Of a stretch of DNA of 64,000 bases, positions 1-64,000 are shown piece by piece. The notes under the pieces were generated by a model that saw only the letters and a program-made list of their open reading frames with translations, was not told the origin of the DNA and searched no databases. Each line of letters begins with the position of its first letter. Position 1 is the stretch's first letter. The DNA lies in contig OZ253449.1 in NCBI GenBank assembly GCA_965261345.1, positions 2,272,001 through 2,336,000 on the forward strand, in the 5' to 3' direction. Source of the DNA: Chloroflexota bacterium. Its GTDB lineage: Bacteria > Chloroflexota > UBA11872 > VXNJ01. The translations under genes were made by a program, and so were the position numbers.

Positions 1-735
1 CTGGCGCACCATCACCGGCTTGTCGTCCAATTCGCCGGGCACCACGTCGGGCCGCGGCACGCTTGCGGCCGGATAGCGATCGACATATTCGGCCGGCGGA
101 TTGCAGGGCGGGTGCGGAAGATAAAAACCGGCGATGGCGAACCACGGAGTGTCACCGGCGGCGTCGATGAACCCAATAGTCTGGTCGGCCACCCAGGCGC
201 TGTAGGAGAGCTCCTCGGGAGCCTCGAAATCCCAATATTGCTCGCTGCGATCGCCGGTTACCGGGTGCGGCACGCCGACCTTGGCTTCCATGCCCGGGGC
301 GACCTGACGAATCCAGCGGATGTAGTCGTCGGGGTAGCAGCCCGGCCCTTCGGCGTTAACGTGCACGTCGAAGCCGTAGCCGGGATGCGGGCGATCATAG
401 TTGCGCGAGCTATGCGGCAGGAAGTGCAGTTTGCCCAGGTTGCCGGTCCGGTAGCCGGCATCGGAGAGGATCTGGGCAACCGTCAACTCGTCCTCTGAGA
501 GTGCGATGCCATTGGAAGTAACGCCGTGATTGCGGGGGTAGCGACCGGTCAGCAGGGTGGCGCGCGACGGCGCGCAGACGGGATTGTTGACGTAATTGCC
601 GGTCACGTTGACTCCCTCGGCCGCCAGGGAATCAATGGCCGGCGTCTGCACGTAGCCGTCGGAATTTACGCCCAGGCAATCGAAGCGCTGCTGGTCTGAC
701 GTGAGGAATAGGACGTTGGGGGGGCGTTCGACCAT
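1..735 (-). CDS. Sulfatase family protein (5' part; runs off window start)
   Basis: Not in the ORF track. Manual translation from ATG at 735: MVERPPNVLFLTSDQQRFDCLG...NNPVCAPSRATLLTGRYP...GYRTGNLGKLH, with the CxPxR formylglycine motif. Confidence 0.92.
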   Translation of the reverse strand, partial: MVERPPNVLFLTSDQQRFDCLGVNSDGYVQTPAIDSLAAEGVNVTGNYVNNPVCAPSRATLLTGRYPRNHGVTSNGIALSEDELTVAQILSDAGYRTGNLGKLHFLPHSSRNYDRPHPGYGFDVHVNAEGPGCYPDDYIRWIRQVAPGMEAKVGVPHPVTGDRSEQYWDFEAPEELSYSAWVADQTIGFIDAAGDTPWFAIAGFYLPHPPCNPPAEYVDRYPAASVPRPDVVPGELDDKPVMVRQ

Positions 736-816
736 TGCGGTGCCTCCGGTTATCCGGGCAATCGGCGTTCGTTTGGCCATTATTGGAAAAATCGATTGCC
801 AACGGGGCGGAAGACG

Positions 817-1345
817 TTGCAAATAACCGCAGTCGAGAGCTTTGTCTATCGCCTCCCTGGCCGATCTTTCGTCGGAGCCTTAGTCTACCCCGACGAAGGC
901 TTGACCGGCCCGGGTGAAGCCACCCTGATGGAGCGAAGCGGCAGCGTCCGGGCCGCTTTGATGGAAATGGGCGAAATCGTGGCGGAATGGATCCCATGGC
1001 CTCGGAAAACGTCTGGTGGCGGCTTTTCTTGGGTGATCGACGGCGCAGTGGGCCGGTGACCGCATCGGCCATCGACGCCATTGACGTGGCCGTCTGGGAT
1101 ATCCGTGGTCAGGCCCTCGGGGTTCCCATCCATACGCTGCTTGGAGGTGCGCTGCGCGCTGCGGTGCGGATGTACAACCATGCGGTCATGCCCGAACCGG
1201 TAGCGGTGGCGGATGCCCTCGGCCCGCTGCTGGAGGAGGGTTGGACGGCGGCTAAGTTCATCGCCTCACCTTCCGACCCCACCGGCGTGCCCAACCGCGA
1301 ACGGTTCGATCCGCGGGCCGCAGTCCGGCGCGGCGCGGCCGCCAC
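817..1345 (+). pseudogene. Mandelate racemase/galactonate dehydratase-like enolase-superfamily pseudogene (frameshifted, truncated)
   Basis: N-terminal domain split over ORFs 796..1059 (ITAVESF...DEGLTGPGEAT) and 987..1379 (SAIDAIDVAVWDIRGQALGVPIHTLLGG...GWTAAKF); the barrel domain is missing. Confidence 0.8.
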
Positions 1346-2116
1346 GGCGGCTGCCGCCCACCACCTGATTCTGAGCTAAAAACCCCGGCCTTTACCCATT
1401 CGATCGAGGTATTGGACAGCCTGCCGGTTAGAGCCATGGGCAATCCAAATCTTGACCACAACATCCGTGATCTCTTGGTATCGCTTGACGATGGCAGCAA
1501 GGTAACCGCGGGGTTCCTTTCCCACTACAACCTGACCGGCCAGCTGGAGCGCTGGGGCTTTCCAACCTCAGAGGTACTGGTACTAGAAGACGGCACCCTA
1601 ACCCATTTCTATCAAAGAGGGGCAGTTGACTTCCACTACCTGGGCAGCGGCTGGATTGTGGAAAGAAGACTTGCCTGCGACTACGTCGGTGGGGCAGCAG
1701 AGGGATCCACCGACCAGGGAGTAGAAACCGATCTTCTAAATCCTCATCCCGGTACGCTCTTAGGTCCCTGGGGATACAAGGTATCCGACTTTGCCATCGA
1801 TGGCACCGAGGTTGGCTTTGCCGAATTCTTTGTTGCCCTGGGCGGAGTCTCGGTCTCCGGCTTGCCCAAGATCGATGCCAGGGAGTACGTGGATCTTCCC
1901 GGCAGACTGCATGCCCCAGGGAGAACCTACGGCTTTATCCGCCAGTACTTCCAGGCGGCGGTGCTAGAGTTTCATCCCAATGACGAGCGAACCCCGGTAA
2001 TGCTGACCCTTCTGGGCGATACCCTGCGCGGCGTTCTGGTGCCCGACTTTGCCGAGCATCCTCCGTTTAACGCTGCCATAGAGCTGGTAATCGGAGACGG
2101 GTATGCGCCCTACTAG
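1346..2116 (+). pseudogene. Severed C-terminal module of a large surface protein (homologous to 43240..44037)
   Basis: ORF 1412..2116 shares long motifs with ORF 43111..44037. In-frame upstream codons read GGCRPPPDSELKTPAFTHSIEVLD, matching GGRRPPEPVLPSIEYTLKVLD. No signal peptide. Confidence 0.75.
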
Positions 2117-2194
2117 GTGCCGAGGGCGGCACCGGATGGTCGACTTGCGCCGTTGACTGCTGTCAATATCGAAAAACCTGCAACATGAAGACGA

Positions 2195-2989
2195 TCACGC
2201 CGGGTTAATTCGACCGGTCAACAGGCCGAGCATCGCATCAAATCCCGCCAGTTGCATGCGGATTCGAGTTTCCAGCTCAATGACCCCCGGCGTTTCGAGC
2301 GTTACGCCTCGATCGGAGAGATTGGTCATTACGTAAAAGGGCAACGGCCAGTTCTCCCGATCGCGCATGTATTCGGCAATTTCTTCGGGAGTTTCCTCGT
2401 CTTCGTCGTCATCGGACCGGTGGACGACGCCGCGATCGACCGGCATCTCATCGACTTCTGGCTTGGAAAATATGGGCCCTTCGCGTGCAACCGCCGCGAC
2501 CAGGACATCCGACCAGGCATTGGGCATGCTTGTGAAACAGTAAAAGCCGTCTTCAACCGGATCCTCATGGGCGTCGATCCAAAGATCAAGGCGCTCCTGC
2601 CCAATCATTTCCAGGCCCAAGCGAGATTCGGGGCTGTCGCCCAGTTTGAATGTTCGGTTCACATCCTGGCCATCTACGTTCTCGCGGGTGCCAAGGTCAA
2701 AACCGGTCGGGTTTACGCAGGGCAAGACCTTGAATCGAATCTCAGGCCAGTTACGCCAACGCTGCTCCTCTAAAAATTGCAGGACAGCGTGCACGGGCGC
2801 CGGTTCATCACCATGCGTTCCGGAATATAAGCCCACCAAGTACCGGGGGTCGTTGCCGGGCCGCAGCTCCAACCGAATCAAATCAAGCTGGCGTTCAGGC
2901 AATCGATGACGATGGATCGTTAGCCCGGGCGTTCCTTCCAACGCCTCGTAACGGGCCAGCAGGGCGGCGTAATTAGTAACTCTGGGCAT
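2195..2989 (-). CDS. M14-family zinc carboxypeptidase / succinylglutamate desuccinylase-like protein
   Basis: GTHGDEP (HxxE), PCVNPTG, RENxxGxDVNR, DAHED and TLETP motifs. Confidence 0.85.
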   Translation of the reverse strand: MPRVTNYAALLARYEALEGTPGLTIHRHRLPERQLDLIRLELRPGNDPRYLVGLYSGTHGDEPAPVHAVLQFLEEQRWRNWPEIRFKVLPCVNPTGFDLGTRENVDGQDVNRTFKLGDSPESRLGLEMIGQERLDLWIDAHEDPVEDGFYCFTSMPNAWSDVLVAAVAREGPIFSKPEVDEMPVDRGVVHRSDDDEDEETPEEIAEYMRDRENWPLPFYVMTNLSDRGVTLETPGVIELETRIRMQLAGFDAMLGLLTGRINPA

Positions 2990-3215
2990 GAAATATTTGG
3001 CTGATCAAACTTTGGCGCTCGATTATCGAAAGGAGTTGGCGCGAAATACGGGTCGGAATGGATGCGTGCGACGTGGCAGGTTCAAACGCGCCCGGCACCC
3101 CAATGGACATAGAATTCGGCCGGGAAATGGTTTGGTCACCGGCAAACGCCAATTGCCAACCCAACCCAGGCTGTGAGCTGGTTATCCGAAGAGGCCAAGA
3201 TTGCTTCTGCGGTCG

Positions 3216-4322
3216 TCAAACCGCCCACTTGGCAACGGCACCGGGATCGAGTTCCAACCCCAACCCGGGTTTGTCGTGAAACGGGGACCACTGCCCGTTT
3301 TTTTGTTGAGGAAACTCGGTGTACCAAATCCGATCGACGGTCAAATTGGTGTTCATGTATTCGACTACTTTTAGGTTTGGGGCAGCACAGCATACGTGCA
3401 GGTGAACCAGCTGGACCGAGTGCGGCGCGACCGGTAAGTTGGCTGCGTGGGCCAAGTGTGAAATCTTGAGCCATTCCGTAATGCCGCCGCAGCGGCCCAC
3501 ATCCGGTTGACAGATGTCGGCCCCGCCGGCGGCGATCAACTCGGCAAACCCAAATTTGGTGTATTCGTGCTCACCCGTAGCAACCGGGATATTGACTGCT
3601 TCGCGGACCCGAGCAAGCCCGCGGATATCGTCGGCGATGAGCGGCTCTTCGTACCAGCCCACGTTGAACTCTTCAAACTCCTTGGCCATGTAGATCGCCT
3701 GTTTGGCGTAATACCCGTTGTTGGCGTCTATATATATTTCGACGTCATCGCCGACCGCCGAACGCACCGCCGCCAGGCGGGCAATGTCTTCACGTTCGGA
3801 CTGTCCAAAATCCTTGCCCACCTTCATCTTGAGGCGGGGAATGCCCTGGTCGACATAATCGACCATTTCGGCAATCAGTTCCTTTTCGGTGAAATTGGTC
3901 CAGCCGCCACTCCCGTAGATCGGAAGAGATTCCTGGTAGGGACCAAGCAGCTTGAAGAGCGGCAATCCTAGCGCCTTGGCTTTTAGATCCCAAAGCCCAA
4001 TATCAACCGCCGATATCGCGCAGATCGCCACGCCCTTTCGACCGTATCCGCGAACATGCCAGAACATGTCGTTCCAGAGTTGCTCGATGTTGAATGGATC
4101 CTTGCCGATGAGCAGCTTGCGAAATCCTTCATCGATCGCCTGGCGAACACCCGGATAGGCGAGCCCGATCCCCAGGCCTTCCACGCCCCCGTCGGTATGG
4201 ATGTGCACGAACACCTGCCCGCGTCCGCCGGCCCATTTCGGCGGGTCGGGGATAGTGGCATCCTGGATTGGGCGAGCGTGTGGATAAAAGAGCTGGGTGG
4301 TGGTTACATCGGTAATTTGCAC
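3216..4322 (-). CDS. Mandelate racemase/muconate lactonizing enzyme family (probable acid-sugar dehydratase)
   Basis: SAVDIGLWDLKAKALGLP, KMK, metal ligands in DAN / EEP / GEHE, and APH. Confidence 0.92.
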   Translation of the reverse strand: MQITDVTTTQLFYPHARPIQDATIPDPPKWAGGRGQVFVHIHTDGGVEGLGIGLAYPGVRQAIDEGFRKLLIGKDPFNIEQLWNDMFWHVRGYGRKGVAICAISAVDIGLWDLKAKALGLPLFKLLGPYQESLPIYGSGGWTNFTEKELIAEMVDYVDQGIPRLKMKVGKDFGQSEREDIARLAAVRSAVGDDVEIYIDANNGYYAKQAIYMAKEFEEFNVGWYEEPLIADDIRGLARVREAVNIPVATGEHEYTKFGFAELIAAGGADICQPDVGRCGGITEWLKISHLAHAANLPVAPHSVQLVHLHVCCAAPNLKVVEYMNTNLTVDRIWYTEFPQQKNGQWSPFHDKPGLGLELDPGAVAKWAV

Positions 4323-4520
4323 GGTGGCTGATCCGGCCCTAGCAGCGAAATGAAATGCGCCCCAATTTCAACATCAAAAGCGATTGCTCGGGCCCGCCCG
4401 CAGCGTTTCTACGGAGAAGGGCCGCTACAAAACTCCCGGACGTTAAGACAGAGGAACCGCCACTTGCGCAATACACAAATTAATCGTGGGCACCGAATCG
4501 TGGGAGCGTTGGCCGGCGCC

Positions 4521-5291
4521 TTAGTTACCGCTGACCAGATTCAATAGCTCCGTGTAGGCTGCCAGCTGCATATTGACTCGCGTGTCCAGGTCAATTACCC
4601 CGGGGGTTTCCAGGGTTACCGATCGCGGGCTTATCTGGGCCTCAACGTGAGTTGACAAGCCCCATTGGTCTGTTTCCCGGCTTCGTTGCTGGCGCGCTAG
4701 GCGGCGCGCCCGATTCAGCGCCACGATGCCGTTTTCAACTTTCATCTCGTCAACTTCCTCACGCGGGTAGATCGGGCCCTCCCTGGCGACCGCGGCAACC
4801 AACCGCGGATCCCAGGCCGATGGAAGTCGCGAGAAACAGTAAAACCCGTCTTCAACCGGGTCTTCGTGGGCGTCGATCCAAAGATCGGTGGGTTCTACTC
4901 CGATCAGCACTAAGGCGGCCAGAGCTTCGGGGCTATTGCCCAACTTGAATGTGCGATTTACGTCCTGGCCCTTAGCGTTTTCACGCGTGCCAAGGTCGAA
5001 ACCGGTCGGGTTGACGCAGGGCAACACCCGCATTTCCAGATTGGGCCAGGCCCGCCAACGCTCTTCTTCGAGGAATTGCAACGTCGCATGAACCGGGGCC
5101 GGCTCATCGCCGTGGCTGCCGGCGCTCAGGCCTACCGTGTGCTTGATCGGGCCCTGGGAGACCAGCGTTAGCCCAACCAACTCGATTGACCGGTCGGGCA
5201 TTCGAAATCTCGAGATCGTCACCCCCGGCAGCGTTGCCAGGCGTTCATAGCGAGCCAAGAGTTGGGCGTATTTGACCGGTCGCGCCATCAA
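4521..5291 (-). CDS. M14-family zinc carboxypeptidase-like protein (paralog of 2195..2989)
   Basis: GSHGDEPAPVHA, LPCVNPTGFDLGTREN, DLWIDAHEDPVEDGFYCF and TLETPGVI shared with the paralog. Confidence 0.85.
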   Translation of the reverse strand: MMARPVKYAQLLARYERLATLPGVTISRFRMPDRSIELVGLTLVSQGPIKHTVGLSAGSHGDEPAPVHATLQFLEEERWRAWPNLEMRVLPCVNPTGFDLGTRENAKGQDVNRTFKLGNSPEALAALVLIGVEPTDLWIDAHEDPVEDGFYCFSRLPSAWDPRLVAAVAREGPIYPREEVDEMKVENGIVALNRARRLARQQRSRETDQWGLSTHVEAQISPRSVTLETPGVIDLDTRVNMQLAAYTELLNLVSGN

Positions 5292-5383
5292 GATCCTTTT
5301 TCGCGGGCCGATTGACGGGTAGATTATCCGTGTACGGGAATCGAGCGCGCTCGGTCAAATTACCGCGTCGGCGATCTGAACGG

Positions 5384-5560
5384 ATGGGCTGGGCCGGTCA
5401 CATTGACGTGCATCCTGCTCTTTTTACCGGAATTCCATTGCTCGAACGCGGTGCCGACCGGGAATGGGGACCGGATCCCGAATACGTGGCCTACAGGCAG
5501 GACGCGAGCGTACTAATTCCTTGGCCCGGCCGCAGATCAAGGTCAAGCTGGCGGCAGGTA
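5384..5560 (+). pseudogene. DUF1295 (steroid 5-alpha-reductase-like) C-terminal remnant
   Basis: TGIPLLERGADREWGPDPEYVAYRQDASVLIPWP resembles the DUF1295 C-terminus; the rest of the gene is absent. Confidence 0.55.
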
Positions 5561-6036
5561 GCTTTGCGTATTTAGTGCGCGTTGACCGCCACCGCAATAT
5601 GTTTTGGGATACCAGCAGGATAAATCACCCAAGACAGCGAGCCTCTTAACGGAATCGCGCCCACGCGCGGGTCCAGACCGCCGAGGCCAGCGACGGCGCT
5701 GTCCAACGGGCCAGCAGGCGGGCTAGGGCGACCGGAGTCGGGACAGAAGCGGAAATTTCCGCGCATGCGTGCGACGGCCGGCATTTGCACTAAATGGCTT
5801 CGGGTTGGCGGGGCCATCTGCGAGCCGGTAAATATCATAGGCGGTCGTTGTCAGTGACAAAATAATTTTTCCAACCCCGAACGCCGCAGCTGGGAATTTC
5901 CGGTCCCGGTTGCCCGGCCGGCGTCGCATCCTGATGACCTGGAATCAGGCCGGCGCGGCAGCATGAATTTCTTGCTGCTGCAAGCGGTCGAAATCGACTC
6001 CGGAACCTGAGCGCCGATCGGGCGTCGCGGTGGGTG

Positions 6037-7083
6037 TTAGGCGTTCCATTCCAAGGCGACGCCGAGATAGGATTCCTTCTCGTTTAGGAGTCCCAGGTAA
6101 GCGCGCTCGATCTGCCGCGGAGGCAGTCGGTGTGAGATCAACGGTTCGATCTGCAACCGCCCGCGGGTGGCCAAATCCAGGACGGTCGACAGGTTGTGAA
6201 TAGTCGATTCGTCGCTGGCGGTCTGCGGCCAGAACGGTATCAACCACTGCAGTGAACCGCGCAACTTGAGGCCGCGCCGGTGAACGTCTCGCAGTAGCGG
6301 GGTCAGATCGACCACATGCTCGCGCCGCGGCGATCCCAAGAGGACCAGCTGTCCGAAGCTGCGCACGAAAGGATAGAGCCCGCCGAGGACGGCTGCCTCG
6401 CCGACCGCGTCGACGGCAATGTCGAGCCCGTTCGGTGCGCCCAGGCCGGCAATGCCGGCGCCCACTTGTTGCGCGACTGGTTCGGCGATTGCTTCGACGC
6501 CGATCATCGTTGCCAGTTCGCGTCTCCGGCTGGAAGGATCGATCCCGATCACCCGGCAGCCGGCCAGCTGGTAAAGTTGCGCGGCCATGTTGCCGATCAA
6601 TCCCAGCTCCCAGATCCCAACCCGATCGTTGAGGCGCGGGCGTGAATTGGAAAGAGCGCTGAACGCTATCAGTGGCATCATGCACGCGGCCGCAACTGCC
6701 CCGTCCAACCCTTCGGGAACGCGAGCGAGCAGCTGTGTGCCCGGAGTTCCCGCGTCGGGCACCCGCAGGTGCTGAAAATCCTGGTGCCTGCTCGAGCTAA
6801 ATACCCGCTCACCAATCTCGAATCCGGACACCGCGGCACTCTTGGCGACGATGCGTCCGACGTTGGCATACCCGGCCGCCCAGGGGTAGGCGCACCAGGA
6901 ACCCGGGACCGTTACGTTCTTGTCCAATCCGGTGAAATTGGCCAGTTCGGTGCCGGCCGAGATGAACGTGAATTCGGTCTCGACCGTCAGTTCGTCTGGC
7001 CCCGGCCGGTCGGCGATTTCTATCGCATCAAGGAATACCTGACCACGTCCCGCGACGAGCACTCTAACAGCCTGCATGCTCAA
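6037..7083 (-). CDS. MDR-family (zinc-binding alcohol dehydrogenase-like) oxidoreductase
   Basis: ISAGTELA, GYANVG, nucleotide-binding ELGLIG (first Gly replaced), LISHR. Confidence 0.85.
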   Translation of the reverse strand: MSMQAVRVLVAGRGQVFLDAIEIADRPGPDELTVETEFTFISAGTELANFTGLDKNVTVPGSWCAYPWAAGYANVGRIVAKSAAVSGFEIGERVFSSSRHQDFQHLRVPDAGTPGTQLLARVPEGLDGAVAAACMMPLIAFSALSNSRPRLNDRVGIWELGLIGNMAAQLYQLAGCRVIGIDPSSRRRELATMIGVEAIAEPVAQQVGAGIAGLGAPNGLDIAVDAVGEAAVLGGLYPFVRSFGQLVLLGSPRREHVVDLTPLLRDVHRRGLKLRGSLQWLIPFWPQTASDESTIHNLSTVLDLATRGRLQIEPLISHRLPPRQIERAYLGLLNEKESYLGVALEWNA

Positions 7084-7134
7084 CCGCTCTTGGTCCGGAT
7101 TGGCGCCTACATGAGGATGCGGGCGGTCCGGAGA

Positions 7135-8184
7135 CTATTGCCTCCAAATGAGCGCGACGCCGCTGTAGTGCTCCTTGTCATTTAGAAGACCCTGGTAGGC
7201 GCGCTCTATCTGCTGCGGCGGCATCCGGTGCGAGATCAGCGGTTCTACCTGCAGGCGACCGCGGGCGACCAGGTCCAATACCGTTTCCAGGTTGTGCAAG
7301 GTCGACTCATCGAAGGCGGTTTGCGGCGTTAGCGGGATCAGCCATTCGAGCGATCCGCGAAGCTTTATTCCGCGCCAGTGGATATCTGACAACAGCGGAT
7401 TCATGTCGGCGACGTGCTCGCGGCGTGGTGAACCCAACAGGGTCACCTGGCCGAAGCGGCGCACGAACCGATGGATCTGGGCAAGGATTGCCGATTCACC
7501 AACAGCATCGATCGCGATATCCAATCCGTCGCAAGCTCCCAGGCCGCCCATCTGGGCCTTAACGTCGGCCGGTTCCGGCGAAGCCACCCGCCCGATCCCG
7601 ACGCCCTGCGCCAGGTCGCGTCTAAAGCCCGCCGGATCGATGCCGATCACTCGGCAGCCGGCCAGTTGGAAAAGCTGCGCTGCCATGTTGCCGACCATTC
7701 CCAGGCCCCAGATCCCGACGGTGTCATTGAGGCGCCGGGGGGTGTTGGAGAGCGAGCTCATCGCCACCAGCGGCATGCGGCAGGCGGCGGCGACCGCCGG
7801 GTCGAGGTCGTCGGGGACCTTTGCCAGCAGCGACCCGGCCACGCTCACGCCCAGTCCGGGACCACCGTGGGTGACGAAGTGGACCTGTTGGTGTTTGGCG
7901 AAAGAAAAGACCCGGTCGCCGACCCCAAAGTCTTCGATCTTTTCACCGACTTTGATCACACGGCCGACATTGGCGTACCCGGAGGGCCAGGGATATTCGC
8001 ACCAGGACCCTTTCTCGTAGACCTGCGGGGTCAGGGCGGTGTAGTTGGCCAGCTCCGTCCCGGCGGAGATAAACGTGGCTTCGGTCTCAACCATGACCTC
8101 GCCGGGACCGGGCCGGTCGGCTATCTCGATTTCTTCCAGCAGGACCTGGTTCTTACCTGGCACCAGTACCCGATTTGTGCGCAT
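7135..8184 (-). CDS. MDR-family oxidoreductase (tandem paralog of 6037..7083)
   Basis: ISAGTELA, GYANVG, GLGMVG; near-identical C-terminal motifs to its neighbour. Confidence 0.88.
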   Translation of the reverse strand: MRTNRVLVPGKNQVLLEEIEIADRPGPGEVMVETEATFISAGTELANYTALTPQVYEKGSWCEYPWPSGYANVGRVIKVGEKIEDFGVGDRVFSFAKHQQVHFVTHGGPGLGVSVAGSLLAKVPDDLDPAVAAACRMPLVAMSSLSNTPRRLNDTVGIWGLGMVGNMAAQLFQLAGCRVIGIDPAGFRRDLAQGVGIGRVASPEPADVKAQMGGLGACDGLDIAIDAVGESAILAQIHRFVRRFGQVTLLGSPRREHVADMNPLLSDIHWRGIKLRGSLEWLIPLTPQTAFDESTLHNLETVLDLVARGRLQVEPLISHRMPPQQIERAYQGLLNDKEHYSGVALIWRQ

Positions 8185-8733
8185 CAGAAGACCCCGTCCT
8201 CTATGAAATTACGATTGGCGCCGGACCGCGGCGGCGGGTTGGGCACCAAAGCCGTTCGCCCATATCTTCAACTTATCGATAAAAAAGAGTGGCAAATGGC
8301 GGTAGGGACGGTTACGGTTGAGCGGACGTTGTCATTGGCACGGTCCGCGGCCAAAGGTGGCCGCGCGACACCGGGATCACCAGCGGTGACCTTGAGAATT
8401 CCAAACGCAGGTGGACCACTTTCCGGGGTGTGTTCGCCGGGTCGGACGTAGTTGCGTTTGCGGCGGCAAGGACCTGGGCTTGCTTGGCAGCCGGATAAAT
8501 AGTCGATGCGGTAATCATGGTGCTGCCCATCTGCGTGGACGGTTGGTGCCGACCACGCGGACGGACGAACCTCCCGGAGAGCGCCGGCCGGTGGGCCTGT
8601 TTTTCGCAACGGCGTGCTGATTTTGGGCCCTGGCGGTGATCGCGCTATTGGTTGCGCTTTGGGCCCAAATTCGTAGCCCCCGATAATCTCGGTCGGGCCG
8701 TCGGGCCCAAAACCTGCTTGCGAATTTAGGAAA

Positions 8734-9540
8734 ATGATGGCCAAGATCGCCGCTGAGCTGTTCACCGTCCGTGAACACCTGGGCAATCAGCAGCAACTGC
8801 ATGAAACGGTTCATCGCCTGGCCGGGATTGGCTTTGAGTACGTGGAGTTGGCGGCGGTCGCGGCGGTCGACGGCCCAGACGCTGACACCAGTCCGGCAAC
8901 GCTGCGGCAAATGCTCGACGACCACGGGCTTCGGGCCTCAAGCGCCCACCGGCGCTTTGGAAACCTGCGCGACAACACCGCGGAGGAACTTGATTACCTC
9001 CAAACCCTGGGCTGTTCGATGGTGGCGCCACCGGTCATCTTCGATGTTTACGATTACCGCGATTTCGACGGTTACCGGCGCTTTCTCGAAGAAGCACAAC
9101 CGGTCCGCGAAACAGTGGCCGCCGCCGGCATCGATTTTGCCTACCACAACCATTCGCACGAGTTTGTGTATTTTGCCGGCACCAACGCCATGGAATACAT
9201 GATCGAAAAGAGCCAAATGCAGATGGAGCTGGACACCTACTGGACCGCGATTTCCGGCGCTGACCCGGCGGAGATGATCTCACGCCTGAAAGGTCGAATC
9301 CGTTATCTGCACTGCAAGGACGCACAGGTCTTTCCGACCGACGATCCGGATTTGTTTGCCATGCCCGGACCCACCTTCGCACCGGTCGGCGAGGGCCTGC
9401 TGAACTGGGGCGCAATCCTGGCCGCGGCGGCTGAGGCCGGAACCGAGTACTACATCATCGAGCAGGATGTTTGTCGGCGCGATCCGTTCGACTGCCTAGC
9501 GTCTTCATTCCAGTTCCTTTCGGAGGAAACCAAAACCTAG
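8734..9540 (+). CDS. Sugar phosphate isomerase/epimerase (xylose isomerase-like TIM barrel)
   Basis: YHNHSHEF, ELDTYW, LHCKD, PVGEGLLNW, IIEQD. Confidence 0.9.
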   Translation: MMAKIAAELFTVREHLGNQQQLHETVHRLAGIGFEYVELAAVAAVDGPDADTSPATLRQMLDDHGLRASSAHRRFGNLRDNTAEELDYLQTLGCSMVAPPVIFDVYDYRDFDGYRRFLEEAQPVRETVAAAGIDFAYHNHSHEFVYFAGTNAMEYMIEKSQMQMELDTYWTAISGADPAEMISRLKGRIRYLHCKDAQVFPTDDPDLFAMPGPTFAPVGEGLLNWGAILAAAAEAGTEYYIIEQDVCRRDPFDCLASSFQFLSEETKT

Positions 9541-9833
9541 TCAAAAACGCGCCGCGCATGCCGGCCGCTACTTTTAAGCGGCGATCGCGGCACTGCCGGG
9601 TCGGCCCCCAGGCCGCTGTGACTGGGACGGGCCGCGCGGGCGTCGGGTAAACCCCTTCATCATCCGACCGTTGGACGGCTATCCCTCACCCGACCCCAGT
9701 CCGGCGGTGCGGTCAAGTTCCGGGCCCGAGACCGGTCAAACCTTTCCAGTGCAGATGGCCGGGGCCGCCTGCTCAGTCGGGCTTGACCGCGCTGACGGAA
9801 TTAAGCGCCGCTACCGGTTGAACCGCGCTAGTC

Positions 9834-10490
9834 CTATCCGGTTCCAAACTGACGGTCGCCGGCATCGCCAAGACCGGGAAGGATGAAGCCGCGTTCGTCT
9901 AACCGATCGTCCAGGGCGGCAATGAATATCGGCACTTCGGGGTGTTCGCCGTGCAGGCGAGCCACTCCTTCGGGGGCCGCGATCAAGCCCACAAAGGTGA
10001 TGCTGGAGATTCCCTGGCGCTTCAGCAGCCGGCATGCGGCCGAGGCCGATCCGCCGGTCGCCAGCATTGGGTCCAGCAGCAGGCACATCTGCACGGCGAC
10101 AGGACCCGCCGCCGCGGCGTAGTACTCGATCGGGTCGAGCGTTTCCTCATCGCGGCGCAGGCCCAGGTGATAGACGACGGAATCGGGTAGGACCTCGGAA
10201 AGCGCCTCCGACATGCCCAGCCCGGCGCGCATCACCGGCGCCAGTCCGATCCGTCCCGGCAGGCGCCGTCCGGGGGCGATGGCCGCGGGGGCCGCAACCT
10301 CCACTGGCGTGGTGGCCAGGTCGGCGGTCGCTTCGTAGAAGATGAGGCGGGTCAGATCCCTAACCAGGGTGCGGAATCGGTGCGGCGGCGTGGCGGCGGC
10401 GCGAAGTTCGCACAGCTTGTGCTGCACAACCGGGTGGGCCGACACCCAGAGTTTGGAGTTGGATTTAGTTGGATCCATCGGTTCAGACAA
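9834..10490 (-). CDS. upp: Uracil phosphoribosyltransferase
   Basis: HPVVQHKL, RAGLGM, RDEETL, DPMLATGGS, GFILPGLGDAGDRQFGT. Confidence 0.96.
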   Translation of the reverse strand: MSEPMDPTKSNSKLWVSAHPVVQHKLCELRAAATPPHRFRTLVRDLTRLIFYEATADLATTPVEVAAPAAIAPGRRLPGRIGLAPVMRAGLGMSEALSEVLPDSVVYHLGLRRDEETLDPIEYYAAAAGPVAVQMCLLLDPMLATGGSASAACRLLKRQGISSITFVGLIAAPEGVARLHGEHPEVPIFIAALDDRLDERGFILPGLGDAGDRQFGTG

Positions 10491-10639
10491 TTTTGGGCTA
10501 AGGCTCGGCGGGCCGCCTAAATATCCATTCGTGCGTTGGCCGGCTGGCGCGGGTGTTGGTTCCTGTAGACCCTTCTAGGCATCCGATTGGTGCTGCGACC
10601 GCCAGCGCGTTTGAGCCGCTGAAAGCTCCGCGGTTATCG

Positions 10640-10940
10640 CCCGGACCTGCGCCGGCGATCTGGCCACCCCACCAGCGGGTCATGCGGCATAGCCAGCTAG
10701 AGGAGATCACGGTTGCCGATATCGGCCGCTCCCTTGGCCATGCCATGCATGTTGATAGATGCCTGGCTGGACGGCCCGCAGGACAGCGGCATTTCTCAAA
10801 GTTGCCCCATGCATGACCGGTTGCGGTTGTCGTGACCAGGATCTTCCACCACGCAGGCGGTGGAGAGGTTGAGGATGGCGCCGCCGCTGCGGTCATTGAA
10901 GTACCCGGCGGAGATGTCGCCCGGTCCCGATTGCTTCGGC
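10640..10940 (-). pseudogene. Possible SDR remnant
   Basis: Minus-strand frame reads ...FNDRSGGAILNLST... with stops, resembling the SDR GGxIVNISS segment. Confidence 0.3.
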
Positions 10941-11385
10941 GATGCAGGGGCGGTGTCCATCGACCTGATCGCCGGGATCGATCGGGCCGTTAGCCTGCGC
11001 TTGCCCAGGTTCCGTGCGCGCCGCTCGCGCTTGGTTTATGCGGCCAATTTCAGCAATTTGCCCACGGCCATTGGTCCAACTTCCATCACTCGAGCATGCG
11101 CATCGCGGGGCGGCAGATCGTATTTGGGCAGCAACTATTTCGCGGCGGCGATATCCGCGAGTTCCCAAGTGGGAAAACAGAGGATAGGATGCAAACATGC
11201 TCACGTATTTGCCGTTTGCCATATTTGCCGCATGAATTCCACGTCGGTGACGCCGTCCAAATTATTGGGTTCCGCGTGAATTGGCCGTCTGTCCGATTGA
11301 ACCCGTTTGCAAAAATTCGCATCCCAGTGGCTACGAACTGTCGGTGGCTGGTTCTCGATAACTTAAAACTGCCGGGCAGGGCAGC

Positions 11386-12651
11386 TTGACCGCAAGTGGC
11401 CAAATCACCATCTACGGCATTCAATGGTGCCCAGACTGCCGCCGCTGCCGCCAATTTTTGGGCGAGCATGGCATTGGCTTTCGCTGGGTGGATCTCCTCG
11501 AGCAGGCTTCCGCCGAGCAGGAGTTCGCCCAGCTCGACATTGGTCGCCCGGTGCTGCCTACGGTGCTGCTCGCGAATGGGCGGGCGTTGCTGCGGCCGAG
11601 CAATGCCGAATTGGCCGACGCGCTCGCAATCGATACCGATCGTGAGCGGCGCTATTGGCCCCTGATCATCATCGGAGGGGGTCCAGCCGGGCTCGTCGCG
11701 GCGACATTTGCCGCCCGCGATGGTTTCGACACGCTGGTAATTGAGCGTGAACAGGTGGGAGGCAACGCCAATCTCTCCGGCGAAGTTGAGAACATGCCCG
11801 GTTTCCCGACGGCGATAAGCGGATTTGAGCTAAGTGACCGCTTGCGCGCCCAGGCCCGTAAAGCCAACGTCGAGATGATCCAGGCCGCCAACGTTGTTCG
11901 AATCGACAGCCTGGGGCCGTACCACACGGTGGTAACCGAGGACGGTGAAGAATACAGCTGCTTTGCCTTAATCATTGCGACCGGCAGCACATATCGTCGC
12001 CTGCAGATCCCCGGTGAGTCCAAATTGAATGGTTCCGGTGTCTACTACTGTGCGGCCACCGACGCGTATTTCTATACCGGAGAACACGTGGCCGTAGTTG
12101 GCGGCGGCAATTCGGCCGCCGAAGCGGCGCTGGCACTAGCTAGCTATGCCGGGAAGGTCTCGATGCTCGTGCGCGGTGAAAACCTCACTGCCAACGCCAT
12201 CATCGCCGAACGGCTATTGGAAATCGCCAATATTGAAGTTATCTACGGAGTTGATCTGCACGAATTTCGCGGCGACGGCCAACTCGAAGCGGTTCGTGTG
12301 CGCGACATGCAGACCGATCAACTGCGCGATATTGCGGTCCGCGCGGCCTTCGTGTTTATCGGGATGCGACCAAATTCCGAATTCCTGCGCGAGGGTCGGG
12401 TTGAACTGGACCGACGGGGCTTTATCTGCACCGGCAGCGACGTATCCAGCCGCGGCGACCTGGGTGCGGACCCCGACGAATTGGCCGATTTTGCGACGGC
12501 CGTGGCACCTGGGATATTCGAGTCTTCGGTTCTGGGAATATTTGCCGCAGGCGACATACGAAAAAACAGCTCAAAATTCGTTGCCACCGCCACCGGCGAG
12601 GGTGCCGCAGTGGCGATGTTGGCCAGCCAATACCTGCGCAACATGGCCTAG
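11386..12651 (+). CDS. Glutaredoxin-domain/thioredoxin reductase-like fusion flavoprotein
   Basis: N-terminal WCPDC Grx domain; GGGPAG, ATG, GGGNSA and FAAGD motifs; the reductase redox motif reads CAAT. Confidence 0.88.
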   Translation: MTASGQITIYGIQWCPDCRRCRQFLGEHGIGFRWVDLLEQASAEQEFAQLDIGRPVLPTVLLANGRALLRPSNAELADALAIDTDRERRYWPLIIIGGGPAGLVAATFAARDGFDTLVIEREQVGGNANLSGEVENMPGFPTAISGFELSDRLRAQARKANVEMIQAANVVRIDSLGPYHTVVTEDGEEYSCFALIIATGSTYRRLQIPGESKLNGSGVYYCAATDAYFYTGEHVAVVGGGNSAAEAALALASYAGKVSMLVRGENLTANAIIAERLLEIANIEVIYGVDLHEFRGDGQLEAVRVRDMQTDQLRDIAVRAAFVFIGMRPNSEFLREGRVELDRRGFICTGSDVSSRGDLGADPDELADFATAVAPGIFESSVLGIFAAGDIRKNSSKFVATATGEGAAVAMLASQYLRNMA

Positions 12652-12980
12652 CGATTTATCGCTCAGGCGGAATCGATCTTGGCAAATCGGATTGCCGTAA
12701 TCGCTAGGGATCGGGATTCTGCGCGCGTATTGAACCTGGCCTGCCTGCGTCCATGCACGGCCTGACGCCGCCTGCTCCGCCGATCGGGAATGGCCGTCCC
12801 GGACCCCGGCGCAATGGGCCCGGATGCGACCGACGCAAGGCTCGGCCGAGTTGACGGATACCAGGTAAATTCCTCGGCCAATAACGGGATCCGTCCGGTA
12901 AAGGGTTTACCGGATCCGCGGGGTGGCTTTTGCCTGGCTTTACCGGCCAACAATCCGACCCCGATGCGACTAGGCGGCCG

Positions 12981-13874
12981 CTACGCGGGGCCGCTGAGAA
13001 TGGCGTCGGTCATTACCGCCAGGAACAACAATGCCAGGTAGGCCAGCGAATACAGGTAGAGCGGCCTTGCCTCCTTGGCATCTTCTGTCCGCTTCAATCT
13101 CACCGCCCGATAGATGAACACCGCCCCAAGTACCAGGGCCGAGACCAGGTACATAAATCCGACCGCGCCGGTTGCAAAGAACATTACGGTCAACGCAACC
13201 AGCAAGATCGTATGTAGCAGGATCTGTAACTTCGTTTGCCCAAGGTCGGTTACGACTGGCAACATCGGCACCCCGGCGCGAGCATAATCCTCTTTGATCA
13301 AGAGCGCCAAGGCCCAAAAATGCGGTGGCGTCCAAAAGAAGATGATTGCGAACAGGTAGGCCGCCGGAAGATCAATCGACCCGGTAATGGCAGCCCACCC
13401 GACCATCGGTGGGATGGCGCCGACAGCTCCGCCGATGACGATGTTGTGGGGCGTCGAACGCTTGAGGCCGAGGGTGTAAATGAATATGTAGATCAAGGTC
13501 CCGCTCAATGCAAGCACGGCGCTGAGTACATTTGCAAGCGAACCCAATAGCGTGAACGCCGCGACGTTGAGCGCGATTCCAAATATCAAAGCGTGCCGCC
13601 TTGAAATTCGGCCGCTGGCAACCGGTCGACGGCTAGTGCGTCGCATCTTTTGGTCGAGATCACCTTCAGCGCCGTGATTTAGGGCATTTGCCCCGCCGGC
13701 GGCCAGATACCCACGGACGAGAACGAGTCCTGCAATCGCCGGGTCGGGCCAACCCTTCGCGGCAAGGACCATCCCGCCGACAGCGGTTAGGAGGAGGAGG
13801 AATATGATCCGAGGCTTTGTCAGCGCGACGTAATCGCGCAGCAGTGAAGACAGCTCGAACCCCGGAGTCGTCAT
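12981..13874 (-). CDS. ctaB: Protoheme IX farnesyltransferase (heme O synthase)
   Basis: YVALTKPRII, DLDQKMRRTSRRP, YTLGLKR, FFWTPPHFWALA, DYARAGVPMLP; start taken at ATG 13874. Confidence 0.95.
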   Translation of the reverse strand: MTTPGFELSSLLRDYVALTKPRIIFLLLLTAVGGMVLAAKGWPDPAIAGLVLVRGYLAAGGANALNHGAEGDLDQKMRRTSRRPVASGRISRRHALIFGIALNVAAFTLLGSLANVLSAVLALSGTLIYIFIYTLGLKRSTPHNIVIGGAVGAIPPMVGWAAITGSIDLPAAYLFAIIFFWTPPHFWALALLIKEDYARAGVPMLPVVTDLGQTKLQILLHTILLVALTVMFFATGAVGFMYLVSALVLGAVFIYRAVRLKRTEDAKEARPLYLYSLAYLALLFLAVMTDAILSGPA

Positions 13875-13878
13875 ATGA

Positions 13879-14826
13879 CTAATCCCCCTCCATGCCCGCA
13901 TTGGAGGTGAAGCGACCCGGAGCCAAACCGGCTGTGGTCATTAGCACGGCAGCGGCCCAAACCAAAGTCGCCGAAGTTAAGTGCAACGACCGTGTTAGGA
14001 CTGAAAAATCAAGCCAGACGGTCAACGCGCCCACCAGCACCGCGGCCACCAGCAGTCCGCTGGTCAGGATCGCGAACCAGCGCAATTTGGCAATGTCCGC
14101 ACCCCGCCGCCAAGCCTGCGTGCAGGATTGGACGACCAACACGGCCACTATCACCGTCATCCCTCGATGCCCCATATTTACGACAAAAGCGGTTCCGTCT
14201 GGGATCCTGAAACCTTGACACATCGGCCAACTTGGGCAGCTTGCTCCGTAATTGGCGCCGACCATGTACGAACCGTAAAGAATGAGTCCGAGCAAGCCAC
14301 CGAGAGTGGCGAAGGCGAGCGGCCGTGCATACCGCTGGGCAGGGCTTTCCACGTTGGCCGAAAAATCGCTTGCATAACCTGGGTCGCCCGCCAGCCAGGC
14401 TACGGCGATGGCGGCAACCACCAATTCAGCCAGACCCAAATGGATTAAGCGGACCCACCACGCAAGTTCGCTCAGGACGGTTAACCCTCCGAGGATGGCG
14501 GCAGCGATCACTAGCAGGGTTGCGACGGCGGTGGCGATGCGCGCGGTTTTTGAGCTTTGTAACGACCGCCAGGCCAGTAACGTTGCCGCCAACACCAGCG
14601 CCCCCAGCACCGTCGCCGAAAGGCGGTGCGAATATTCGAGCAGCGTGTGGTAGTCAAGTGGGGGGATAAGTTGACCGTGGCAGAGCGGCCAATCCGGGCA
14701 AGCATCGCCGGAACCGGTAACGCGGACGACCCCTCCGAGCGTTACCTGAGCAACCGCCGCCAGCAAGGCCACTAGGGTCACTAACCGATATGGCTCCCGG
14801 ACGTGGGTTCCGCTGCGGGCGTTCAA
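13879..14826 (-). CDS. ctaA: Heme A synthase (COX15/CtaA)
   Basis: GGVVRVTGSGDACPDWPLCHG, EYSHR, second CPSWPMC and HR; adjacent to ctaB. Confidence 0.9.
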   Translation of the reverse strand: MNARSGTHVREPYRLVTLVALLAAVAQVTLGGVVRVTGSGDACPDWPLCHGQLIPPLDYHTLLEYSHRLSATVLGALVLAATLLAWRSLQSSKTARIATAVATLLVIAAAILGGLTVLSELAWWVRLIHLGLAELVVAAIAVAWLAGDPGYASDFSANVESPAQRYARPLAFATLGGLLGLILYGSYMVGANYGASCPSWPMCQGFRIPDGTAFVVNMGHRGMTVIVAVLVVQSCTQAWRRGADIAKLRWFAILTSGLLVAAVLVGALTVWLDFSVLTRSLHLTSATLVWAAAVLMTTAGLAPGRFTSNAGMEGD

Positions 14827-15215
14827 CTAAGTTCCGGCCCCTTTTAGAGAGCTGCACGGGTGTCTTTGGGCCAGACTCCGAACAGGGAGTTGTGAGCGCG
14901 GCCGATGGGGGCCGAAAGCAAGCCGCAACATCCTATTCTTAGCGTCTGTTTGGTCCAGCAAACAACCGTTTCCGCCGCCCCGGGCGGGATTGTCCGTGGC
15001 CTGGGTACCAGGCGATGCGAACAACCCCGGCACCAGCCTAGCCACACGCTACGGAGTTTGTGGCTGGGCGCACCTTGCTAAGCGGTGCGCCGTCAGCCGG
15101 ATCCTTCCAATGTGATCTCGGTTCGAATTCCTCTAGCCGGGCCGGCCCAACGCCTTGGCGTCGAAAAGCGCTAACGCTCAAACATTCAAAGCTAACGGGG
15201 ACGAACGGTTTGGCG

Positions 15216-15666
15216 GATCAATCGGCGCCGCCCAACGATGTTTGCTTGCTTGCCCTAAACCCGCAAATCCCGGCTGCGAGACACTTCAAATGGGTCCCCT
15301 GCAACGGTGAGATCACGTCCCACCAATTGGTGTAACTCTGCCAGCTTATTTCAAATAAGCAATCACGAATAAGGGCCATCGCAATCCTCTACGAGATGAA
15401 CTTCACTTCTCTCTTCGAGGTACCACAACGATGGCCCAGATCGATTATCAGTCCCTGCTTCAAATTCGCGATGAGGGGCTAGACACCGGCGAATTCATCC
15501 GCAACGTCATCGAGCACTCCTATCAGCAGCTAATTGACGCCGGTCTGGTCGAACATATCGGCGCCGGACCGATCAATCGGCGCCGCCCAACGATGTTTGC
15601 TTGCTTGCCCTAAACCCGCAAATCCCGGCTGCGAGACACTTCAAATGGAGTCCCCTGCAACGGTGA
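15216..15666 (+). repeat. ~95-bp direct repeat (15216-15310 and 15571-15666) flanking an IS256 stub
   Basis: GATCAATCGGCGCCGCCCAACG...CCCCTGCAACGGTGA occurs twice, differing by one inserted A. Confidence 0.95.
15311..15570 (+). mobile_element. IS256-family left-end stub (related to, but distinct from, the 18776 and 41372 element)
   Basis: IRL GATCACGTCCCACCAATTGGTGTAA; ORF MAQIDYQSLL...YQQLIDAGLVEHIGA matches the transposase N-terminus MAQLDYQTLL...YQELIDAGLAENIGA. Confidence 0.88.
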
Positions 15667-15804
15667 CTTTGCGATCCAAAATCGACGCCCTAGCCTTCAA
15701 TCAACGTCGCTGCACCAGTGGTGGTTGGATCAGGAAGATTCTTCGCCGCGGTACGACACCGATCCGAAGGGGTCCATCGACCAGCGGACGATTTGGCGCC
15801 CGGA

Positions 15805-16815
15805 TCAGGTCAAGCCAGGCGGTTGATGCTGTTCTGGCCGAAGCGGCTTGCGGCCAGGTTTCCCCAATTCGCGTCCGTTCCAACCTTCCCAGAGGCGCAT
15901 GATTTCCGTGTTGTCGGCTTGAGCCCCCAACAACTGCACTGCTTGCAGCCAAAGGTCGTGACAGCCCTCTAGCAGCGGCGCTTTCAATTCCAACGTTTCC
16001 GCCATCCCCGCGGCAATACCGACATCCTCCGCCATCCCCGCGGCAATACCGACATCCTTTGCCATCAAGCCCAAGGTGAATCCGGAGTTGAATTTGCGCG
16101 AGTAGATTTCCTGCGCAGCCTTGTCCTCGGTTGCCCTATTTCGACCGGAGGATGCGTTCAGAACATTGATCATTTGCGCTGGGTCCAACCCCATGCTCTC
16201 ACCTAACAACAGGGCTTCACATGCCGCTGCCAATCCCGCGGCCGAGACGTAGTTATTTAACGCCTTCATTGCGTGGCCATTGCCGGGCCCTCCCACTTCG
16301 CATACGTTGCAACCCAACTTTTCCAAAATCGGACGGCAGCGAGCGATCTGCCGCGATTCGCCGCCGACCATAATCGTCAGCGAACCCGAGCGCGCGCGAG
16401 CGACACCGCCAGAAACGGGTGCATCCACCATGGCAACGCCTTGGTGGCGCAGAACTTCGGCTAGCTCACGTGTACCCACCGGTTCTGAGCTGCTCATGTC
16501 GATGAGCACGCTTCCGCGCCCAAACCCTGCGACCAGTCCCGGGTCGCCCGCATTTCCAAGTGCGACCTCACGCACGCTGCTGCCGGTGGGCAACATCGTA
16601 ATCACTGCGTCGCTGGCGTCTGCCAGCGCCAACCGGTCAGTTGCAACCTGGACACCATGTTGTGACGCAAACGATTCGGCTACGTCCGTACGAGCGTCCA
16701 TTACGGTTAGGCGGTAGCAGCGCGCCAGCTGTCGCGCCATCGGCCACCCCATATTCCCCAGGCCCACAAAACCGATCCTGGATATCGAGCTCGTTGCTCC
16801 CTCGGTCACCGCCAT
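15805..16815 (-). CDS. NAD(P)-dependent beta-hydroxyacid dehydrogenase (3-hydroxyisobutyrate dehydrogenase family)
   Basis: IGFVGLGNMGWPMA, DAPVSGG, KALNN, FTLGLMAKD; start uncertain; internal 10-aa duplication. Confidence 0.85.
   Translation of the reverse strand: MAVTEGATSSISRIGFVGLGNMGWPMARQLARCYRLTVMDARTDVAESFASQHGVQVATDRLALADASDAVITMLPTGSSVREVALGNAGDPGLVAGFGRGSVLIDMSSSEPVGTRELAEVLRHQGVAMVDAPVSGGVARARSGSLTIMVGGESRQIARCRPILEKLGCNVCEVGGPGNGHAMKALNNYVSAAGLAAACEALLLGESMGLDPAQMINVLNASSGRNRATEDKAAQEIYSRKFNSGFTLGLMAKDVGIAAGMAEDVGIAAGMAETLELKAPLLEGCHDLWLQAVQLLGAQADNTEIMRLWEGWNGRELGKPGRKPLRPEQHQPPGLT
15998..16057. repeat. Perfect 30-bp tandem duplication within the dehydrogenase gene
   Basis: TCCGCCATCCCCGCGGCAATACCGACATCC x2, encoding DVGIAAGMAE twice. 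Confidence 0.95.
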
Positions 16816-17248
16816 CACCTCCGCGTGCACATCATCTCCCATGCGTATACCGTCGAGCGCCGCGAGCACGACCCATCAGGCGTTCGCCCGCCGTGTCGCC
16901 GCGTCAACTCCCACGCTGGCCATACTCATTTTCGGACGCCGTTCACACGCCGCCGCTGACGTTGCCAGCTGCCAGCCTGGACCACACCCTGCGTTGCAGC
17001 CGCGTGCTTGGGCTCTTCGGATTCAAGATCGGGTAGCGGGAGAGGCGGCGGGCCGGGGTCTAACTGCCGCCCGCAGATTGATGCAGCCGTCATCGGAGCA
17101 AAGTCAGGGACAAAATGAAAAACCCGGGTGGGTTAATTGCAACCCGGTGAATTTGGGTAAGGAGCAACGCGGCGAGCCGATGACCGGCATTCCGGACAAC
17201 GGAGCCGGTCGGTGGCGCCGGCGCTCCTCCCGTGAAGGGAGATTGGAA

Positions 17249-18040
17249 GTGGCTCGACTTGAAGGCAAAGTCGCCGTGATCACCGGCGCTACCGGGGGCA
17301 TCGGGCGGGTTGCGGCGAAGCTGTTCGCCGACCAGGGTGCGAACCTGGCGCTGGTTGACCTTGACGAAGCAGCGCTCCGGGAGGCGGTGCAGGCGATTGG
17401 CAATGAACGCGCCAGCTACACCGTGGCCGATGTAACCCAACCCGAACAAACTAAGGCATATGTCAATGCAGCCGTTGACCGCTGGGGAGGGATTAATGTG
17501 CTGCTGGCCAACGCCGGGATAGAAGGGTCGATATCGTCAATACCGGACTATCCCCTGGAGGTCTTCGACCGCGTAATGGCGGTCAACGTGCGTGGTGTAT
17601 GGCTGGGAATCAAATACGTTGTCCCGGTAATGAGCCGACAGGGAGGCGGCAGCATCGTGATCTCTTCATCCACTTCCGGTGTAACTGGAACTCCGGGCAT
17701 GTCGGCCTACGCCACCAGCAAGCACGCGGTCATCGGTTTGGCGCGCACTGCCGCAATAGAGGGTGCACCCGTCGGTGTCCGGGTCAACACCGTCAATCCA
17801 GCGCCAATCGAAACCCGAATGATGCGTTCGATTGAGGAGATGCGGGTAACCAGCCCGGGCGATTCGCCCGAAACCGCAACGCAGGTCAAACGGTCGAATG
17901 CGGCTCGCATTCCGCTGGGTCGGTATGGATATCCCGAAGAGGTGGCGCAGGTGATGCTGTTTCTTGCCAGCGACGAGAGTAGCTTTTGCACCGGCGGCGT
18001 CTACATGGTCGATGGGGGCACGTCTGCCGGCAGGTATTAG
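17249..18040 (+). CDS. Short-chain dehydrogenase/reductase (levodione reductase-like)
   Basis: TGATGGIG, NAGIEG, YATSK, IPLGRYG; GTG start after GGGAG. Confidence 0.9.
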   Translation: MARLEGKVAVITGATGGIGRVAAKLFADQGANLALVDLDEAALREAVQAIGNERASYTVADVTQPEQTKAYVNAAVDRWGGINVLLANAGIEGSISSIPDYPLEVFDRVMAVNVRGVWLGIKYVVPVMSRQGGGSIVISSSTSGVTGTPGMSAYATSKHAVIGLARTAAIEGAPVGVRVNTVNPAPIETRMMRSIEEMRVTSPGDSPETATQVKRSNAARIPLGRYGYPEEVAQVMLFLASDESSFCTGGVYMVDGGTSAGRY

Positions 18041-18775
18041 CCAAACACCTTCGGCCCCGGGGCCGGGAATCGATCCTCAGGCCAACGCGGGCCAAATATT
18101 CAAATTGGCAGGCCAGGGGTCAGGCGACCGGCGCTGCCGCATAGGTCAGTGGTAGCCTCGGACCATGCTGGAGAAAATCGCCGACGGACGAACCGACTTA
18201 GTGTTCGATTTCGTAAAAGCAGGCTGCCCAGCTACTTCAATCGATCGGCGCGGAATCTCGTTGATCGAATGGTGCGCTTATTACGGTGACGTGAGTGCGA
18301 TCAGGTTCCTTCTTGCCAATGGCGAATCTCTGGGAACTCTGGGTGAGAACTTTGATCTAAATGGCGCCGCGTTCCATGGTTATTGGCGGCTTTGCCAGTT
18401 TCTTATAGAGCAGGGCGCGGACGTGAACCATTCATTGCCCGATACGGAAGAAACGCCCCTGCATGCGGCGCTTTGTAAGCCCAACATGCCAGTCTTTGAC
18501 CTGGTGGTAGAGGTATTGCTGGCCCATGGTGCCAACCCCAATTCGGTAACGAAGGAATCTGCCGAAAGCGGCAGTTTCATGCGCGATTGCCGAACAAAAA
18601 GGGAAACGCCTTTGCATCGAGCCGCCGCGTTCGGCAGCCAGAAGGCGATTCAACTCTTGCTCAACGCCGGCGCAGCCATTGCTGCCAAAGACATGAACGG
18701 AGACTCGCCGCTCTCATGGGCGAGCTGGCATCATCGGCCGGTCCCTGTCCTTGCGATGCTGTGCTATCGAGGCCA

Positions 18776-20527
18776 GATCACGTCCCCTGGAGTGGTGTAA
18801 GAGCACCCGCTTGATCAACTAAGCCAACGCGATGACAAAGGGCCATCGTGTAAACCTCTACGGAGTCACTTCACTTACTTCGTCGAGGAACCATCGATGG
18901 CCCAACTTGATTATCAGACCTTGCTTGCCCTTATCGCCAAGCAAGGGTTTGACAGCAGCGAATTCGTCCGCAGCGCCGTACGGCACGCCTACCAGGAACT
19001 TATTGACGCCGGCCTGGCCGAAAACATCGGCGCCAAACCGCACGAGCGCAACGGCGAGCGTCGCAATCGGCTTTGATGGCTCGCGCAAGCGCACCCTCTC
19101 CACCCGGGCGGGCGACATCGAGATTGCCCTGCCCAAGCTGCGCCAAGGCAGCTACTACCCCGAGTTCTTGGAGCGGCGGCGCCGCATCGACCAGGCCCTC
19201 TACGGCGTCATCATGACCGCCTACAGCAAGGGCGTCTCCACCCGCAAGGTCGACAAGCTGGTGGAGGCGATGGGAGTAAACGCCGGGATCTCCAGGTCCG
19301 AGGTGTCAAGGATCTGCAAAGGCATCGACGAGCTGGTCAATGCCTTCCGCGAACGCGATCTCTCGCATACGACCTTCCCGTACCTCTATCTCGACGCCAC
19401 CTACGTAAAAGCCCGAAACGCGCATGCGGTAAGGTCGCGGGCGGTGGGCATAGCAATGGCCATAAACGAGAACGGCCATCGCGAGCTGCTGGGGCTTGCA
19501 ATCGGCCACAGCGAAGCGCAGGGCTTCTGGGAGGACTTGATCGCCTCCCTGGTAACGCGCGGTCTATCCGGCGTGCGGCTGGTGATCTCCGATGGGAACC
19601 AAGCCATCGGCAACGCGGTGACAAAGCTTATTCCCGAGGCCGCCTGGCAGACGTGCAGGACACACTTTGGGCGCAATCTTCTGCCAAGGGTCAGAAGCGG
19701 CGACCGCGGGCTGGTGGCAGCCGGACTGGCGTCGCTGTTTGGGCAGGCTGACAAGCAGAGCGCCATGGACGCCTTCGGAGATTTCGCCGATCGCTTAGAG
19801 CGCAAGTATCCGGAACTGTCCACGATCCTCGAGGACTCCGAGATCGCCCTGACTGCCTACACCGCCTTCCCGCCTTCGCACTGGCGCAAGATCTGGTCCA
19901 CCAATCCCCTAGAGCGCGTTATGGGCGAGCTAAAGCGCCGCACCCGGGTAGTACAGCTCTTCCCCGACGATGACTCGGTCCTGCGCCTTATCGGAGCGGT
20001 CCTAATTGAGCAGAACGACGAATGGCTCGCATCCGAGCGCCGCTATATGTCCAGGCACTCGATGGCCTTAATCGGCCAACCCCCATCTCCGGGAGAGAGG
20101 CAGTCCCCGCTGGCATTGCCGGCGGGGTAGCAACCGCCGCCGGGGGCCGTAGCGCCCTCCAGGGAAATGGAAGGTCGTGCGCCCGGCTTGGCGCTAGCTG
20201 GGCCTAAATAAGGATCACTAGCGTCGAATTGGGCCGACTTTCCCAACAAACCCGGCCCGGTGAGCCCGAATGCGAGCCGTTACGGGCCGGGGCCGGCCTT
20301 CGGACCCATGGAAGCCCATATGACCACGACCGCGCCATGGTCGCAACTGGCAAAATGATGGACGCCTTACCGGCAGTCGCCGTCACAGCCAAGGACTCGA
20401 AACTCCCCCAGCAAGCCCCAGCAACCATCTGCCGGCCCTGCCGGCAGCTGCAACTCTGTAGAGTTGCAGCTGCCGAACCCCTAAACGTAGAGGACGGCTT
20501 AGTTACACCACACCGTGGGACACGTCC
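18776..20527 (+). mobile_element. IS256-family element, copy 1 (1752 bp)
   Basis: Imperfect 25-bp IRs (GATCACGTCCCCTGGAGTGGTGTAA / TTACACCACACCGTGGGACACGTCC); 8-bp TSD CGAGGCCA at 18768-18775 and 20528-20535. Confidence 0.97.
18897..20130 (+). CDS. IS256 (Mutator-type DDE) transposase, split by a +1 frameshift at 19071-19076
   Basis: N-terminal 59 codons end at CTT TGA; the +1 frame carries YLYLDA, ISDG, WQTCRTHF and STNPLER. Confidence 0.88.
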
Positions 20528-20895
20528 CGAGGCCACCAGATTAATCCCGGAGCGGTGCGGCATTCGATCGAAGACGACGCAGCCGGTTGGCGCGGCATGG
20601 AAAAGAACCTGTCCGGCAGACCGCATCTCGAGTAGGGGGATTCCTTCTAGCGGCGCAGCAGGATGCGCGCAGACGGGTTCACCAACGAATTCGGGCCCGT
20701 GGGTCAAAGTCCAACGGGCAGATCGTCTCGGGCGTGGAAATTGACCTGTGCAGATACTGCAAAGTCGGAAGGCATAGTTGCGATTGGGCGGGATTGGCTA
20801 AGTGCCGGCAACGATGGGTTGGCCGCCCGGATTCGGGACGTGCCCGGCACACCCATAAATGTCCGAATTAATCGCCGCGGACGAGCCCTTAGCAG

Positions 20896-22365
20896 TTACT
20901 GGTAAATGATCAGGTCCGGTGTGCGTTCGAGCGCCTGAACCTGTTCTGGTGTCATCACCGGCGTGTCTTGATCAAAGAACAGTTTTAAGGCCGGCCGTTC
21001 CGACGGCGGGGTCAGCGAATACCAATCGTAATGGCGCAGCTTTAAGGCAGCGCTGCCAAATCCATCCATGTCGATTGACAATTCGACGCCATCGACATCC
21101 TCAACGTCTGCTCGGTTCTCGATCATGTGGGCCGCAAATTGATGCAACATCAAGATCTTGGGTGGGATGCCTTCAGCTTGGGCCAGCGTTGCCAGATAGC
21201 GCTGTACGGAATTAATATCCTGCGCGCCGATTCCGCCAATTACCAGCCCCGGGCGCACGCCCCTGGACCGGGTTGCAAATTCGGGGTCGAGCGCCACGTG
21301 CACGAACGGCTCACGCAGGAACGGTTCGAGGAGTTGCACTTCCCGCAGCGGGTCGCTCCACCCGATCTGTATGTCTAAGAAAATCAGCATCCCGCGCGCG
21401 CGCGCCGTCTCCACGAAGGTTGCAATGCGCTCGCCCGATAGGCGATAGAGCCAAGTCCCGTCTGACGTAGGATGTGCCTGCGCCACGCCAGTGATCAGGT
21501 GAAAGGCGGGGATCACCTCGCGCGGACCGTTGAGGGCGTCGTAGCGATCCGCCCACAGCGCGATTTCATCGGCGATGACGGCAGGCGACGCGTGCCCTAG
21601 CACGCCCATGGCCGGAACACCCGGATGACCGTAAAACGAAACCACCTGGGCGGTGTCAAGCACCGAACGCTGGGAGAGCGGTCGAGGGAATGTCCAGGCT
21701 CTCTCAGCATTGGAAATCAGGAGGTAGCTTCGACCGGGCACGAGTTGCGACAAGCCCCGCAAACCCAGGGGAACGATGTCCCCCCAACCCTTGATCGGCG
21801 GCGACTCACCCGGAACCAGCGACCATGCAACCAACCCCGGCACGGTGCCGTCCGGCCCGCGTGCCCAATCCAGCCAACCTAGCGCCGGGCCAGCGAACGC
21901 CTCGCGTAATCCGACCTCGGGACCGGTCCAGCGCACCCAGGTTGATCCCTGTTTGAGCATGAGATCACACTGCGGAACGGAACTGAGCCCGGTGATGGGC
22001 ACCGACGCTGACCAACCCAGCGATTCCGACGTGATCTCAACATTGGCTTCTTGAGAATGGCAGAGGTAGGCACGCTTATTGGCAAGTAGTCGAGGAGCCT
22101 GCGCGCCGACGTAATGTCGGGAGATTTGATCCCCGGGCGTGCGCACCGTCACCAGGGTGGGCTGATCACACGCGATCTCTATCGACAAAGGCGTACTCAG
22201 CGCGGCGCCGGATGCAAGTGCGGTCCCAGCTGGACCGTAAGCGGCGGTCGCGGAGACCTGGCATGGTCCGGCGGCAGCGGTAGAACTGGCCCCGACGAAT
22301 GTGGCCAGGAGTGCCCCGCAGCAGCCCAGCAGAATCCAGGCCCGCGGGCGGGGCAATTTATTCAT
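20896..22365 (-). CDS. Secreted hypothetical protein with a C-terminal conserved TIM-barrel-like domain
   Basis: Signal peptide; VSFYGHP, FLDIQIG, HVALDPEF, LMLHQF, DMDGFG, KLFFDQD and PDLIIYQ motifs of a widespread uncharacterised lipoprotein family. Confidence 0.75.
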   Translation of the reverse strand: MNKLPRPRAWILLGCCGALLATFVGASSTAAAGPCQVSATAAYGPAGTALASGAALSTPLSIEIACDQPTLVTVRTPGDQISRHYVGAQAPRLLANKRAYLCHSQEANVEITSESLGWSASVPITGLSSVPQCDLMLKQGSTWVRWTGPEVGLREAFAGPALGWLDWARGPDGTVPGLVAWSLVPGESPPIKGWGDIVPLGLRGLSQLVPGRSYLLISNAERAWTFPRPLSQRSVLDTAQVVSFYGHPGVPAMGVLGHASPAVIADEIALWADRYDALNGPREVIPAFHLITGVAQAHPTSDGTWLYRLSGERIATFVETARARGMLIFLDIQIGWSDPLREVQLLEPFLREPFVHVALDPEFATRSRGVRPGLVIGGIGAQDINSVQRYLATLAQAEGIPPKILMLHQFAAHMIENRADVEDVDGVELSIDMDGFGSAALKLRHYDWYSLTPPSERPALKLFFDQDTPVMTPEQVQALERTPDLIIYQ

Positions 22366-22968
22366 TCAAGATCAATCGCGGGCAGAGGGGCAACGACTCC
22401 ATTTTGCCCGGCGAGTGGTCCCGGCAGCGATTTTCGGGCCCTCGAATCAGTCAAATTTATGCAATATGTTGGCCCGCGGCCAGAAATAATGACATTGACC
22501 CACAACCGATAGCGTACCGGCCCTCGATCATAAGTCGCGCAAATGCGACCCAACATGGCGATTGCAATCATCGCCTTGTGCAGGAAGTTCAGAATGCGCA
22601 GCGCGCCCGACGATCTCTAATAACGCGGGTTGGCGGCCCGAAAATTCGGCTCGGAATTCATTTGGCCGAAGGCCCGGTCCGTGGCGGCGGGGCAATGTTC
22701 GGACAGCACAACCCGGCCTCCCCCGGGAGCGTTTGTGCTTGGCCGGGTGACGATGTGTTTAAAAGCACGGTCGATTACTGCGGCAGGAGTGCGGTGAGTT
22801 CGCCGGCGGGGGAGATTTTTCGGATCCAGATCCCGCAAGCGAGACTGCCGTTCGGTGAGCAACCCTTGATGCATTTGCGGCTTTCGAGCCGTCTGCCGGA
22901 TCGCTAGATTACAGATCTACGTTCATTGCGCAAACCTTTTTTGCATGTGTCGCCCAAAGGGCCGTGAA

Positions 22969-23397
22969 ATGTCTAACAACAAGACTCAAAAAACCGGCGC
23001 AAGCGTATCAGAGTTCCTTCAAGCGGTGGACAATCCTCGGCGTCGTGAGGATGGATTTGCGATCTTGGAGATGATGCGCCAAATCACCGGATTGGAACCG
23101 GAGATGTGGGGCCCTAGCATCATCGGGTTCGGTGACTATCACTACCAGTACGCGTCGGGCCGCGAGGGCGACATATTCCTGGTCGGATTTGCGCCGCGGA
23201 AGCAGAATCTGTCGCTTTACCTAGAGTCCGGGTTCGAGGAGCACGAGCGGTTGTTGGCCAAGCTCGGCAAGCACCGCCGGAGCGTCGCCTGTCTTTACAT
23301 AAACAAATTGGCGGACTTGGACTTGGACGTTCTGCGGGAATTGATCGACGAATCTTTCAAGCGCTCCAAAGCCGACCTTGAGACACCATCGCCGTAA
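22969..23397 (+). CDS. DUF1801 (YdhG-like) protein
   Basis: PEMWGPSIIGFGDYHYQYASGREGD, GFAPRKQNLSLY, CLYINKL. Confidence 0.9.
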   Translation: MSNNKTQKTGASVSEFLQAVDNPRRREDGFAILEMMRQITGLEPEMWGPSIIGFGDYHYQYASGREGDIFLVGFAPRKQNLSLYLESGFEEHERLLAKLGKHRRSVACLYINKLADLDLDVLRELIDESFKRSKADLETPSP

Positions 23398-23702
23398 TTT
23401 GGGGCCAAAACTGCGGGTATTTATTCGACTTGCGGTTGCTGTGGTCGTGCCCACACCCTTAAAGGACTGAAGCTAATAAACTGCATCCATTGCCGACGGG
23501 AATGTCGGTGAACCGGGCCCATCGGTGGTGGGGTGGCAATAAAGTTTGTGGTCCACACGTAGGAGGAGAAAATTTGGCGGCGGCGGTGCGGGCAGAATCG
23601 GCTTGGAGCTAGATTTCTGGCGGGCGGGGCCAATGAACTATTGCGCTGAAATTTGCAATCTTTCGAACGAGGAGCTTTAACAACCTGAGGGGAAACGAAG
23701 CG

Positions 23703-24098
23703 ATGGGGTATGCAATCAACCACGTACACATTCGCGCATTGGAACCAAACGCCTCGGCTGCCTGGTACGAAAAACACTTCGGGGCCAAGGTGCTCTCGGC
23801 ACGCGAAGTCATGCCCGGTACGATCACCATCATCATGGAGTTGGAGGGGCCTGTCCGGCTCAACATATCCTCCCAAAAGGAAGGGTCGCCCCGGGACAGG
23901 CCGGCAGCTGAGTTGAACCGGTTGGGTTTGGAGCATTTCGGCTTTGCGGTAGACGATATCGATTCGGACATGGAGCGGTTTGAGGCTGCCGGCGTCCGGG
24001 TGGTTTTGCCGATAACCCAGGTCTCCGGTGGGATCCGGTTGGCATACATCGAAGGCCCCGACAACGTGTTGATAGAACTGGTGCAGCAGAGGTCGTAG
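23703..24098 (+). CDS. VOC/glyoxalase family protein
   Basis: NHVHIR, EHFGFAVDD, AYIEGPDNVLIELVQ. Confidence 0.9.
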   Translation: MGYAINHVHIRALEPNASAAWYEKHFGAKVLSAREVMPGTITIIMELEGPVRLNISSQKEGSPRDRPAAELNRLGLEHFGFAVDDIDSDMERFEAAGVRVVLPITQVSGGIRLAYIEGPDNVLIELVQQRS

Positions 24099-24271
24099 CG
24101 ACAATTTGACCTCGATGAACCATATCGATTGCCGAAACGGGCAACCGGGCGGGATGGACGGGCACTGCTAATAACGTGCGGTGCCGGCATCGACTGAGAG
24201 ATTGCTTGCTTGCAAAGTGAACGCTTCCACGACGGCAAGTTCAAGGCAGCCCCGATATCCTCTCACTTATC

Positions 24272-24500
24272 AAGTTAGAAATGAATGCTTGATCCCGCTC
24301 CCGCTCCGGCAAAGGCCCCAGCGGCGGTCGGGCGGGCTCCCGGCCTGCTCGCATGTGTTCCCTGGGTAATCGTTGAAGGCCCAGGAGCGCGGGCGCCAGC
24401 CGAATCCGCGGCGGCTGGATGTTGATGAGCACCCTGCCCTCGGACAACTCCCAAACCTAAACGCCGGGCCGGTATCGTATTGGCCTCCACGGCCGGCCCA
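24272..24500 (-). pseudogene. Possible phytanoyl-CoA dioxygenase C-terminal remnant
   Basis: Fragmented frames (LSEGRVLINI...FNDYP...PLG) weakly resemble PhyH C-termini. Confidence 0.2.
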
Positions 24501-24768
24501 TTTCGTCTGAACGAAAGCCGGTGAAAACGAAACCTACCCGTCCTTGCCCCCAGATGTGATGCGGCCGCCACTGGAGGGCGGCCCTACCGGGCAACCGGTC
24601 CGACCGGATTCATCTAGCGCCCAGGGCCGCCATTTCTCGGCAATCTCGCTGCCGACTTTCCTTCAATAGGAACCGGCTTTTTTGTGGCTCACGGGGCAAG
24701 GCGCGGCTTGCTAGCATTCCGTCTATCGTCACATCTCCCCGGGTCGGGAAGAAAAGAAGTTCGGGCAC

Positions 24769-25860
24769 ATGCAATCAATCAGGGGCGCCGTCCTCTACGA
24801 GTACAACACCCCGGTGGTGGTCGAGGACATGCTGTTGGGCGATCCCGGCAACGGCGAAGTGCTAGTTGAGATGAAGGCGAGCGGGGTCTGTCACTCAGAC
24901 TGGCATGTGGTCAAGGGGGAGTGGTGGGACGTTCCAATCCCGGGGATCCTCGGCCATGAGGGAGCTGGCGTGGTTAGATCTGTCGGTGCCGGCGTCACCA
25001 ATGTATCCGAAGGTGACCACGTGATCCTATCGTGGATGCCAAGTTGCGGCCTGTGCGAGGCGTGCCAGATCGGGAGACCGAATGTGTGCTACCGCCAGCC
25101 CCGGAGCACAGCTACTGCCCATGTGGGCCGGACCGGACAAGACATCCCATTCCTGGACGGACTTGGAACGATGTGCACCCATTCGATCGTCAGTGAGATG
25201 TCGGCAGTGCCGATCGACAAGTCGATGCCCTTCGCTCAGGCGTCGCTCGTCGGGTGCGGCGTAACGACCGGAGTGGGCGCTGCGATCAACACGGCGCAGG
25301 TGCAGCCCGGTTCGAGCGTCGCAGTCTTTGGAGCTGGCGGCGTGGGCCTCAACGTCATCCAGGGGGCGTCGATCGCCGGGGCAACGATGATTATTTCCGT
25401 CGACCTGCTCGACAACAAGCTTGAGCTCGCAAAGCAGTTCGGGGCCACACACACGGTCAACGCGGGTGATTGCGACCCGGTCCAGGCCATTAGGGATCTA
25501 ACCGGCGGCTTGGGCGTACATTACGCATTCGAGGCGATCGGGCTGGTGGCTAAGCCCTTCGTCCAGGCCATTCACGCGACGCGCAATCGGGGGGTGACCG
25601 TTTGGGTGGGGCACGCCCCGCTGGAAACTCCGGTGACCCTGGACGCGCGCGACCTGATGTGGGAAAAGACGGTGATCGGATCGATGTACGGCAGTGCCCG
25701 CCCGCACATCGACTTTCCACGAATGGTCGCCCTTTACCAGAACGGCCGGTTAAAACTTGACGAACTGATCACCCGAACGTTCCCGGTCGAGGATGTCAAC
25801 GAAGCCTTCAAGGTGCTGGGCGAAGGCAAGGTAGCCCGCAGCGTCCTGACCTTTGACTGA
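24769..25860 (+). CDS. Zn-dependent alcohol dehydrogenase (class III-like)
   Basis: GVCHSD, GHEGAG, CGLCEAC...C structural Zn site, GCGVTTG, GAGGVG. Confidence 0.93.
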   Translation: MQSIRGAVLYEYNTPVVVEDMLLGDPGNGEVLVEMKASGVCHSDWHVVKGEWWDVPIPGILGHEGAGVVRSVGAGVTNVSEGDHVILSWMPSCGLCEACQIGRPNVCYRQPRSTATAHVGRTGQDIPFLDGLGTMCTHSIVSEMSAVPIDKSMPFAQASLVGCGVTTGVGAAINTAQVQPGSSVAVFGAGGVGLNVIQGASIAGATMIISVDLLDNKLELAKQFGATHTVNAGDCDPVQAIRDLTGGLGVHYAFEAIGLVAKPFVQAIHATRNRGVTVWVGHAPLETPVTLDARDLMWEKTVIGSMYGSARPHIDFPRMVALYQNGRLKLDELITRTFPVEDVNEAFKVLGEGKVARSVLTFD

Positions 25861-26235
25861 CCAGGTGACATTCGGAAAATTGGTCGTACCTGTTAGTCAT
25901 GGTGCCGGCGTGTCGATCGCCAAAGCTCGGCGCGAAGTCAAATGACCTTTGCAGGGCCGGGCTGCCTCCGCTATTGGCACGGGCTGATGTCGGCGGCGCC
26001 GGCGCCGCCTAAGCATTGAATTCCTCTGCCACCCCGGCGGCGAAGCCAGTCTCCCTAGCCTCGAGAAACTGGCAACGAGACCTGGGTTGATAATTCGCGA
26101 ACCAATTTCCATATAAAGAGCCAGTGCCATCGCCGCGAAAAATTTGTCCGCCGCCCAGAGAATTAGCGGTTTCCGGGCCCAGCTAAAGGGCAATTTAAGG
26201 TACCCGCCAATGACTATGCGGCGTGGTCGCCGGCT

Positions 26236-27441
26236 ATGAGCGATCGAATTGAGGTCTTTTCCCGATGCCAGATTGTGGTGTTTTGCTTGCTGGCGGCCCT
26301 CGCGTTGACGCTAACAGCTTGCGACGCGGAGGAAGCATATCAAAAACCGTATCGGATTGGAGTTATGGAATCGCTCACTGGCGCCGGCGAAACCTACGGC
26401 ACGGTGGCGGTGCAGGCCAAGAAATTGGCCGTGGAAGAAATCAACTCCGCCGGCGGCATTAACGGGCGCATGCTCGAACTCGTGGTTGAGGACTCCAAAT
26501 GCAACGCTCAGGATGCGATTAGCGCGTACCGCAAGCTCGCTGATGTGGATGACGTAAAGATCATCCTTGGAACTTCTTGCAGCGGCGCAATGCTCGGAGT
26601 TGCTCCGCTTGCCGAAGCCGACGGGGTGGTCCTGTTCTCGGGTCTGGCAAGCAATCCCGACATCGCCCACGCCGGCGACTATATCTTTCGAACCCAGATA
26701 AGTGACGTAGAGGTTGGGGTAAGCACCGGCAATTTGCTGTGGACGGATGGCATCCGCGCACTGGCTACGATTTCCGCAGAAACCGATTACGCCGACGGTG
26801 TGCGGCGCGGCGCGGTGGCGCAATTTGAGGCGAACGGGGGAACCGTCGTTGCGTCAGAGCGCTTCGTTCCTGATTCCATCGATTTCCGCTCACAACTGAC
26901 CAAACTTTTTGAAGCCAATCCGGACGCGCTATACATTGCGCCGCAGTCCGAGTTTGCAGCCGGAACCATCGTAAACCAGGCACGCGAATTGGGCTACACG
27001 GGACCGATTTACGGCGAAACGATAACGGTCGGGGCGACCGCGCTGGATATAGCCGGTGACGCCGCAGCCGGGGTCAAGGCCATCACCGCCGCACCGGACC
27101 CTGATAACGCGGTGGCCCAAGATTTGCTGGCCAGATTTCGAGAGCGATACGACTACGTAACGCTGCCCTGGCATCTCGGATCCGCCTACGACACAATTCA
27201 CATCGCCGCCGAATGCCTAAGGCGGACCGCGTCCGATCAGGATGCCGACGGATTTCGCGATTGCCTTTACGAGATCACCTGGAGCGGCGCAATCGGTCAC
27301 GGATACAGCTTTGACCACGACGGCGAGGTGGTGGGGCTTTCGCGGGCAGTGGTGGAGGTTTTGCCATCGGATGAGCGGACGGAGGAGAACTTCGGATATC
27401 GGGTTCTTGGCAGCGCCGCGGAGATCGCTCCCTCAAATTGA
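26236..27441 (+). CDS. Branched-chain amino acid-type ABC transporter substrate-binding lipoprotein (orphan)
   Basis: Lipobox LTAC, EINSAGGINGR, VEDSKC, DFRSQLTK, AYD; no adjacent permease. Confidence 0.88.
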   Translation: MSDRIEVFSRCQIVVFCLLAALALTLTACDAEEAYQKPYRIGVMESLTGAGETYGTVAVQAKKLAVEEINSAGGINGRMLELVVEDSKCNAQDAISAYRKLADVDDVKIILGTSCSGAMLGVAPLAEADGVVLFSGLASNPDIAHAGDYIFRTQISDVEVGVSTGNLLWTDGIRALATISAETDYADGVRRGAVAQFEANGGTVVASERFVPDSIDFRSQLTKLFEANPDALYIAPQSEFAAGTIVNQARELGYTGPIYGETITVGATALDIAGDAAAGVKAITAAPDPDNAVAQDLLARFRERYDYVTLPWHLGSAYDTIHIAAECLRRTASDQDADGFRDCLYEITWSGAIGHGYSFDHDGEVVGLSRAVVEVLPSDERTEENFGYRVLGSAAEIAPSN

Positions 27442-27839
27442 GGGCCCACACCAGGGTGGCAACGTTCGCAGCGCACGTGTCCCCGATTTTCCGGCCGTGT
27501 CCGCCCTACGACGTCGAACCCAATTGCGGGCGCGGCCGCGATGAGAACACTTGCCAGCGGCTCAGCCCCACCCTGCCAAATCGGAGCGTCGGCCTCGCCC
27601 CCAACCGGCGCTGGCACCTGGCGTCCACGCTTACCGATTACGCGGCCTAAAAACCGATCGCCGTCGCCGTCCTTGCTAGAACCTGAATTGGTGCATCCGT
27701 GGCCGCCCGAGTATTTAGCTTCGGGCTAAAACACACGTCAAACCGCCTTTCATCCGGCGGCAATTGTGATCGGTCGTTGGATCGTCAGGATCGGCTAGGC
27801 CAGGACGCGACGGATGGATTCGAAGCGGCGTCGAAAGGA

Positions 27840-28270
27840 AGATTCAGCAACCGGTGTCTTTGAACGATCGAACCTGTGAGTGGCTCCCGCGGAGATTGCA
27901 ACCTCGGCGTGGTTGTCGGCACCAATCCAGCGCGCGTGCACAAATAGGGTGCCATCTAGCAAAGAATCGGCGGTACCGTAGCTAAACAGCGCCAGCGGCA
28001 ATGACCTTGCGCAATCGAGCAACGCCACTGGAGACGGCTGATTCGGTTGCGAATCGAGCCTCGGTGAGGCGAGCAATGACCTGGGCCGTTGAGGTGTTCC
28101 CGCTGCCCGATGGTCCCCAGAGGATGCAAGAGGGAAGCGAATCGGCCTCAATCGCGCGGACGCGAGCGTGGGGCGGCAATACACTGGGGATCGTGGATTG
28201 GACCGCGGATCGGCGCGCGTCGTCTTACGGATGGGGCCGCAGTCGAGCCCGGGTAAAACGGCCTTCCAAA
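27840..28270 (-). pseudogene. rarA: Replication-associated recombination protein A (RarA/MgsA) remnant
   Basis: RAIEADSLPSCILWGPSGSGNTSTAQVIA...SAVSSGVARLRKVI with a degenerate Walker A (GK to GN), then ...THRFDRS; frameshifted and truncated. Confidence 0.75.
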
Positions 28271-28330
28271 CTCCTCTGGAATCGTCCCGCCGGGTCGGTG
28301 GCGGTCGGTATCGATAAAGGTGTGAACACA

Positions 28331-29068
28331 ATGCGGCTAAGTGGCAAATCGGTGATCGTAACTGGCGCCGGACGAGGGATAGGGCGGGCGATCGCGCTCG
28401 CTTGCGCGCGCGAGGGCGCCAGCGTGTGTTGTGCGGCAAGGACGAAGTCCCAGGTCGAAGCGGCCCTGGCCGACATCGAAGCCGGCGGCGGAAGGGGCCT
28501 GGCGATGGCCACTGACGTGACCAACTGGGATTCGGTCAACGCAATGGTTAACGCGACGGTCGCCGAATTCGGAGGCCTGGACATCGCATTCCTAAATGCC
28601 GGTGTGCTGCTTGACGGCGGGCGCACCCTGGAGGAGAGCGTCATTGAGGACTGGCGCCTGACGATCGAGGTCAACCTGATCGGTGCCTACCTTTGCGCCA
28701 AGGCTGTCATCCCGGCACTTAAAGCGCGCGGCGAGGGGAAGATCATCTTCACCGGCTCCGGCAACGGCCACCACGGGCGCGTACGGGGTTCTTCCTACGG
28801 GGCCTCCAAGGCGGGGTTATGGATGGTCGCGCGCACCCTTTCGCAGGAACTGCTCGAAGACAGCATCGACGTCAACGAGATCGTTCCCGGTCCGGTTTAT
28901 ACGGAGTTAACGCGCGAGTTGCAATTCGACCCGGCCACCCGATTCGCGGCCACCGGCGAATGGGCCAAACAACCCGATGAGCTGGTCGACGTGGCGCTTT
29001 TCCTGGCCACTCAGCCCAACCCCGGACCCACCGGGCAGTCATTTAGCTTGCTTCGGCGCGAACTCTAG
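28331..29068 (+). CDS. Short-chain dehydrogenase/reductase
   Basis: TGAGRGIG, NAG, YGASK, PGPVYT. Confidence 0.9.
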   Translation: MRLSGKSVIVTGAGRGIGRAIALACAREGASVCCAARTKSQVEAALADIEAGGGRGLAMATDVTNWDSVNAMVNATVAEFGGLDIAFLNAGVLLDGGRTLEESVIEDWRLTIEVNLIGAYLCAKAVIPALKARGEGKIIFTGSGNGHHGRVRGSSYGASKAGLWMVARTLSQELLEDSIDVNEIVPGPVYTELTRELQFDPATRFAATGEWAKQPDELVDVALFLATQPNPGPTGQSFSLLRREL

Positions 29069-29119
29069 GCCATCCTGTTGAGTTAACGAGCGCATCCACT
29101 GCCCGAGTGGTCAATCCGC

Positions 29120-29480
29120 TTCATCCTGGGCTTCGCCGCGCGCCTTCCGCGCGGCGATTACACATGTCTGTCCTACCGCTCTAACGGTCGGTTAATGTGC
29201 TGCCAAGTAGCGAGTGACCGCGATCAAGAAATGTCCGCCCTCGTGGCAGGCCTCCGACTGCCGGAACTGGCGAACCGCGGCCTCGTACACCTGGAGCGAG
29301 TGAATGCCAGCGTCCTCGCGCAGCAAGGCATAGCCCAGCGTTGCGATAACCTCGTCGGCTCGTCCGGCCTCGAGCATGTCGGCCACCAGCTGCCCGGCCC
29401 TTATCGACCCCGTATCCGCAGGTCAACGGACAAAAGTCGGGGCCTACTCGTGCCCGCGATCCGGCTTCGCAGTAGCGGGC
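29120..29480 (-). pseudogene. C-terminal remnant of a Rieske-domain-associated helical protein
   Basis: IATLGYALLREDAGIHSLQVYEAAVRQF...LIAVTRYLAAH motif; the rest is decayed. Confidence 0.55.
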
Positions 29481-29502
29481 GCGACCGGGCGCGCTTTGAT
29501 CA

Positions 29503-31173
29503 CTAACTGACCGTGACTCGTGCACCCTCTTTTGCGCGGGCGAGCTTAGCCATCTCAAGCGCAAACCACATGGCCATGGCCCCGCCGCGGTCATCGAACC
29601 CCGAAACAGCGGGGCGGTCCAGATACTCCCTGACCGACGTCTGGGGACCGGTGCCTGCGCAAACATCCACCAAACGGCCGTCGTCAGCTATTGCCTCCGA
29701 CGCAGCGTTCCAACACCGATTCAGTCCTTCAGCATATGATTCGTCCAGCCAGCCGAGACGCACCCCGCGGGCCAGGGCGACCCCGAGCATGCAGGTCGCG
29801 CTCAATTCTTCGTACGAACCGGGAAAGTCTGTCAACTGCCGCTGTTTTCCCGAAGGCGCGGCGTGTGCAAGCAACGCTGCGAGATGAGTTCGGTGCGCCT
29901 CCACCAGAGCGGAACACACCGGTGAATTTGGCGCCAGGTACGTTAGCGCCTCGGCGTACCCGAGCGCTGCGAATCCGTTTCCCCGTCCCCATGGGAACAT
30001 CGCGCCCTGGCTGTGGTCGAACAACCCGTCCGGCCTTTGCACGCCTGACCGCAGACAACTGCGAAAGTACTTTTCCAGCAGCTGGCTGTAGCGGTTGTTA
30101 CCGGTTAAGCGATAGGCCTGCCCGAGCACGGTAGCAACGTAATACATGTCTTCGACGCGAAAATCAAAATCAGCCGGCGGAGGCGGAAATTGGTCGCCTG
30201 CATTCTTAAACGAGTCGGCTGCGGCGAGGAACAGTTTTCTCGCCTGTTCGTCGCCGCTAATGCGGGCCAAATCGCACGCCCACGTCAGGCCGGCGAGCGC
30301 GGCACCGTCGGGGCCTGAATCGATAAAAGAACCCGGATCGGCGAGCAGCGATTCCGCAATCTGGCGAATGCTCCCCGTAGGGTCGGCCGGCGTGACGCCT
30401 ATATCCCAGGCCACCAGCCGTCCACTAACAGAGACCCCTCGCGTGTAAACGACCGGATCGAGCGTGTAGCCGTAAGTCCCGATCAATATCTTCACCACGT
30501 CTGCGGGGCTGCGTTTCCTCCGGGCGACGAGGCAGCGCCGGGCGCCGGAAGGTTCGATCCCTTCTTTCAAGACCGAAAACAGTCGTTCGATATCGACCCC
30601 ACGCCCTCCTTCGGGAGCAGTAATCCTTATTCCGGGTATGGTTCCGGGGGCGTCGCCTGCGCCATTGCTCAAGGCCCCCAGCAGTGAGTCATCCTCGACT
30701 CCGAAGCCGGCCGCACCGAACCGCTCAGCCGTCTCGCGGTCTGTCGCCCGCCACTCGGTCGTTTCGCCGCTGCGGAGCTCCACGATCAAATCGGGCGCCA
30801 GGCATCCGGCCCATCGCCACAGATAGCGGGTGAGGGGGTCCGAACCATGGTCGAAAAACCCGTCACCAGGCGGGTAGGGTGCGGATCTGGGAGCGCCGGT
30901 TCGCAACACGCACGGCGTCGGTATGAGCGAGACGGCCGGAACGGAATCGGAATCGTTCCGCATCTGCCGGGCAACATCTGCCAGAGCGCCGGTGAACGCC
31001 TTCGCCGGAGTCTGGCCGGTAAGGTCGCCGAGGACCAAAATGCTGGTACGCTGAGTCTCGCGATCGTAGGCGGCCCGGTGAACAAGGACCTCGATAACCC
31101 GTCCGTCCCGATCCACGCCGCACGCGTCGCGAATCCAGGCATCCGGCACCATCGAAAAAATATTTTCAAGCAT
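29503..31173 (-). CDS. GH88/GH105-like unsaturated glycuronyl hydrolase with an extra N-terminal domain
   Basis: EDMYY, DGLFDH, WGRGNGFA, ELSATCM and VDVCAGTG in the C-terminal half; ~220-aa N-terminal extension. Confidence 0.8.
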   Translation of the reverse strand: MLENIFSMVPDAWIRDACGVDRDGRVIEVLVHRAAYDRETQRTSILVLGDLTGQTPAKAFTGALADVARQMRNDSDSVPAVSLIPTPCVLRTGAPRSAPYPPGDGFFDHGSDPLTRYLWRWAGCLAPDLIVELRSGETTEWRATDRETAERFGAAGFGVEDDSLLGALSNGAGDAPGTIPGIRITAPEGGRGVDIERLFSVLKEGIEPSGARRCLVARRKRSPADVVKILIGTYGYTLDPVVYTRGVSVSGRLVAWDIGVTPADPTGSIRQIAESLLADPGSFIDSGPDGAALAGLTWACDLARISGDEQARKLFLAAADSFKNAGDQFPPPPADFDFRVEDMYYVATVLGQAYRLTGNNRYSQLLEKYFRSCLRSGVQRPDGLFDHSQGAMFPWGRGNGFAALGYAEALTYLAPNSPVCSALVEAHRTHLAALLAHAAPSGKQRQLTDFPGSYEELSATCMLGVALARGVRLGWLDESYAEGLNRCWNAASEAIADDGRLVDVCAGTGPQTSVREYLDRPAVSGFDDRGGAMAMWFALEMAKLARAKEGARVTVS

Positions 31174-31979
31174 CGTTTAACTTTCGGTCAAACTCGCAGA
31201 ATCGCCGACCGGGATGAGCGCGCAGACGAACAGGCTTTCGCCTGGTCATAGTGTTCGCGTCGACAACAGCGTTTCGGCGGCCTCGCCCGCCCACTTCGAG
31301 GCGGGTTCGGCTTGAACGATATGTACAGGCTGCAGGTAGCGTCCTTATCACCGGCGCGATCGTTGGCGATGGTGTCCATGATGCCTTACGACCGCGAAGC
31401 CGTGGTCCCACGAAACTATTGTGAGTTCCGATGCGTCCCGGTAGTAGGCGAGATCATCATGGTTGGGTCCGTTCTCGTATACGGAACCCCAGCCCCATCT
31501 TGGACCGGTTCCGCTGAGACTGAGACGGGGTGGAAGTTCTCTTTGACCGATCACGTCGTTGGCAGACTGTTAGCGGTTATCGTGGGACTGTCGAATTAGT
31601 TCGCCCCGTCTCGTTTGGCAACGCCGTATCGACCGTGAGGTTGTGGCATATCGACGCGTCCCCAGCTTCGTAGTCGGCGGTGGCCTAATTTCTGCTCAAT
31701 TGGACCTGGCCAATCTTCAACATGCTGGAGCCGAGGACATTGCTGAGTCCGGTTCAAACGATCGGTGATCAGGTCGCACAGTCGCTCCAATTCCTCATGT
31801 GAATGAATCACAACAACTCCAGGATCCGGGCTGTCGAACTGCTCGAAATGGGCGGCATTCCCGACCTACAATCGCGGGAGTTTGATTGCCCGCGGCAGTT
31901 GAGCGGTGGGCAGCGCTAGAGGGTGATGATTGCCATGGCGCGTTAGCCTGGGTGCCCGGTCCGCCCCAGGTATCGCTGA

Positions 31980-32610
31980 AGTATCCGCGCTGCTTTCACT
32001 TAGGCGGAAATGCGTTCTGGCAATTGGCGATAAAGCCATGAGGCATCGGCGGTCGGATACGCCTGCGCCACCCCGGTGATCAGGTGAAATGCCTAAATCA
32101 CCGCGCATGGTCCGTTTGGCGGGTCGTATCGCGCCGCCCAAACCTCGATCCGATCAGCGATCTCCCTGGCGTTGCCATGTCCGAGCACGCCCATCGCCGG
32201 AACGCCCGGGTGGCCGTAGAAGGAGACGAGCTGGGCCCCTTGCAAGACCGAATTCTGCGTGGACGGCCGCGGGAATGTCCGGCCGCGTATTGGATTGGAA
32301 ACTTAGCGTTGGCCTCGTCCCGGGATAAGGTGAGTGAGCGCGCGCCGTACGTGCGGGACGTTTTCTCCCCAACCCTGGATCAGCGACGAGCCGTCCGGCA
32401 TCAGCGTCCACACCGTTAGTCTCGGAACGGTGCGGTCCGGCCCGCGTTCCCAAACGAGCCAGCCCAACGCCGGACCCGCCAAGTCCTGGCGCAGCTCCAT
32501 GCGCTGGACGGTCCAAGTCAATCAAGTCGAACCCCGCCGAAAATTTGCAACAACTGTTTTTGAGGAACCTCAGATCGGCGCCATACCGAACACCCTAAAG
32601 ATCGCCAGGC
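31980..32610 (-). pseudogene. Decayed paralog of 20896..22365
   Basis: Fragments AGPALGWLVWERGPDRTVP, QLVSFYGHPGVPAMGVLGHG and AFHLITGVAQAYPTADASWLYR-stop in shifting frames. Confidence 0.85.
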
Positions 32611-32617
32611 GGTTCGA

Positions 32618-32977
32618 GTGACGCGACCGCGAGACAGGCCATTGTTGGCCGGCCTGTGGATGGGCCTCCTGGCGGGATTAACGGCCATCATGTGTTGCGT
32701 ATCGCCGGTGGTTCTGGTGCTAATTGGCGCAGTGACCGCGGTCGAGGCGATCTCGCTCGGCGACACACTCTATTACGAATACGGATGGTATTTCCGCGGC
32801 GTCGGTCTACTGGTCGGCGCCGTAGCCGTTTATATCTACCTGCGACGCCGCAATTCCTGCTCGATAGGCGGCGCGTTGGATCACTGGCGCACGCTGGTGA
32901 TTTTGATTGCAAGCGCACTTCTCACCTACATCGCGCTGTTCTGGTTTACCAAATACCTCGGGATCTGGTTCGGTTAG
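32618..32977 (+). CDS. Small three-TM membrane protein with a vicinal Cys pair (MerT/MerF-like)
   Basis: GLLAGLTAIMCCVSPVVLVLIG plus RRRNSC loop; three hydrophobic segments. Confidence 0.6.
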   Translation: MTRPRDRPLLAGLWMGLLAGLTAIMCCVSPVVLVLIGAVTAVEAISLGDTLYYEYGWYFRGVGLLVGAVAVYIYLRRRNSCSIGGALDHWRTLVILIASALLTYIALFWFTKYLGIWFG

Positions 32978-33252
32978 CAGGCCCATATCATCGTCACACC
33001 AATCGGGTCAATAAAGCGCGTAATCGCATTTTTGTGCACGCAGATAAGGAATCATCTCGGCTCGCACACCGGTCGATGTGGCTGGTTGGAACGCTACTAA
33101 ATATTTGGTGCAGCGGCGGAAACGCTAGAGAATTGGTCGGGCGGGTTCCCAGCCTTGGCCGAGTTGTTGCGCGACCGCAATTGTTCGGCCGGCGGAACCA
33201 TCCAGCACCAGAACCATTAGTTGTTGCGGAGTATTTTCCAAAGCCCATCCGC

Positions 33253-34014
33253 ATGCGTCCAATGAATCCCGGTTTGCGATTGATGCTGGTCGCTGCACTC
33301 GCGCTGCTTGCATTCGCCGGCATGGCGGCCGGCGCCGTGGCCCTCATCGGACCGGGGGGCCCAGCTGCACCGGCACCCTCGGGCCCACCGGAACGCTCCG
33401 CACCCAATCCCGAACCGGCCATTAACACAACCCCCAGCTTCCTGATCGAACCAGTTTTCGACGGCACGGGCGTACCAAGCGGTCCGGCGGAACGCGCGGA
33501 TACCGATCCGGTCGAAACCGACGCACCCAAACCGACCCCGACGCCATCGCCTGACCCAGCACCCACGCCCAACTATTGGCAGGACGGCGATCGCCGCATG
33601 CGGTTGCACCCGTTTGCGACCCCCACCCCCGCTCCCGCAGACGCCAAATCGGACGGCGAGACCGAGGTGCCCCTCACCCGAAGCGCGGCCGCATCCCAGC
33701 CGGGGACCGCACCGTCGCAAAACCCGGCCGATCCGACGCCGCAGTTCCAGTCCGACTCCGGAAATTCGTTATCCCTTCCGGGCGGCGTACTGGTCGTGCT
33801 GAACGCGGACTGGGGAGCAGATGAAGTGGATGAATTCTTCGCGTCCAACGAGATAAAGCCAGCGCAATTAACGGCAATGCCCCCATTGACCAACACGTAT
33901 CTGATCGCAACGCCGCCCGGGTTGGTATCGCTCGAATTGGCCAATTCGCTGGCCGGCCAATCCGGGGTGATAGCGGCAAGTCCAAACTGGCAGCGCGAGA
34001 TCACGACCAAGTGA
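33253..34014 (+). CDS. Secreted Pro-rich protein, putative stand-alone propeptide/external chaperone of the downstream S8 protease
   Basis: Signal/anchor helix, Pro-rich linker, YWQDGDR, and a C-terminal domain LPGGVLVVL...SLELANSLAGQSGVIAASPNWQREITTK; start reassigned from 32656. Confidence 0.7.
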   Translation: MRPMNPGLRLMLVAALALLAFAGMAAGAVALIGPGGPAAPAPSGPPERSAPNPEPAINTTPSFLIEPVFDGTGVPSGPAERADTDPVETDAPKPTPTPSPDPAPTPNYWQDGDRRMRLHPFATPTPAPADAKSDGETEVPLTRSAAASQPGTAPSQNPADPTPQFQSDSGNSLSLPGGVLVVLNADWGADEVDEFFASNEIKPAQLTAMPPLTNTYLIATPPGLVSLELANSLAGQSGVIAASPNWQREITTK

Positions 34015-37000
34015 ACGGATCCAGGGTCAATTGCTCGCAGCACGCTGCGCGTTGCAGTAACAGGTTGCGCCAGCGCGCCCAGGAGAGTCACGTTAGGCCG
34101 CAATTTAACCATCGAAAAACGCCGCGGAAATTCGAAACCGTAAATCGACCCACCCCGTTCTGGGGGACCCCGCCCGCGGCATGCGGTCGGCGGATCTAAG
34201 GGCCCGGTCGGGCGGGGGCGCAGGCCCTCGCGCACCGCGATCGTTGCGATCCGGGACCCGATGAGGTTGGGCATGGCTCGGGCTACCGCCGAGGCGGCGC
34301 GGTCGGGTGCGAGGTTGGTACTCGTACTCATGGTCGTGTTGGGTTTGGGATTGAGCGGGCAGCCGTCGACCCTGGGCCAAGTGATGCATGATCACGGCGA
34401 CGACCGCGATCATGCGACCGCGATAAACCTGGGGGATTCGACCGCCGGGACCATCGACCCGGCGACCGACGAGGACTTTTTCAGGTTCGAATTGACCGCA
34501 TCCACGGGTGTGCGGATTTTGACCAGTGGCAATCTCAACACGGTTGGACAACTGCAGGGCTCCAGTGGGGCGGTGCTGCGGACCGCCGATGACATCGATT
34601 ACCGCGGCGGAGAGTTAAATTTCGAGATCGCCAACCAGCTCGCCATTGGCACTTACTATGTCCGGGTTCGCAGTTTTCGGGCCGACCCACCGGCCCTGAC
34701 CGGGGATTTCACCCTCTCCGTAAGTGAGTTACCCGACCAGGGTGACACCATCGCGACCGCCGGCACGCTGCCGCTGGATGGCTCAGTGGATGCCCGAATC
34801 CTGCCGGGCACCGACGTGGACATGTTCGAGCTGGTGCTATCGAGCGCAACCGACGTGGAGATCTACACGACCGGCGAGCTGGATACGATCGGCAAGTTAT
34901 TGCACCCAAACAGTGACATTACCGAAAACGACGACCGCACCTTGGATGCCGCGGGCCGCAACTTTCTTATCCGCGAGTCCCTTTCGGCCGGAACCTACTA
35001 CGTAAGCGTCGAGACATTCCAGTCGCAGAACAATCGGACCTTTGGGCCGTACACCCTACACGCCGATTCGATTGCCGACGCCGGCGATTCGCGGTCACAG
35101 GCGAAGGCAATATCGGTCGGTGATTCAGCCGGGGAGACGATGTTCGATTCCGAGGACGTCGATTACTTCCAGTTCACGCTCTCCCAGCAGACAGACTTGC
35201 GGGCTTACACGACCGGGTTCGTAAATACGGTGGGCGTACTGGAGAACCAGGGCGGAACGGAGCTGGCGCGCGGCGACGACTGGGGCTTTCAGCGGCTTAC
35301 CCGGAACTTCCACATCCGGCAAAGTCTTGGCGTCGGTACCTACTACCTCAAGATCGAGAGCGTCGGCGAACGCGCCGGCGATTACGAGCTGCACCTAGAA
35401 GCCGCCCCGCCGGGGTTCGATCCAACCGCGCCGGCGCACACGCTTTCGATGAATCGGGCGGCCAGCGGAAGCATTTCATCGATTTCAGACTTCGACTTGT
35501 ACGAGTTCGCGCTATCTGCGGCGGCGGAGGTCGAATTCGACCTCGACTCGGATATATATTTCTCGCTGGTGACCAGCTTGTATGACCAACATGGAGCGGA
35601 AGTCCCCGGCGGTGGCGGCGAATACGGACTCGACGCCGGTACCTACTACTACCGCGTAACGTCCGGGTTCCTGATCCGTGCCAGCGGCACAGCGGTGGTC
35701 GCCGGTCCGTACGCTGTCACGCTGCGCCGCAATTCAAGTTACGAGTCGTTCTTATCCAGTTGCACGGCGATCACAACCGCGCATAACGACCCGCTTTATG
35801 GATGCCAGTGGCACCTTGAAAACCGCGGAAGGGGTGGGGGCAGGACAGGTCAGGACATCAACGTCGAAGATGCCTGGGAGAACACAAAAGGCGAAGGCGT
35901 TAACGTCTTAATCGTCGACAACGGGCTCGACCCGGATCACGAAGACCTTGTCGAGAACGTCGATGCGAGTCGCAATTTCGACGTGCTCGGCGACGATCGC
36001 GTCCTGCGGCCGCAGTTCACCCACGGGACCGCGGTGGCTGGGTTGATCGCCGCCCGCGACAACGACCTGGGCATGCGCGGGGTGGCCCCTCGCGCGAGCC
36101 TGTATGCTTACAACGCATTGGCCCAAGGCACCGACGCGGACTTCCTCCAGGCCATGCTGCATGAGCAGGATCAGACTCGGGTTTCCAACAACAGCTGGGG
36201 CGCCCGCGAAGGCTCGGGTCTTGATACCGCTCCCTTTATCTGGGAACTGGCGCTTGAACAGGGACTTACGGCCGGGGCGGGCGGCAAGGGAATCGTCTAT
36301 GTCTTCTTCGGCCGGTAACGGCGGTTCGATCGACTATTCAAATCTTGAGGAATACGTCAATCACTACGGCGTGATCGCCGTCTGCGCGGTCGATGACCGC
36401 GGCATACGGACTTCCTATTCAGAATCGGGATCGAATCTGTGGGTGTGCGCCCCCTCGCGCCAGAGCGGCCGGCAGGGAATCGCAACCACCGACAACTACA
36501 GTCGCTACCGTGAATCTTTCGGCGGGACATCGGCGTCGGCGCCCCAGGTATCGGGCGTGGCCGCGCTGGTGCTGGCGGCCAATGACAGACTGACCTGGCG
36601 CGACGTCAAGCTAATCCTGGCCTCGTCGGCACGCCAGAACGATCCGTCCAACAGCGACTGGTTGGCGGGTTCTCCCAAGTACCGCACCGAGAACGACTCC
36701 TACCGGTTCAATCACCGCTACGGATTCGGGGTGGTCGATGCCGCGGCGGCGGTGGAATTGGCCCTTAACTGGGTGAACCTGCCCCCGTTCCAGGAAATCA
36801 CGGCCGTTTCCGGCGATCTGGATCTTGTCATACGCGATTCGCCGCGAGACCCGGTGGAAGTGAAGCTGGCCCTGCCGACCGGCGTTTCGTTCATCGAATT
36901 TGTTGAATTGCAGATCGACTTTTCCCACGAAGCGGTGCGCGATCTCAAAATCGAGCTTGTATCTCCGGCCGGAACGACCTCCGTGATCGCTCCCGACACC

Positions 37001-40000
37001 GGAGCTTCCACGATCGGCTGGGATGGGGAGTTTCGCTTCGGGTCGGCCCGCCACCTGGGCGAGGACGCGGCCGGCGAGTGGACCCTGCGGATCACCGATC
37101 GCCACCGCGTTGACTCTGGTCGGTTGCGCAGCTGGGAGATCATCGCCTACGGTCATCGCCGCGCCCCCGGTCAGCCCACCCCGATTGCGGCGGCCGCCCT
37201 CGATCAGGCTCTGAGCGTCGATTGGCATGCGCCGGAGTCGGCGCAGCTCTCCGAGGTAACTGGATTCGATCTGCGCTTCATCGAGACCTCCGCTGACGAG
37301 ACCATCGATAGCAACTGGACGGTTCGCAGCAGCGTCGCAACGGCAACGCAGTCTCGCTACCGCCTGACGGGACTTAGCAACGGCACTTCATACGACCTCC
37401 AGGCACGGGCGTTCAATTCCGACGGGTCGGGCCCGTGGTCGAAGGCATTCATCGGAATACCTGCGTTGGTTCCAGATATCGCCTCGATATCCGGCATCAC
37501 ACCCGGCAACCAATTGGCCACCATAACCTGGAGCGCGCCAACCACGCCCGCCGGAGCTCCGATAACTGGATACGATCTTCGTCATATCGGGGCGGACAAA
37601 GAGCGCCCCGAGGACGGCGACTGGACCACCGTTTCGAACATTTGGTCGAGCGGCGATCTAACTTACTCGGTCTCGGGACTTGAAAATGGTTTCGAGACCC
37701 GATTCCAGGTCCGGGCCCGCAACAGCAACGGCGCCGGCCCCTGGTCGCCGGCCGAATCTTCCAAACCGCGTACCGCCCCGGCGGCGCCGACAGTCGACCC
37801 GGTCACCGGTTACAACACCCGCCTGCAGATCTCATGGTCAGCACCATCAGATGACGGCGGGGCCGAAATCATCGCCTACCATCTGCGCCGCATCGAGAGC
37901 GCTGCCACCGACAAGAGCGATGCCAACTGGACCGGCGTCGACAACATCTGGCGGGCAGGTCCGGGAGGCTTTGCCTATTCACTCACAGGGCTCGCCAACA
38001 GCACCCAGTACGACGTGCAGATTCAAGCTGAAAACGCCTCCGGGCGGGGCGGCTGGTCAGTTGTGCGCAAGGGCACTCCCGGCAACAAACCGGACGCGCC
38101 CGCGATCGATGCGGTATTGGCCGCTAGCGCCAGCCTGACCGTTGCCTGGACTGCTGCATCCGCGGGAGGGACCGCCAACCGCTACGATCTGCGTTACAAA
38201 CAGAGCTCCGACCCAGATTTACCGTCTTCATGGACCACCGCAAGTTCGATCTGGACAACCGGGTCGGGAACGCTGGAATACGAGCTCACCCGGCTGGAGA
38301 ACGGCACTTCCTATGACATCCAGGTGCGCGGCGGCAATTCCTCCGGTGCTGGGCCTTGGTCGTCCTCGGCCAGTGCCATCCCACAGGGCGTTCCCGGAGC
38401 ACCAGACCTCGACAACGTGGTGCCCGGAACGCGGCAACTCACGGCCTCCTGGAAACGACCCGACAGCGATGGCGGGTCGGAGATCGCCTCGTATGATCTG
38501 CGGCACAAGAAAAGCGCTGATCCCGACGAACCTGCTTCCTGGACAGAGGTATTGATGGTTTGGAGCACCGGTGCGGTAGCACTCGAATACGAAATCACCG
38601 CCTTAGAGAACGGTACTTCCTACGACGTCCAGGTGCGTGCCGTCAACGCAATCGCTCCGGGACCGTGGTCGATTTCCGAATCCAAGATCCCTGGTGATGC
38701 GCTCGGCCCGCCACTAAACGTAGTTGGGAAGGCGCAGCAACGGGCGCTCGAGATCAGCTGGGGCGCACCGGCGGGAGCATCCGGGGTCATCACCTGGGAG
38801 GTTCGCCACATACAGAGCGATGCCACCGACCGCGCCGACGAGAACTGGGAGAGCGATGGCCAGCTGATCCGGTCGGCGCCATACCGCCACATGATCTCCG
38901 ATCTTTTGCCGGCGACCAACTACGACGTTCAGGTCCGCGCCTTCAATGCCAATGGGGCGGGGCAATGGTCAGCTGTGGCCAGCGGCAGGCCCTACGATCC
39001 GCCGGGACGGCCCGGTTTGGCACCGCTGGTACTCGAGTCACAGGCGGTTACGATCCATTGGACCAGGCCCGTTGATGACGGCGGCGCCGACATTACCGGT
39101 TACGACCTGCAGCACTGGCGGGGCGATGCGCCCAGCGCGAATGTGAACTGGAACCTTCGATCCAGCATCTGGCAGGTGACCAGGGATTCGAAAACGAGTT
39201 TCCGGCTGGGCGGATTGCGTAACGGCAGCCGCTACTGGGTCCGATTGAGGGCGGTAAACGCCGCCGGCGAGGGATCTTGGTCGAGTGCCCGATACGGGGT
39301 TCCACGAACGGTCCCTGGTCCACCGCCCAAACCCGGCGTGCAGCCGGGTCAGTGGGCGCTCGAGATCAATTGGACCGAGCCGCGCGATGACGGCGGGGCA
39401 AAGGTCACTGCCTACGACCTGCGTCGCAAGCAGTCAAGCGCACCGGACGAGCCCCAGTCCTGGACGGACGTTTTCGACATCTGGACCACCGGGTCCGGGG
39501 ATCTGGAATACACACTCGGCGGCCTTGACAACGGCACCTCGTATGACATCCAGGTCCGGGCGGTCAATCCGGCCGGCCCTGGCACCTGGTCGGTGACTGG
39601 AAAGGGCATCCCCCGCACCACCCCGGGGCGACCGGCGATTACCGCGGTTGAAGCGGTCCACCAGAGCCTGGAAATTGGATGGACGTCGCCGCTAGATAGC
39701 GGCGGTAACGAGATCTCCGCCTACGACGTTCGTCGCAAGCGGACTCTGGATCCTGACGTTCCGGCCTCCTGGAACGAAATTTTAGGCGTGTGGAAGAGCG
39801 GTGAATCAACAGATCTCACGTATCAGGTGGGCGGGCTCGTCAACGGCACCGAATACGACGTGCAGGTACGTGCGGTCAACGACGCCGGCGCCGGGACATG
39901 GTCGCTGAGCGATAGCGGCACCCCTGTCACCGTGCCGGGAGCGCCGGCGATCGTGTCGGTAGAGCCTTTTGACCAATCGCTGGAATTTAGTTGGTTACGA

Positions 40001-41492
40001 CCTACATTTGACGGTTTTGCCGGCATCGACTCGTACGACCTGCGCCACAAGAAGAGCAGGGATCCGGACCTCCCGCGCTTCTGGACCGAAGCGATCGGGA
40101 TCAGAACCGGATCCGGTCGGCTCGAGTACACGCTTACCGAACTTGCCAACGGGACAGCCTACGACCTGCAGGTGCGTGCGGTCAACGACGCCGGCGCCGG
40201 GGGCTGGTCGGCGACCCGCGCAGGCACGCCCCGGACTGCTCCCGATCCACCCAGCATCTCATCGGTGACCCCGGGAGATAGGTCGCTAACGGTCCGCTGG
40301 CAGGCGCCGCCCCAAAACGGGGGCGCGGAAATCACGTCTTATGACCTGCGCAGCAAGCGCAGTCAGGACCCGGACGTTCCATCTTCCTGGATAGAGGAAC
40401 TCGAAAAATGGACTACCGGCGCCGGCGCGCTCGAGTTCACGCTTACTCAACTTGCCAACGGCACTCTTTACGACGTCCAGGTGCGGGCAGAAAACAGCGC
40501 CGGCGGGTCGGGCTGGTCCGGGACCGCGCCGGGCACACCCGTCGGAGTGCCGTTGGCGCCGGCGATCACCAACCTGGCCGCCGAGGACCGGACGCTTACC
40601 GTTGCCTGGGACCCGCCGAGCGACCTGGGCGGGAACACCCTTGAGGGTTATTCGATTCGCTACAAGGCAAGCAGCGCCCCCGACACCAACCGCAGCTGGA
40701 CCGATTTGATCGATGCCTGGCGGACCGGCACGGCACTGGAGTATTCGATCGATCAACTGCAAAACGGCAGATCCTATGACGTGCAGGTTCGCGTCGAAAC
40801 CGACGCCGATCCCGGACCCTGGTCGCATCTGCGCAGCGCCACCCCCAGGACCGTGCCGCCGGCCCCCCAAGTCCAAAGCCTGGATCCACTCGACCGCTCA
40901 CTTTTAGTCAAATGGCAGGCCCCGTCCGGGAACGGTGGAGCCGAAATAACCGCCTACGACATCCGGTACAAACGCCAATCCGATCCCGATCAGCCCGGTT
41001 CCTGGGCGGAAATCGAAGGTATTTGGCAGACTGGCGGCAGGGCGTCGGAATATATCCTTTCGCCGGGTTCTGGGTTGACCAACGGCACCGCCTACGACGT
41101 CCGGCTGCGGGCGGTCAATATCGCCGGATCTGGGCCCTGGTCGGGATCGGCGCCCGGCACACCGGCGGCGCTACCGCAGGCCCCGGTTCCGATCGCGGCC
41201 AAGCCCGGTCGGGGATCGCTGGAGTTGAGTTGGAATCCACCGGCCAGCGATGGCGGCAGCGAGATCATCGCCTATGACCTGCGCCACAAGAGGAGCAGCA
41301 GCCCCGACACCGACTCCTCCTGGACCCTGTTCGATCGGGTCTGGGAGATGGGCGACGGGGCGCTCGAACACGATCACGTCCCCTGGAGTGGTGTAAGAGC
41401 ACCCGCTTGATCAACTAAGCCAACGCGATGACAAAGGGCCATCGTGTAAACCTCTACGGAGTCAATTCACTTACTTCGTCGAGGAACCATCG

Positions 41493-42726
41493 ATGGCCCA
41501 ACTTGATTATCAGACCTTGCTTGCCCTTATCGCCAAGCAAGGGTTTGACAGCAGCGAATTCGTCCGCAGCGCCGTACGGCACGCCTACCAGGAACTTATT
41601 GACGCCGGCCTGGCCGAAAACATCGGCGCCCAACCGCACGAGCGCAACGGCGAGCGTCGCAATCGGCTTTGGCGGCTCGCGCAAGCGCACCCTCTCCACC
41701 CGGGCGGGCGACATCGAGATTGCCCTGCCCAAGCTGCGCCAAGGCAGCTACTACCCCGAGTTCTTGGAGCGGCGGCGGCGCATCGACCAGGCCCTCTACG
41801 GCGTCATCATGACCGCCTACAGCAAGGGCGTCTCCACCCGCAAGGTCGACAAGCTGGTGGAGGCGATGGGAGTAAACGCCGGGATCTCCAGGTCCGAGGT
41901 GTCAAGGATCTGCAAAGGCATCGACGAGCTGGTCAATGCCTTCCGCGAACGCGATCTCGCGCATACGACCTTCCCGTACCTCTATCTCGACGCCACCTAC
42001 GTAAAAGCCCGAAACGCGCATGCGGTAAGGTCGCGGGCGGTGGGCATAGCAATGGCCATAAACGAGAACGGCCATCGCGAGCTGCTGGGGCTTGCAATCG
42101 GCCACAGCGAAGCGCAGGGCTTCTGGGAGGACTTGATCGCCTCCCTGGTAACGCGCGGTCTATCCGGCGTGCGGCTGGTGATCTCCGATGGGAACCAAGC
42201 CATCGGCAACGCGGTGACAAAGCTTATTCCCGAGGCCGCCTGGCAGACGTGCAGGACACACTTTGGGCGCAATCTTCTGCCAAGGGTCAGAAGCGGCGAC
42301 CGCGGGCTGGTGGCAGCCGGACTGGCGTCGCTGTTTGGGCAGGCTGACAAGCAGAGCGCCATGGACGCCTTCGGAGATTTCGCCGATCGCTTAGAGCGCA
42401 AGTATCCGGAACTGTCCACGATCCTCGAGGACTCCGAGATCGCCCTGACTGCCTACACCGCCTTCCCGCCTTCGCACTGGCGCAAGATCTGGTCCACCAA
42501 TCCCCTAGAGCGCGTTATGGGCGAGCTAAAGCGCCGCACCCGGGTAGTACAGCTCTTCCCCGACGATGACTCGGTCCTGCGCCTTATCGGAGCGGTCCTA
42601 ATTGAGCAGAACGACGAATGGCTCGCATCCGAGCGCCGCTATATGTCCAGGCACTCGATGGCCTTAATCGGCCAACCCCCATCTCCGGGAGAGAGGCAGT
42701 CCCCGCTGGCATTGCCGGCGGGGTAG
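41493..42726 (+). CDS. IS256 transposase, split by the same +1 frameshift (41667-41672)
   Basis: N-terminus in ORF 41493.., DDE core in ORF 41428..42726; junction CTT TGG. Confidence 0.88.
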
Positions 42727-43037
42727 CAACCGCCGCCGGGGGCCGTAGCGCCCTCCAGGGAAATGGAAGGTCGTGCGCCCGGCTTGGCGCTAGCTGGGCC
42801 TAAATAAGGATCACTAGCGTCGAATTGGGCCGACTTTCCCAACAAACCCGGCCCGGTGAGCCCGAATGCGAGCCGTTACGGGCCGGGGCCGGCCTTCGGA
42901 CCCATGGAAGCCCATATGACCGCGACCGCGCCATGGTCGCAACTGGCAAAATGATGGACGCCTTACCGGCAGTCGCCGTCACAGCCAAGGACTCGAAACT
43001 CCCCCAGCAAGCCCCAGCAACCATCTGCCGGCCCTGC

Positions 43038-43071
43038 CGGCAGCTGCAACTCTGCAGAGTTGCAGCTGCCG
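43038..43071. repeat. Perfect 34-bp palindrome in the IS256 3' non-coding region (one mismatch in copy 1 at ~20442-20475)
   Basis: CGGCAGCTGCAACTCTGCAGAGTTGCAGCTGCCG equals its own reverse complement. Confidence 0.95.
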
Positions 43072-44717
43072 AACCCCTAAACGTAGAGGACGGCTTAGTT
43101 ACACCACACCGTGGGACACGTCCTCGAACACACTCAGTCATTGGCCGGCAGCACATCGTTTAACGTGCAATTGCGTGCCGTCAACGCTGTCGGACCCGGG
43201 CCCTGGTCGGGTTCAATCACCGCCACAACCGGTGCCCGTGGTGGTGGTGGAGGTGGAGGTGGTGGCCGGCGTCCGCCTGAACCGGTCCTCCCGTCGATCG
43301 AATACACCCTCAAGGTGCTAGATAACCGCTTCGAGAAAGCACCGGGCAACCTCGACCTCCAACACAACATCCCCGACCTGGAGGTAACCCTCCCCAACGG
43401 GGAGGTGGTAACGGCCGATTTCCTGGGTCACTTCCTGGAAACTGGTGAGCTAACCCGCTGGGGCTATCCCACCTCTGAGGTCCTGGTACTAGAGGATGGG
43501 ACCCTGACCCAGTTCTACCAGCGCGGGGTGGTGGACTTCCACAACCTTGGATCCGGCTGGGTGGTGGAACGCCGCCTGGCCTGGGACTACGTCGGCGGTG
43601 GCGCCGGCGGATCGCCCGACCAGGGCGTAGAACCCGGAGTTACCAATCCCCACCCGGGCACCCTCCTGGGTCCCTGGGGCCACAAGGTCTCTGACTTTGC
43701 CATCGATGGAACCCAGATCGGCTTTGCCGGCTTCTTTAATTCCCTGGGCGGAGTTGGCGCCTTCGGTTTGCCCAAGACCGATGCCCGGGAGGATACCGGA
43801 GACCTGGGCACCTTAAGGGAACCAGACAAGACCCTGGGCTTTATCCGGCAGTACTTCCAGGCGGCAATCTTCCAGTTCAATGCGGCCGGTGCCATCGAAA
43901 TTACCCTGCTGGGCGATACCCTGCGCGGCGTTCTGGTGCCCAACTTTGCCGAGCATCCCCCATTTACCAGGGCAGAGCAACTGGTACGGGTGCAGGCATT
44001 TAAGCCCTACGCAATCCCGCAACTGGCCGACGCCTGAGGAGGTTCGCAAAAATCGCTGGCGTGGCCGATTCGTCGCCGCTTGGCGCCGGGGTACCGGCCG
44101 TGCAACGATTGCAACGAACGCGGATTTTGGGCAATAGACGTCGTTTTGACCGATGCCGGCCAAACACATGGCCCCGGTCCGGTCCAGACCCGGCTTTCGC
44201 GGCTGAGTCGTGATCTCGATTGCATGCCGAATTTACGCCACTGCGGGCCCCATAGACAGGGTCGGGCAGTGGCAAGAGCCGATCTTCAACCCCTACCGGA
44301 TGCGATCACCAGGCTTGATACCCGGTGGTGGGCAATGGCCAGCTCGTAGAAATTTTTCACCTGGTGCTTGTGGGCAGGATTTGTGCGTTTATCTATCAGA
44401 CGCCACATGGTGTTGCGCCGTTTTCCAACCCGCCCAATCATCGCGACCCGTGCGGCGCGGAATACAGCGACGATCCCCATGTACCGGCAATTTGGCGGGC
44501 CGGCAGTCAAGCTTTGGTTTGCGCCAACAAATTCAATCTGAAAACAGGTCCTCCGCGGACCGGCGGGGGGACTGAGAAAGCATTGTTCACGGTCACTTAA
44601 AGGTTTTTTTCCGTCACCAAGGGCCCACCGGCGAATGAGGCGGGTTCGCACGTTTTCTGACGGTATTCGCAATTGGCCTCATTTGGTAACCCCGGGGCGG
44701 ATCAATGAGTCGAATCG

Positions 44718-45035
44718 CTATTTCCACGCGGCGTCAATTGGCCAAATATTGCTGCTGCCCAGGGCCGCGCCCTCAATGCCATCGATTATGATGTCGGCGG
44801 TAGCATCGCGGAATTTGATGAAGTGGGGCGTTTCCAAATGGGCCTGGAAGGCGGCCTCGTCATCATACACCTCATAGAGCCAGACGCGATTTTCGTCGCC
44901 TGCATCTCGGATTACATCGAAGCGTCGGCAGCCCGGCTCATTGTTTACTGACCCCGTGGAGTCCGCAATGATTGCCTCAATGAACTGATCCGTGCAGCCC
45001 GGTTTGATCTGGATGGGTGCGAGTATCACGTACAT
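44718..45035 (-). CDS. Antibiotic biosynthesis monooxygenase (LsrG/QuMo-like)
   Basis: EPGCRRFDV, LYEVYDDEAAFQAHLETPHF. Confidence 0.9.
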   Translation of the reverse strand: MYVILAPIQIKPGCTDQFIEAIIADSTGSVNNEPGCRRFDVIRDAGDENRVWLYEVYDDEAAFQAHLETPHFIKFRDATADIIIDGIEGAALGSSNIWPIDAAWK

Positions 45036-45499
45036 CGGTTAATTTCCTTTCGCAAGTTGGGCCGTTGGCCCAGTCTTGGGTTTCCCTGGCCAAGCGTGGA
45101 CTCCGGGATATCGATGACCTAATGGCGCAAAGATCTCACCGGTGAGGGATCACCGCATTAAACCTACACAAGTCATCGCTTTTCTGGGTTCGGACATGTT
45201 TCTACCAAAACTGACCCGCATTTTTGCGACAACGATTGAACACCATTTCTGGACGTTGCAACGGCTCAGTCGAAGGAAGTATGGCGCTGGAATTACCCTT
45301 CGCACAGACAGTGCTGGCCACCGCCCCCAGGTTTGGACTTGAGGCCTCGCGTACCGGGGTGTTCGAAGCTGCTGGCCGGCGCTGGGGTGATTCCGCGCTC
45401 TCCCAGTCCGGCTCGCGGCGGGGTATGATTCACGTCTGGCAATTAATCCTGTTCGCTCCCTTAAACCGCAAGGACTGACAGAAGAAAGCAGGGACCGCA

Positions 45500-45973
45500 A
45501 TGGCAATCACACTAAAAGCGGGCGATGCAGCTCCGGATTTCGAGCTCACCGATCAGGACGGAAATCTGCATTCGCTTGGCAAATACTGGGGAAGCACGGT
45601 CGTCCTCTACTTTTACCCCCGCGACGACACACCAGGTTGCACGACGCAGGCCTGTTCATTCCGAGATGCGCATGATGAAATCGCCGCTGAGGATGCGGTC
45701 GTGCTTGGAGTCTCCGTCGACGACGCGGATTCGCACCAGCGCTTCCGTGAGAGCCATGGACTCCCATTCCCGCTGCTAGTCGACGAAGAGGCGATGGTCG
45801 CCAAAAGGTACGGCTCCTGGGGTGAGAAAGTACTTTACGGTCGTCGGTTCGTGGGAATGACGCGTTCAACTTTCATAATCGGCCCCGATGGTCGACTGAC
45901 CAAGGTGTGGAAACGGGCCCGCGCGGCAGAGCACGGCGAAGCGGTGCTCAAGGCCATCCGCGCGTCCGCTTAA
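45500..45973 (+). CDS. bcp: Thioredoxin-dependent thiol peroxidase (BCP/PrxQ)
   Basis: VLYFYPRDDTPGCTTQACSFRD, RSTFIIG. Confidence 0.95.
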   Translation: MAITLKAGDAAPDFELTDQDGNLHSLGKYWGSTVVLYFYPRDDTPGCTTQACSFRDAHDEIAAEDAVVLGVSVDDADSHQRFRESHGLPFPLLVDEEAMVAKRYGSWGEKVLYGRRFVGMTRSTFIIGPDGRLTKVWKRARAAEHGEAVLKAIRASA

Positions 45974-46650
45974 TTGGAGGGGCAACTCGGCTCCACGAAC
46001 GTTCAATAGGCACAAACGGCCGTACGCTGCGGACCGCGCGCCGCCGCCCACCATCCAGTGATCGTTATTGGCGATAGTTCCGTCTAAGAGTTTGCCGATG
46101 GAGCAAGAAGCCGTTTTGACTACGAAATGTTGTTCGCGGACATTGAGAAGTGCCCGCCGGCGGACATGTATCTCTGCACATAGGTGGCCAACAAACTGCC
46201 CATGCGTGGGCAGTTTGTTGAAGGCGCCGCGACCGGCCTGATTTCTCTAATTGGACGCCCTGCCGCAGGCTGATCCGAACACCTCCTCTCCGGCGGCGGC
46301 GTCAGTTGTTCCTACCCCGATTTTGGCCAAAGCTGCCCGCCACAAACCGGTTTGCGCCAAGGGTCCGGGGTCACAACCGCCCGTCAGAACCGCTGTATGG
46401 GCCTCCTGGCGGCCATGCTTTTTGCAGATGTTGTCTATATCGACTGAATTGGGGGCCGCATGGCGTCAATCGGCCCGCAGCGGCGGGGGCGCTTTTCCCG
46501 CATTCGATTTCCGGGCGGGCAGGTTGAGGCGGCCTGCCGTGGCGCAGACCGTCCAATTTGCCCGCATGCACGGCAGCGGCCCGGATCCGGTATTGGACGG
46601 GGCCGCTGCAATCGTTACCGCGACGAGCATTTCATCACTTCGGGCAAGGG

Positions 46651-47418
46651 TTATCCGGTCAGCGGCGCCACTCCTTGCCCGGCCATCGCCTGGGTTAAGC
46701 GAATGCTCTCACCCGAGGTCGGGTGGGCATGGGCGTGGTGGAGTAGTCTGTCCACGGTCGCATTGGCCAGTGATTTGGGCAGGATCTCGTCAAAGCCCGA
46801 CGGATGCAAGTTCGAGGAGACGGCCACCGAGCGCCGTTCGTAGGCGGCGTCAACTACCCGGAAGAACGCCTCGGCGGTCTCCTGGCCTACCGGCAGCAGC
46901 CCGATGTCGTCGATGACGATCAGGTCCGCCTTCAAAAGCTTTCTTACCGCCCTGCCGACCGAGTCATCGACCCGGTGGCGCTTGACCAGCTGTCCCAGCT
47001 CTTCCAGCGCGAACCAGGACACCCGGTAGCCGCGCTCTACCGCCAGTTGGCCGAGAGCCTCCAGGAAATGGGACTTGCCGGTACCGGACGGACCGTATAG
47101 GACCACGTTCTCTTTGCGTTCTATCCATTCCAGGGTCATAAGCGATCGCCGGGTGGGTTCGGGGATCGAGGAGAGCTCGCCGTCCCAGCTGTCAAGCGTC
47201 TTCCCTGAGGGAAACCCGGCCGCCTTGCGGCGCAGCTCCCGCGACGAGGCCGCCCTCCCGGCGATCTCCTCGTCCAGGAGCGCCTTCAGCGCCTCGGCCG
47301 GATCCCAGCGCTGCGACTTTGCGGTCCTAAGCAGCTCCGGGGCGGCCTTTCGCATGTGCGGCAGGCGCAGGGTGCGCAGCTGGCCCACCACCTCGTCGAT
47401 TACCTGTGGGGGCCTCAT
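46651..47418 (-). CDS. istB: IS21 helper ATPase
   Basis: GPSGTGKSH, IVIDDIG, VDRLLHH; ATGA overlap with istA. Confidence 0.95.
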   Translation of the reverse strand: MRPPQVIDEVVGQLRTLRLPHMRKAAPELLRTAKSQRWDPAEALKALLDEEIAGRAASSRELRRKAAGFPSGKTLDSWDGELSSIPEPTRRSLMTLEWIERKENVVLYGPSGTGKSHFLEALGQLAVERGYRVSWFALEELGQLVKRHRVDDSVGRAVRKLLKADLIVIDDIGLLPVGQETAEAFFRVVDAAYERRSVAVSSNLHPSGFDEILPKSLANATVDRLLHHAHAHPTSGESIRLTQAMAGQGVAPLTG

Positions 47419-48905
47419 CGGTCGCCTCCGGTTGCGCCGAAGTCCTGCCAGCGGCCGGTGCCGTCCTGCAGGAACGAGTCCTCGGACGCCTGGTACAGCG
47501 GTCCGCTCGAGGCGGCGGCGATGGAGGCGATGTCGCCGAAGCCGAAGCGCCCCACCTCCGACGCCACCCCCAGGGCGGCATCGATTGCCTCACAGCCGTC
47601 AAGGCGCGAGAGTTCGACTATCTCCTCGAGCTTCTCCTTCAGCCGGGCGGCACCGGCCGCGCAGGCGGCCCTGAGCCATACCGCCGCGCCGGGGCCGATG
47701 GCCAGGAACTCCTTCTCTACCTGGTTGCGCGGCCTTGGCCGGCGTGCCAGCGGTCCCGACGGAGTCTTCGGATAATGGCTATCGACAACTACCCGCTGCC
47801 CGCGGCCGACCTTCCGGTGTCGGGCCACCTCGATGACGCCGTGATCGGTCTCGGCGCTCACGATCACCATAGCGCCGCGTTCGCGCACCCAGACGATCTC
47901 CTCGCTATAGATGTGCGGCACCGAGTACCAGGCCGATCGCCAGGCCACCAGGGAGGTGTCGGAGACGGTGCGGGTCTTGCCCAGGGCGACGCTGAAGACG
48001 CGGTTGGGCAGAGGGTGCAGGGAATCACGTTCGATTGCGAGCATTTCCATCGGGGGGCGTTTGGTGATCGAGTGCTCACGGGTGTTAACGCGCCGCATGA
48101 ATTCATCGCAGGCGTCGGCCAGCTCGTTCCAGGACGAGTACTCCGGCAACAGGTTGTGATCGGTGGGGACAAGATCGGCCTTGGCGATTTTCACGGTCGC
48201 CTCGGAACCGCCCTTCGTGGCCGGATCCGCTATCTGGCAGGTGGCGATCGCGCAGCCGTGGAAGCGCCCGAACTTGACCATCAGCGGGTGTCTGACGGCG
48301 ATGCTGGCCACGAATTCTTTGGAGACGGTCTTCTCGTTGTCGGTGAGCCAGTTGGAGGGCACGCCGCCGAACCAGGACTGGGCCTCGGCGAGGCAGCCGA
48401 TCAGGGTCTCCAGTCGGCGGTCCCGGGTCGGCAGTACCACCCGGTACCTTGACCAGGACAGCCAGACGCAGAAGAGGTTGCTCGCCTCCCTGTTTACCGG
48501 CGGCCCCTTGGCCCAGTCCCACTGCGCCCACTTGCCCGGTTCGGTTATCCAGGGCCGAAATACCCGGCGGTTTTGCTTTTTGTAGGCCTGCTTGGCTTTT
48601 GCCACCGCCCGGCGGGTGGTGCGTTCAGAGCCCGTGTAACCCAGCTTCATGAGTCGTTGGTGGCACTTGTCGGCCCTTATCCGGCCGCGCGATTGTTGCA
48701 CCAGGTCGTCGATAAGGGGGCGGTGGGGGTCGATGAGCGATAACCGGGGCCGGCGCACCGGTTCTCCCAATTGGCCCAGCGCGCGCTTTTGCACGTAGCT
48801 GGCCACGGTGTGGTGCGAGCAGCCGCATTCTTGGGCCGTGGCCCTAAGTGAAAGGGTGCGATCGTAGACCTTGAGAATCCGCATTACTTCCTCCGAAGAT
48901 TTCAT
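47415..48905 (-). CDS. istA: IS21 transposase
   Basis: N-terminal HTH, AQWDW, LTDNEKT, KGGSEATV. Confidence 0.95.
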   Translation of the reverse strand: MKSSEEVMRILKVYDRTLSLRATAQECGCSHHTVASYVQKRALGQLGEPVRRPRLSLIDPHRPLIDDLVQQSRGRIRADKCHQRLMKLGYTGSERTTRRAVAKAKQAYKKQNRRVFRPWITEPGKWAQWDWAKGPPVNREASNLFCVWLSWSRYRVVLPTRDRRLETLIGCLAEAQSWFGGVPSNWLTDNEKTVSKEFVASIAVRHPLMVKFGRFHGCAIATCQIADPATKGGSEATVKIAKADLVPTDHNLLPEYSSWNELADACDEFMRRVNTREHSITKRPPMEMLAIERDSLHPLPNRVFSVALGKTRTVSDTSLVAWRSAWYSVPHIYSEEIVWVRERGAMVIVSAETDHGVIEVARHRKVGRGQRVVVDSHYPKTPSGPLARRPRPRNQVEKEFLAIGPGAAVWLRAACAAGAARLKEKLEEIVELSRLDGCEAIDAALGVASEVGRFGFGDIASIAAASSGPLYQASEDSFLQDGTGRWQDFGATGGDR

Positions 48906-49242
48906 ATGGCGATTCCGGTTGCCGCTGGAGTTGAGAAACCAGCTAAGTCAAACCGGGGCAGCCTCCGCCGGGGGCCCGTCAGGGTTTCCGGCGGGTTACT
49001 AGATCAGCGAGAAATCAGGTCGATTAACGGTTCCTTCGTGGTCGCTTTTGGGCAGTTTTACGTGGCCGCAGGATCGTTAGGGCGGGCAATTCCGTGGCCG
49101 CCAATGGGCGATCTTTCGTGTCCGCCCACAAATGTTCTAGATGCGGCCATCGTCAGGCTGCGTAGGTTGATCGATTGCGGATGGAAATGCGCAGTTACAC
49201 GTTGACCGGCAGCGCCCGCTGGCGAGGTAGTGCCAAGATACG

Positions 49243-50058
49243 CTAGGTCGCTTGCGCCAGGCAGCCCCGGATGTAGCGGGCGGTCTCCCGCAGCGTTTGA
49301 TCGCGTGGCTCGGCAACACTGCACTCCAGCGCTCCGTAGCCCTCGTAACCGATGTCGCGCAGCGCCCGGAAGCCGCTGACAAAATCAGTGTGCCCGCGTC
49401 CGGGGACCTGGCGATTGCTGTCGGCAAGGTGAATATGCCGTACGTGTCGCGCGGATCCTGTCAGGCTGGCTGCGATATCGGCTTCCTCAACGTTCATGTG
49501 GAAAAAGTCGGCCACCAGCTTCAAGCCGGGACTCCCCACCTCATCGCAGATCGATGCCGCTTCGGCCAGGTTTTGAGGGAAGTTGGATTCATAGCGGACC
49601 AGCGGCTCGATCAGGATGCACACGCCCAAGTCAACCGCCTCCTGCGCCAGCGGTCGCATGATCGCTACCAGCAATTCGCGTTGTAGCTGCTCGGTTGTGG
49701 CGTAGGGCTCAAGGCTAGGGATCCGAGGATCACGGTTAAACAGCGGGACCACAACACAGCCGATTGCTCCGATGCTGGCGGCTAGGTTGAGCACCTGGCG
49801 GAGCTGCTGGACTGCGGCCTTGCGATTGGCCTGATCGCGGTGGACGAACTGGGCGCTGGTCCCGCCACAAATCGTGCTCGCCTGGATCGGACTATCGGCC
49901 AGGGTGGACTTGATCTCGTCCACGCGCGAGGGCAATCGGCCGTCGAAGCCGGTCACCTCCACGCCGTCGTAGCCCCACGTGACCAGATTGGCCAGTCGAT
50001 CAGCGAACGTATTGCCGGGTACTAAGTGTTCCTGACAGGACAGCTTCATCGTTGGCAC
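49243..50058 (-). CDS. Sugar phosphate isomerase/epimerase (D-tagatose 3-epimerase-like)
   Basis: IEPLVRYE, DFFHMNVEE, HIHLADSNR, GALEC. Confidence 0.9.
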   Translation of the reverse strand: MPTMKLSCQEHLVPGNTFADRLANLVTWGYDGVEVTGFDGRLPSRVDEIKSTLADSPIQASTICGGTSAQFVHRDQANRKAAVQQLRQVLNLAASIGAIGCVVVPLFNRDPRIPSLEPYATTEQLQRELLVAIMRPLAQEAVDLGVCILIEPLVRYESNFPQNLAEAASICDEVGSPGLKLVADFFHMNVEEADIAASLTGSARHVRHIHLADSNRQVPGRGHTDFVSGFRALRDIGYEGYGALECSVAEPRDQTLRETARYIRGCLAQAT

Positions 50059-50337
50059 CGCTCTGGGTTAGGTCGCAATTATTGTCCGGCAATTTCTGGC
50101 GTCGCTCGCGGCAAATCCATCGGCATGCGCCGCTGTCATCGCATACGCTGGCAATTGACTCTGCTCACCGGAGATTAACGCGCTCCGGGTAGCAGCACTC
50201 CCTGAGTTGGTTCAGGATCATTCGCAGGCCAAGCGGGCGAGGGCGCAAGGAAGTTCTCGCGCCGTCCGGTGCAGGGTTTTGCGATGGGCTTGTATATACC
50301 CCTAGGATTAATTGCCCTGTCGAAATTTAGCGGTTAC

Positions 50338-51081
50338 ATGAAAAAAATCAACGATACCCTGGTCAAAGATGCGGTTCGGCAGGCGTACGGCCAACTGGCG
50401 CGCCAATCTGATGCCTCACCAGACAAATGCTGTGAGCCGGCACCGTCGCGCCTCTACTGCGGGGGCGAAACCGAGGGACTTCCCGATGGCACCATTGCGG
50501 CTTCAGCCGGGTGCGGGAACCCGCACGCGATTGGAACCCTGCGCGAAGGGGAAACGGTGGTCGACTTCGGCAGCGGCGGCGGAATCGACTGCTTCATTGC
50601 AGCCCGCGCGGTGGGTCCCCGCGGCCGCGTGGTCGGCATTGACATGACCGCCGACATGGTTGATCTGGCCCGCAAAGGCGCCAACGAGGCCGGTCTGGAA
50701 AATGTCGAATTCCACCTCGCCGAGATGGAGGCCACGCCGCTGGCGGATGCCTCCGTGGATGCGATCATCACCAACTGCGTAATCAATCTGGCCCCTGACA
50801 AGGACCGGGTTTTCGCCGAGGCCTTCCGCATCCTTCGGCCCGGCGGTCGACTGATGATCTCCGACCTGGTGCGGACCAGCGAGGATCCGGCCGATGCGGC
50901 CGGATCGCTCGACGACTGGGTCTCCTGCCTTGCCGGAACCGAGCCGCGCGAGGTCTACCTGCGGCGGATTCGTAACGCCGGTTTCGAGCCGGTGGAGGTA
51001 ATGGCTGCTGAACCCTGGCGCAGCGAGCGCTGGCACGGAACGCTGGAGAGCGCCAGCATCATCGCTGGCAAACCCGAATAA
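50338..51081 (+). CDS. arsM: Arsenite S-adenosylmethionine methyltransferase
   Basis: KCC, GCGNP, DFGSGGGIDC, NCVINL, WVSCLAG. Confidence 0.88.
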   Translation: MKKINDTLVKDAVRQAYGQLARQSDASPDKCCEPAPSRLYCGGETEGLPDGTIAASAGCGNPHAIGTLREGETVVDFGSGGGIDCFIAARAVGPRGRVVGIDMTADMVDLARKGANEAGLENVEFHLAEMEATPLADASVDAIITNCVINLAPDKDRVFAEAFRILRPGGRLMISDLVRTSEDPADAAGSLDDWVSCLAGTEPREVYLRRIRNAGFEPVEVMAAEPWRSERWHGTLESASIIAGKPE

Positions 51082-51128
51082 TAGCGGCCCCAAGGCGTGG
51101 GCGGCAATAACGACCGGAGTGCCGAGGC

Positions 51129-52290
51129 TTACTTTGCCGATGCAGATGAAGTCGACCGACAACCCTTCGCGCCAGGCATGCTGCGACCCATAGGGCTCCT
51201 CGCCGGCCAGGAGCAGCCCGCGCCCGTGGCGCTGATTGGTGGTCCGGGGAAGGTCGTTGGCACGAAGTTTTCGGTATCAAGCGGGCCGGAGAGCTCAGCC
51301 CGCAGCCGTGCAACGCCGCTGCCATCAAAAACCGAGAAGGACGCGCGCCGGGAAATCCCCAGCCGGTCCAGATCGGAATCGGAGAGCGCCAACCCCAGGC
51401 CGGGTTGTTTCACCAACAGGATGGCCGGCATTCCCACCCGCGCGATTAGGTCGGCGATCAATTGATCGGGCTCGGCAAGCTGCCGCGGGCCGTCGACCAG
51501 GAAAAGGGCCAGGTCGGCCCGGCCTCGCCGAGCGCGCGCTCGGTGCGCGCGATTCGCTCAGACTCGGTTGCCCCGGGCCCGGACCTTACCTCGGCGGTAT
51601 CAGATAGCACCACCATCAGGCCGTCGTCGTGAGTGGTTCCTCCAGGGCATCGCGGGTGTCCCGGCCTCGACGATAGCGATCGCAAGGTTGCGTCCCAACA
51701 GCAGATTCATGGTCGAATATTTGCCGGCGTCGGGGGCGTCCACCAATGCTTTGCGCAGACCTGCGCCCAGCAGTTGGCCGGTATCTGACCTCGCCGAAGC
51801 GGCGGCGACCTCAGTCTGCGCCGTCGCCAGCATCTCCCTCCTAATCGTCTCGTGCGTAAGCGACGAGACATCGTCTTCGGCCAAATCGATCTCGGCCTCC
51901 AGCGGTGCGCGCGGGTCGATCAGCCGTCTCGGGATTGCGTGCACCCGACCTGTCGACGATCCGCCCAACAGCGCGCGCCTACTTTTGCGAGAGGTAATTG
52001 GGCGCGGCCACCATGTCGGGCACCGCCCCGGGGCGGACCAGATCAAGGCGCCCGCTCAAAATAGCGTGCACCGTAATTTCACTCGGTTCGGCCGGCCAGC
52101 GAGATGATCGAAATATGCGGGTGCGGCGCCGACGTCGTGGTCGAACTGGAAGGCAAGCCGGGTGGACTGAAACTGGCTGCTGACATGCTGCTGCGCTGGC
52201 GCGCGGCGTCTCTCCAAAGGAAATGATCGTGACCAATCGTCTCCCGCTGGATCGCATCGGCGATTGCGGCGTTGTTGTCCCGGGCGCCTG
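51129..52290 (-). pseudogene. mnmE: tRNA modification GTPase MnmE, heavily degraded
   Basis: Collinear fragments DNNAAIA, LEAEIDLAEDD, GQLLGAGLRKALVDAPDAGKYSTMNLLLG, PGGTTHD, LSDTAEVR and C-terminal ICIGK. Confidence 0.85.
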
Positions 52291-52805
52291 AGCGTTGGCC
52301 AGGAAACGCTCCCGAGGGTCGCGGCGGTCCCGATTCCATTTATCTTGACAATTTCGGTAAAGAATCGAGCCGAGCGCTGATTGCAATCAACCCGCACGCA
52401 CGCCACGGGGTGGCGGCGCTGGTAGATCATGCCCAGGAGGCACCGCAAATACGCCGCGCCCAGGCTATTGCCGGGCGCCAGCGCGTACCGCCCAGCATTC
52501 TGAGTCCGGTGCTTGGCTTCGCAGGTGCGGTCCGGGCTCGTGCGCTCGCGGCGCCAACGGCGGCTACCAGCTGGCGGTCGCCTCCACCGGTTTAACCCTC
52601 GATCGAATCCTCTTCTAGCTAGGCATGGAACCGCCCGGGAACGGTTGCATCGGCATGGAAAAGGCCGAACAGACGGCGCTGGTGGCGATGCCCCGAACCA
52701 ACCTGGCCGACCTGGCGCTGCAGAGTGCCAGCGACGTTGCCGGCTGCCAAATCTAGTCGGGCGCCGCTCGGAAGAGAGCGGGGTCAACCCAGCGACGATC
52801 AGCTT

Positions 52806-53540
52806 TTAAGGGTAAGCCTGCACCGCCGGGGTGATCACCAGCTCCGGGATCGCTGCACGCGGGTGCAACGTCGCGACAAACAGCGCCGCGTCGGCCACAT
52901 CCTCGGGTTGGAGCATGAGCGCCCGGCTTTCGGAAGAGGGAACGATCGACCTTTTCTCCAGAAACGGCGTATCCACTTCGCCCGGATTGATGACGCAGCA
53001 TCTAATGCCGTTTGCCCCTTCCTCCAGGTGACCGGTCAGACTCAGTGCGCGAACGCCATGTTTGCTGGCCCCGTAAGCAGCTCCAGTGACCACCGATGCA
53101 CGAAGTCCCCCGACCGAAGAAACCGTTATTACCACGCCGTCCCCACGTTCGCGCATACCAGGCAGAACCGCCTGCATCAGGTAAAACGGCGCATTCAGAT
53201 TCACCCGCACGACGGCGTCAAAGTCCTCGCGGCTAACTTTGGCGAGCGCGCGGTCGGTCACGTTGATTCCGGCATTGTTGACCAGGATGTCGATTTGCGG
53301 CAATCGATCGATCGCCCAGGCGACTAAGCCGTCGACCGCGCTTGCATCACCTATGTCGGCGGGGTAGGGATGCAGCCGCCGGCCGACCGTGTCGGCGCTA
53401 GCTTTCGCCCGTTCCAGTTTTTGGGGCGTTCGCCCGACCGTGACGACCTCGGCACCCTCACTTGCAAATAGCCGAGCCACGGCTTGGCCGATTCCGCTCC
53501 CCGCGCCGGTCACGATCACGCCCTTCCCTTCAAGTTTCAT
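52806..53540 (-). CDS. Short-chain dehydrogenase/reductase
   Basis: TGAGSGIG, NNAG, YGASK, PGEVDT, LQPEDVA. Confidence 0.9.
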   Translation of the reverse strand: MKLEGKGVIVTGAGSGIGQAVARLFASEGAEVVTVGRTPQKLERAKASADTVGRRLHPYPADIGDASAVDGLVAWAIDRLPQIDILVNNAGINVTDRALAKVSREDFDAVVRVNLNAPFYLMQAVLPGMRERGDGVVITVSSVGGLRASVVTGAAYGASKHGVRALSLTGHLEEGANGIRCCVINPGEVDTPFLEKRSIVPSSESRALMLQPEDVADAALFVATLHPRAAIPELVITPAVQAYP

Positions 53541-53629
53541 CGCTCTGCTTTCAATAGGCTCATTTGGCAATATAACCCCGTATCTTGGCCGCCGCGGACT
53601 CCGTCCAAACCGTCCGCCTAGAGCATCCT

Positions 53630-53880
53630 GCCCGCCGCGCGCTGCGGCGGCGTATATCGCCTGCGAGATTTGGTGGTTCGCGACCGGGAGGCCGGCGGCG
53701 GGGCGCTGATCGATATCGGCATGCACATCTTGGGCCTGACCATGTGGCCGATGGGATCCCCCAAACCGGTGAGGCTCGACCTTCGATTACTTCGGCCGTC
53801 GCGACGACATCTACAACCCCTCTGGCCCGCACTACCACGCCGAATTCGATGTTGAAAAATCGGCGTTGCCTGCATCAAAT
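53630..53880 (+). pseudogene. Gfo/Idh/MocA oxidoreductase remnant
   Basis: ALRRR..., AGGGALIDIGMHILGLTMWPMGSPKPV and EFDVE in different frames. Confidence 0.7.
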
Positions 53881-54468
53881 TCGATAACGGAAACGGCAAA
53901 AGCATTGGAAAGGGTTGAGCAGGCGGTGCGGCTCGAAAGCGTCGCGGGCCCGTACCATCGCCCCCAACGGCGACCAACTTCTTCGTTGCCGGGCCGCCGC
54001 GTGGCTGAGCTTTGCCGGACCGGTGCAATTTTGGTTTGGCCCTGCGTTTCGCGGGGACAATCCAGCGCCAACGCGTGCGGCCAGGCCGATGCGCGAGCGA
54101 ATGTTTCGGCGTCGGTGCGCCACTACCGACGGTGCTGGCAAACCAGGCTTGGGCGGCGTTCTGGCAGGAGGCGTCGCGACTGCAACCCGATTGTCAGTCC
54201 GACGATGCGGCCGTGGCGGCAATTGTGCTGCCGCAGCTATTCGAGCTTTTGTAGGCCGGGTTCGAGCGCTGGCCCGGGACCCAGTACGAGTTCGTCGATT
54301 GGCGCCGGATCGAGTACGGCTGGGCGCCCGTGGCCCTCACCGCGGCCGAGAGCCCGCGCACGTTCGCAACGGATCGGGCAGCTCGCGAATCCGACGCCCG
54401 GCGACATTTTCAGCAAATTAGCATCGATATTTTCAACCGCGCCCGATAGGAAGGGCATCGTTGGTCGG

Positions 54469-55032
54469 TCAGCGCCAGCGCCGTCGGTGCGCCCAGCCTA
54501 GCCCGGCGCAACCGATGATGGAAATCGATGCGGCCAGGAAATTGAACAGGATGTCAACCGGATCAAAAACGCGGTAGGGAATTACCAACTGGATCGCCTC
54601 GTCTAAGGTGCCGGTCGCGCTGGTAATTGATAGCGCCAGTAACCACGGCCAGCGCACCTGCCGACCCTGTGCCACCCGTTCGGACAGCGCGGCGTAAACA
54701 AAAGTTCCCAACACGCCGTATTCGATCAGGTGTGAACGTTCCACCAATACCGCGGTTCTGAGGAATAGCAGCAAGAAGACTGCAATGGCGCCGATCGCGA
54801 TGACAATCTTGAGCCCATTGGGTTGGGAAACAAGCCCCTGGGTGATTACGGTCGCGGCAACCAATGCCATCCCGGCCAGGAACAATAGGATCGACGCCGG
54901 TCCGAGCAGTCCATGAGCCTGTAGCGCAGCGGCCAGTTCTCCCGCAACCGGCAACGATCCGAAGATCGCCACCACCACTGCCAGAACCCAAAGCCACAGT
55001 TGCCGTTCGCGCCCCGATGAGAAGCACCACAT
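54469..55032 (-). CDS. VanZ-like membrane protein
   Basis: ERSHLIEYGVLG, DEAIQLVIPYRVFDPVDILFN. Confidence 0.82.
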   Translation of the reverse strand: MWCFSSGRERQLWLWVLAVVVAIFGSLPVAGELAAALQAHGLLGPASILLFLAGMALVAATVITQGLVSQPNGLKIVIAIGAIAVFLLLFLRTAVLVERSHLIEYGVLGTFVYAALSERVAQGRQVRWPWLLALSITSATGTLDEAIQLVIPYRVFDPVDILFNFLAASISIIGCAGLGWAHRRRWR

Positions 55033-55203
55033 ACCCTACGGCCGAGCCTCGAAGGGATTGCTTTTTGGGTGGAAATTCATCTCCGCGCTCCGAACGCGCC
55101 GCATAGGTGCGAGTGGCGTGGTTACCAATTACAAACATTGGCCGTAGCCATCGCTTCCAACAACATCGCTTGGGTGATCAACGACTTCTAGATTTGCCGG
55201 CCC

Positions 55204-57305
55204 CGTTGCCTCATCGAGAAATTTAATTGAGATTTGCGACTACATTTTTTGGCCCCAATTCGCGCGAATTGGGGCACGATGTCCCGTCACGCCCGTTTGC
55301 CGCTCCGAAAATGAGCCCTTTTGCCATCACTGCTACGTGCGGTGCTGCTTTGGTCCGATGCTGCCGGGGTGATCATCCAATAGCACTTGCAGGTTCAATG
55401 TTCCGCTGGCGTCGGGATGATCCCGCAGGTAGGTAAGCACGTTAGGCCAGACGTGTTCTAAGGGATCGGGGCAGGTCGCCACAACCAACGGCGCTTTGGT
55501 TTCAGCCGTGGCGTGGGATCGGCATCGCCTTTGCGCCAGAGATGGGTGAGTTTGGCAAGGAATCGCACAAGGTCGTCCCTTTAGGCCTAGTTGCGTTTTT
55601 CGGAGGACGCCAGGGTGGACTGGACATGGCGGATTTGGTGCAGGGGGAAAGCGGGTCCAGGTTGTGTCCCAATAGCTATGCAAAAAGCAGGCCCGTAAAA
55701 AGAAGCGGGCCACGGCGTCTCCTTAAATTCTTGAGTTAGCACAACTCGGAGCCTTAAGGGAGGCAACCAGTGACCCGATTGAAGAATAACCACAACGCTA
55801 TTGACTGGCGCCAAGAGCTCAAAAGTGATCCCGAGCTCTTCCGCGGCATCATCCACCAGACCGTCCAGGAGATCGGAGGAAGCCGAGATGGACGAGGCGT
55901 TGGGAGCCGGTAAGAGTGAGCGTACCGCTGGCCGTCGCGGCTACCGGAGCGGCTACTACGGCCGCGGACTTATCACCCGGGTGGGCAAGATCAGACTCAG
56001 GGTGCTGACAGGACCGCCAGGGACGCTTTAGCACCGAGATCTTTAAAGCGCTACCAGCGCAGTGAAAAAGCCTTGGTGAGCGCCCTGGCTAAAGATGTAC
56101 GTCCAGGGGGTTTCGACCAGGAAAGTGAAAGGCCATTACCGAAGAGCTGTGTGGTCACGCATTCTGAAGCCTCCAACATCTCCCGGATTAACAAGCAGCT
56201 AGATGCCGCTCTGGAAATTGCCCGAGCGCCCACTGGAGGCCAACTATCCCTACCTGATCCTTGATGCCCGCTACGAAAAGGTACGCGAGGAGGGAGTCAT
56301 CCGGTCCCAGGCGGTCCAGATCGCCATCGGCATCAACTGGGAGGGCAGACGCTCGGTACTGGCAGTCGAGCTGGTAAACCGTGAGAGTAAGAGCAGCTGG
56401 CGCGACTTTCTGTCCCGGATGCGCGATCGCGGCCTCAGCGCCGTGCAGTTTGTCGTTACCGATAACCACGCCGGACTAAAGCAGGCGATCGCCGAGTACT
56501 TACCCGAAGCCATCTGGCAACGCTGCTATGTCCACTTCCTGCGCAATGCGCGCGACTACCTGCCGCGAAGGGCCGATGACGACTGTCTCCAAGAACTTCG
56601 CTGGCTCTACGATCGGCGCGATCTCTCCGAGGCCCGTCGGGACCTCTTAGCCTGGCTGGGCAAATGGCAGGGCCGCTATCCCAGGCTCTGCGACTGGGTA
56701 GAGAGCGGCATTGAGGAGACTTTCAGCTTTTACCGTCTGCCGCGGCAGCACTACAAGCACCTTAAATCCACCAACATGCTGGAGCGGTTAAACGAGGAGA
56801 TAAAGCGCCGGACGCACGTGGTGCGGATCTTTCTTGGGTCGTGCGAGTTGCCTGCGCTTGGTCAGGGCGCTTGCGGTCGAACAGCACGAGAACTGGATTG
56901 AGGCCAGCCGCTACCTGAACATGGCATTCCTGAAAGAGCAACGCAGAGAACTGGAGTTGATCGTTACCGCCTAAATTTCAGCGAACAATCAAGCTAAATT
57001 CGATAAGGTGACGCCAAAGCTAATTGCAGAACTTTCGGCACATAACTCGGGTCCAGTTTGGAGCGGGCCTCGCGCAATCATTCCTTTACTGGCAACGGGA
57101 GGCCAGGATCATCCAGCAGCCGCTGGCAGGGAGTTTGGGGGCGGTCGTAGTGCTCAAGCGTCTTGACCCCCTAGCGCTTTGGCGAGCAGTTTGAAGGACG
57201 GTTGGAAGAAGTTGGTGTAGAGACCTACCAGGGCAAACAACGTGGTCCGAGTTTTCCCGGCGATGTAACCGGCAAAGCGTTCATCGCCAACAAATCGTAG
57301 GATCG
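55204..57305 (-). mobile_element. ISNCY-like (integrase-core) transposase remnant interrupted by IS256
   Basis: Fragments FVGDERFAG, LYTNFFQPSFKL, YDRPQTPCQRLL, then across the IS KLDPLSPLHQIR, PDPLEHVWP and MAKGLIFG. Confidence 0.7.
55660..57047 (+). mobile_element. Degenerate IS256-family element (different subgroup), multiply frameshifted transposase
   Basis: IRs GGTTGTGTCCCAATAGCTATGCAA / TTGCAGAACTTTCGGCACATAACT; TSD CGGGTCCA(G) at 55652 and 57048; YLILDARYEK, WQRCYVHFLRN, STNMLERLNEEIKRRT. Confidence 0.9.
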
Positions 57306-57767
57306 GCCGGCCCGACGGCCGGTTACCCGGCACGCTGTACGACTGGTGATCGTTGTAATCCAGCCGGTATACGATGGGCGTTATCCGAGCTTCAAACCTG
57401 ATTGTGCCCGTATTCGCGGTTGATTCAGATTACCTCTTGGCTTGCCGGAGCGGGGCTTGGCCAAATCGTTCTCCAGCGGTAGGAACGGGCCTGTTGTTCA
57501 AAGGTGTAATCCCCGTCGGGGATGACCGCTTTGCTATCGCAATATCTGCAAAAACAAGGCAATGTTCGGCGCGAATTCGGCTGGATACCATCATGCGAAC
57601 ATCGACGTCGATAGGGTCGGGGTCCCGTCCAAGGCGGAAAAAGGAACGCTCGACCCTGCCGGGCAAACGCTTCCCGGTTAAATTTGCCAATTGCCGCCGA
57701 AAGTAATGCAAGAAGAGGTGGTAAATGAAAGTGCTCGATTTCATCCGGGCCAGGGTTGGCAGAGGAC

Positions 57768-58267
57768 GTGACGGTGCAGAAACTAAGCATTTTTCTTGGG
57801 TGGAGGGTCGCGGCGATGCTCTTGCTAGCCGCTTCCTACGGCGTGACCGTATATGCAGATCTCGATGATGGAGTCCGCGCACCGCTGGCTGCAGTTGTAG
57901 CAGCAGCCGCGGTAATAGCAGCCAACGAGCGCAGCGAGCATTCCAAAGTAACCGAATTGGGTTTGCATCGATTGCATCGATTGCATCCCTTGGCGCAGGG
58001 TGGTTCTGGCTATGCGATGCGACCGGTGGAAATCCGGACAGATTGGGCGTCGCAGTTGCCATTGCAATTGCCGTGGTCGTAATTGGCGCGTCGATCCGAA
58101 TATTTTCCACTTGGCCAAACCGGGACGTCTCCTTAGCAAAATGCGAACATTTCGGTTTGGCGTTCGCGACTAATCCATCGGTTACGCCATATTTAGCGTT
58201 TCCCGGCCAATGGGTCGTGCCTGGCCTTTCGGTGAATTGGAATCGAACGCGATCGGTGGCGCCTTAG
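57768..58267 (+). pseudogene. Frameshifted hydrophobic membrane protein remnant
   Basis: Hydrophobic segments continue from ORF 57756..58082 into the frame of ORF 58043..58267. Confidence 0.3.
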
Positions 58268-58660
58268 GAGTGATTTGCGGGCGGGCGGCCCCAATAGCGG
58301 GTTAATTTTGGTCGCAATGGGTGGATTGGCTCAAGCTTCTCTCCAGTCCGAGCGGCTGGCAAGTTTTTTATAAGGGTCCTGCCGATGAATCACCCGATAC
58401 GGGTTGCAAAATGAAGTGGACATAACCGCGAATTTGCTCAATGCTCACCATCGATCAGCAGCCCGCCGGTCAGGCTTGCCGCAAGCGTGCATACGACGTC
58501 ACACCGCTTTCCCGCATTTCGGCATACATCAGCTAACGGTTCCCTAAATCGGATCCTTACACTCTGAACGGCGCTCTCTACATCGGTGCCGGAATCGGCC
58601 CTTTTCTCAGCGCTGACGCCATCCGAAATGGACCTGGCCATCGGTTGTCGCGGAATCGTT

Positions 58661-60133
58661 CTACGGCTGTGCGAATTGGGCCGCTTCAGCGCCAGCGATA
58701 CGCCCGAAGACCGCGCCCGCCATCATTCCTCCGCCGGATGGATAGTTCCAAGCCCAGAGGCCACCGACCATCTCGCCAGCGGCGTAGAGGCCGGGGATGG
58801 CCCGGCCCAAGTTGTGCACCACCTCGCCCTGAGCTGCGATTTGGAGGCCGCCGTAGCAGAAGGTCATGCCGCAAGTGACTGCAAAGCCCTCGAATGGGGC
58901 CAGGTCAAGCGGGAGTGCCCAGTTGCGGCGTGGCGGAGTGATGCCTACCGCCTCCTTGCCGTCGGGACGAAATGCATTGAACTCTCCGCGCTGTACGGCG
59001 CCGTTGTACTCCTTCACCGTTGCTACGAACGCGGTCACCTCCCGAATGCCGAGCTGTTGTCCTAGCCCTTCCAGCGTGTTGGACGCAACCCGCGTGGCCA
59101 TTTCGTATCGCTGGAGGAGGCCAAGGTTACGGTGCTTGGCGTCGAATATCTGAAAGGCCTTGGCCTCCGGTTGGGCCAGAATCGCGCGCCCGGTCTTGGC
59201 GTAGGTAAGCCCCCGCCAGGTCTCGCCCTCATCTACGAACCGGCGGCCATCCAGATTCACCATGACCGAGTAGGGGTAGGCGTATCGACTCCAGAAGTCG
59301 CCGGCGACGCCTGGGCCGGGAAGGTCGCAGTGCGGGCGGTTCAAGTCCTGCGGCGAGGCGTGGCAGGTGGACCAGGAGCCGTATGGCAGGGCGCCGATGT
59401 CCATTGCCATGGTCAGGCCATCACCGGTGTTATATGGAACGCCGCGCAGTTTTACTGTTTCCCATTCAGGACCCAGGTAGCGGGAACGCATCTCGGGACT
59501 GGATTCGAAGCTGCCACAGGCCAGCACCACCGCCTTGGCCTGGTAGGTACGGAGGCCGTCGGGCGTCAGAACCCGGACTCCGGTAACGTGTCCCTGGTCG
59601 TTCTGGATGAGCTCAGTGGCTTGGGAATCGTAATGGATCTGGATCCCCAATCGCTCACCCGCGGCGAACCACCGCTCGAGCAGGTTGTAACCCCCACCGG
59701 CAAAGGAGACCACGTTAGCGGCGAGCGGATTGCGATAACTGGGCTCCCACTCATGGCCGTGGCTTCGCATCCACTGGACGGTGGGGAAGGCTCGATTTAC
59801 GAGGGTCTCTGCCAAGGCCCTGTCGCTTTGCCCTTCCGTCACCATCATGATGTCGTCCCAATACTCTTGCCGGCTGTAGCTGGTAACCCGGCTGGCCATT
59901 TTTCGGAGCTCGTCTCCCGAAACGTCTGGCAGTAGAGGAACGAGGTCTTCCATCCCGCCGAAAGGGAACCGCATCTGGATCGTCAGGGCACTGTTGCCGC
60001 CGCGGTGGGCCCTGGGCGCCTTCTCCAGTACGACTACGTCGGCGCCGCGCTCTCGAGCCGCTACCGCCGCCGCCATGGCGGCATTACCTGCACCGACTAC
60101 AACTACCTGCGTGCGAATCTCGCGGTCAGCCAT
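58661..60133 (-). CDS. tcuA: FAD-dependent tricarballylate dehydrogenase-like flavoprotein
   Basis: VVGAGNAA, RGGNS, RGVPYNTGDG, RRFVDEG, TYAKTG, TFCYGGL, GLYAAGEMVGG, NYPSGGG. Confidence 0.82.
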   Translation of the reverse strand: MADREIRTQVVVVGAGNAAMAAAVAARERGADVVVLEKAPRAHRGGNSALTIQMRFPFGGMEDLVPLLPDVSGDELRKMASRVTSYSRQEYWDDIMMVTEGQSDRALAETLVNRAFPTVQWMRSHGHEWEPSYRNPLAANVVSFAGGGYNLLERWFAAGERLGIQIHYDSQATELIQNDQGHVTGVRVLTPDGLRTYQAKAVVLACGSFESSPEMRSRYLGPEWETVKLRGVPYNTGDGLTMAMDIGALPYGSWSTCHASPQDLNRPHCDLPGPGVAGDFWSRYAYPYSVMVNLDGRRFVDEGETWRGLTYAKTGRAILAQPEAKAFQIFDAKHRNLGLLQRYEMATRVASNTLEGLGQQLGIREVTAFVATVKEYNGAVQRGEFNAFRPDGKEAVGITPPRRNWALPLDLAPFEGFAVTCGMTFCYGGLQIAAQGEVVHNLGRAIPGLYAAGEMVGGLWAWNYPSGGGMMAGAVFGRIAGAEAAQFAQP

Positions 60134-60569
60134 CGGCCGCTCCAACAGGGAATCGGGATGTTCGACCACCAGGTCGCATCACCAGCCCGACCGACGGCAA
60201 TTTGGGGGCGGCGTCGCAAATCAAATAAATCAGGGAACGAGCGCAATCGTTTTCGGATTTTGGGGCATCTGGCGAATATCGGCGGGAGGTGGAGTTGAGT
60301 AGCTCTTTTTTCGCTGACAACATACTGGAATTAGACAAACTGCGCGGCTTGCAAAAGTGGTTTTCCTGGTGGCGCGTCACTTCGACTCTCCTAGTACCGC
60401 CACCTCTGGCGACACTAGGGCTATTGTGGCTCTCGGGCCGCCATATTTCCCTGTAGGCGCTTCGCCTAGCTTGGAGCCCAACGGTAACATCTCAATCCAG
60501 ATCCCGGAGCCCTCACGCCCCCGGCAGGCCCGGAACGGAACCGTTCAATCGGCCAAGGAGCGGCTAACT

Positions 60570-62252
60570 ATGTCCAAACCCAACAGCATCACCGGCAGTC
60601 ACCTCATTGCCCGTGCCCTAAAGCAGGAGGGCGTAAAGAACGTCTTCACGCTGGCGGGAGACCACATCCTTCCCGTTATAGATGTCATGGAGGATGAAGA
60701 CTTCCGCTTCATCGATACGCGCCACGAGCAAGCCGCCGTTCATATGGCGGATGCCTGGGCACGGATGACCGGTCAGATTGGGGTGAGTATGGTCACTACC
60801 CCCGGTCACGCCAACGCGCTCCCAGGGCTGGTCCACGCAATGGCCACAGAGGCACCCGTCCTGCACATCAGCGGCTCGGACAAGCTGTCCGATTACGACC
60901 GGGGCATGATGCAGGAGATTGACCAAGTAGGCATGGCCAAGGCAACAACCAAGGCGGCATGGTTGGTACGTGACGCTCACCGTCTACCCGAATACATCTC
61001 CATGGCCATCAGAACGGCCTTCTCCGGGCGACGGGGGCCAGTGCACCTCACCATCCCAATTGACGTGCAGGAGACTGTGGTTGACGACCAAGCGGTTCGC
61101 TATCCCGGCTCAAACGAGTCGCGTCCCACCGGCCCGTCAGTGGCCAGCGCAAAACAGGTAGAAGCGGCGGTGCGCTTGCTACACCAAGCGGAGCGACCGC
61201 TGGTGGTGGCCGCCAACCCCGCCGGCTATGAGGATTCCAACAGCGAGGTGTTGCAACGGTTCCTGGAGGTGACTCGCCTTCCGCTAATGACGGAAGGTAC
61301 AGCCCGGGGGATCGTTCCTGACAATCACCCATATTGCTTTGGGATCTTCGACCTGGGCCTAAATCAGGCTGCGCCCCTGCTGCGGGAAGCGGATGTGGTG
61401 CTATTTCTAGGGAAGAAGCTGGACTATTCGATTGGCTATGCCCAACCTCCGGTGGTGGCAGCCGACGCGAGCACCATCCAGGTGGATCCTTCGCCCGCCG
61501 AAATCGGACGCAACCGCGGAGTGACCATCGGTATCGCCGGCGACATTGCCGGAGTCGTGGAACAGTTTTCCCAGGAAGCGTCCTCATTCCCCTGGAGCGA
61601 CGGGCCATGGATCCAGCGCCTGCGGGCAAAACGTGAGAAGCAGGCCGATTGGGTGGCCTCCAAGGCGGTACCGGAATCACCGCTGCATCCGCTTTTCGTG
61701 CATCAGACTCTGGGCGAACTCCTGGGGCCTGACGATGTGGTGGTCTTCGATGGTGGCGACTACTGCCACTTTGGGAAGCTCTATTTTCCGGCCCGTCCCA
61801 GAAGCTGGTGGTCGCTGCCTGACCTGGGGATGCTTGGATCGGCCGTGCCCACGGCCATCACCGCCAAGCTGGCGCGACCCAACGCCCGAGTTGCCTTGGT
61901 GTCCGGCGACGGCAGCTTTGGATTCAACGGCATGGAGTTCGATACGGCCGTTCGCCACGGCCTAGATATCGTGGCTGTCTTAGGAAACGATTCAGCATGG
62001 GGAATAGACCGGCAGATCCAGCTTGCCGCATACGGGAGGGCTGTGGCCACCGACCTGCTCCCATCGCGCTACGACCAGGTGGTGCAGGGGCTAGGCGGTC
62101 ACGGCGAATTCGTACAGCGTCCCGAAGAGCTTCGCCCTGCCCTGGAGCGTTCTTTCGCCGCGCGAAAACCGGCCCTCGTCAACGTGCTAACCCAACGCGT
62201 GTCCAGTCCAAGGGGAGAACGGGCAATCGCCCGACGCAAAGCTGGCGGCTGA
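60570..62252 (+). CDS. ThDP-dependent enzyme (acetolactate synthase / 2-hydroxyacyl-CoA lyase-like)
   Basis: DTRHEQAAVHMADAWAR, GPVHLTIP, GDGSFGFNGMEFDTAVRH...NDSAWG; AAGGAG RBS. Confidence 0.9.
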   Translation: MSKPNSITGSHLIARALKQEGVKNVFTLAGDHILPVIDVMEDEDFRFIDTRHEQAAVHMADAWARMTGQIGVSMVTTPGHANALPGLVHAMATEAPVLHISGSDKLSDYDRGMMQEIDQVGMAKATTKAAWLVRDAHRLPEYISMAIRTAFSGRRGPVHLTIPIDVQETVVDDQAVRYPGSNESRPTGPSVASAKQVEAAVRLLHQAERPLVVAANPAGYEDSNSEVLQRFLEVTRLPLMTEGTARGIVPDNHPYCFGIFDLGLNQAAPLLREADVVLFLGKKLDYSIGYAQPPVVAADASTIQVDPSPAEIGRNRGVTIGIAGDIAGVVEQFSQEASSFPWSDGPWIQRLRAKREKQADWVASKAVPESPLHPLFVHQTLGELLGPDDVVVFDGGDYCHFGKLYFPARPRSWWSLPDLGMLGSAVPTAITAKLARPNARVALVSGDGSFGFNGMEFDTAVRHGLDIVAVLGNDSAWGIDRQIQLAAYGRAVATDLLPSRYDQVVQGLGGHGEFVQRPEELRPALERSFAARKPALVNVLTQRVSSPRGERAIARRKAGG

Positions 62253-63056
62253 GTTCTATTGGGGAAAGCATTGTCAACGGCACGTAGTCGAATGAGCCAA
62301 TGTGAACAGCGAATCCCGATTCTGCCGGGATTACGAGCGCATTGTTGCGACTCAAGTGTTGCGACTGACATTCACTGAAGGCGCCGCGTTGGTCGCGCCA
62401 TTCTCAAACCTTGCTCGAAAGGGTGCCGTCAGACCATTGGACAAAGGGCCGGCCAGCGGCCCGCGATGAACGGCGCGTGCGTCTCGGAAATCGAGCACTG
62501 CGCGCCGCAGCACCGGCTCGCCCAGACCGTGGCAGCCGGCACCACTTGAGCTCATGATTGGAATCCGGGCGGTCGGCCACAAAGACTTTGCCGCAAGGCG
62601 AGGAGGGTGCCGCCGGCGAGCGTTCCGAAGCATTTGGTCGGCGTTCCCGCAACGATCAACGGATCCTGGTGGCGCGGCGTCGTAGGACGACCCGAGCCCG
62701 TGTATCATGCCAGGCGGAACCCGGGATGCCCTCGGAAGTTGAACTAATGCCAATTGCACGATCGCTTTCTGGCCCAGAAATGCGGCACCGGCAAAACCAC
62801 CCTCGCTACCGCCCTCTAACCGAGATTTAAGGACGTTGACGTCCCGGTAGATCTGGTCGATCTCATTGCTCCATGTGAGCGCTTCGCCGCGGGGCACAAG
62901 GTTTGGCCGTCCCCATACGTGGGCGCTGCCAGCAGCGCTATTACGGATATGCCGGTATTGATACTGCGCCGCAATCCGAAGCGACCGCTCTGGCCGCGGC
63001 CCGTTCTGTCGACCTGGATCTGGCCTGCGCCGCATTGGGGCGAGACGATCCGAACC

Positions 63057-63674
63057 CTATTTGCTGGAACGGCTTCCATTGTTTGTCTTCGATCTGACCA
63101 CCGAATCTACTTCGCAATACGCAGCGGGCGAGGCGAGCAACTTCAACCGGGACAATGCGACCGTCTTCTGGAACCCGAAGTGTTTGTATAACTCCCTGGT
63201 CGACAGCACGTAGAACTCCCATTGCGCCAAGTCCATTGGATCGACGGTAGCTTTGTCCTTGTGCGCCATGATCGCAAATACGTAGACGTCCGCTTGCCGC
63301 CGGGACTCGGTTTCAAAGTCGCCGCTCTCCGGATCCCAAGCCAAGGTTTCGGGAATCCGAAATGAAATTGATGAGAGCCGATCTTGAGCCCAGCTTTGGA
63401 CATAACTAGCGGACTTGACCTCGAGCCTGATCCCGGCCGGCGTTGTGATGTCGAACGTCGCCCATGGATCGCGGATTCCAGCGCCCGATCCACCCACGGC
63501 TCGGTCCACGATGTACTCGGCTAGGACACCCCTAATAGTGTTGTTTACAAGGTCGGACGCCGACCACCGCCAGAAGTCCAGGAGGTCGAACCTCGAGGCG
63601 GAGCTGCCGGCATGAAATTCTTCGGAACCAGTCTTCCTTAATACTTCCAGTTTCGGGAACTTGCTTTCCGGCAT
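63057..63674 (-). CDS. Conserved hypothetical protein, probable PD-(D/E)XK nuclease fold
   Basis: RGVLAEYIV...FDI...RLEVKSASY, RQADVYVF, QWEFYV. Confidence 0.65.
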   Translation of the reverse strand: MPESKFPKLEVLRKTGSEEFHAGSSASRFDLLDFWRWSASDLVNNTIRGVLAEYIVDRAVGGSGAGIRDPWATFDITTPAGIRLEVKSASYVQSWAQDRLSSISFRIPETLAWDPESGDFETESRRQADVYVFAIMAHKDKATVDPMDLAQWEFYVLSTRELYKHFGFQKTVALSRLKLLASPAAYCEVDSVVRSKTNNGSRSSK

Positions 63675-64000
63675 CGATTTCTCACCAATTCAGCGCGCGC
63701 GGACAAGATTGCGGCACGGAACTACTGCCATCCCAGGGCCGGGTACACCCCTCGCCGGGAATGTCGTGGTCCGTTTGCGTTCGGAGGCCGCGAGTCCATG
63801 TTCTCGTAAGGCTCGACTGACCATGGTCGCTAACTTAAGGGTCCCGGTTGAGATTGATGACGGTGGCTCAGCAGCAAGACGAGCGATCGGACCGCGCTCA
63901 CGGCCGGTAGCACGGTAGATTGCCGTTCGGCCTCAATTGCAATCTGAGATCGGGCGGAAAGGTCGATTGCCTTGGTGCCAAAAAGCCCGGAATTCGGCCA

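Follow-up and report, generated by a model that had tools for sequence, protein, structure and literature searches.

A putative separately encoded prodomain adjoining a kexin-like S8 protease gene in a Chloroflexota genome

Secreted subtilases and kexins generally require a prodomain for folding. Separately encoded subtilase prodomains are represented by essentially one system so far, the protease ASP and its partner ORF2 in Aeromonas and a few related gammaproteobacteria (PMC5638518). That article describes ORF2 as a chaperone and temporary inhibitor of ASP which ends in Gln-Pro-Lys and places its C-terminal Lys at the catalytic centre of ASP, with the orf2 gene located downstream of asp (PMC5638518).

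The locus described here lies in the window, i.e. the whole analysed stretch of 64,000 nucleotides from a Chloroflexota bacterium, and all features given below are located on its plus strand. We consider it likely that the product of a small gene, referred to as gene X, represents the prodomain of the kexin-like S8B protease encoded downstream, made as a separate exported protein. An earlier note on this DNA had proposed a propeptide-less kexin-like S8 protease accompanied by a separately encoded prodomain or chaperone, and this core claim is now backed by the gene linkage, natural fusions, the predicted fold, a complex model and the Lys/Arg end of X.

Gene X (33253-34014) was predicted to encode a protein of 253 aa. 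Its hydrophobic N-terminus (MRPMNPGLRLMLVAALALLAFAGMAAGAVALIG; 33253..33351) may serve as a signal peptide or signal anchor, the Kyte-Doolittle 17-mer maximum being 2.47 at residue 10, and a hydrophobic N-terminal segment was also found in 158 of the 188 stand-alone relatives whose N-terminus was long enough. Some relatives start with lipobox-like sequences. The segment is followed by a Pro-rich linker (33352..33738; 27% Pro in residues 41-100) which includes the conserved motif YWQDGDRRMRL (33571-33615). W109, D111, G112 and D113 of this motif are invariant or nearly so in alignment A1, and AlphaFold2 (AF2) predicted a beta-hairpin at this position (pLDDT 61-68) followed by a disordered stretch. 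The prodomain-like core (33739..33990), supported by AF2, fold search and profile, runs from PQFQSDSG via LPGGVLVVL to SPNW and is extended by the seven-residue tail QREITTK and the stop codon (33991..34014), as judged from tail comparison and the complex model. The C-terminal domain of approximately 90 aa thus ends in SPNWQREITTK (LPGGVLVVLNADWGADEVDEFFASNEIKPAQLTAMPPLTNTYLIATPPGLVSLELANSLAGQSGVIAASPNWQREITTK), and the gene-encoded Lys at its C-terminus is the predicted P1 residue. The exported upstream protein with a prodomain-like end that the earlier note had read from the sequence is therefore present where it was placed.

The protease gene starts with a signal-peptide-like N-terminus (MRLGMARATAEAARSGARLVLVLMVVLGLGLSGQ; 34261..34380) and four PPC-like repeats (34390..35820; PF04151, 1.1e-11; NCBIfam NF038127, 1e-08). 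The repeats, of about 110 aa each, were counted by eye in the translation of the open reading frame 34261-36318, the Pfam match covering two stretches and the NCBIfam FDP_fam match three. They pass directly into TTAHNDPLYGCQWHL and the S8 domain, whose N-terminal half with the catalytic Asp and His (35890..36303) matches positions 1-148 of the PF00082 profile (2.2e-16). The C-terminal half with the SAGNGG and GGTSASAP motifs and the P-domain (36308..37144) is encoded in the +1 frame (PF00082 positions 150-288, 1.7e-15; PF01483, 5.2e-18). This second piece (open reading frame 36296-41407) comprises the remaining S8 domain, the P-domain (residues 201-283), which immediately follows the catalytic part, and an FN3 stalk (37196..41371) in which PF00041 matches 13 stretches (3.3e-135), the repeats of the protease numbering 13 or more. 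The severed 3' end (43123..44037), continuous with the remainder in the intact ortholog of locus L001, encodes the end of the last FN3 repeat, a Gly run and a C-terminal domain of about 270 aa for which no Pfam match was found. Neither Inhibitor_I9 nor another prodomain model was detected in the protease by the Pfam search at E<=0.1, in line with the proposed lack of a prodomain between signal peptide, repeats and S8 domain.

Based on its nearest solved relatives the protease is assigned to the kexin-like (S8B) group, since the intact ortholog matched kexin (8.8e-47), furin (1.6e-40) and ASP (5.4e-38) far better than subtilisins (1e-17 or weaker). All 48 relatives retain the catalytic D48, H83 and S252, and 47 of the 48 also have the oxyanion N181. 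The residues corresponding to furin D258/259 and D306, which we take to be the S1 acids, are D/E in 39 and 42 of the 48 relatives, respectively, the offset between furin and the protease having been checked on the catalytic residues. These positions are not invariant, and no visible covariation with the two non-basic tails was detected among the 48 relatives.

In the window itself the protease gene is a pseudogene, carrying a frameshift and an insertion sequence (IS). The DNA alignment with L001 revealed one extra T in GTCTTC-T-TCGGCC (36304..36308, at approximately 36307) which splits the S8 domain just ahead of the oxyanion Asn motif, so that the motifs DNG, HGT, AGNGG and GGTSASAP are all present but distributed over two frames. 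The same extra T occurs in a contig of run X1, which showed 0 differences, and is absent from the related strain in run X6 (depth 12.2). An element of 1,751 bp (41372..43122), with a transposase matching PF00872 at 1.9e-106, is inserted in the last FN3 repeat. The element has 19-nt terminal inverted repeats (41378-41396 and 43099-43117) and is flanked by 9-bp target duplications (41363-41371 and 43123-43131). Target duplications of 8-9 bp are typical of the IS256/Mutator family, to which the element belongs by transposase, inverted repeats and target duplication. The empty site was recovered in run X6 as a joint from 41362 to 43123 with nine shared letters; the related strain consequently lacks both lesions. 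Eleven near-full copies of the element were identified in the genome. The earlier note had spoken of an S8 and P-domain in need of repair: the frameshift is real, but the damage exceeds what such a repair would restore, a second lesion being the IS in the stalk. As the protease is inactivated twice, the local system is probably dead and its local significance small, although gene X remains intact in this genome.

X is part of a large family that lacks annotation. Its C-terminal domain is shared by 58 of the 114 similarly sized candidate proteins, and 1,050 cluster representatives (clusters at 50% identity) match the X domain profile at E<=1e-3, a pattern far beyond chance. Relatives of X were found in 106 loci, of which the best 80 were compared; according to their record names these are mostly from Dehalococcoidia/Chloroflexota metagenome-assembled genomes. 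PPC-like repeats, S8 domain and P-domain follow immediately 3' of X on the same strand in 77; the repeats are thus kept in 77 of 80 loci. The protease is a separate open reading frame in 74 of these 77 loci and fused to X in three, and the reading frames of X and protease often overlap. In a single locus (L021) the protease lies immediately upstream of X, and in two loci (L063, L076) X appears as an orphan with no protease within 8 kb. The closest relative, L001, shows the same split into two genes with an intact protease. The family also occurs in some other phyla. The linkage to S8 genes that the earlier note had named as a check is hence found in 77 of 80 loci, with X directly upstream of the protease or fused to it.

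The 80 loci contain 83 copies of X, of which 80 are stand-alone and three fused. All 80 stand-alone copies stop exactly seven residues after the PNW motif, the last residue being K in 56, R in 21, and E, Q and N in one each; the basic residue expected at a kexin P1 site is therefore present in 77 of 80. Among the 222 X-bearing proteins, 202 carry X at the C-terminus, 173 of which end in K/R; the predicted P1 residue is Q, N, E or another residue in the 29 others and in some fused forms. X is internal in the remaining 20 proteins. Fusion of an N-terminal X with PF00082 was detected in 14 of 19 longer matches, in the order X, PPC-like repeats, S8. The repeats thereby separate X from the S8 domain by about 450 aa, a distance that is unusual for an intramolecular chaperone and counts against such a role. 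Mapping fusion onto the tree of the X core takes six changes, at least three of which are forced by well-supported branches. The idea that placing the prodomain in trans frees the N-terminus for binding domains was not supported: since X precedes the PPC-like repeats in the fused forms, separate encoding is not needed for this purpose.

AF2 modelled the core of X with high confidence (pLDDT 90-98) as a beta-alpha-beta-beta-alpha-beta fold. In a VIA comparison with 48,161 representative PDB chains the top match was 9fid_D, the prodomain of PC1/3 in complex with furin (Z 8.1; 71 of 71 residues, tail included, at an rmsd of 2.9 A), which was the only match with Z>=8. Further subtilase prodomains and inhibitors reached Z 5.8-6.4 (8gko, 8c4x, 3bgo_P, POIA1 1v5i_B, PCSK9 4ne9_C, 3whi, 3t41, 6mw4). 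The ferredoxin-like fold is very common, and unrelated folds of this type (RRM, ACT) scored Z 6-7.5, a small margin below the PC1/3 prodomain. A likeness of the modelled X to solved subtilase prodomains is thus supported. ORF2 was not among the 50 fold-search matches listed, and Foldseek returned no match to the X model at E<=0.001.

Sequence models did not recover this likeness. Pfam and NCBIfam gave nothing for X at E<=0.1, none of 48 X members matched Inhibitor_I9 (PF05922), ORF_2_N (PF18492) or Fervidolysin_NPro-like (PF22148) at E<=10, and the X profile found only two chance matches among PDB sequences (E 0.6), neither of them ORF2. A search with protein-language-model features linked X (residues 160-253) to clusters in which some members carry PF18492 ORF_2_N (score 0.91, 16% of members) or PF22148 Fervidolysin_NPro-like (0.90, 11% of members); these neighbours are to be taken as leads only.

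The structure prediction suggested in the earlier note was run on the orthologous L001 pair, combining the S8 and P-domain (479 aa) with X residues 55-153 on the basis of 48-row alignments. The complex scored 0.83, 0.84 and 0.84, whereas the best of three controls scored 0.00; the partner reached a pLDDT of 86 and the runs agreed on >=98% of contacts. Of 157 solved complexes, 116 had reached the score mark used, as had 2 of 215 mismatched pairs. The score measures likeness rather than binding and may in part stem from solved prodomain complexes remembered by the model. As expected in the note, the tail of X was placed in the active site: every X residue from 143 to 153 contributes to the modelled interface, together with D48, H83, G180-N181 and G250-T251-S252 of the protease, and X I150 (P4) is predicted to lie against W141 of the SWG strand.

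Beyond the computed linkage, fusions, fold and predicted interface, we infer by analogy with subtilase prodomains and with ASP/ORF2 a role of X in the folding, inhibition and release of the protease. X, with its hydrophobic segment and Pro-rich stalk, and the protease, with a signal peptide of its own, would be exported separately. Outside the membrane the X domain of approximately 90 aa would dock on the S8 domain, at the two helices of its surface, and serve it as a folding template, thus presumably acting as an intermolecular chaperone. The seven-residue tail would fill the substrate cleft in the manner of a cleavage product, the encoded Lys/Arg being placed in S1. Because the tail already ends in this way, the complex would be inhibited from the start without an autoprocessing step, and activity would appear on degradation or release of X.

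A more far-reaching, tentative and rather doubtful extension regards X throughout the family as a “pre-cleaved” prodomain, tethered to the membrane via a signal anchor or lipobox together with the Pro-rich stalk, on which the naked giant protease folds and remains parked in an inhibited state at the cell surface until X is destroyed. As the encoded K/R end would make autoprocessing needless, folding would be uncoupled from catalysis. The fusion and fission events (at least three) would then indicate that the domain acts in the same or in a separate chain, even across about 450 aa, and the YTWxDGDR hairpin could provide a second contact or a release trigger.

X could instead be only a dedicated tight-binding inhibitor, conferring latency or self-protection like stand-alone I9 proteins, while the protease folds unaided or by means of its PPC-like repeats. 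Fold, tail and predicted interface would suit an inhibitor equally well, POIA1 as a stand-alone prodomain-like inhibitor is among the fold matches (Z 6.0), and in the fused forms X lies about 450 aa from the catalytic domain. However, this reading leaves the protease without any other prodomain despite the established need of secreted subtilases and kexins for one, and the near-obligate 1:1 adjacency with often overlapping frames would be expected of a folding partner. Moreover, ORF2, the nearest functional precedent, is required for maturation besides inhibiting (PMC5638518). An inhibitor without folding role therefore seems unlikely. We regard it as improbable that X is a surface tether, an adaptor or a substrate of the protease and touches the active site only incidentally or not at all. 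The N-terminal hydrophobic anchor, the long Pro-rich stalk, the lipobox-like starts of some relatives and the conserved YTWxDGDR hairpin, which has no assigned role, would fit a tether, but a pure tether gives no reason for the strict K/R end at PNW+7 (77 of 80), and the model puts the centre of the interface at the catalytic triad. Moreover, a tethering role and a prodomain role do not exclude each other.

It appears hardly credible that the two-gene layout is a local artefact, in which a fused gene was split by a nonsense mutation or frameshift during the same decay that affected the protease. The two lesions, the 11 IS copies in the genome and the occurrence of fused forms elsewhere would be compatible with such a split. 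Nevertheless, 80 of the 83 copies in the 80 loci, which come from many lineages, are stand-alone and share their end point, the downstream gene possesses a signal-peptide-like segment that the fused forms lack, and the closest relative L001 is equally split despite its intact protease.

If X is indeed a separately made prodomain, it would represent a second family of separately encoded subtilase prodomains, unrelated to ORF2 in sequence, much larger, mainly found in uncultured Dehalococcoidia and without a Pfam or NCBIfam model. It would furthermore offer a natural experiment, as one domain occurs both stand-alone and fused and the stand-alone form ends at the would-be cleavage site in K/R. 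With this assignment, about a thousand “hypothetical proteins” could be annotated, the partner's tail could serve to predict P1-P4 specificity for uncharacterised giant surface proteases, and it could be tested whether autoprocessing is dispensable in prodomain-assisted folding. The expression of X-linked proteases would accordingly call for co-expression of X.

Compared with the encoded prodomains of furin, PC1/3, kexin, PCSK9 and subtilisin BPN'/E, X shows the same order of secondary-structure elements and, in the models, the same docking surface, with the tail running through S4-S1 to the catalytic Ser in a product-like manner; the basic P1 residue is shared with the kexins. In contrast to these prodomains, which are N-terminal parts of the same polypeptide, X adopts such a position in only three of 83 locus copies and 20 of 222 proteins. 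It is usually the product of a separate gene that stops at the would-be cleavage site, which would make autoprocessing unnecessary, and it has extra N-terminal strands and the hairpin motif and lacks a match to their sequence models. With the stand-alone I9 inhibitor POIA1 of Pleurotus ostreatus (1v5i_B, Z 6.0) X shares the small size, the free state and the prodomain fold. I9-type inhibitors bind the subtilase via their C-terminal tail, as does X in the model. Stand-alone I9-type inhibitors are not known to form gene pairs with a protease lacking a prodomain. X, which is not matched by the Pfam model Inhibitor_I9, differs from them in almost always adjoining such a protease.

The closest functional parallel is ASP/ORF2 (PF18492; complex 3wqb), in which a kexin-like S8 protease with P-domain and without propeptide is likewise combined with a small separate partner, and ASP itself (5.4e-38) belongs to the nearest solved relatives of the X-linked protease. 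The Lys of ORF2 at the catalytic centre corresponds to the tail residues 143-153 of X on D48, H83 and S252, in prediction only. A membership of X in the ORF2 family was considered and rejected: none of 48 members matches PF18492, hhalign of X with two ORF2-like proteins gave a probability of 0.2-0.3%, ORF_2_N (PF18492) found no match in the window's own genome, and the gene order is reversed. X precedes the protease in 77 of 80 loci; orf2, by contrast, follows asp (PMC5638518), and an ORF2-like partner was also found downstream of the protease in two pairs of genome G128 (L082, L083). The lineages differ as well, the X loci being mostly from Dehalococcoidia/Chloroflexota and ASP/ORF2 from Aeromonas and a few related gammaproteobacteria. 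X differs from ORF2 further in its Pro-rich stalk, its N-terminal anchor and the existence of fused forms. The associated protease, which bears PPC-like repeats at its N-terminus and a stalk of FN3 repeats, is far larger than ASP. The analogy with ASP/ORF2 drawn in the earlier note consequently stands for the arrangement and, in the model, for the tail in the active site, but does not extend to sequence kinship or gene order: the pair of X and its protease is an analogue of ASP/ORF2 rather than a member of that system.

The gene at positions 33253-34014 of the window (forward strand) encodes a protein of 253 aa, hereafter X (protein record P0001), which comprises a hydrophobic N-terminus, a proline-rich linker, a short conserved segment YWQDGDRR, a second linker and a C-terminal domain reading ...LPGGVLVVLNADWGADEVDEFFASNEIKPAQLTAMPPLTNTYLIATPPGLVSLELANSLAGQSGVIAASPNWQREITTK and followed by the stop codon. 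Its open reading frame is intact in this genome. Separated from it by 246 nt, the protease ORF starts at position 34261 with a signal-peptide-like segment and proceeds through four PPC-like repeats straight into the subtilase mature start NDPLYGCQWHL; the +1 frame (36296-41407) encodes the remainder of S8 along with a proprotein-convertase P-domain and FN3 repeats in 13 stretches. The earlier note had observed that this protease has no recognisable prodomain and that the co-oriented upstream gene encodes a prodomain-like C-terminal domain ending in lysine, and both observations are confirmed. The former is visible in the translation, and no prodomain model matched the protease; the latter agrees with the fold and the tail of X.

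By sequence this enzyme is kexin-like: among solved structures it comes closest to kexin (8.8e-47), furin (1.6e-40) and the Aeromonas sobria protease ASP (5.4e-38), with the subtilisins far behind. At the positions aligned with the presumed S1 acids of furin, D or E occurs in 39 of 48 relatives at one and 42 of 48 at the other, the alignment offset having been checked on the catalytic residues. No clear covariation of the S1 residues with non-basic tails of X was detected in the aligned set, which contains two such tails only.

The local protease gene is a pseudogene, which corrects the reading in the earlier note. Compared with L001, the closest relative (a Chloroflexota MAG), whose protease is intact, the DNA alignment revealed one extra T at around 36307 which breaks the reading frame, whereas L001 encodes ...GKGIVYVFSAGNG... 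in a single frame at this site. Furthermore, an insertion sequence (IS) of 1,751 bp (41372-43122) sits inside the last FN3 repeat; it encodes a transposase of the Mutator/IS256 type, carries 19-nt terminal inverted repeats and is accompanied by a target duplication of 9 bp. A contig of sequencing run X1 carries the extra T and shows no difference from the window; this run probably represents the sample behind this genome and is therefore not independent. In a related strain (~90-95% identical) in run X6 from another study the extra T is absent at a depth of 12.2 and the IS site is empty, the joint 41362->43123 comprising 9 shared letters. The 2.39-Mb genome harbours 11 near-full IS copies of at least 99.3% identity, two copies lie within the window (41372-43122 and 18832-20127), and the depth in run X1 was about 50 for the IS versus 5-7 in its flanks. 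Taken together, the read evidence and the comparison with L001 show that the frameshift and the IS insertion are both real and recent. X and the protease are each present in a single copy in the window's genome with no paralogs. In all likelihood the local system no longer functions.

The protease gene's severed 3' end (43123-44037, forward strand) is continuous with the gene in L001. The protease ends with a run of about 9 Gly and a domain of ~270 aa (LPSIEYTLKVLDNRF...), which has no Pfam match, is conserved in L001 (~15900-16757) and could serve as an envelope-binding module. An IS21-type pair was also detected on the reverse strand (46651-48902), consisting of an IstB-like ATPase (PF01695, 4.3e-52) and an adjoining 495-aa ORF with HTH and Mu-transposase C-terminal domains.

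The genome collection contained 106 stretches encoding a relative of X, the best 80 of which were kept as loci and searched with pieces of the window's protease. They originate mostly from Dehalococcoidia MAGs, with a few from Acidimicrobiia, Binatia, Holophagales, Tepidiformaceae and Candidatus Multivorans and one from a Pseudomonadales MAG. A separate ORF with PPC-like repeats, S8 and P-domain lies directly downstream of X in 74 of the 80 loci, and the same domains are fused into the X ORF in three others (L020, L055, L071), so that the gene-pair co-occurrence proposed as a check in the earlier note holds in 77 of these best 80 of 106. The protease is located directly upstream of X in one locus (L021), and S8 is absent within 8 kb of X in two (L063, L076). 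Many split loci have a protease frame opening ahead of the X stop codon or within a few tens of bases from it. That a fused gene was split by mutation in this genome only is rejected in view of the two-gene layout across the loci, the split state of L001 and the common end point of X. A promoter and terminator scan of 32900-34400 found none and is uninformative on co-transcription, and there was no RNA run among the 23 runs listed.

S8 through P-domain lie in one open frame in 74 of the 77 loci, the frames differing in L018, L028 and L031, and in L015, L026 and L065 the open protease frame begins ~1-1.7 kb past X; hence the proteases of these loci may be interrupted as well. In L021 (3729-8603) the protease precedes X as in asp-orf2, consists of two overlapping ORFs and is accompanied by an X ending in Q. 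The orphan X genes (both at ~7800-8430) neighbour an MFS transporter in L063 and an M19 dipeptidase and an RCC1-repeat protein in L076. Three loci (L033, L056, L068) contain two divergent X-protease pairs each on opposite strands, and L024 encodes one X followed by two tandem S8 genes.

Among the longer proteins, 14 of 19 matches carry X and Peptidase_S8 in one chain, in the order X, PPC-like repeats, S8 and P-domain and without a second signal peptide. Since the repeats separate X from the catalytic domain even within one chain, the rationale offered in the earlier note, namely that a prodomain in trans frees the N-terminus, fails. In total, 222 X-bearing proteins were gathered, with X at the very C-terminus in 202 and internal in 20. 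A FastTree phylogeny built from the core of X requires 6 changes to account for fusion, at least three of them forced by well-supported branches; fusion or fission of X and protease has thus taken place several times.

X belongs to a large and unannotated family. Proteins of similar length matched by its C-terminal domain made up 58 of 114 candidates, and a profile of the domain retrieved representatives of 1,050 clusters at E<=1e-3 (734 of these at <=1e-10). No Pfam or NCBIfam model recognised X itself, and the Pfam search of 48 members at E<=10 gave scattered chance matches only, with prodomain-type models in 0/48; the profile search of the PDB sequences yielded just two chance matches to Pup ligase (E 0.6). 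According to alignments of the relatives the invariant core is PVF(R)SxSGG-LMTLPGGV...W...FF..N.I.........N.F.VET.PGFPSLELAN.LA.Q.GV..SSPNW. Its opening PVFRS, present in most relatives and replaced by PQFQS in the window (33739-33753) and L001 (alignments A1 and A4), could be a candidate internal basic cleavage site releasing the prodomain. A conserved motif YTWxDGDR(T)xRVxLQ, in which W and D-G-D are (nearly) invariant, precedes the prodomain-like core by some 50 residues (A1 columns ~320-345); in X it is encoded at 33571-33615 (forward strand), was modelled by AlphaFold2 as a hairpin with modest confidence and lies outside the complex prediction. Of the 188 stand-alone relatives whose N-terminus is sufficiently long, 158 have a hydrophobic segment there, and some of the remaining ones open with lipobox-like sequences. 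Such starts (LAGC, LAAC, LIAC) in P0011, P0030, P0032, P0058, P0110, P0111 and P0155 suggest that part of the family is anchored by lipid. Based on these two features X may be membrane-tethered.

In the loci, every one of the 80 stand-alone copies ends exactly seven residues past PNW, the final residue being K in 56, R in 21 and another in three. These counts combine 75 copies parsed by script (K 53, R 17, E 1, Q 1, 3 fused) and the printed tails of eight further copies outside its motif filter (K 3, R 4, N 1). The tail consensus is R/T at P6, E at P5, V/A/L/F at P4, E/T/V at P3, A/T/P at P2 and K/R at P1, and in the protein set K or R is last in 173 of 202 C-terminal copies. At the would-be P1 some fused forms have R/K followed by Q (...EVGTR-QDPGE...) and others Q.

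The AlphaFold2 model of X, based on a 52-row alignment, shows a beta-alpha-beta-beta-alpha-beta core (pLDDT 90-98), preceded by two short strands and a less confident N-terminal hairpin. Foldseek against the PDB returned nothing at E<=0.001, only generic ferredoxin-like folds. When the model was compared structurally with every one of 48,161 representative chains, a single match reached Z>=8: the furin-bound prodomain of PC1/3 (Z 8.1, rmsd 2.9 A over all 71 residues, extending to the tail). Among the matches listed, eight further subtilase prodomains or inhibitors reached Z 5.8-6.4, interspersed with RRM-like and other ferredoxin-like folds at Z 6-7.5. The modelled fold thus fits a prodomain, and its top match is one, albeit the fold is common and the margin small.

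Due to the frameshift in the window's catalytic domain the cognate L001 pair was modelled, using S8 plus P-domain (479 aa) and X residues 55-153 with a 48-row alignment each in matching order. The complex scored 0.83, 0.84 and 0.84 versus 0.00 for the best of 3 controls, with a partner pLDDT of 86 and at least 98% of contacts shared between runs. Of 157 solved complexes 116 attain the pass mark, as do 2 of 215 mismatched pairs; as likeness to solved complexes can itself yield a pass, the score shows likeness and not binding. In the model the sheet and every tail residue (143-153) of X contact the triad D48, H83 and S252 along with the oxyanion N181, the SWG strand and the two surface helices of the protease, P4 (I150) resting against W141. 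The predicted contact is the canonical prodomain-product binding mode, with the tail on the catalytic residues as the earlier note had anticipated.

Most likely, X and the protease are exported separately and X, anchored or secreted, would template the folding of the prodomain-less catalytic domain. It would then stay bound as a product-like inhibitor with its encoded K/R in S1, and activity would follow its degradation or release. Linkage, fusions, fold and interface were computed; folding role, inhibition and release are inferred from ASP/ORF2 and from how subtilase prodomains generally behave. The core of the earlier reading is supported, and its significance, which we regard as moderate, lies at the level of the family rather than in this genome.

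In the literature collection searched we found no description of the X family; the matches were limited to the ASP/ORF2 work and to a survey of Bacillaceae subtilases and an unrelated paper on Dictyostelium TPP1 that cite it. In the Aeromonas system ASP needs ORF2 for maturation, ORF2 inhibits ASP with an IC50 of 84 nM, and its C-terminal Lys is placed at the ASP catalytic centre (PMC5638518). X resembles ORF2 in its presumed way of working but is placed outside the ORF2 family; the gene order is opposite and the lineages differ. The ORF2 model PF18492 (ORF_2_N) did not match X (P0001; 0/48 members at E<=10) and is absent from the window's genome; the L058 genome has one weak match (E 0.16), and sub-threshold matches occurred in 1 of 400 sampled genomes of its class. 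In the gammaproteobacterial genome G128 two kexin-like genes (L082, L083) each precede a gene whose product (219 or 261 aa) falls slightly short of the ORF_2_N cut-off (27.5 bits), the two products ending in ...YQPQ and ...YHPQ, not in Lys. The hhalign comparison of X with these two proteins gave no significant match, and ORF2 was not among the best 50 matches of the wide structural search, which is no evidence of differing folds. The ASP/ORF2-like system proposed in the earlier note therefore stands as an analogue, not as a relative. Language-model features place X near clusters partly carrying ORF_2_N and Fervidolysin_NPro-like domains, so that X and prodomains in general may share a very remote origin. 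With the cis prodomains X shares the fold and the predicted binding mode, from which it differs in being the separate, "pre-cleaved" product of its own gene.
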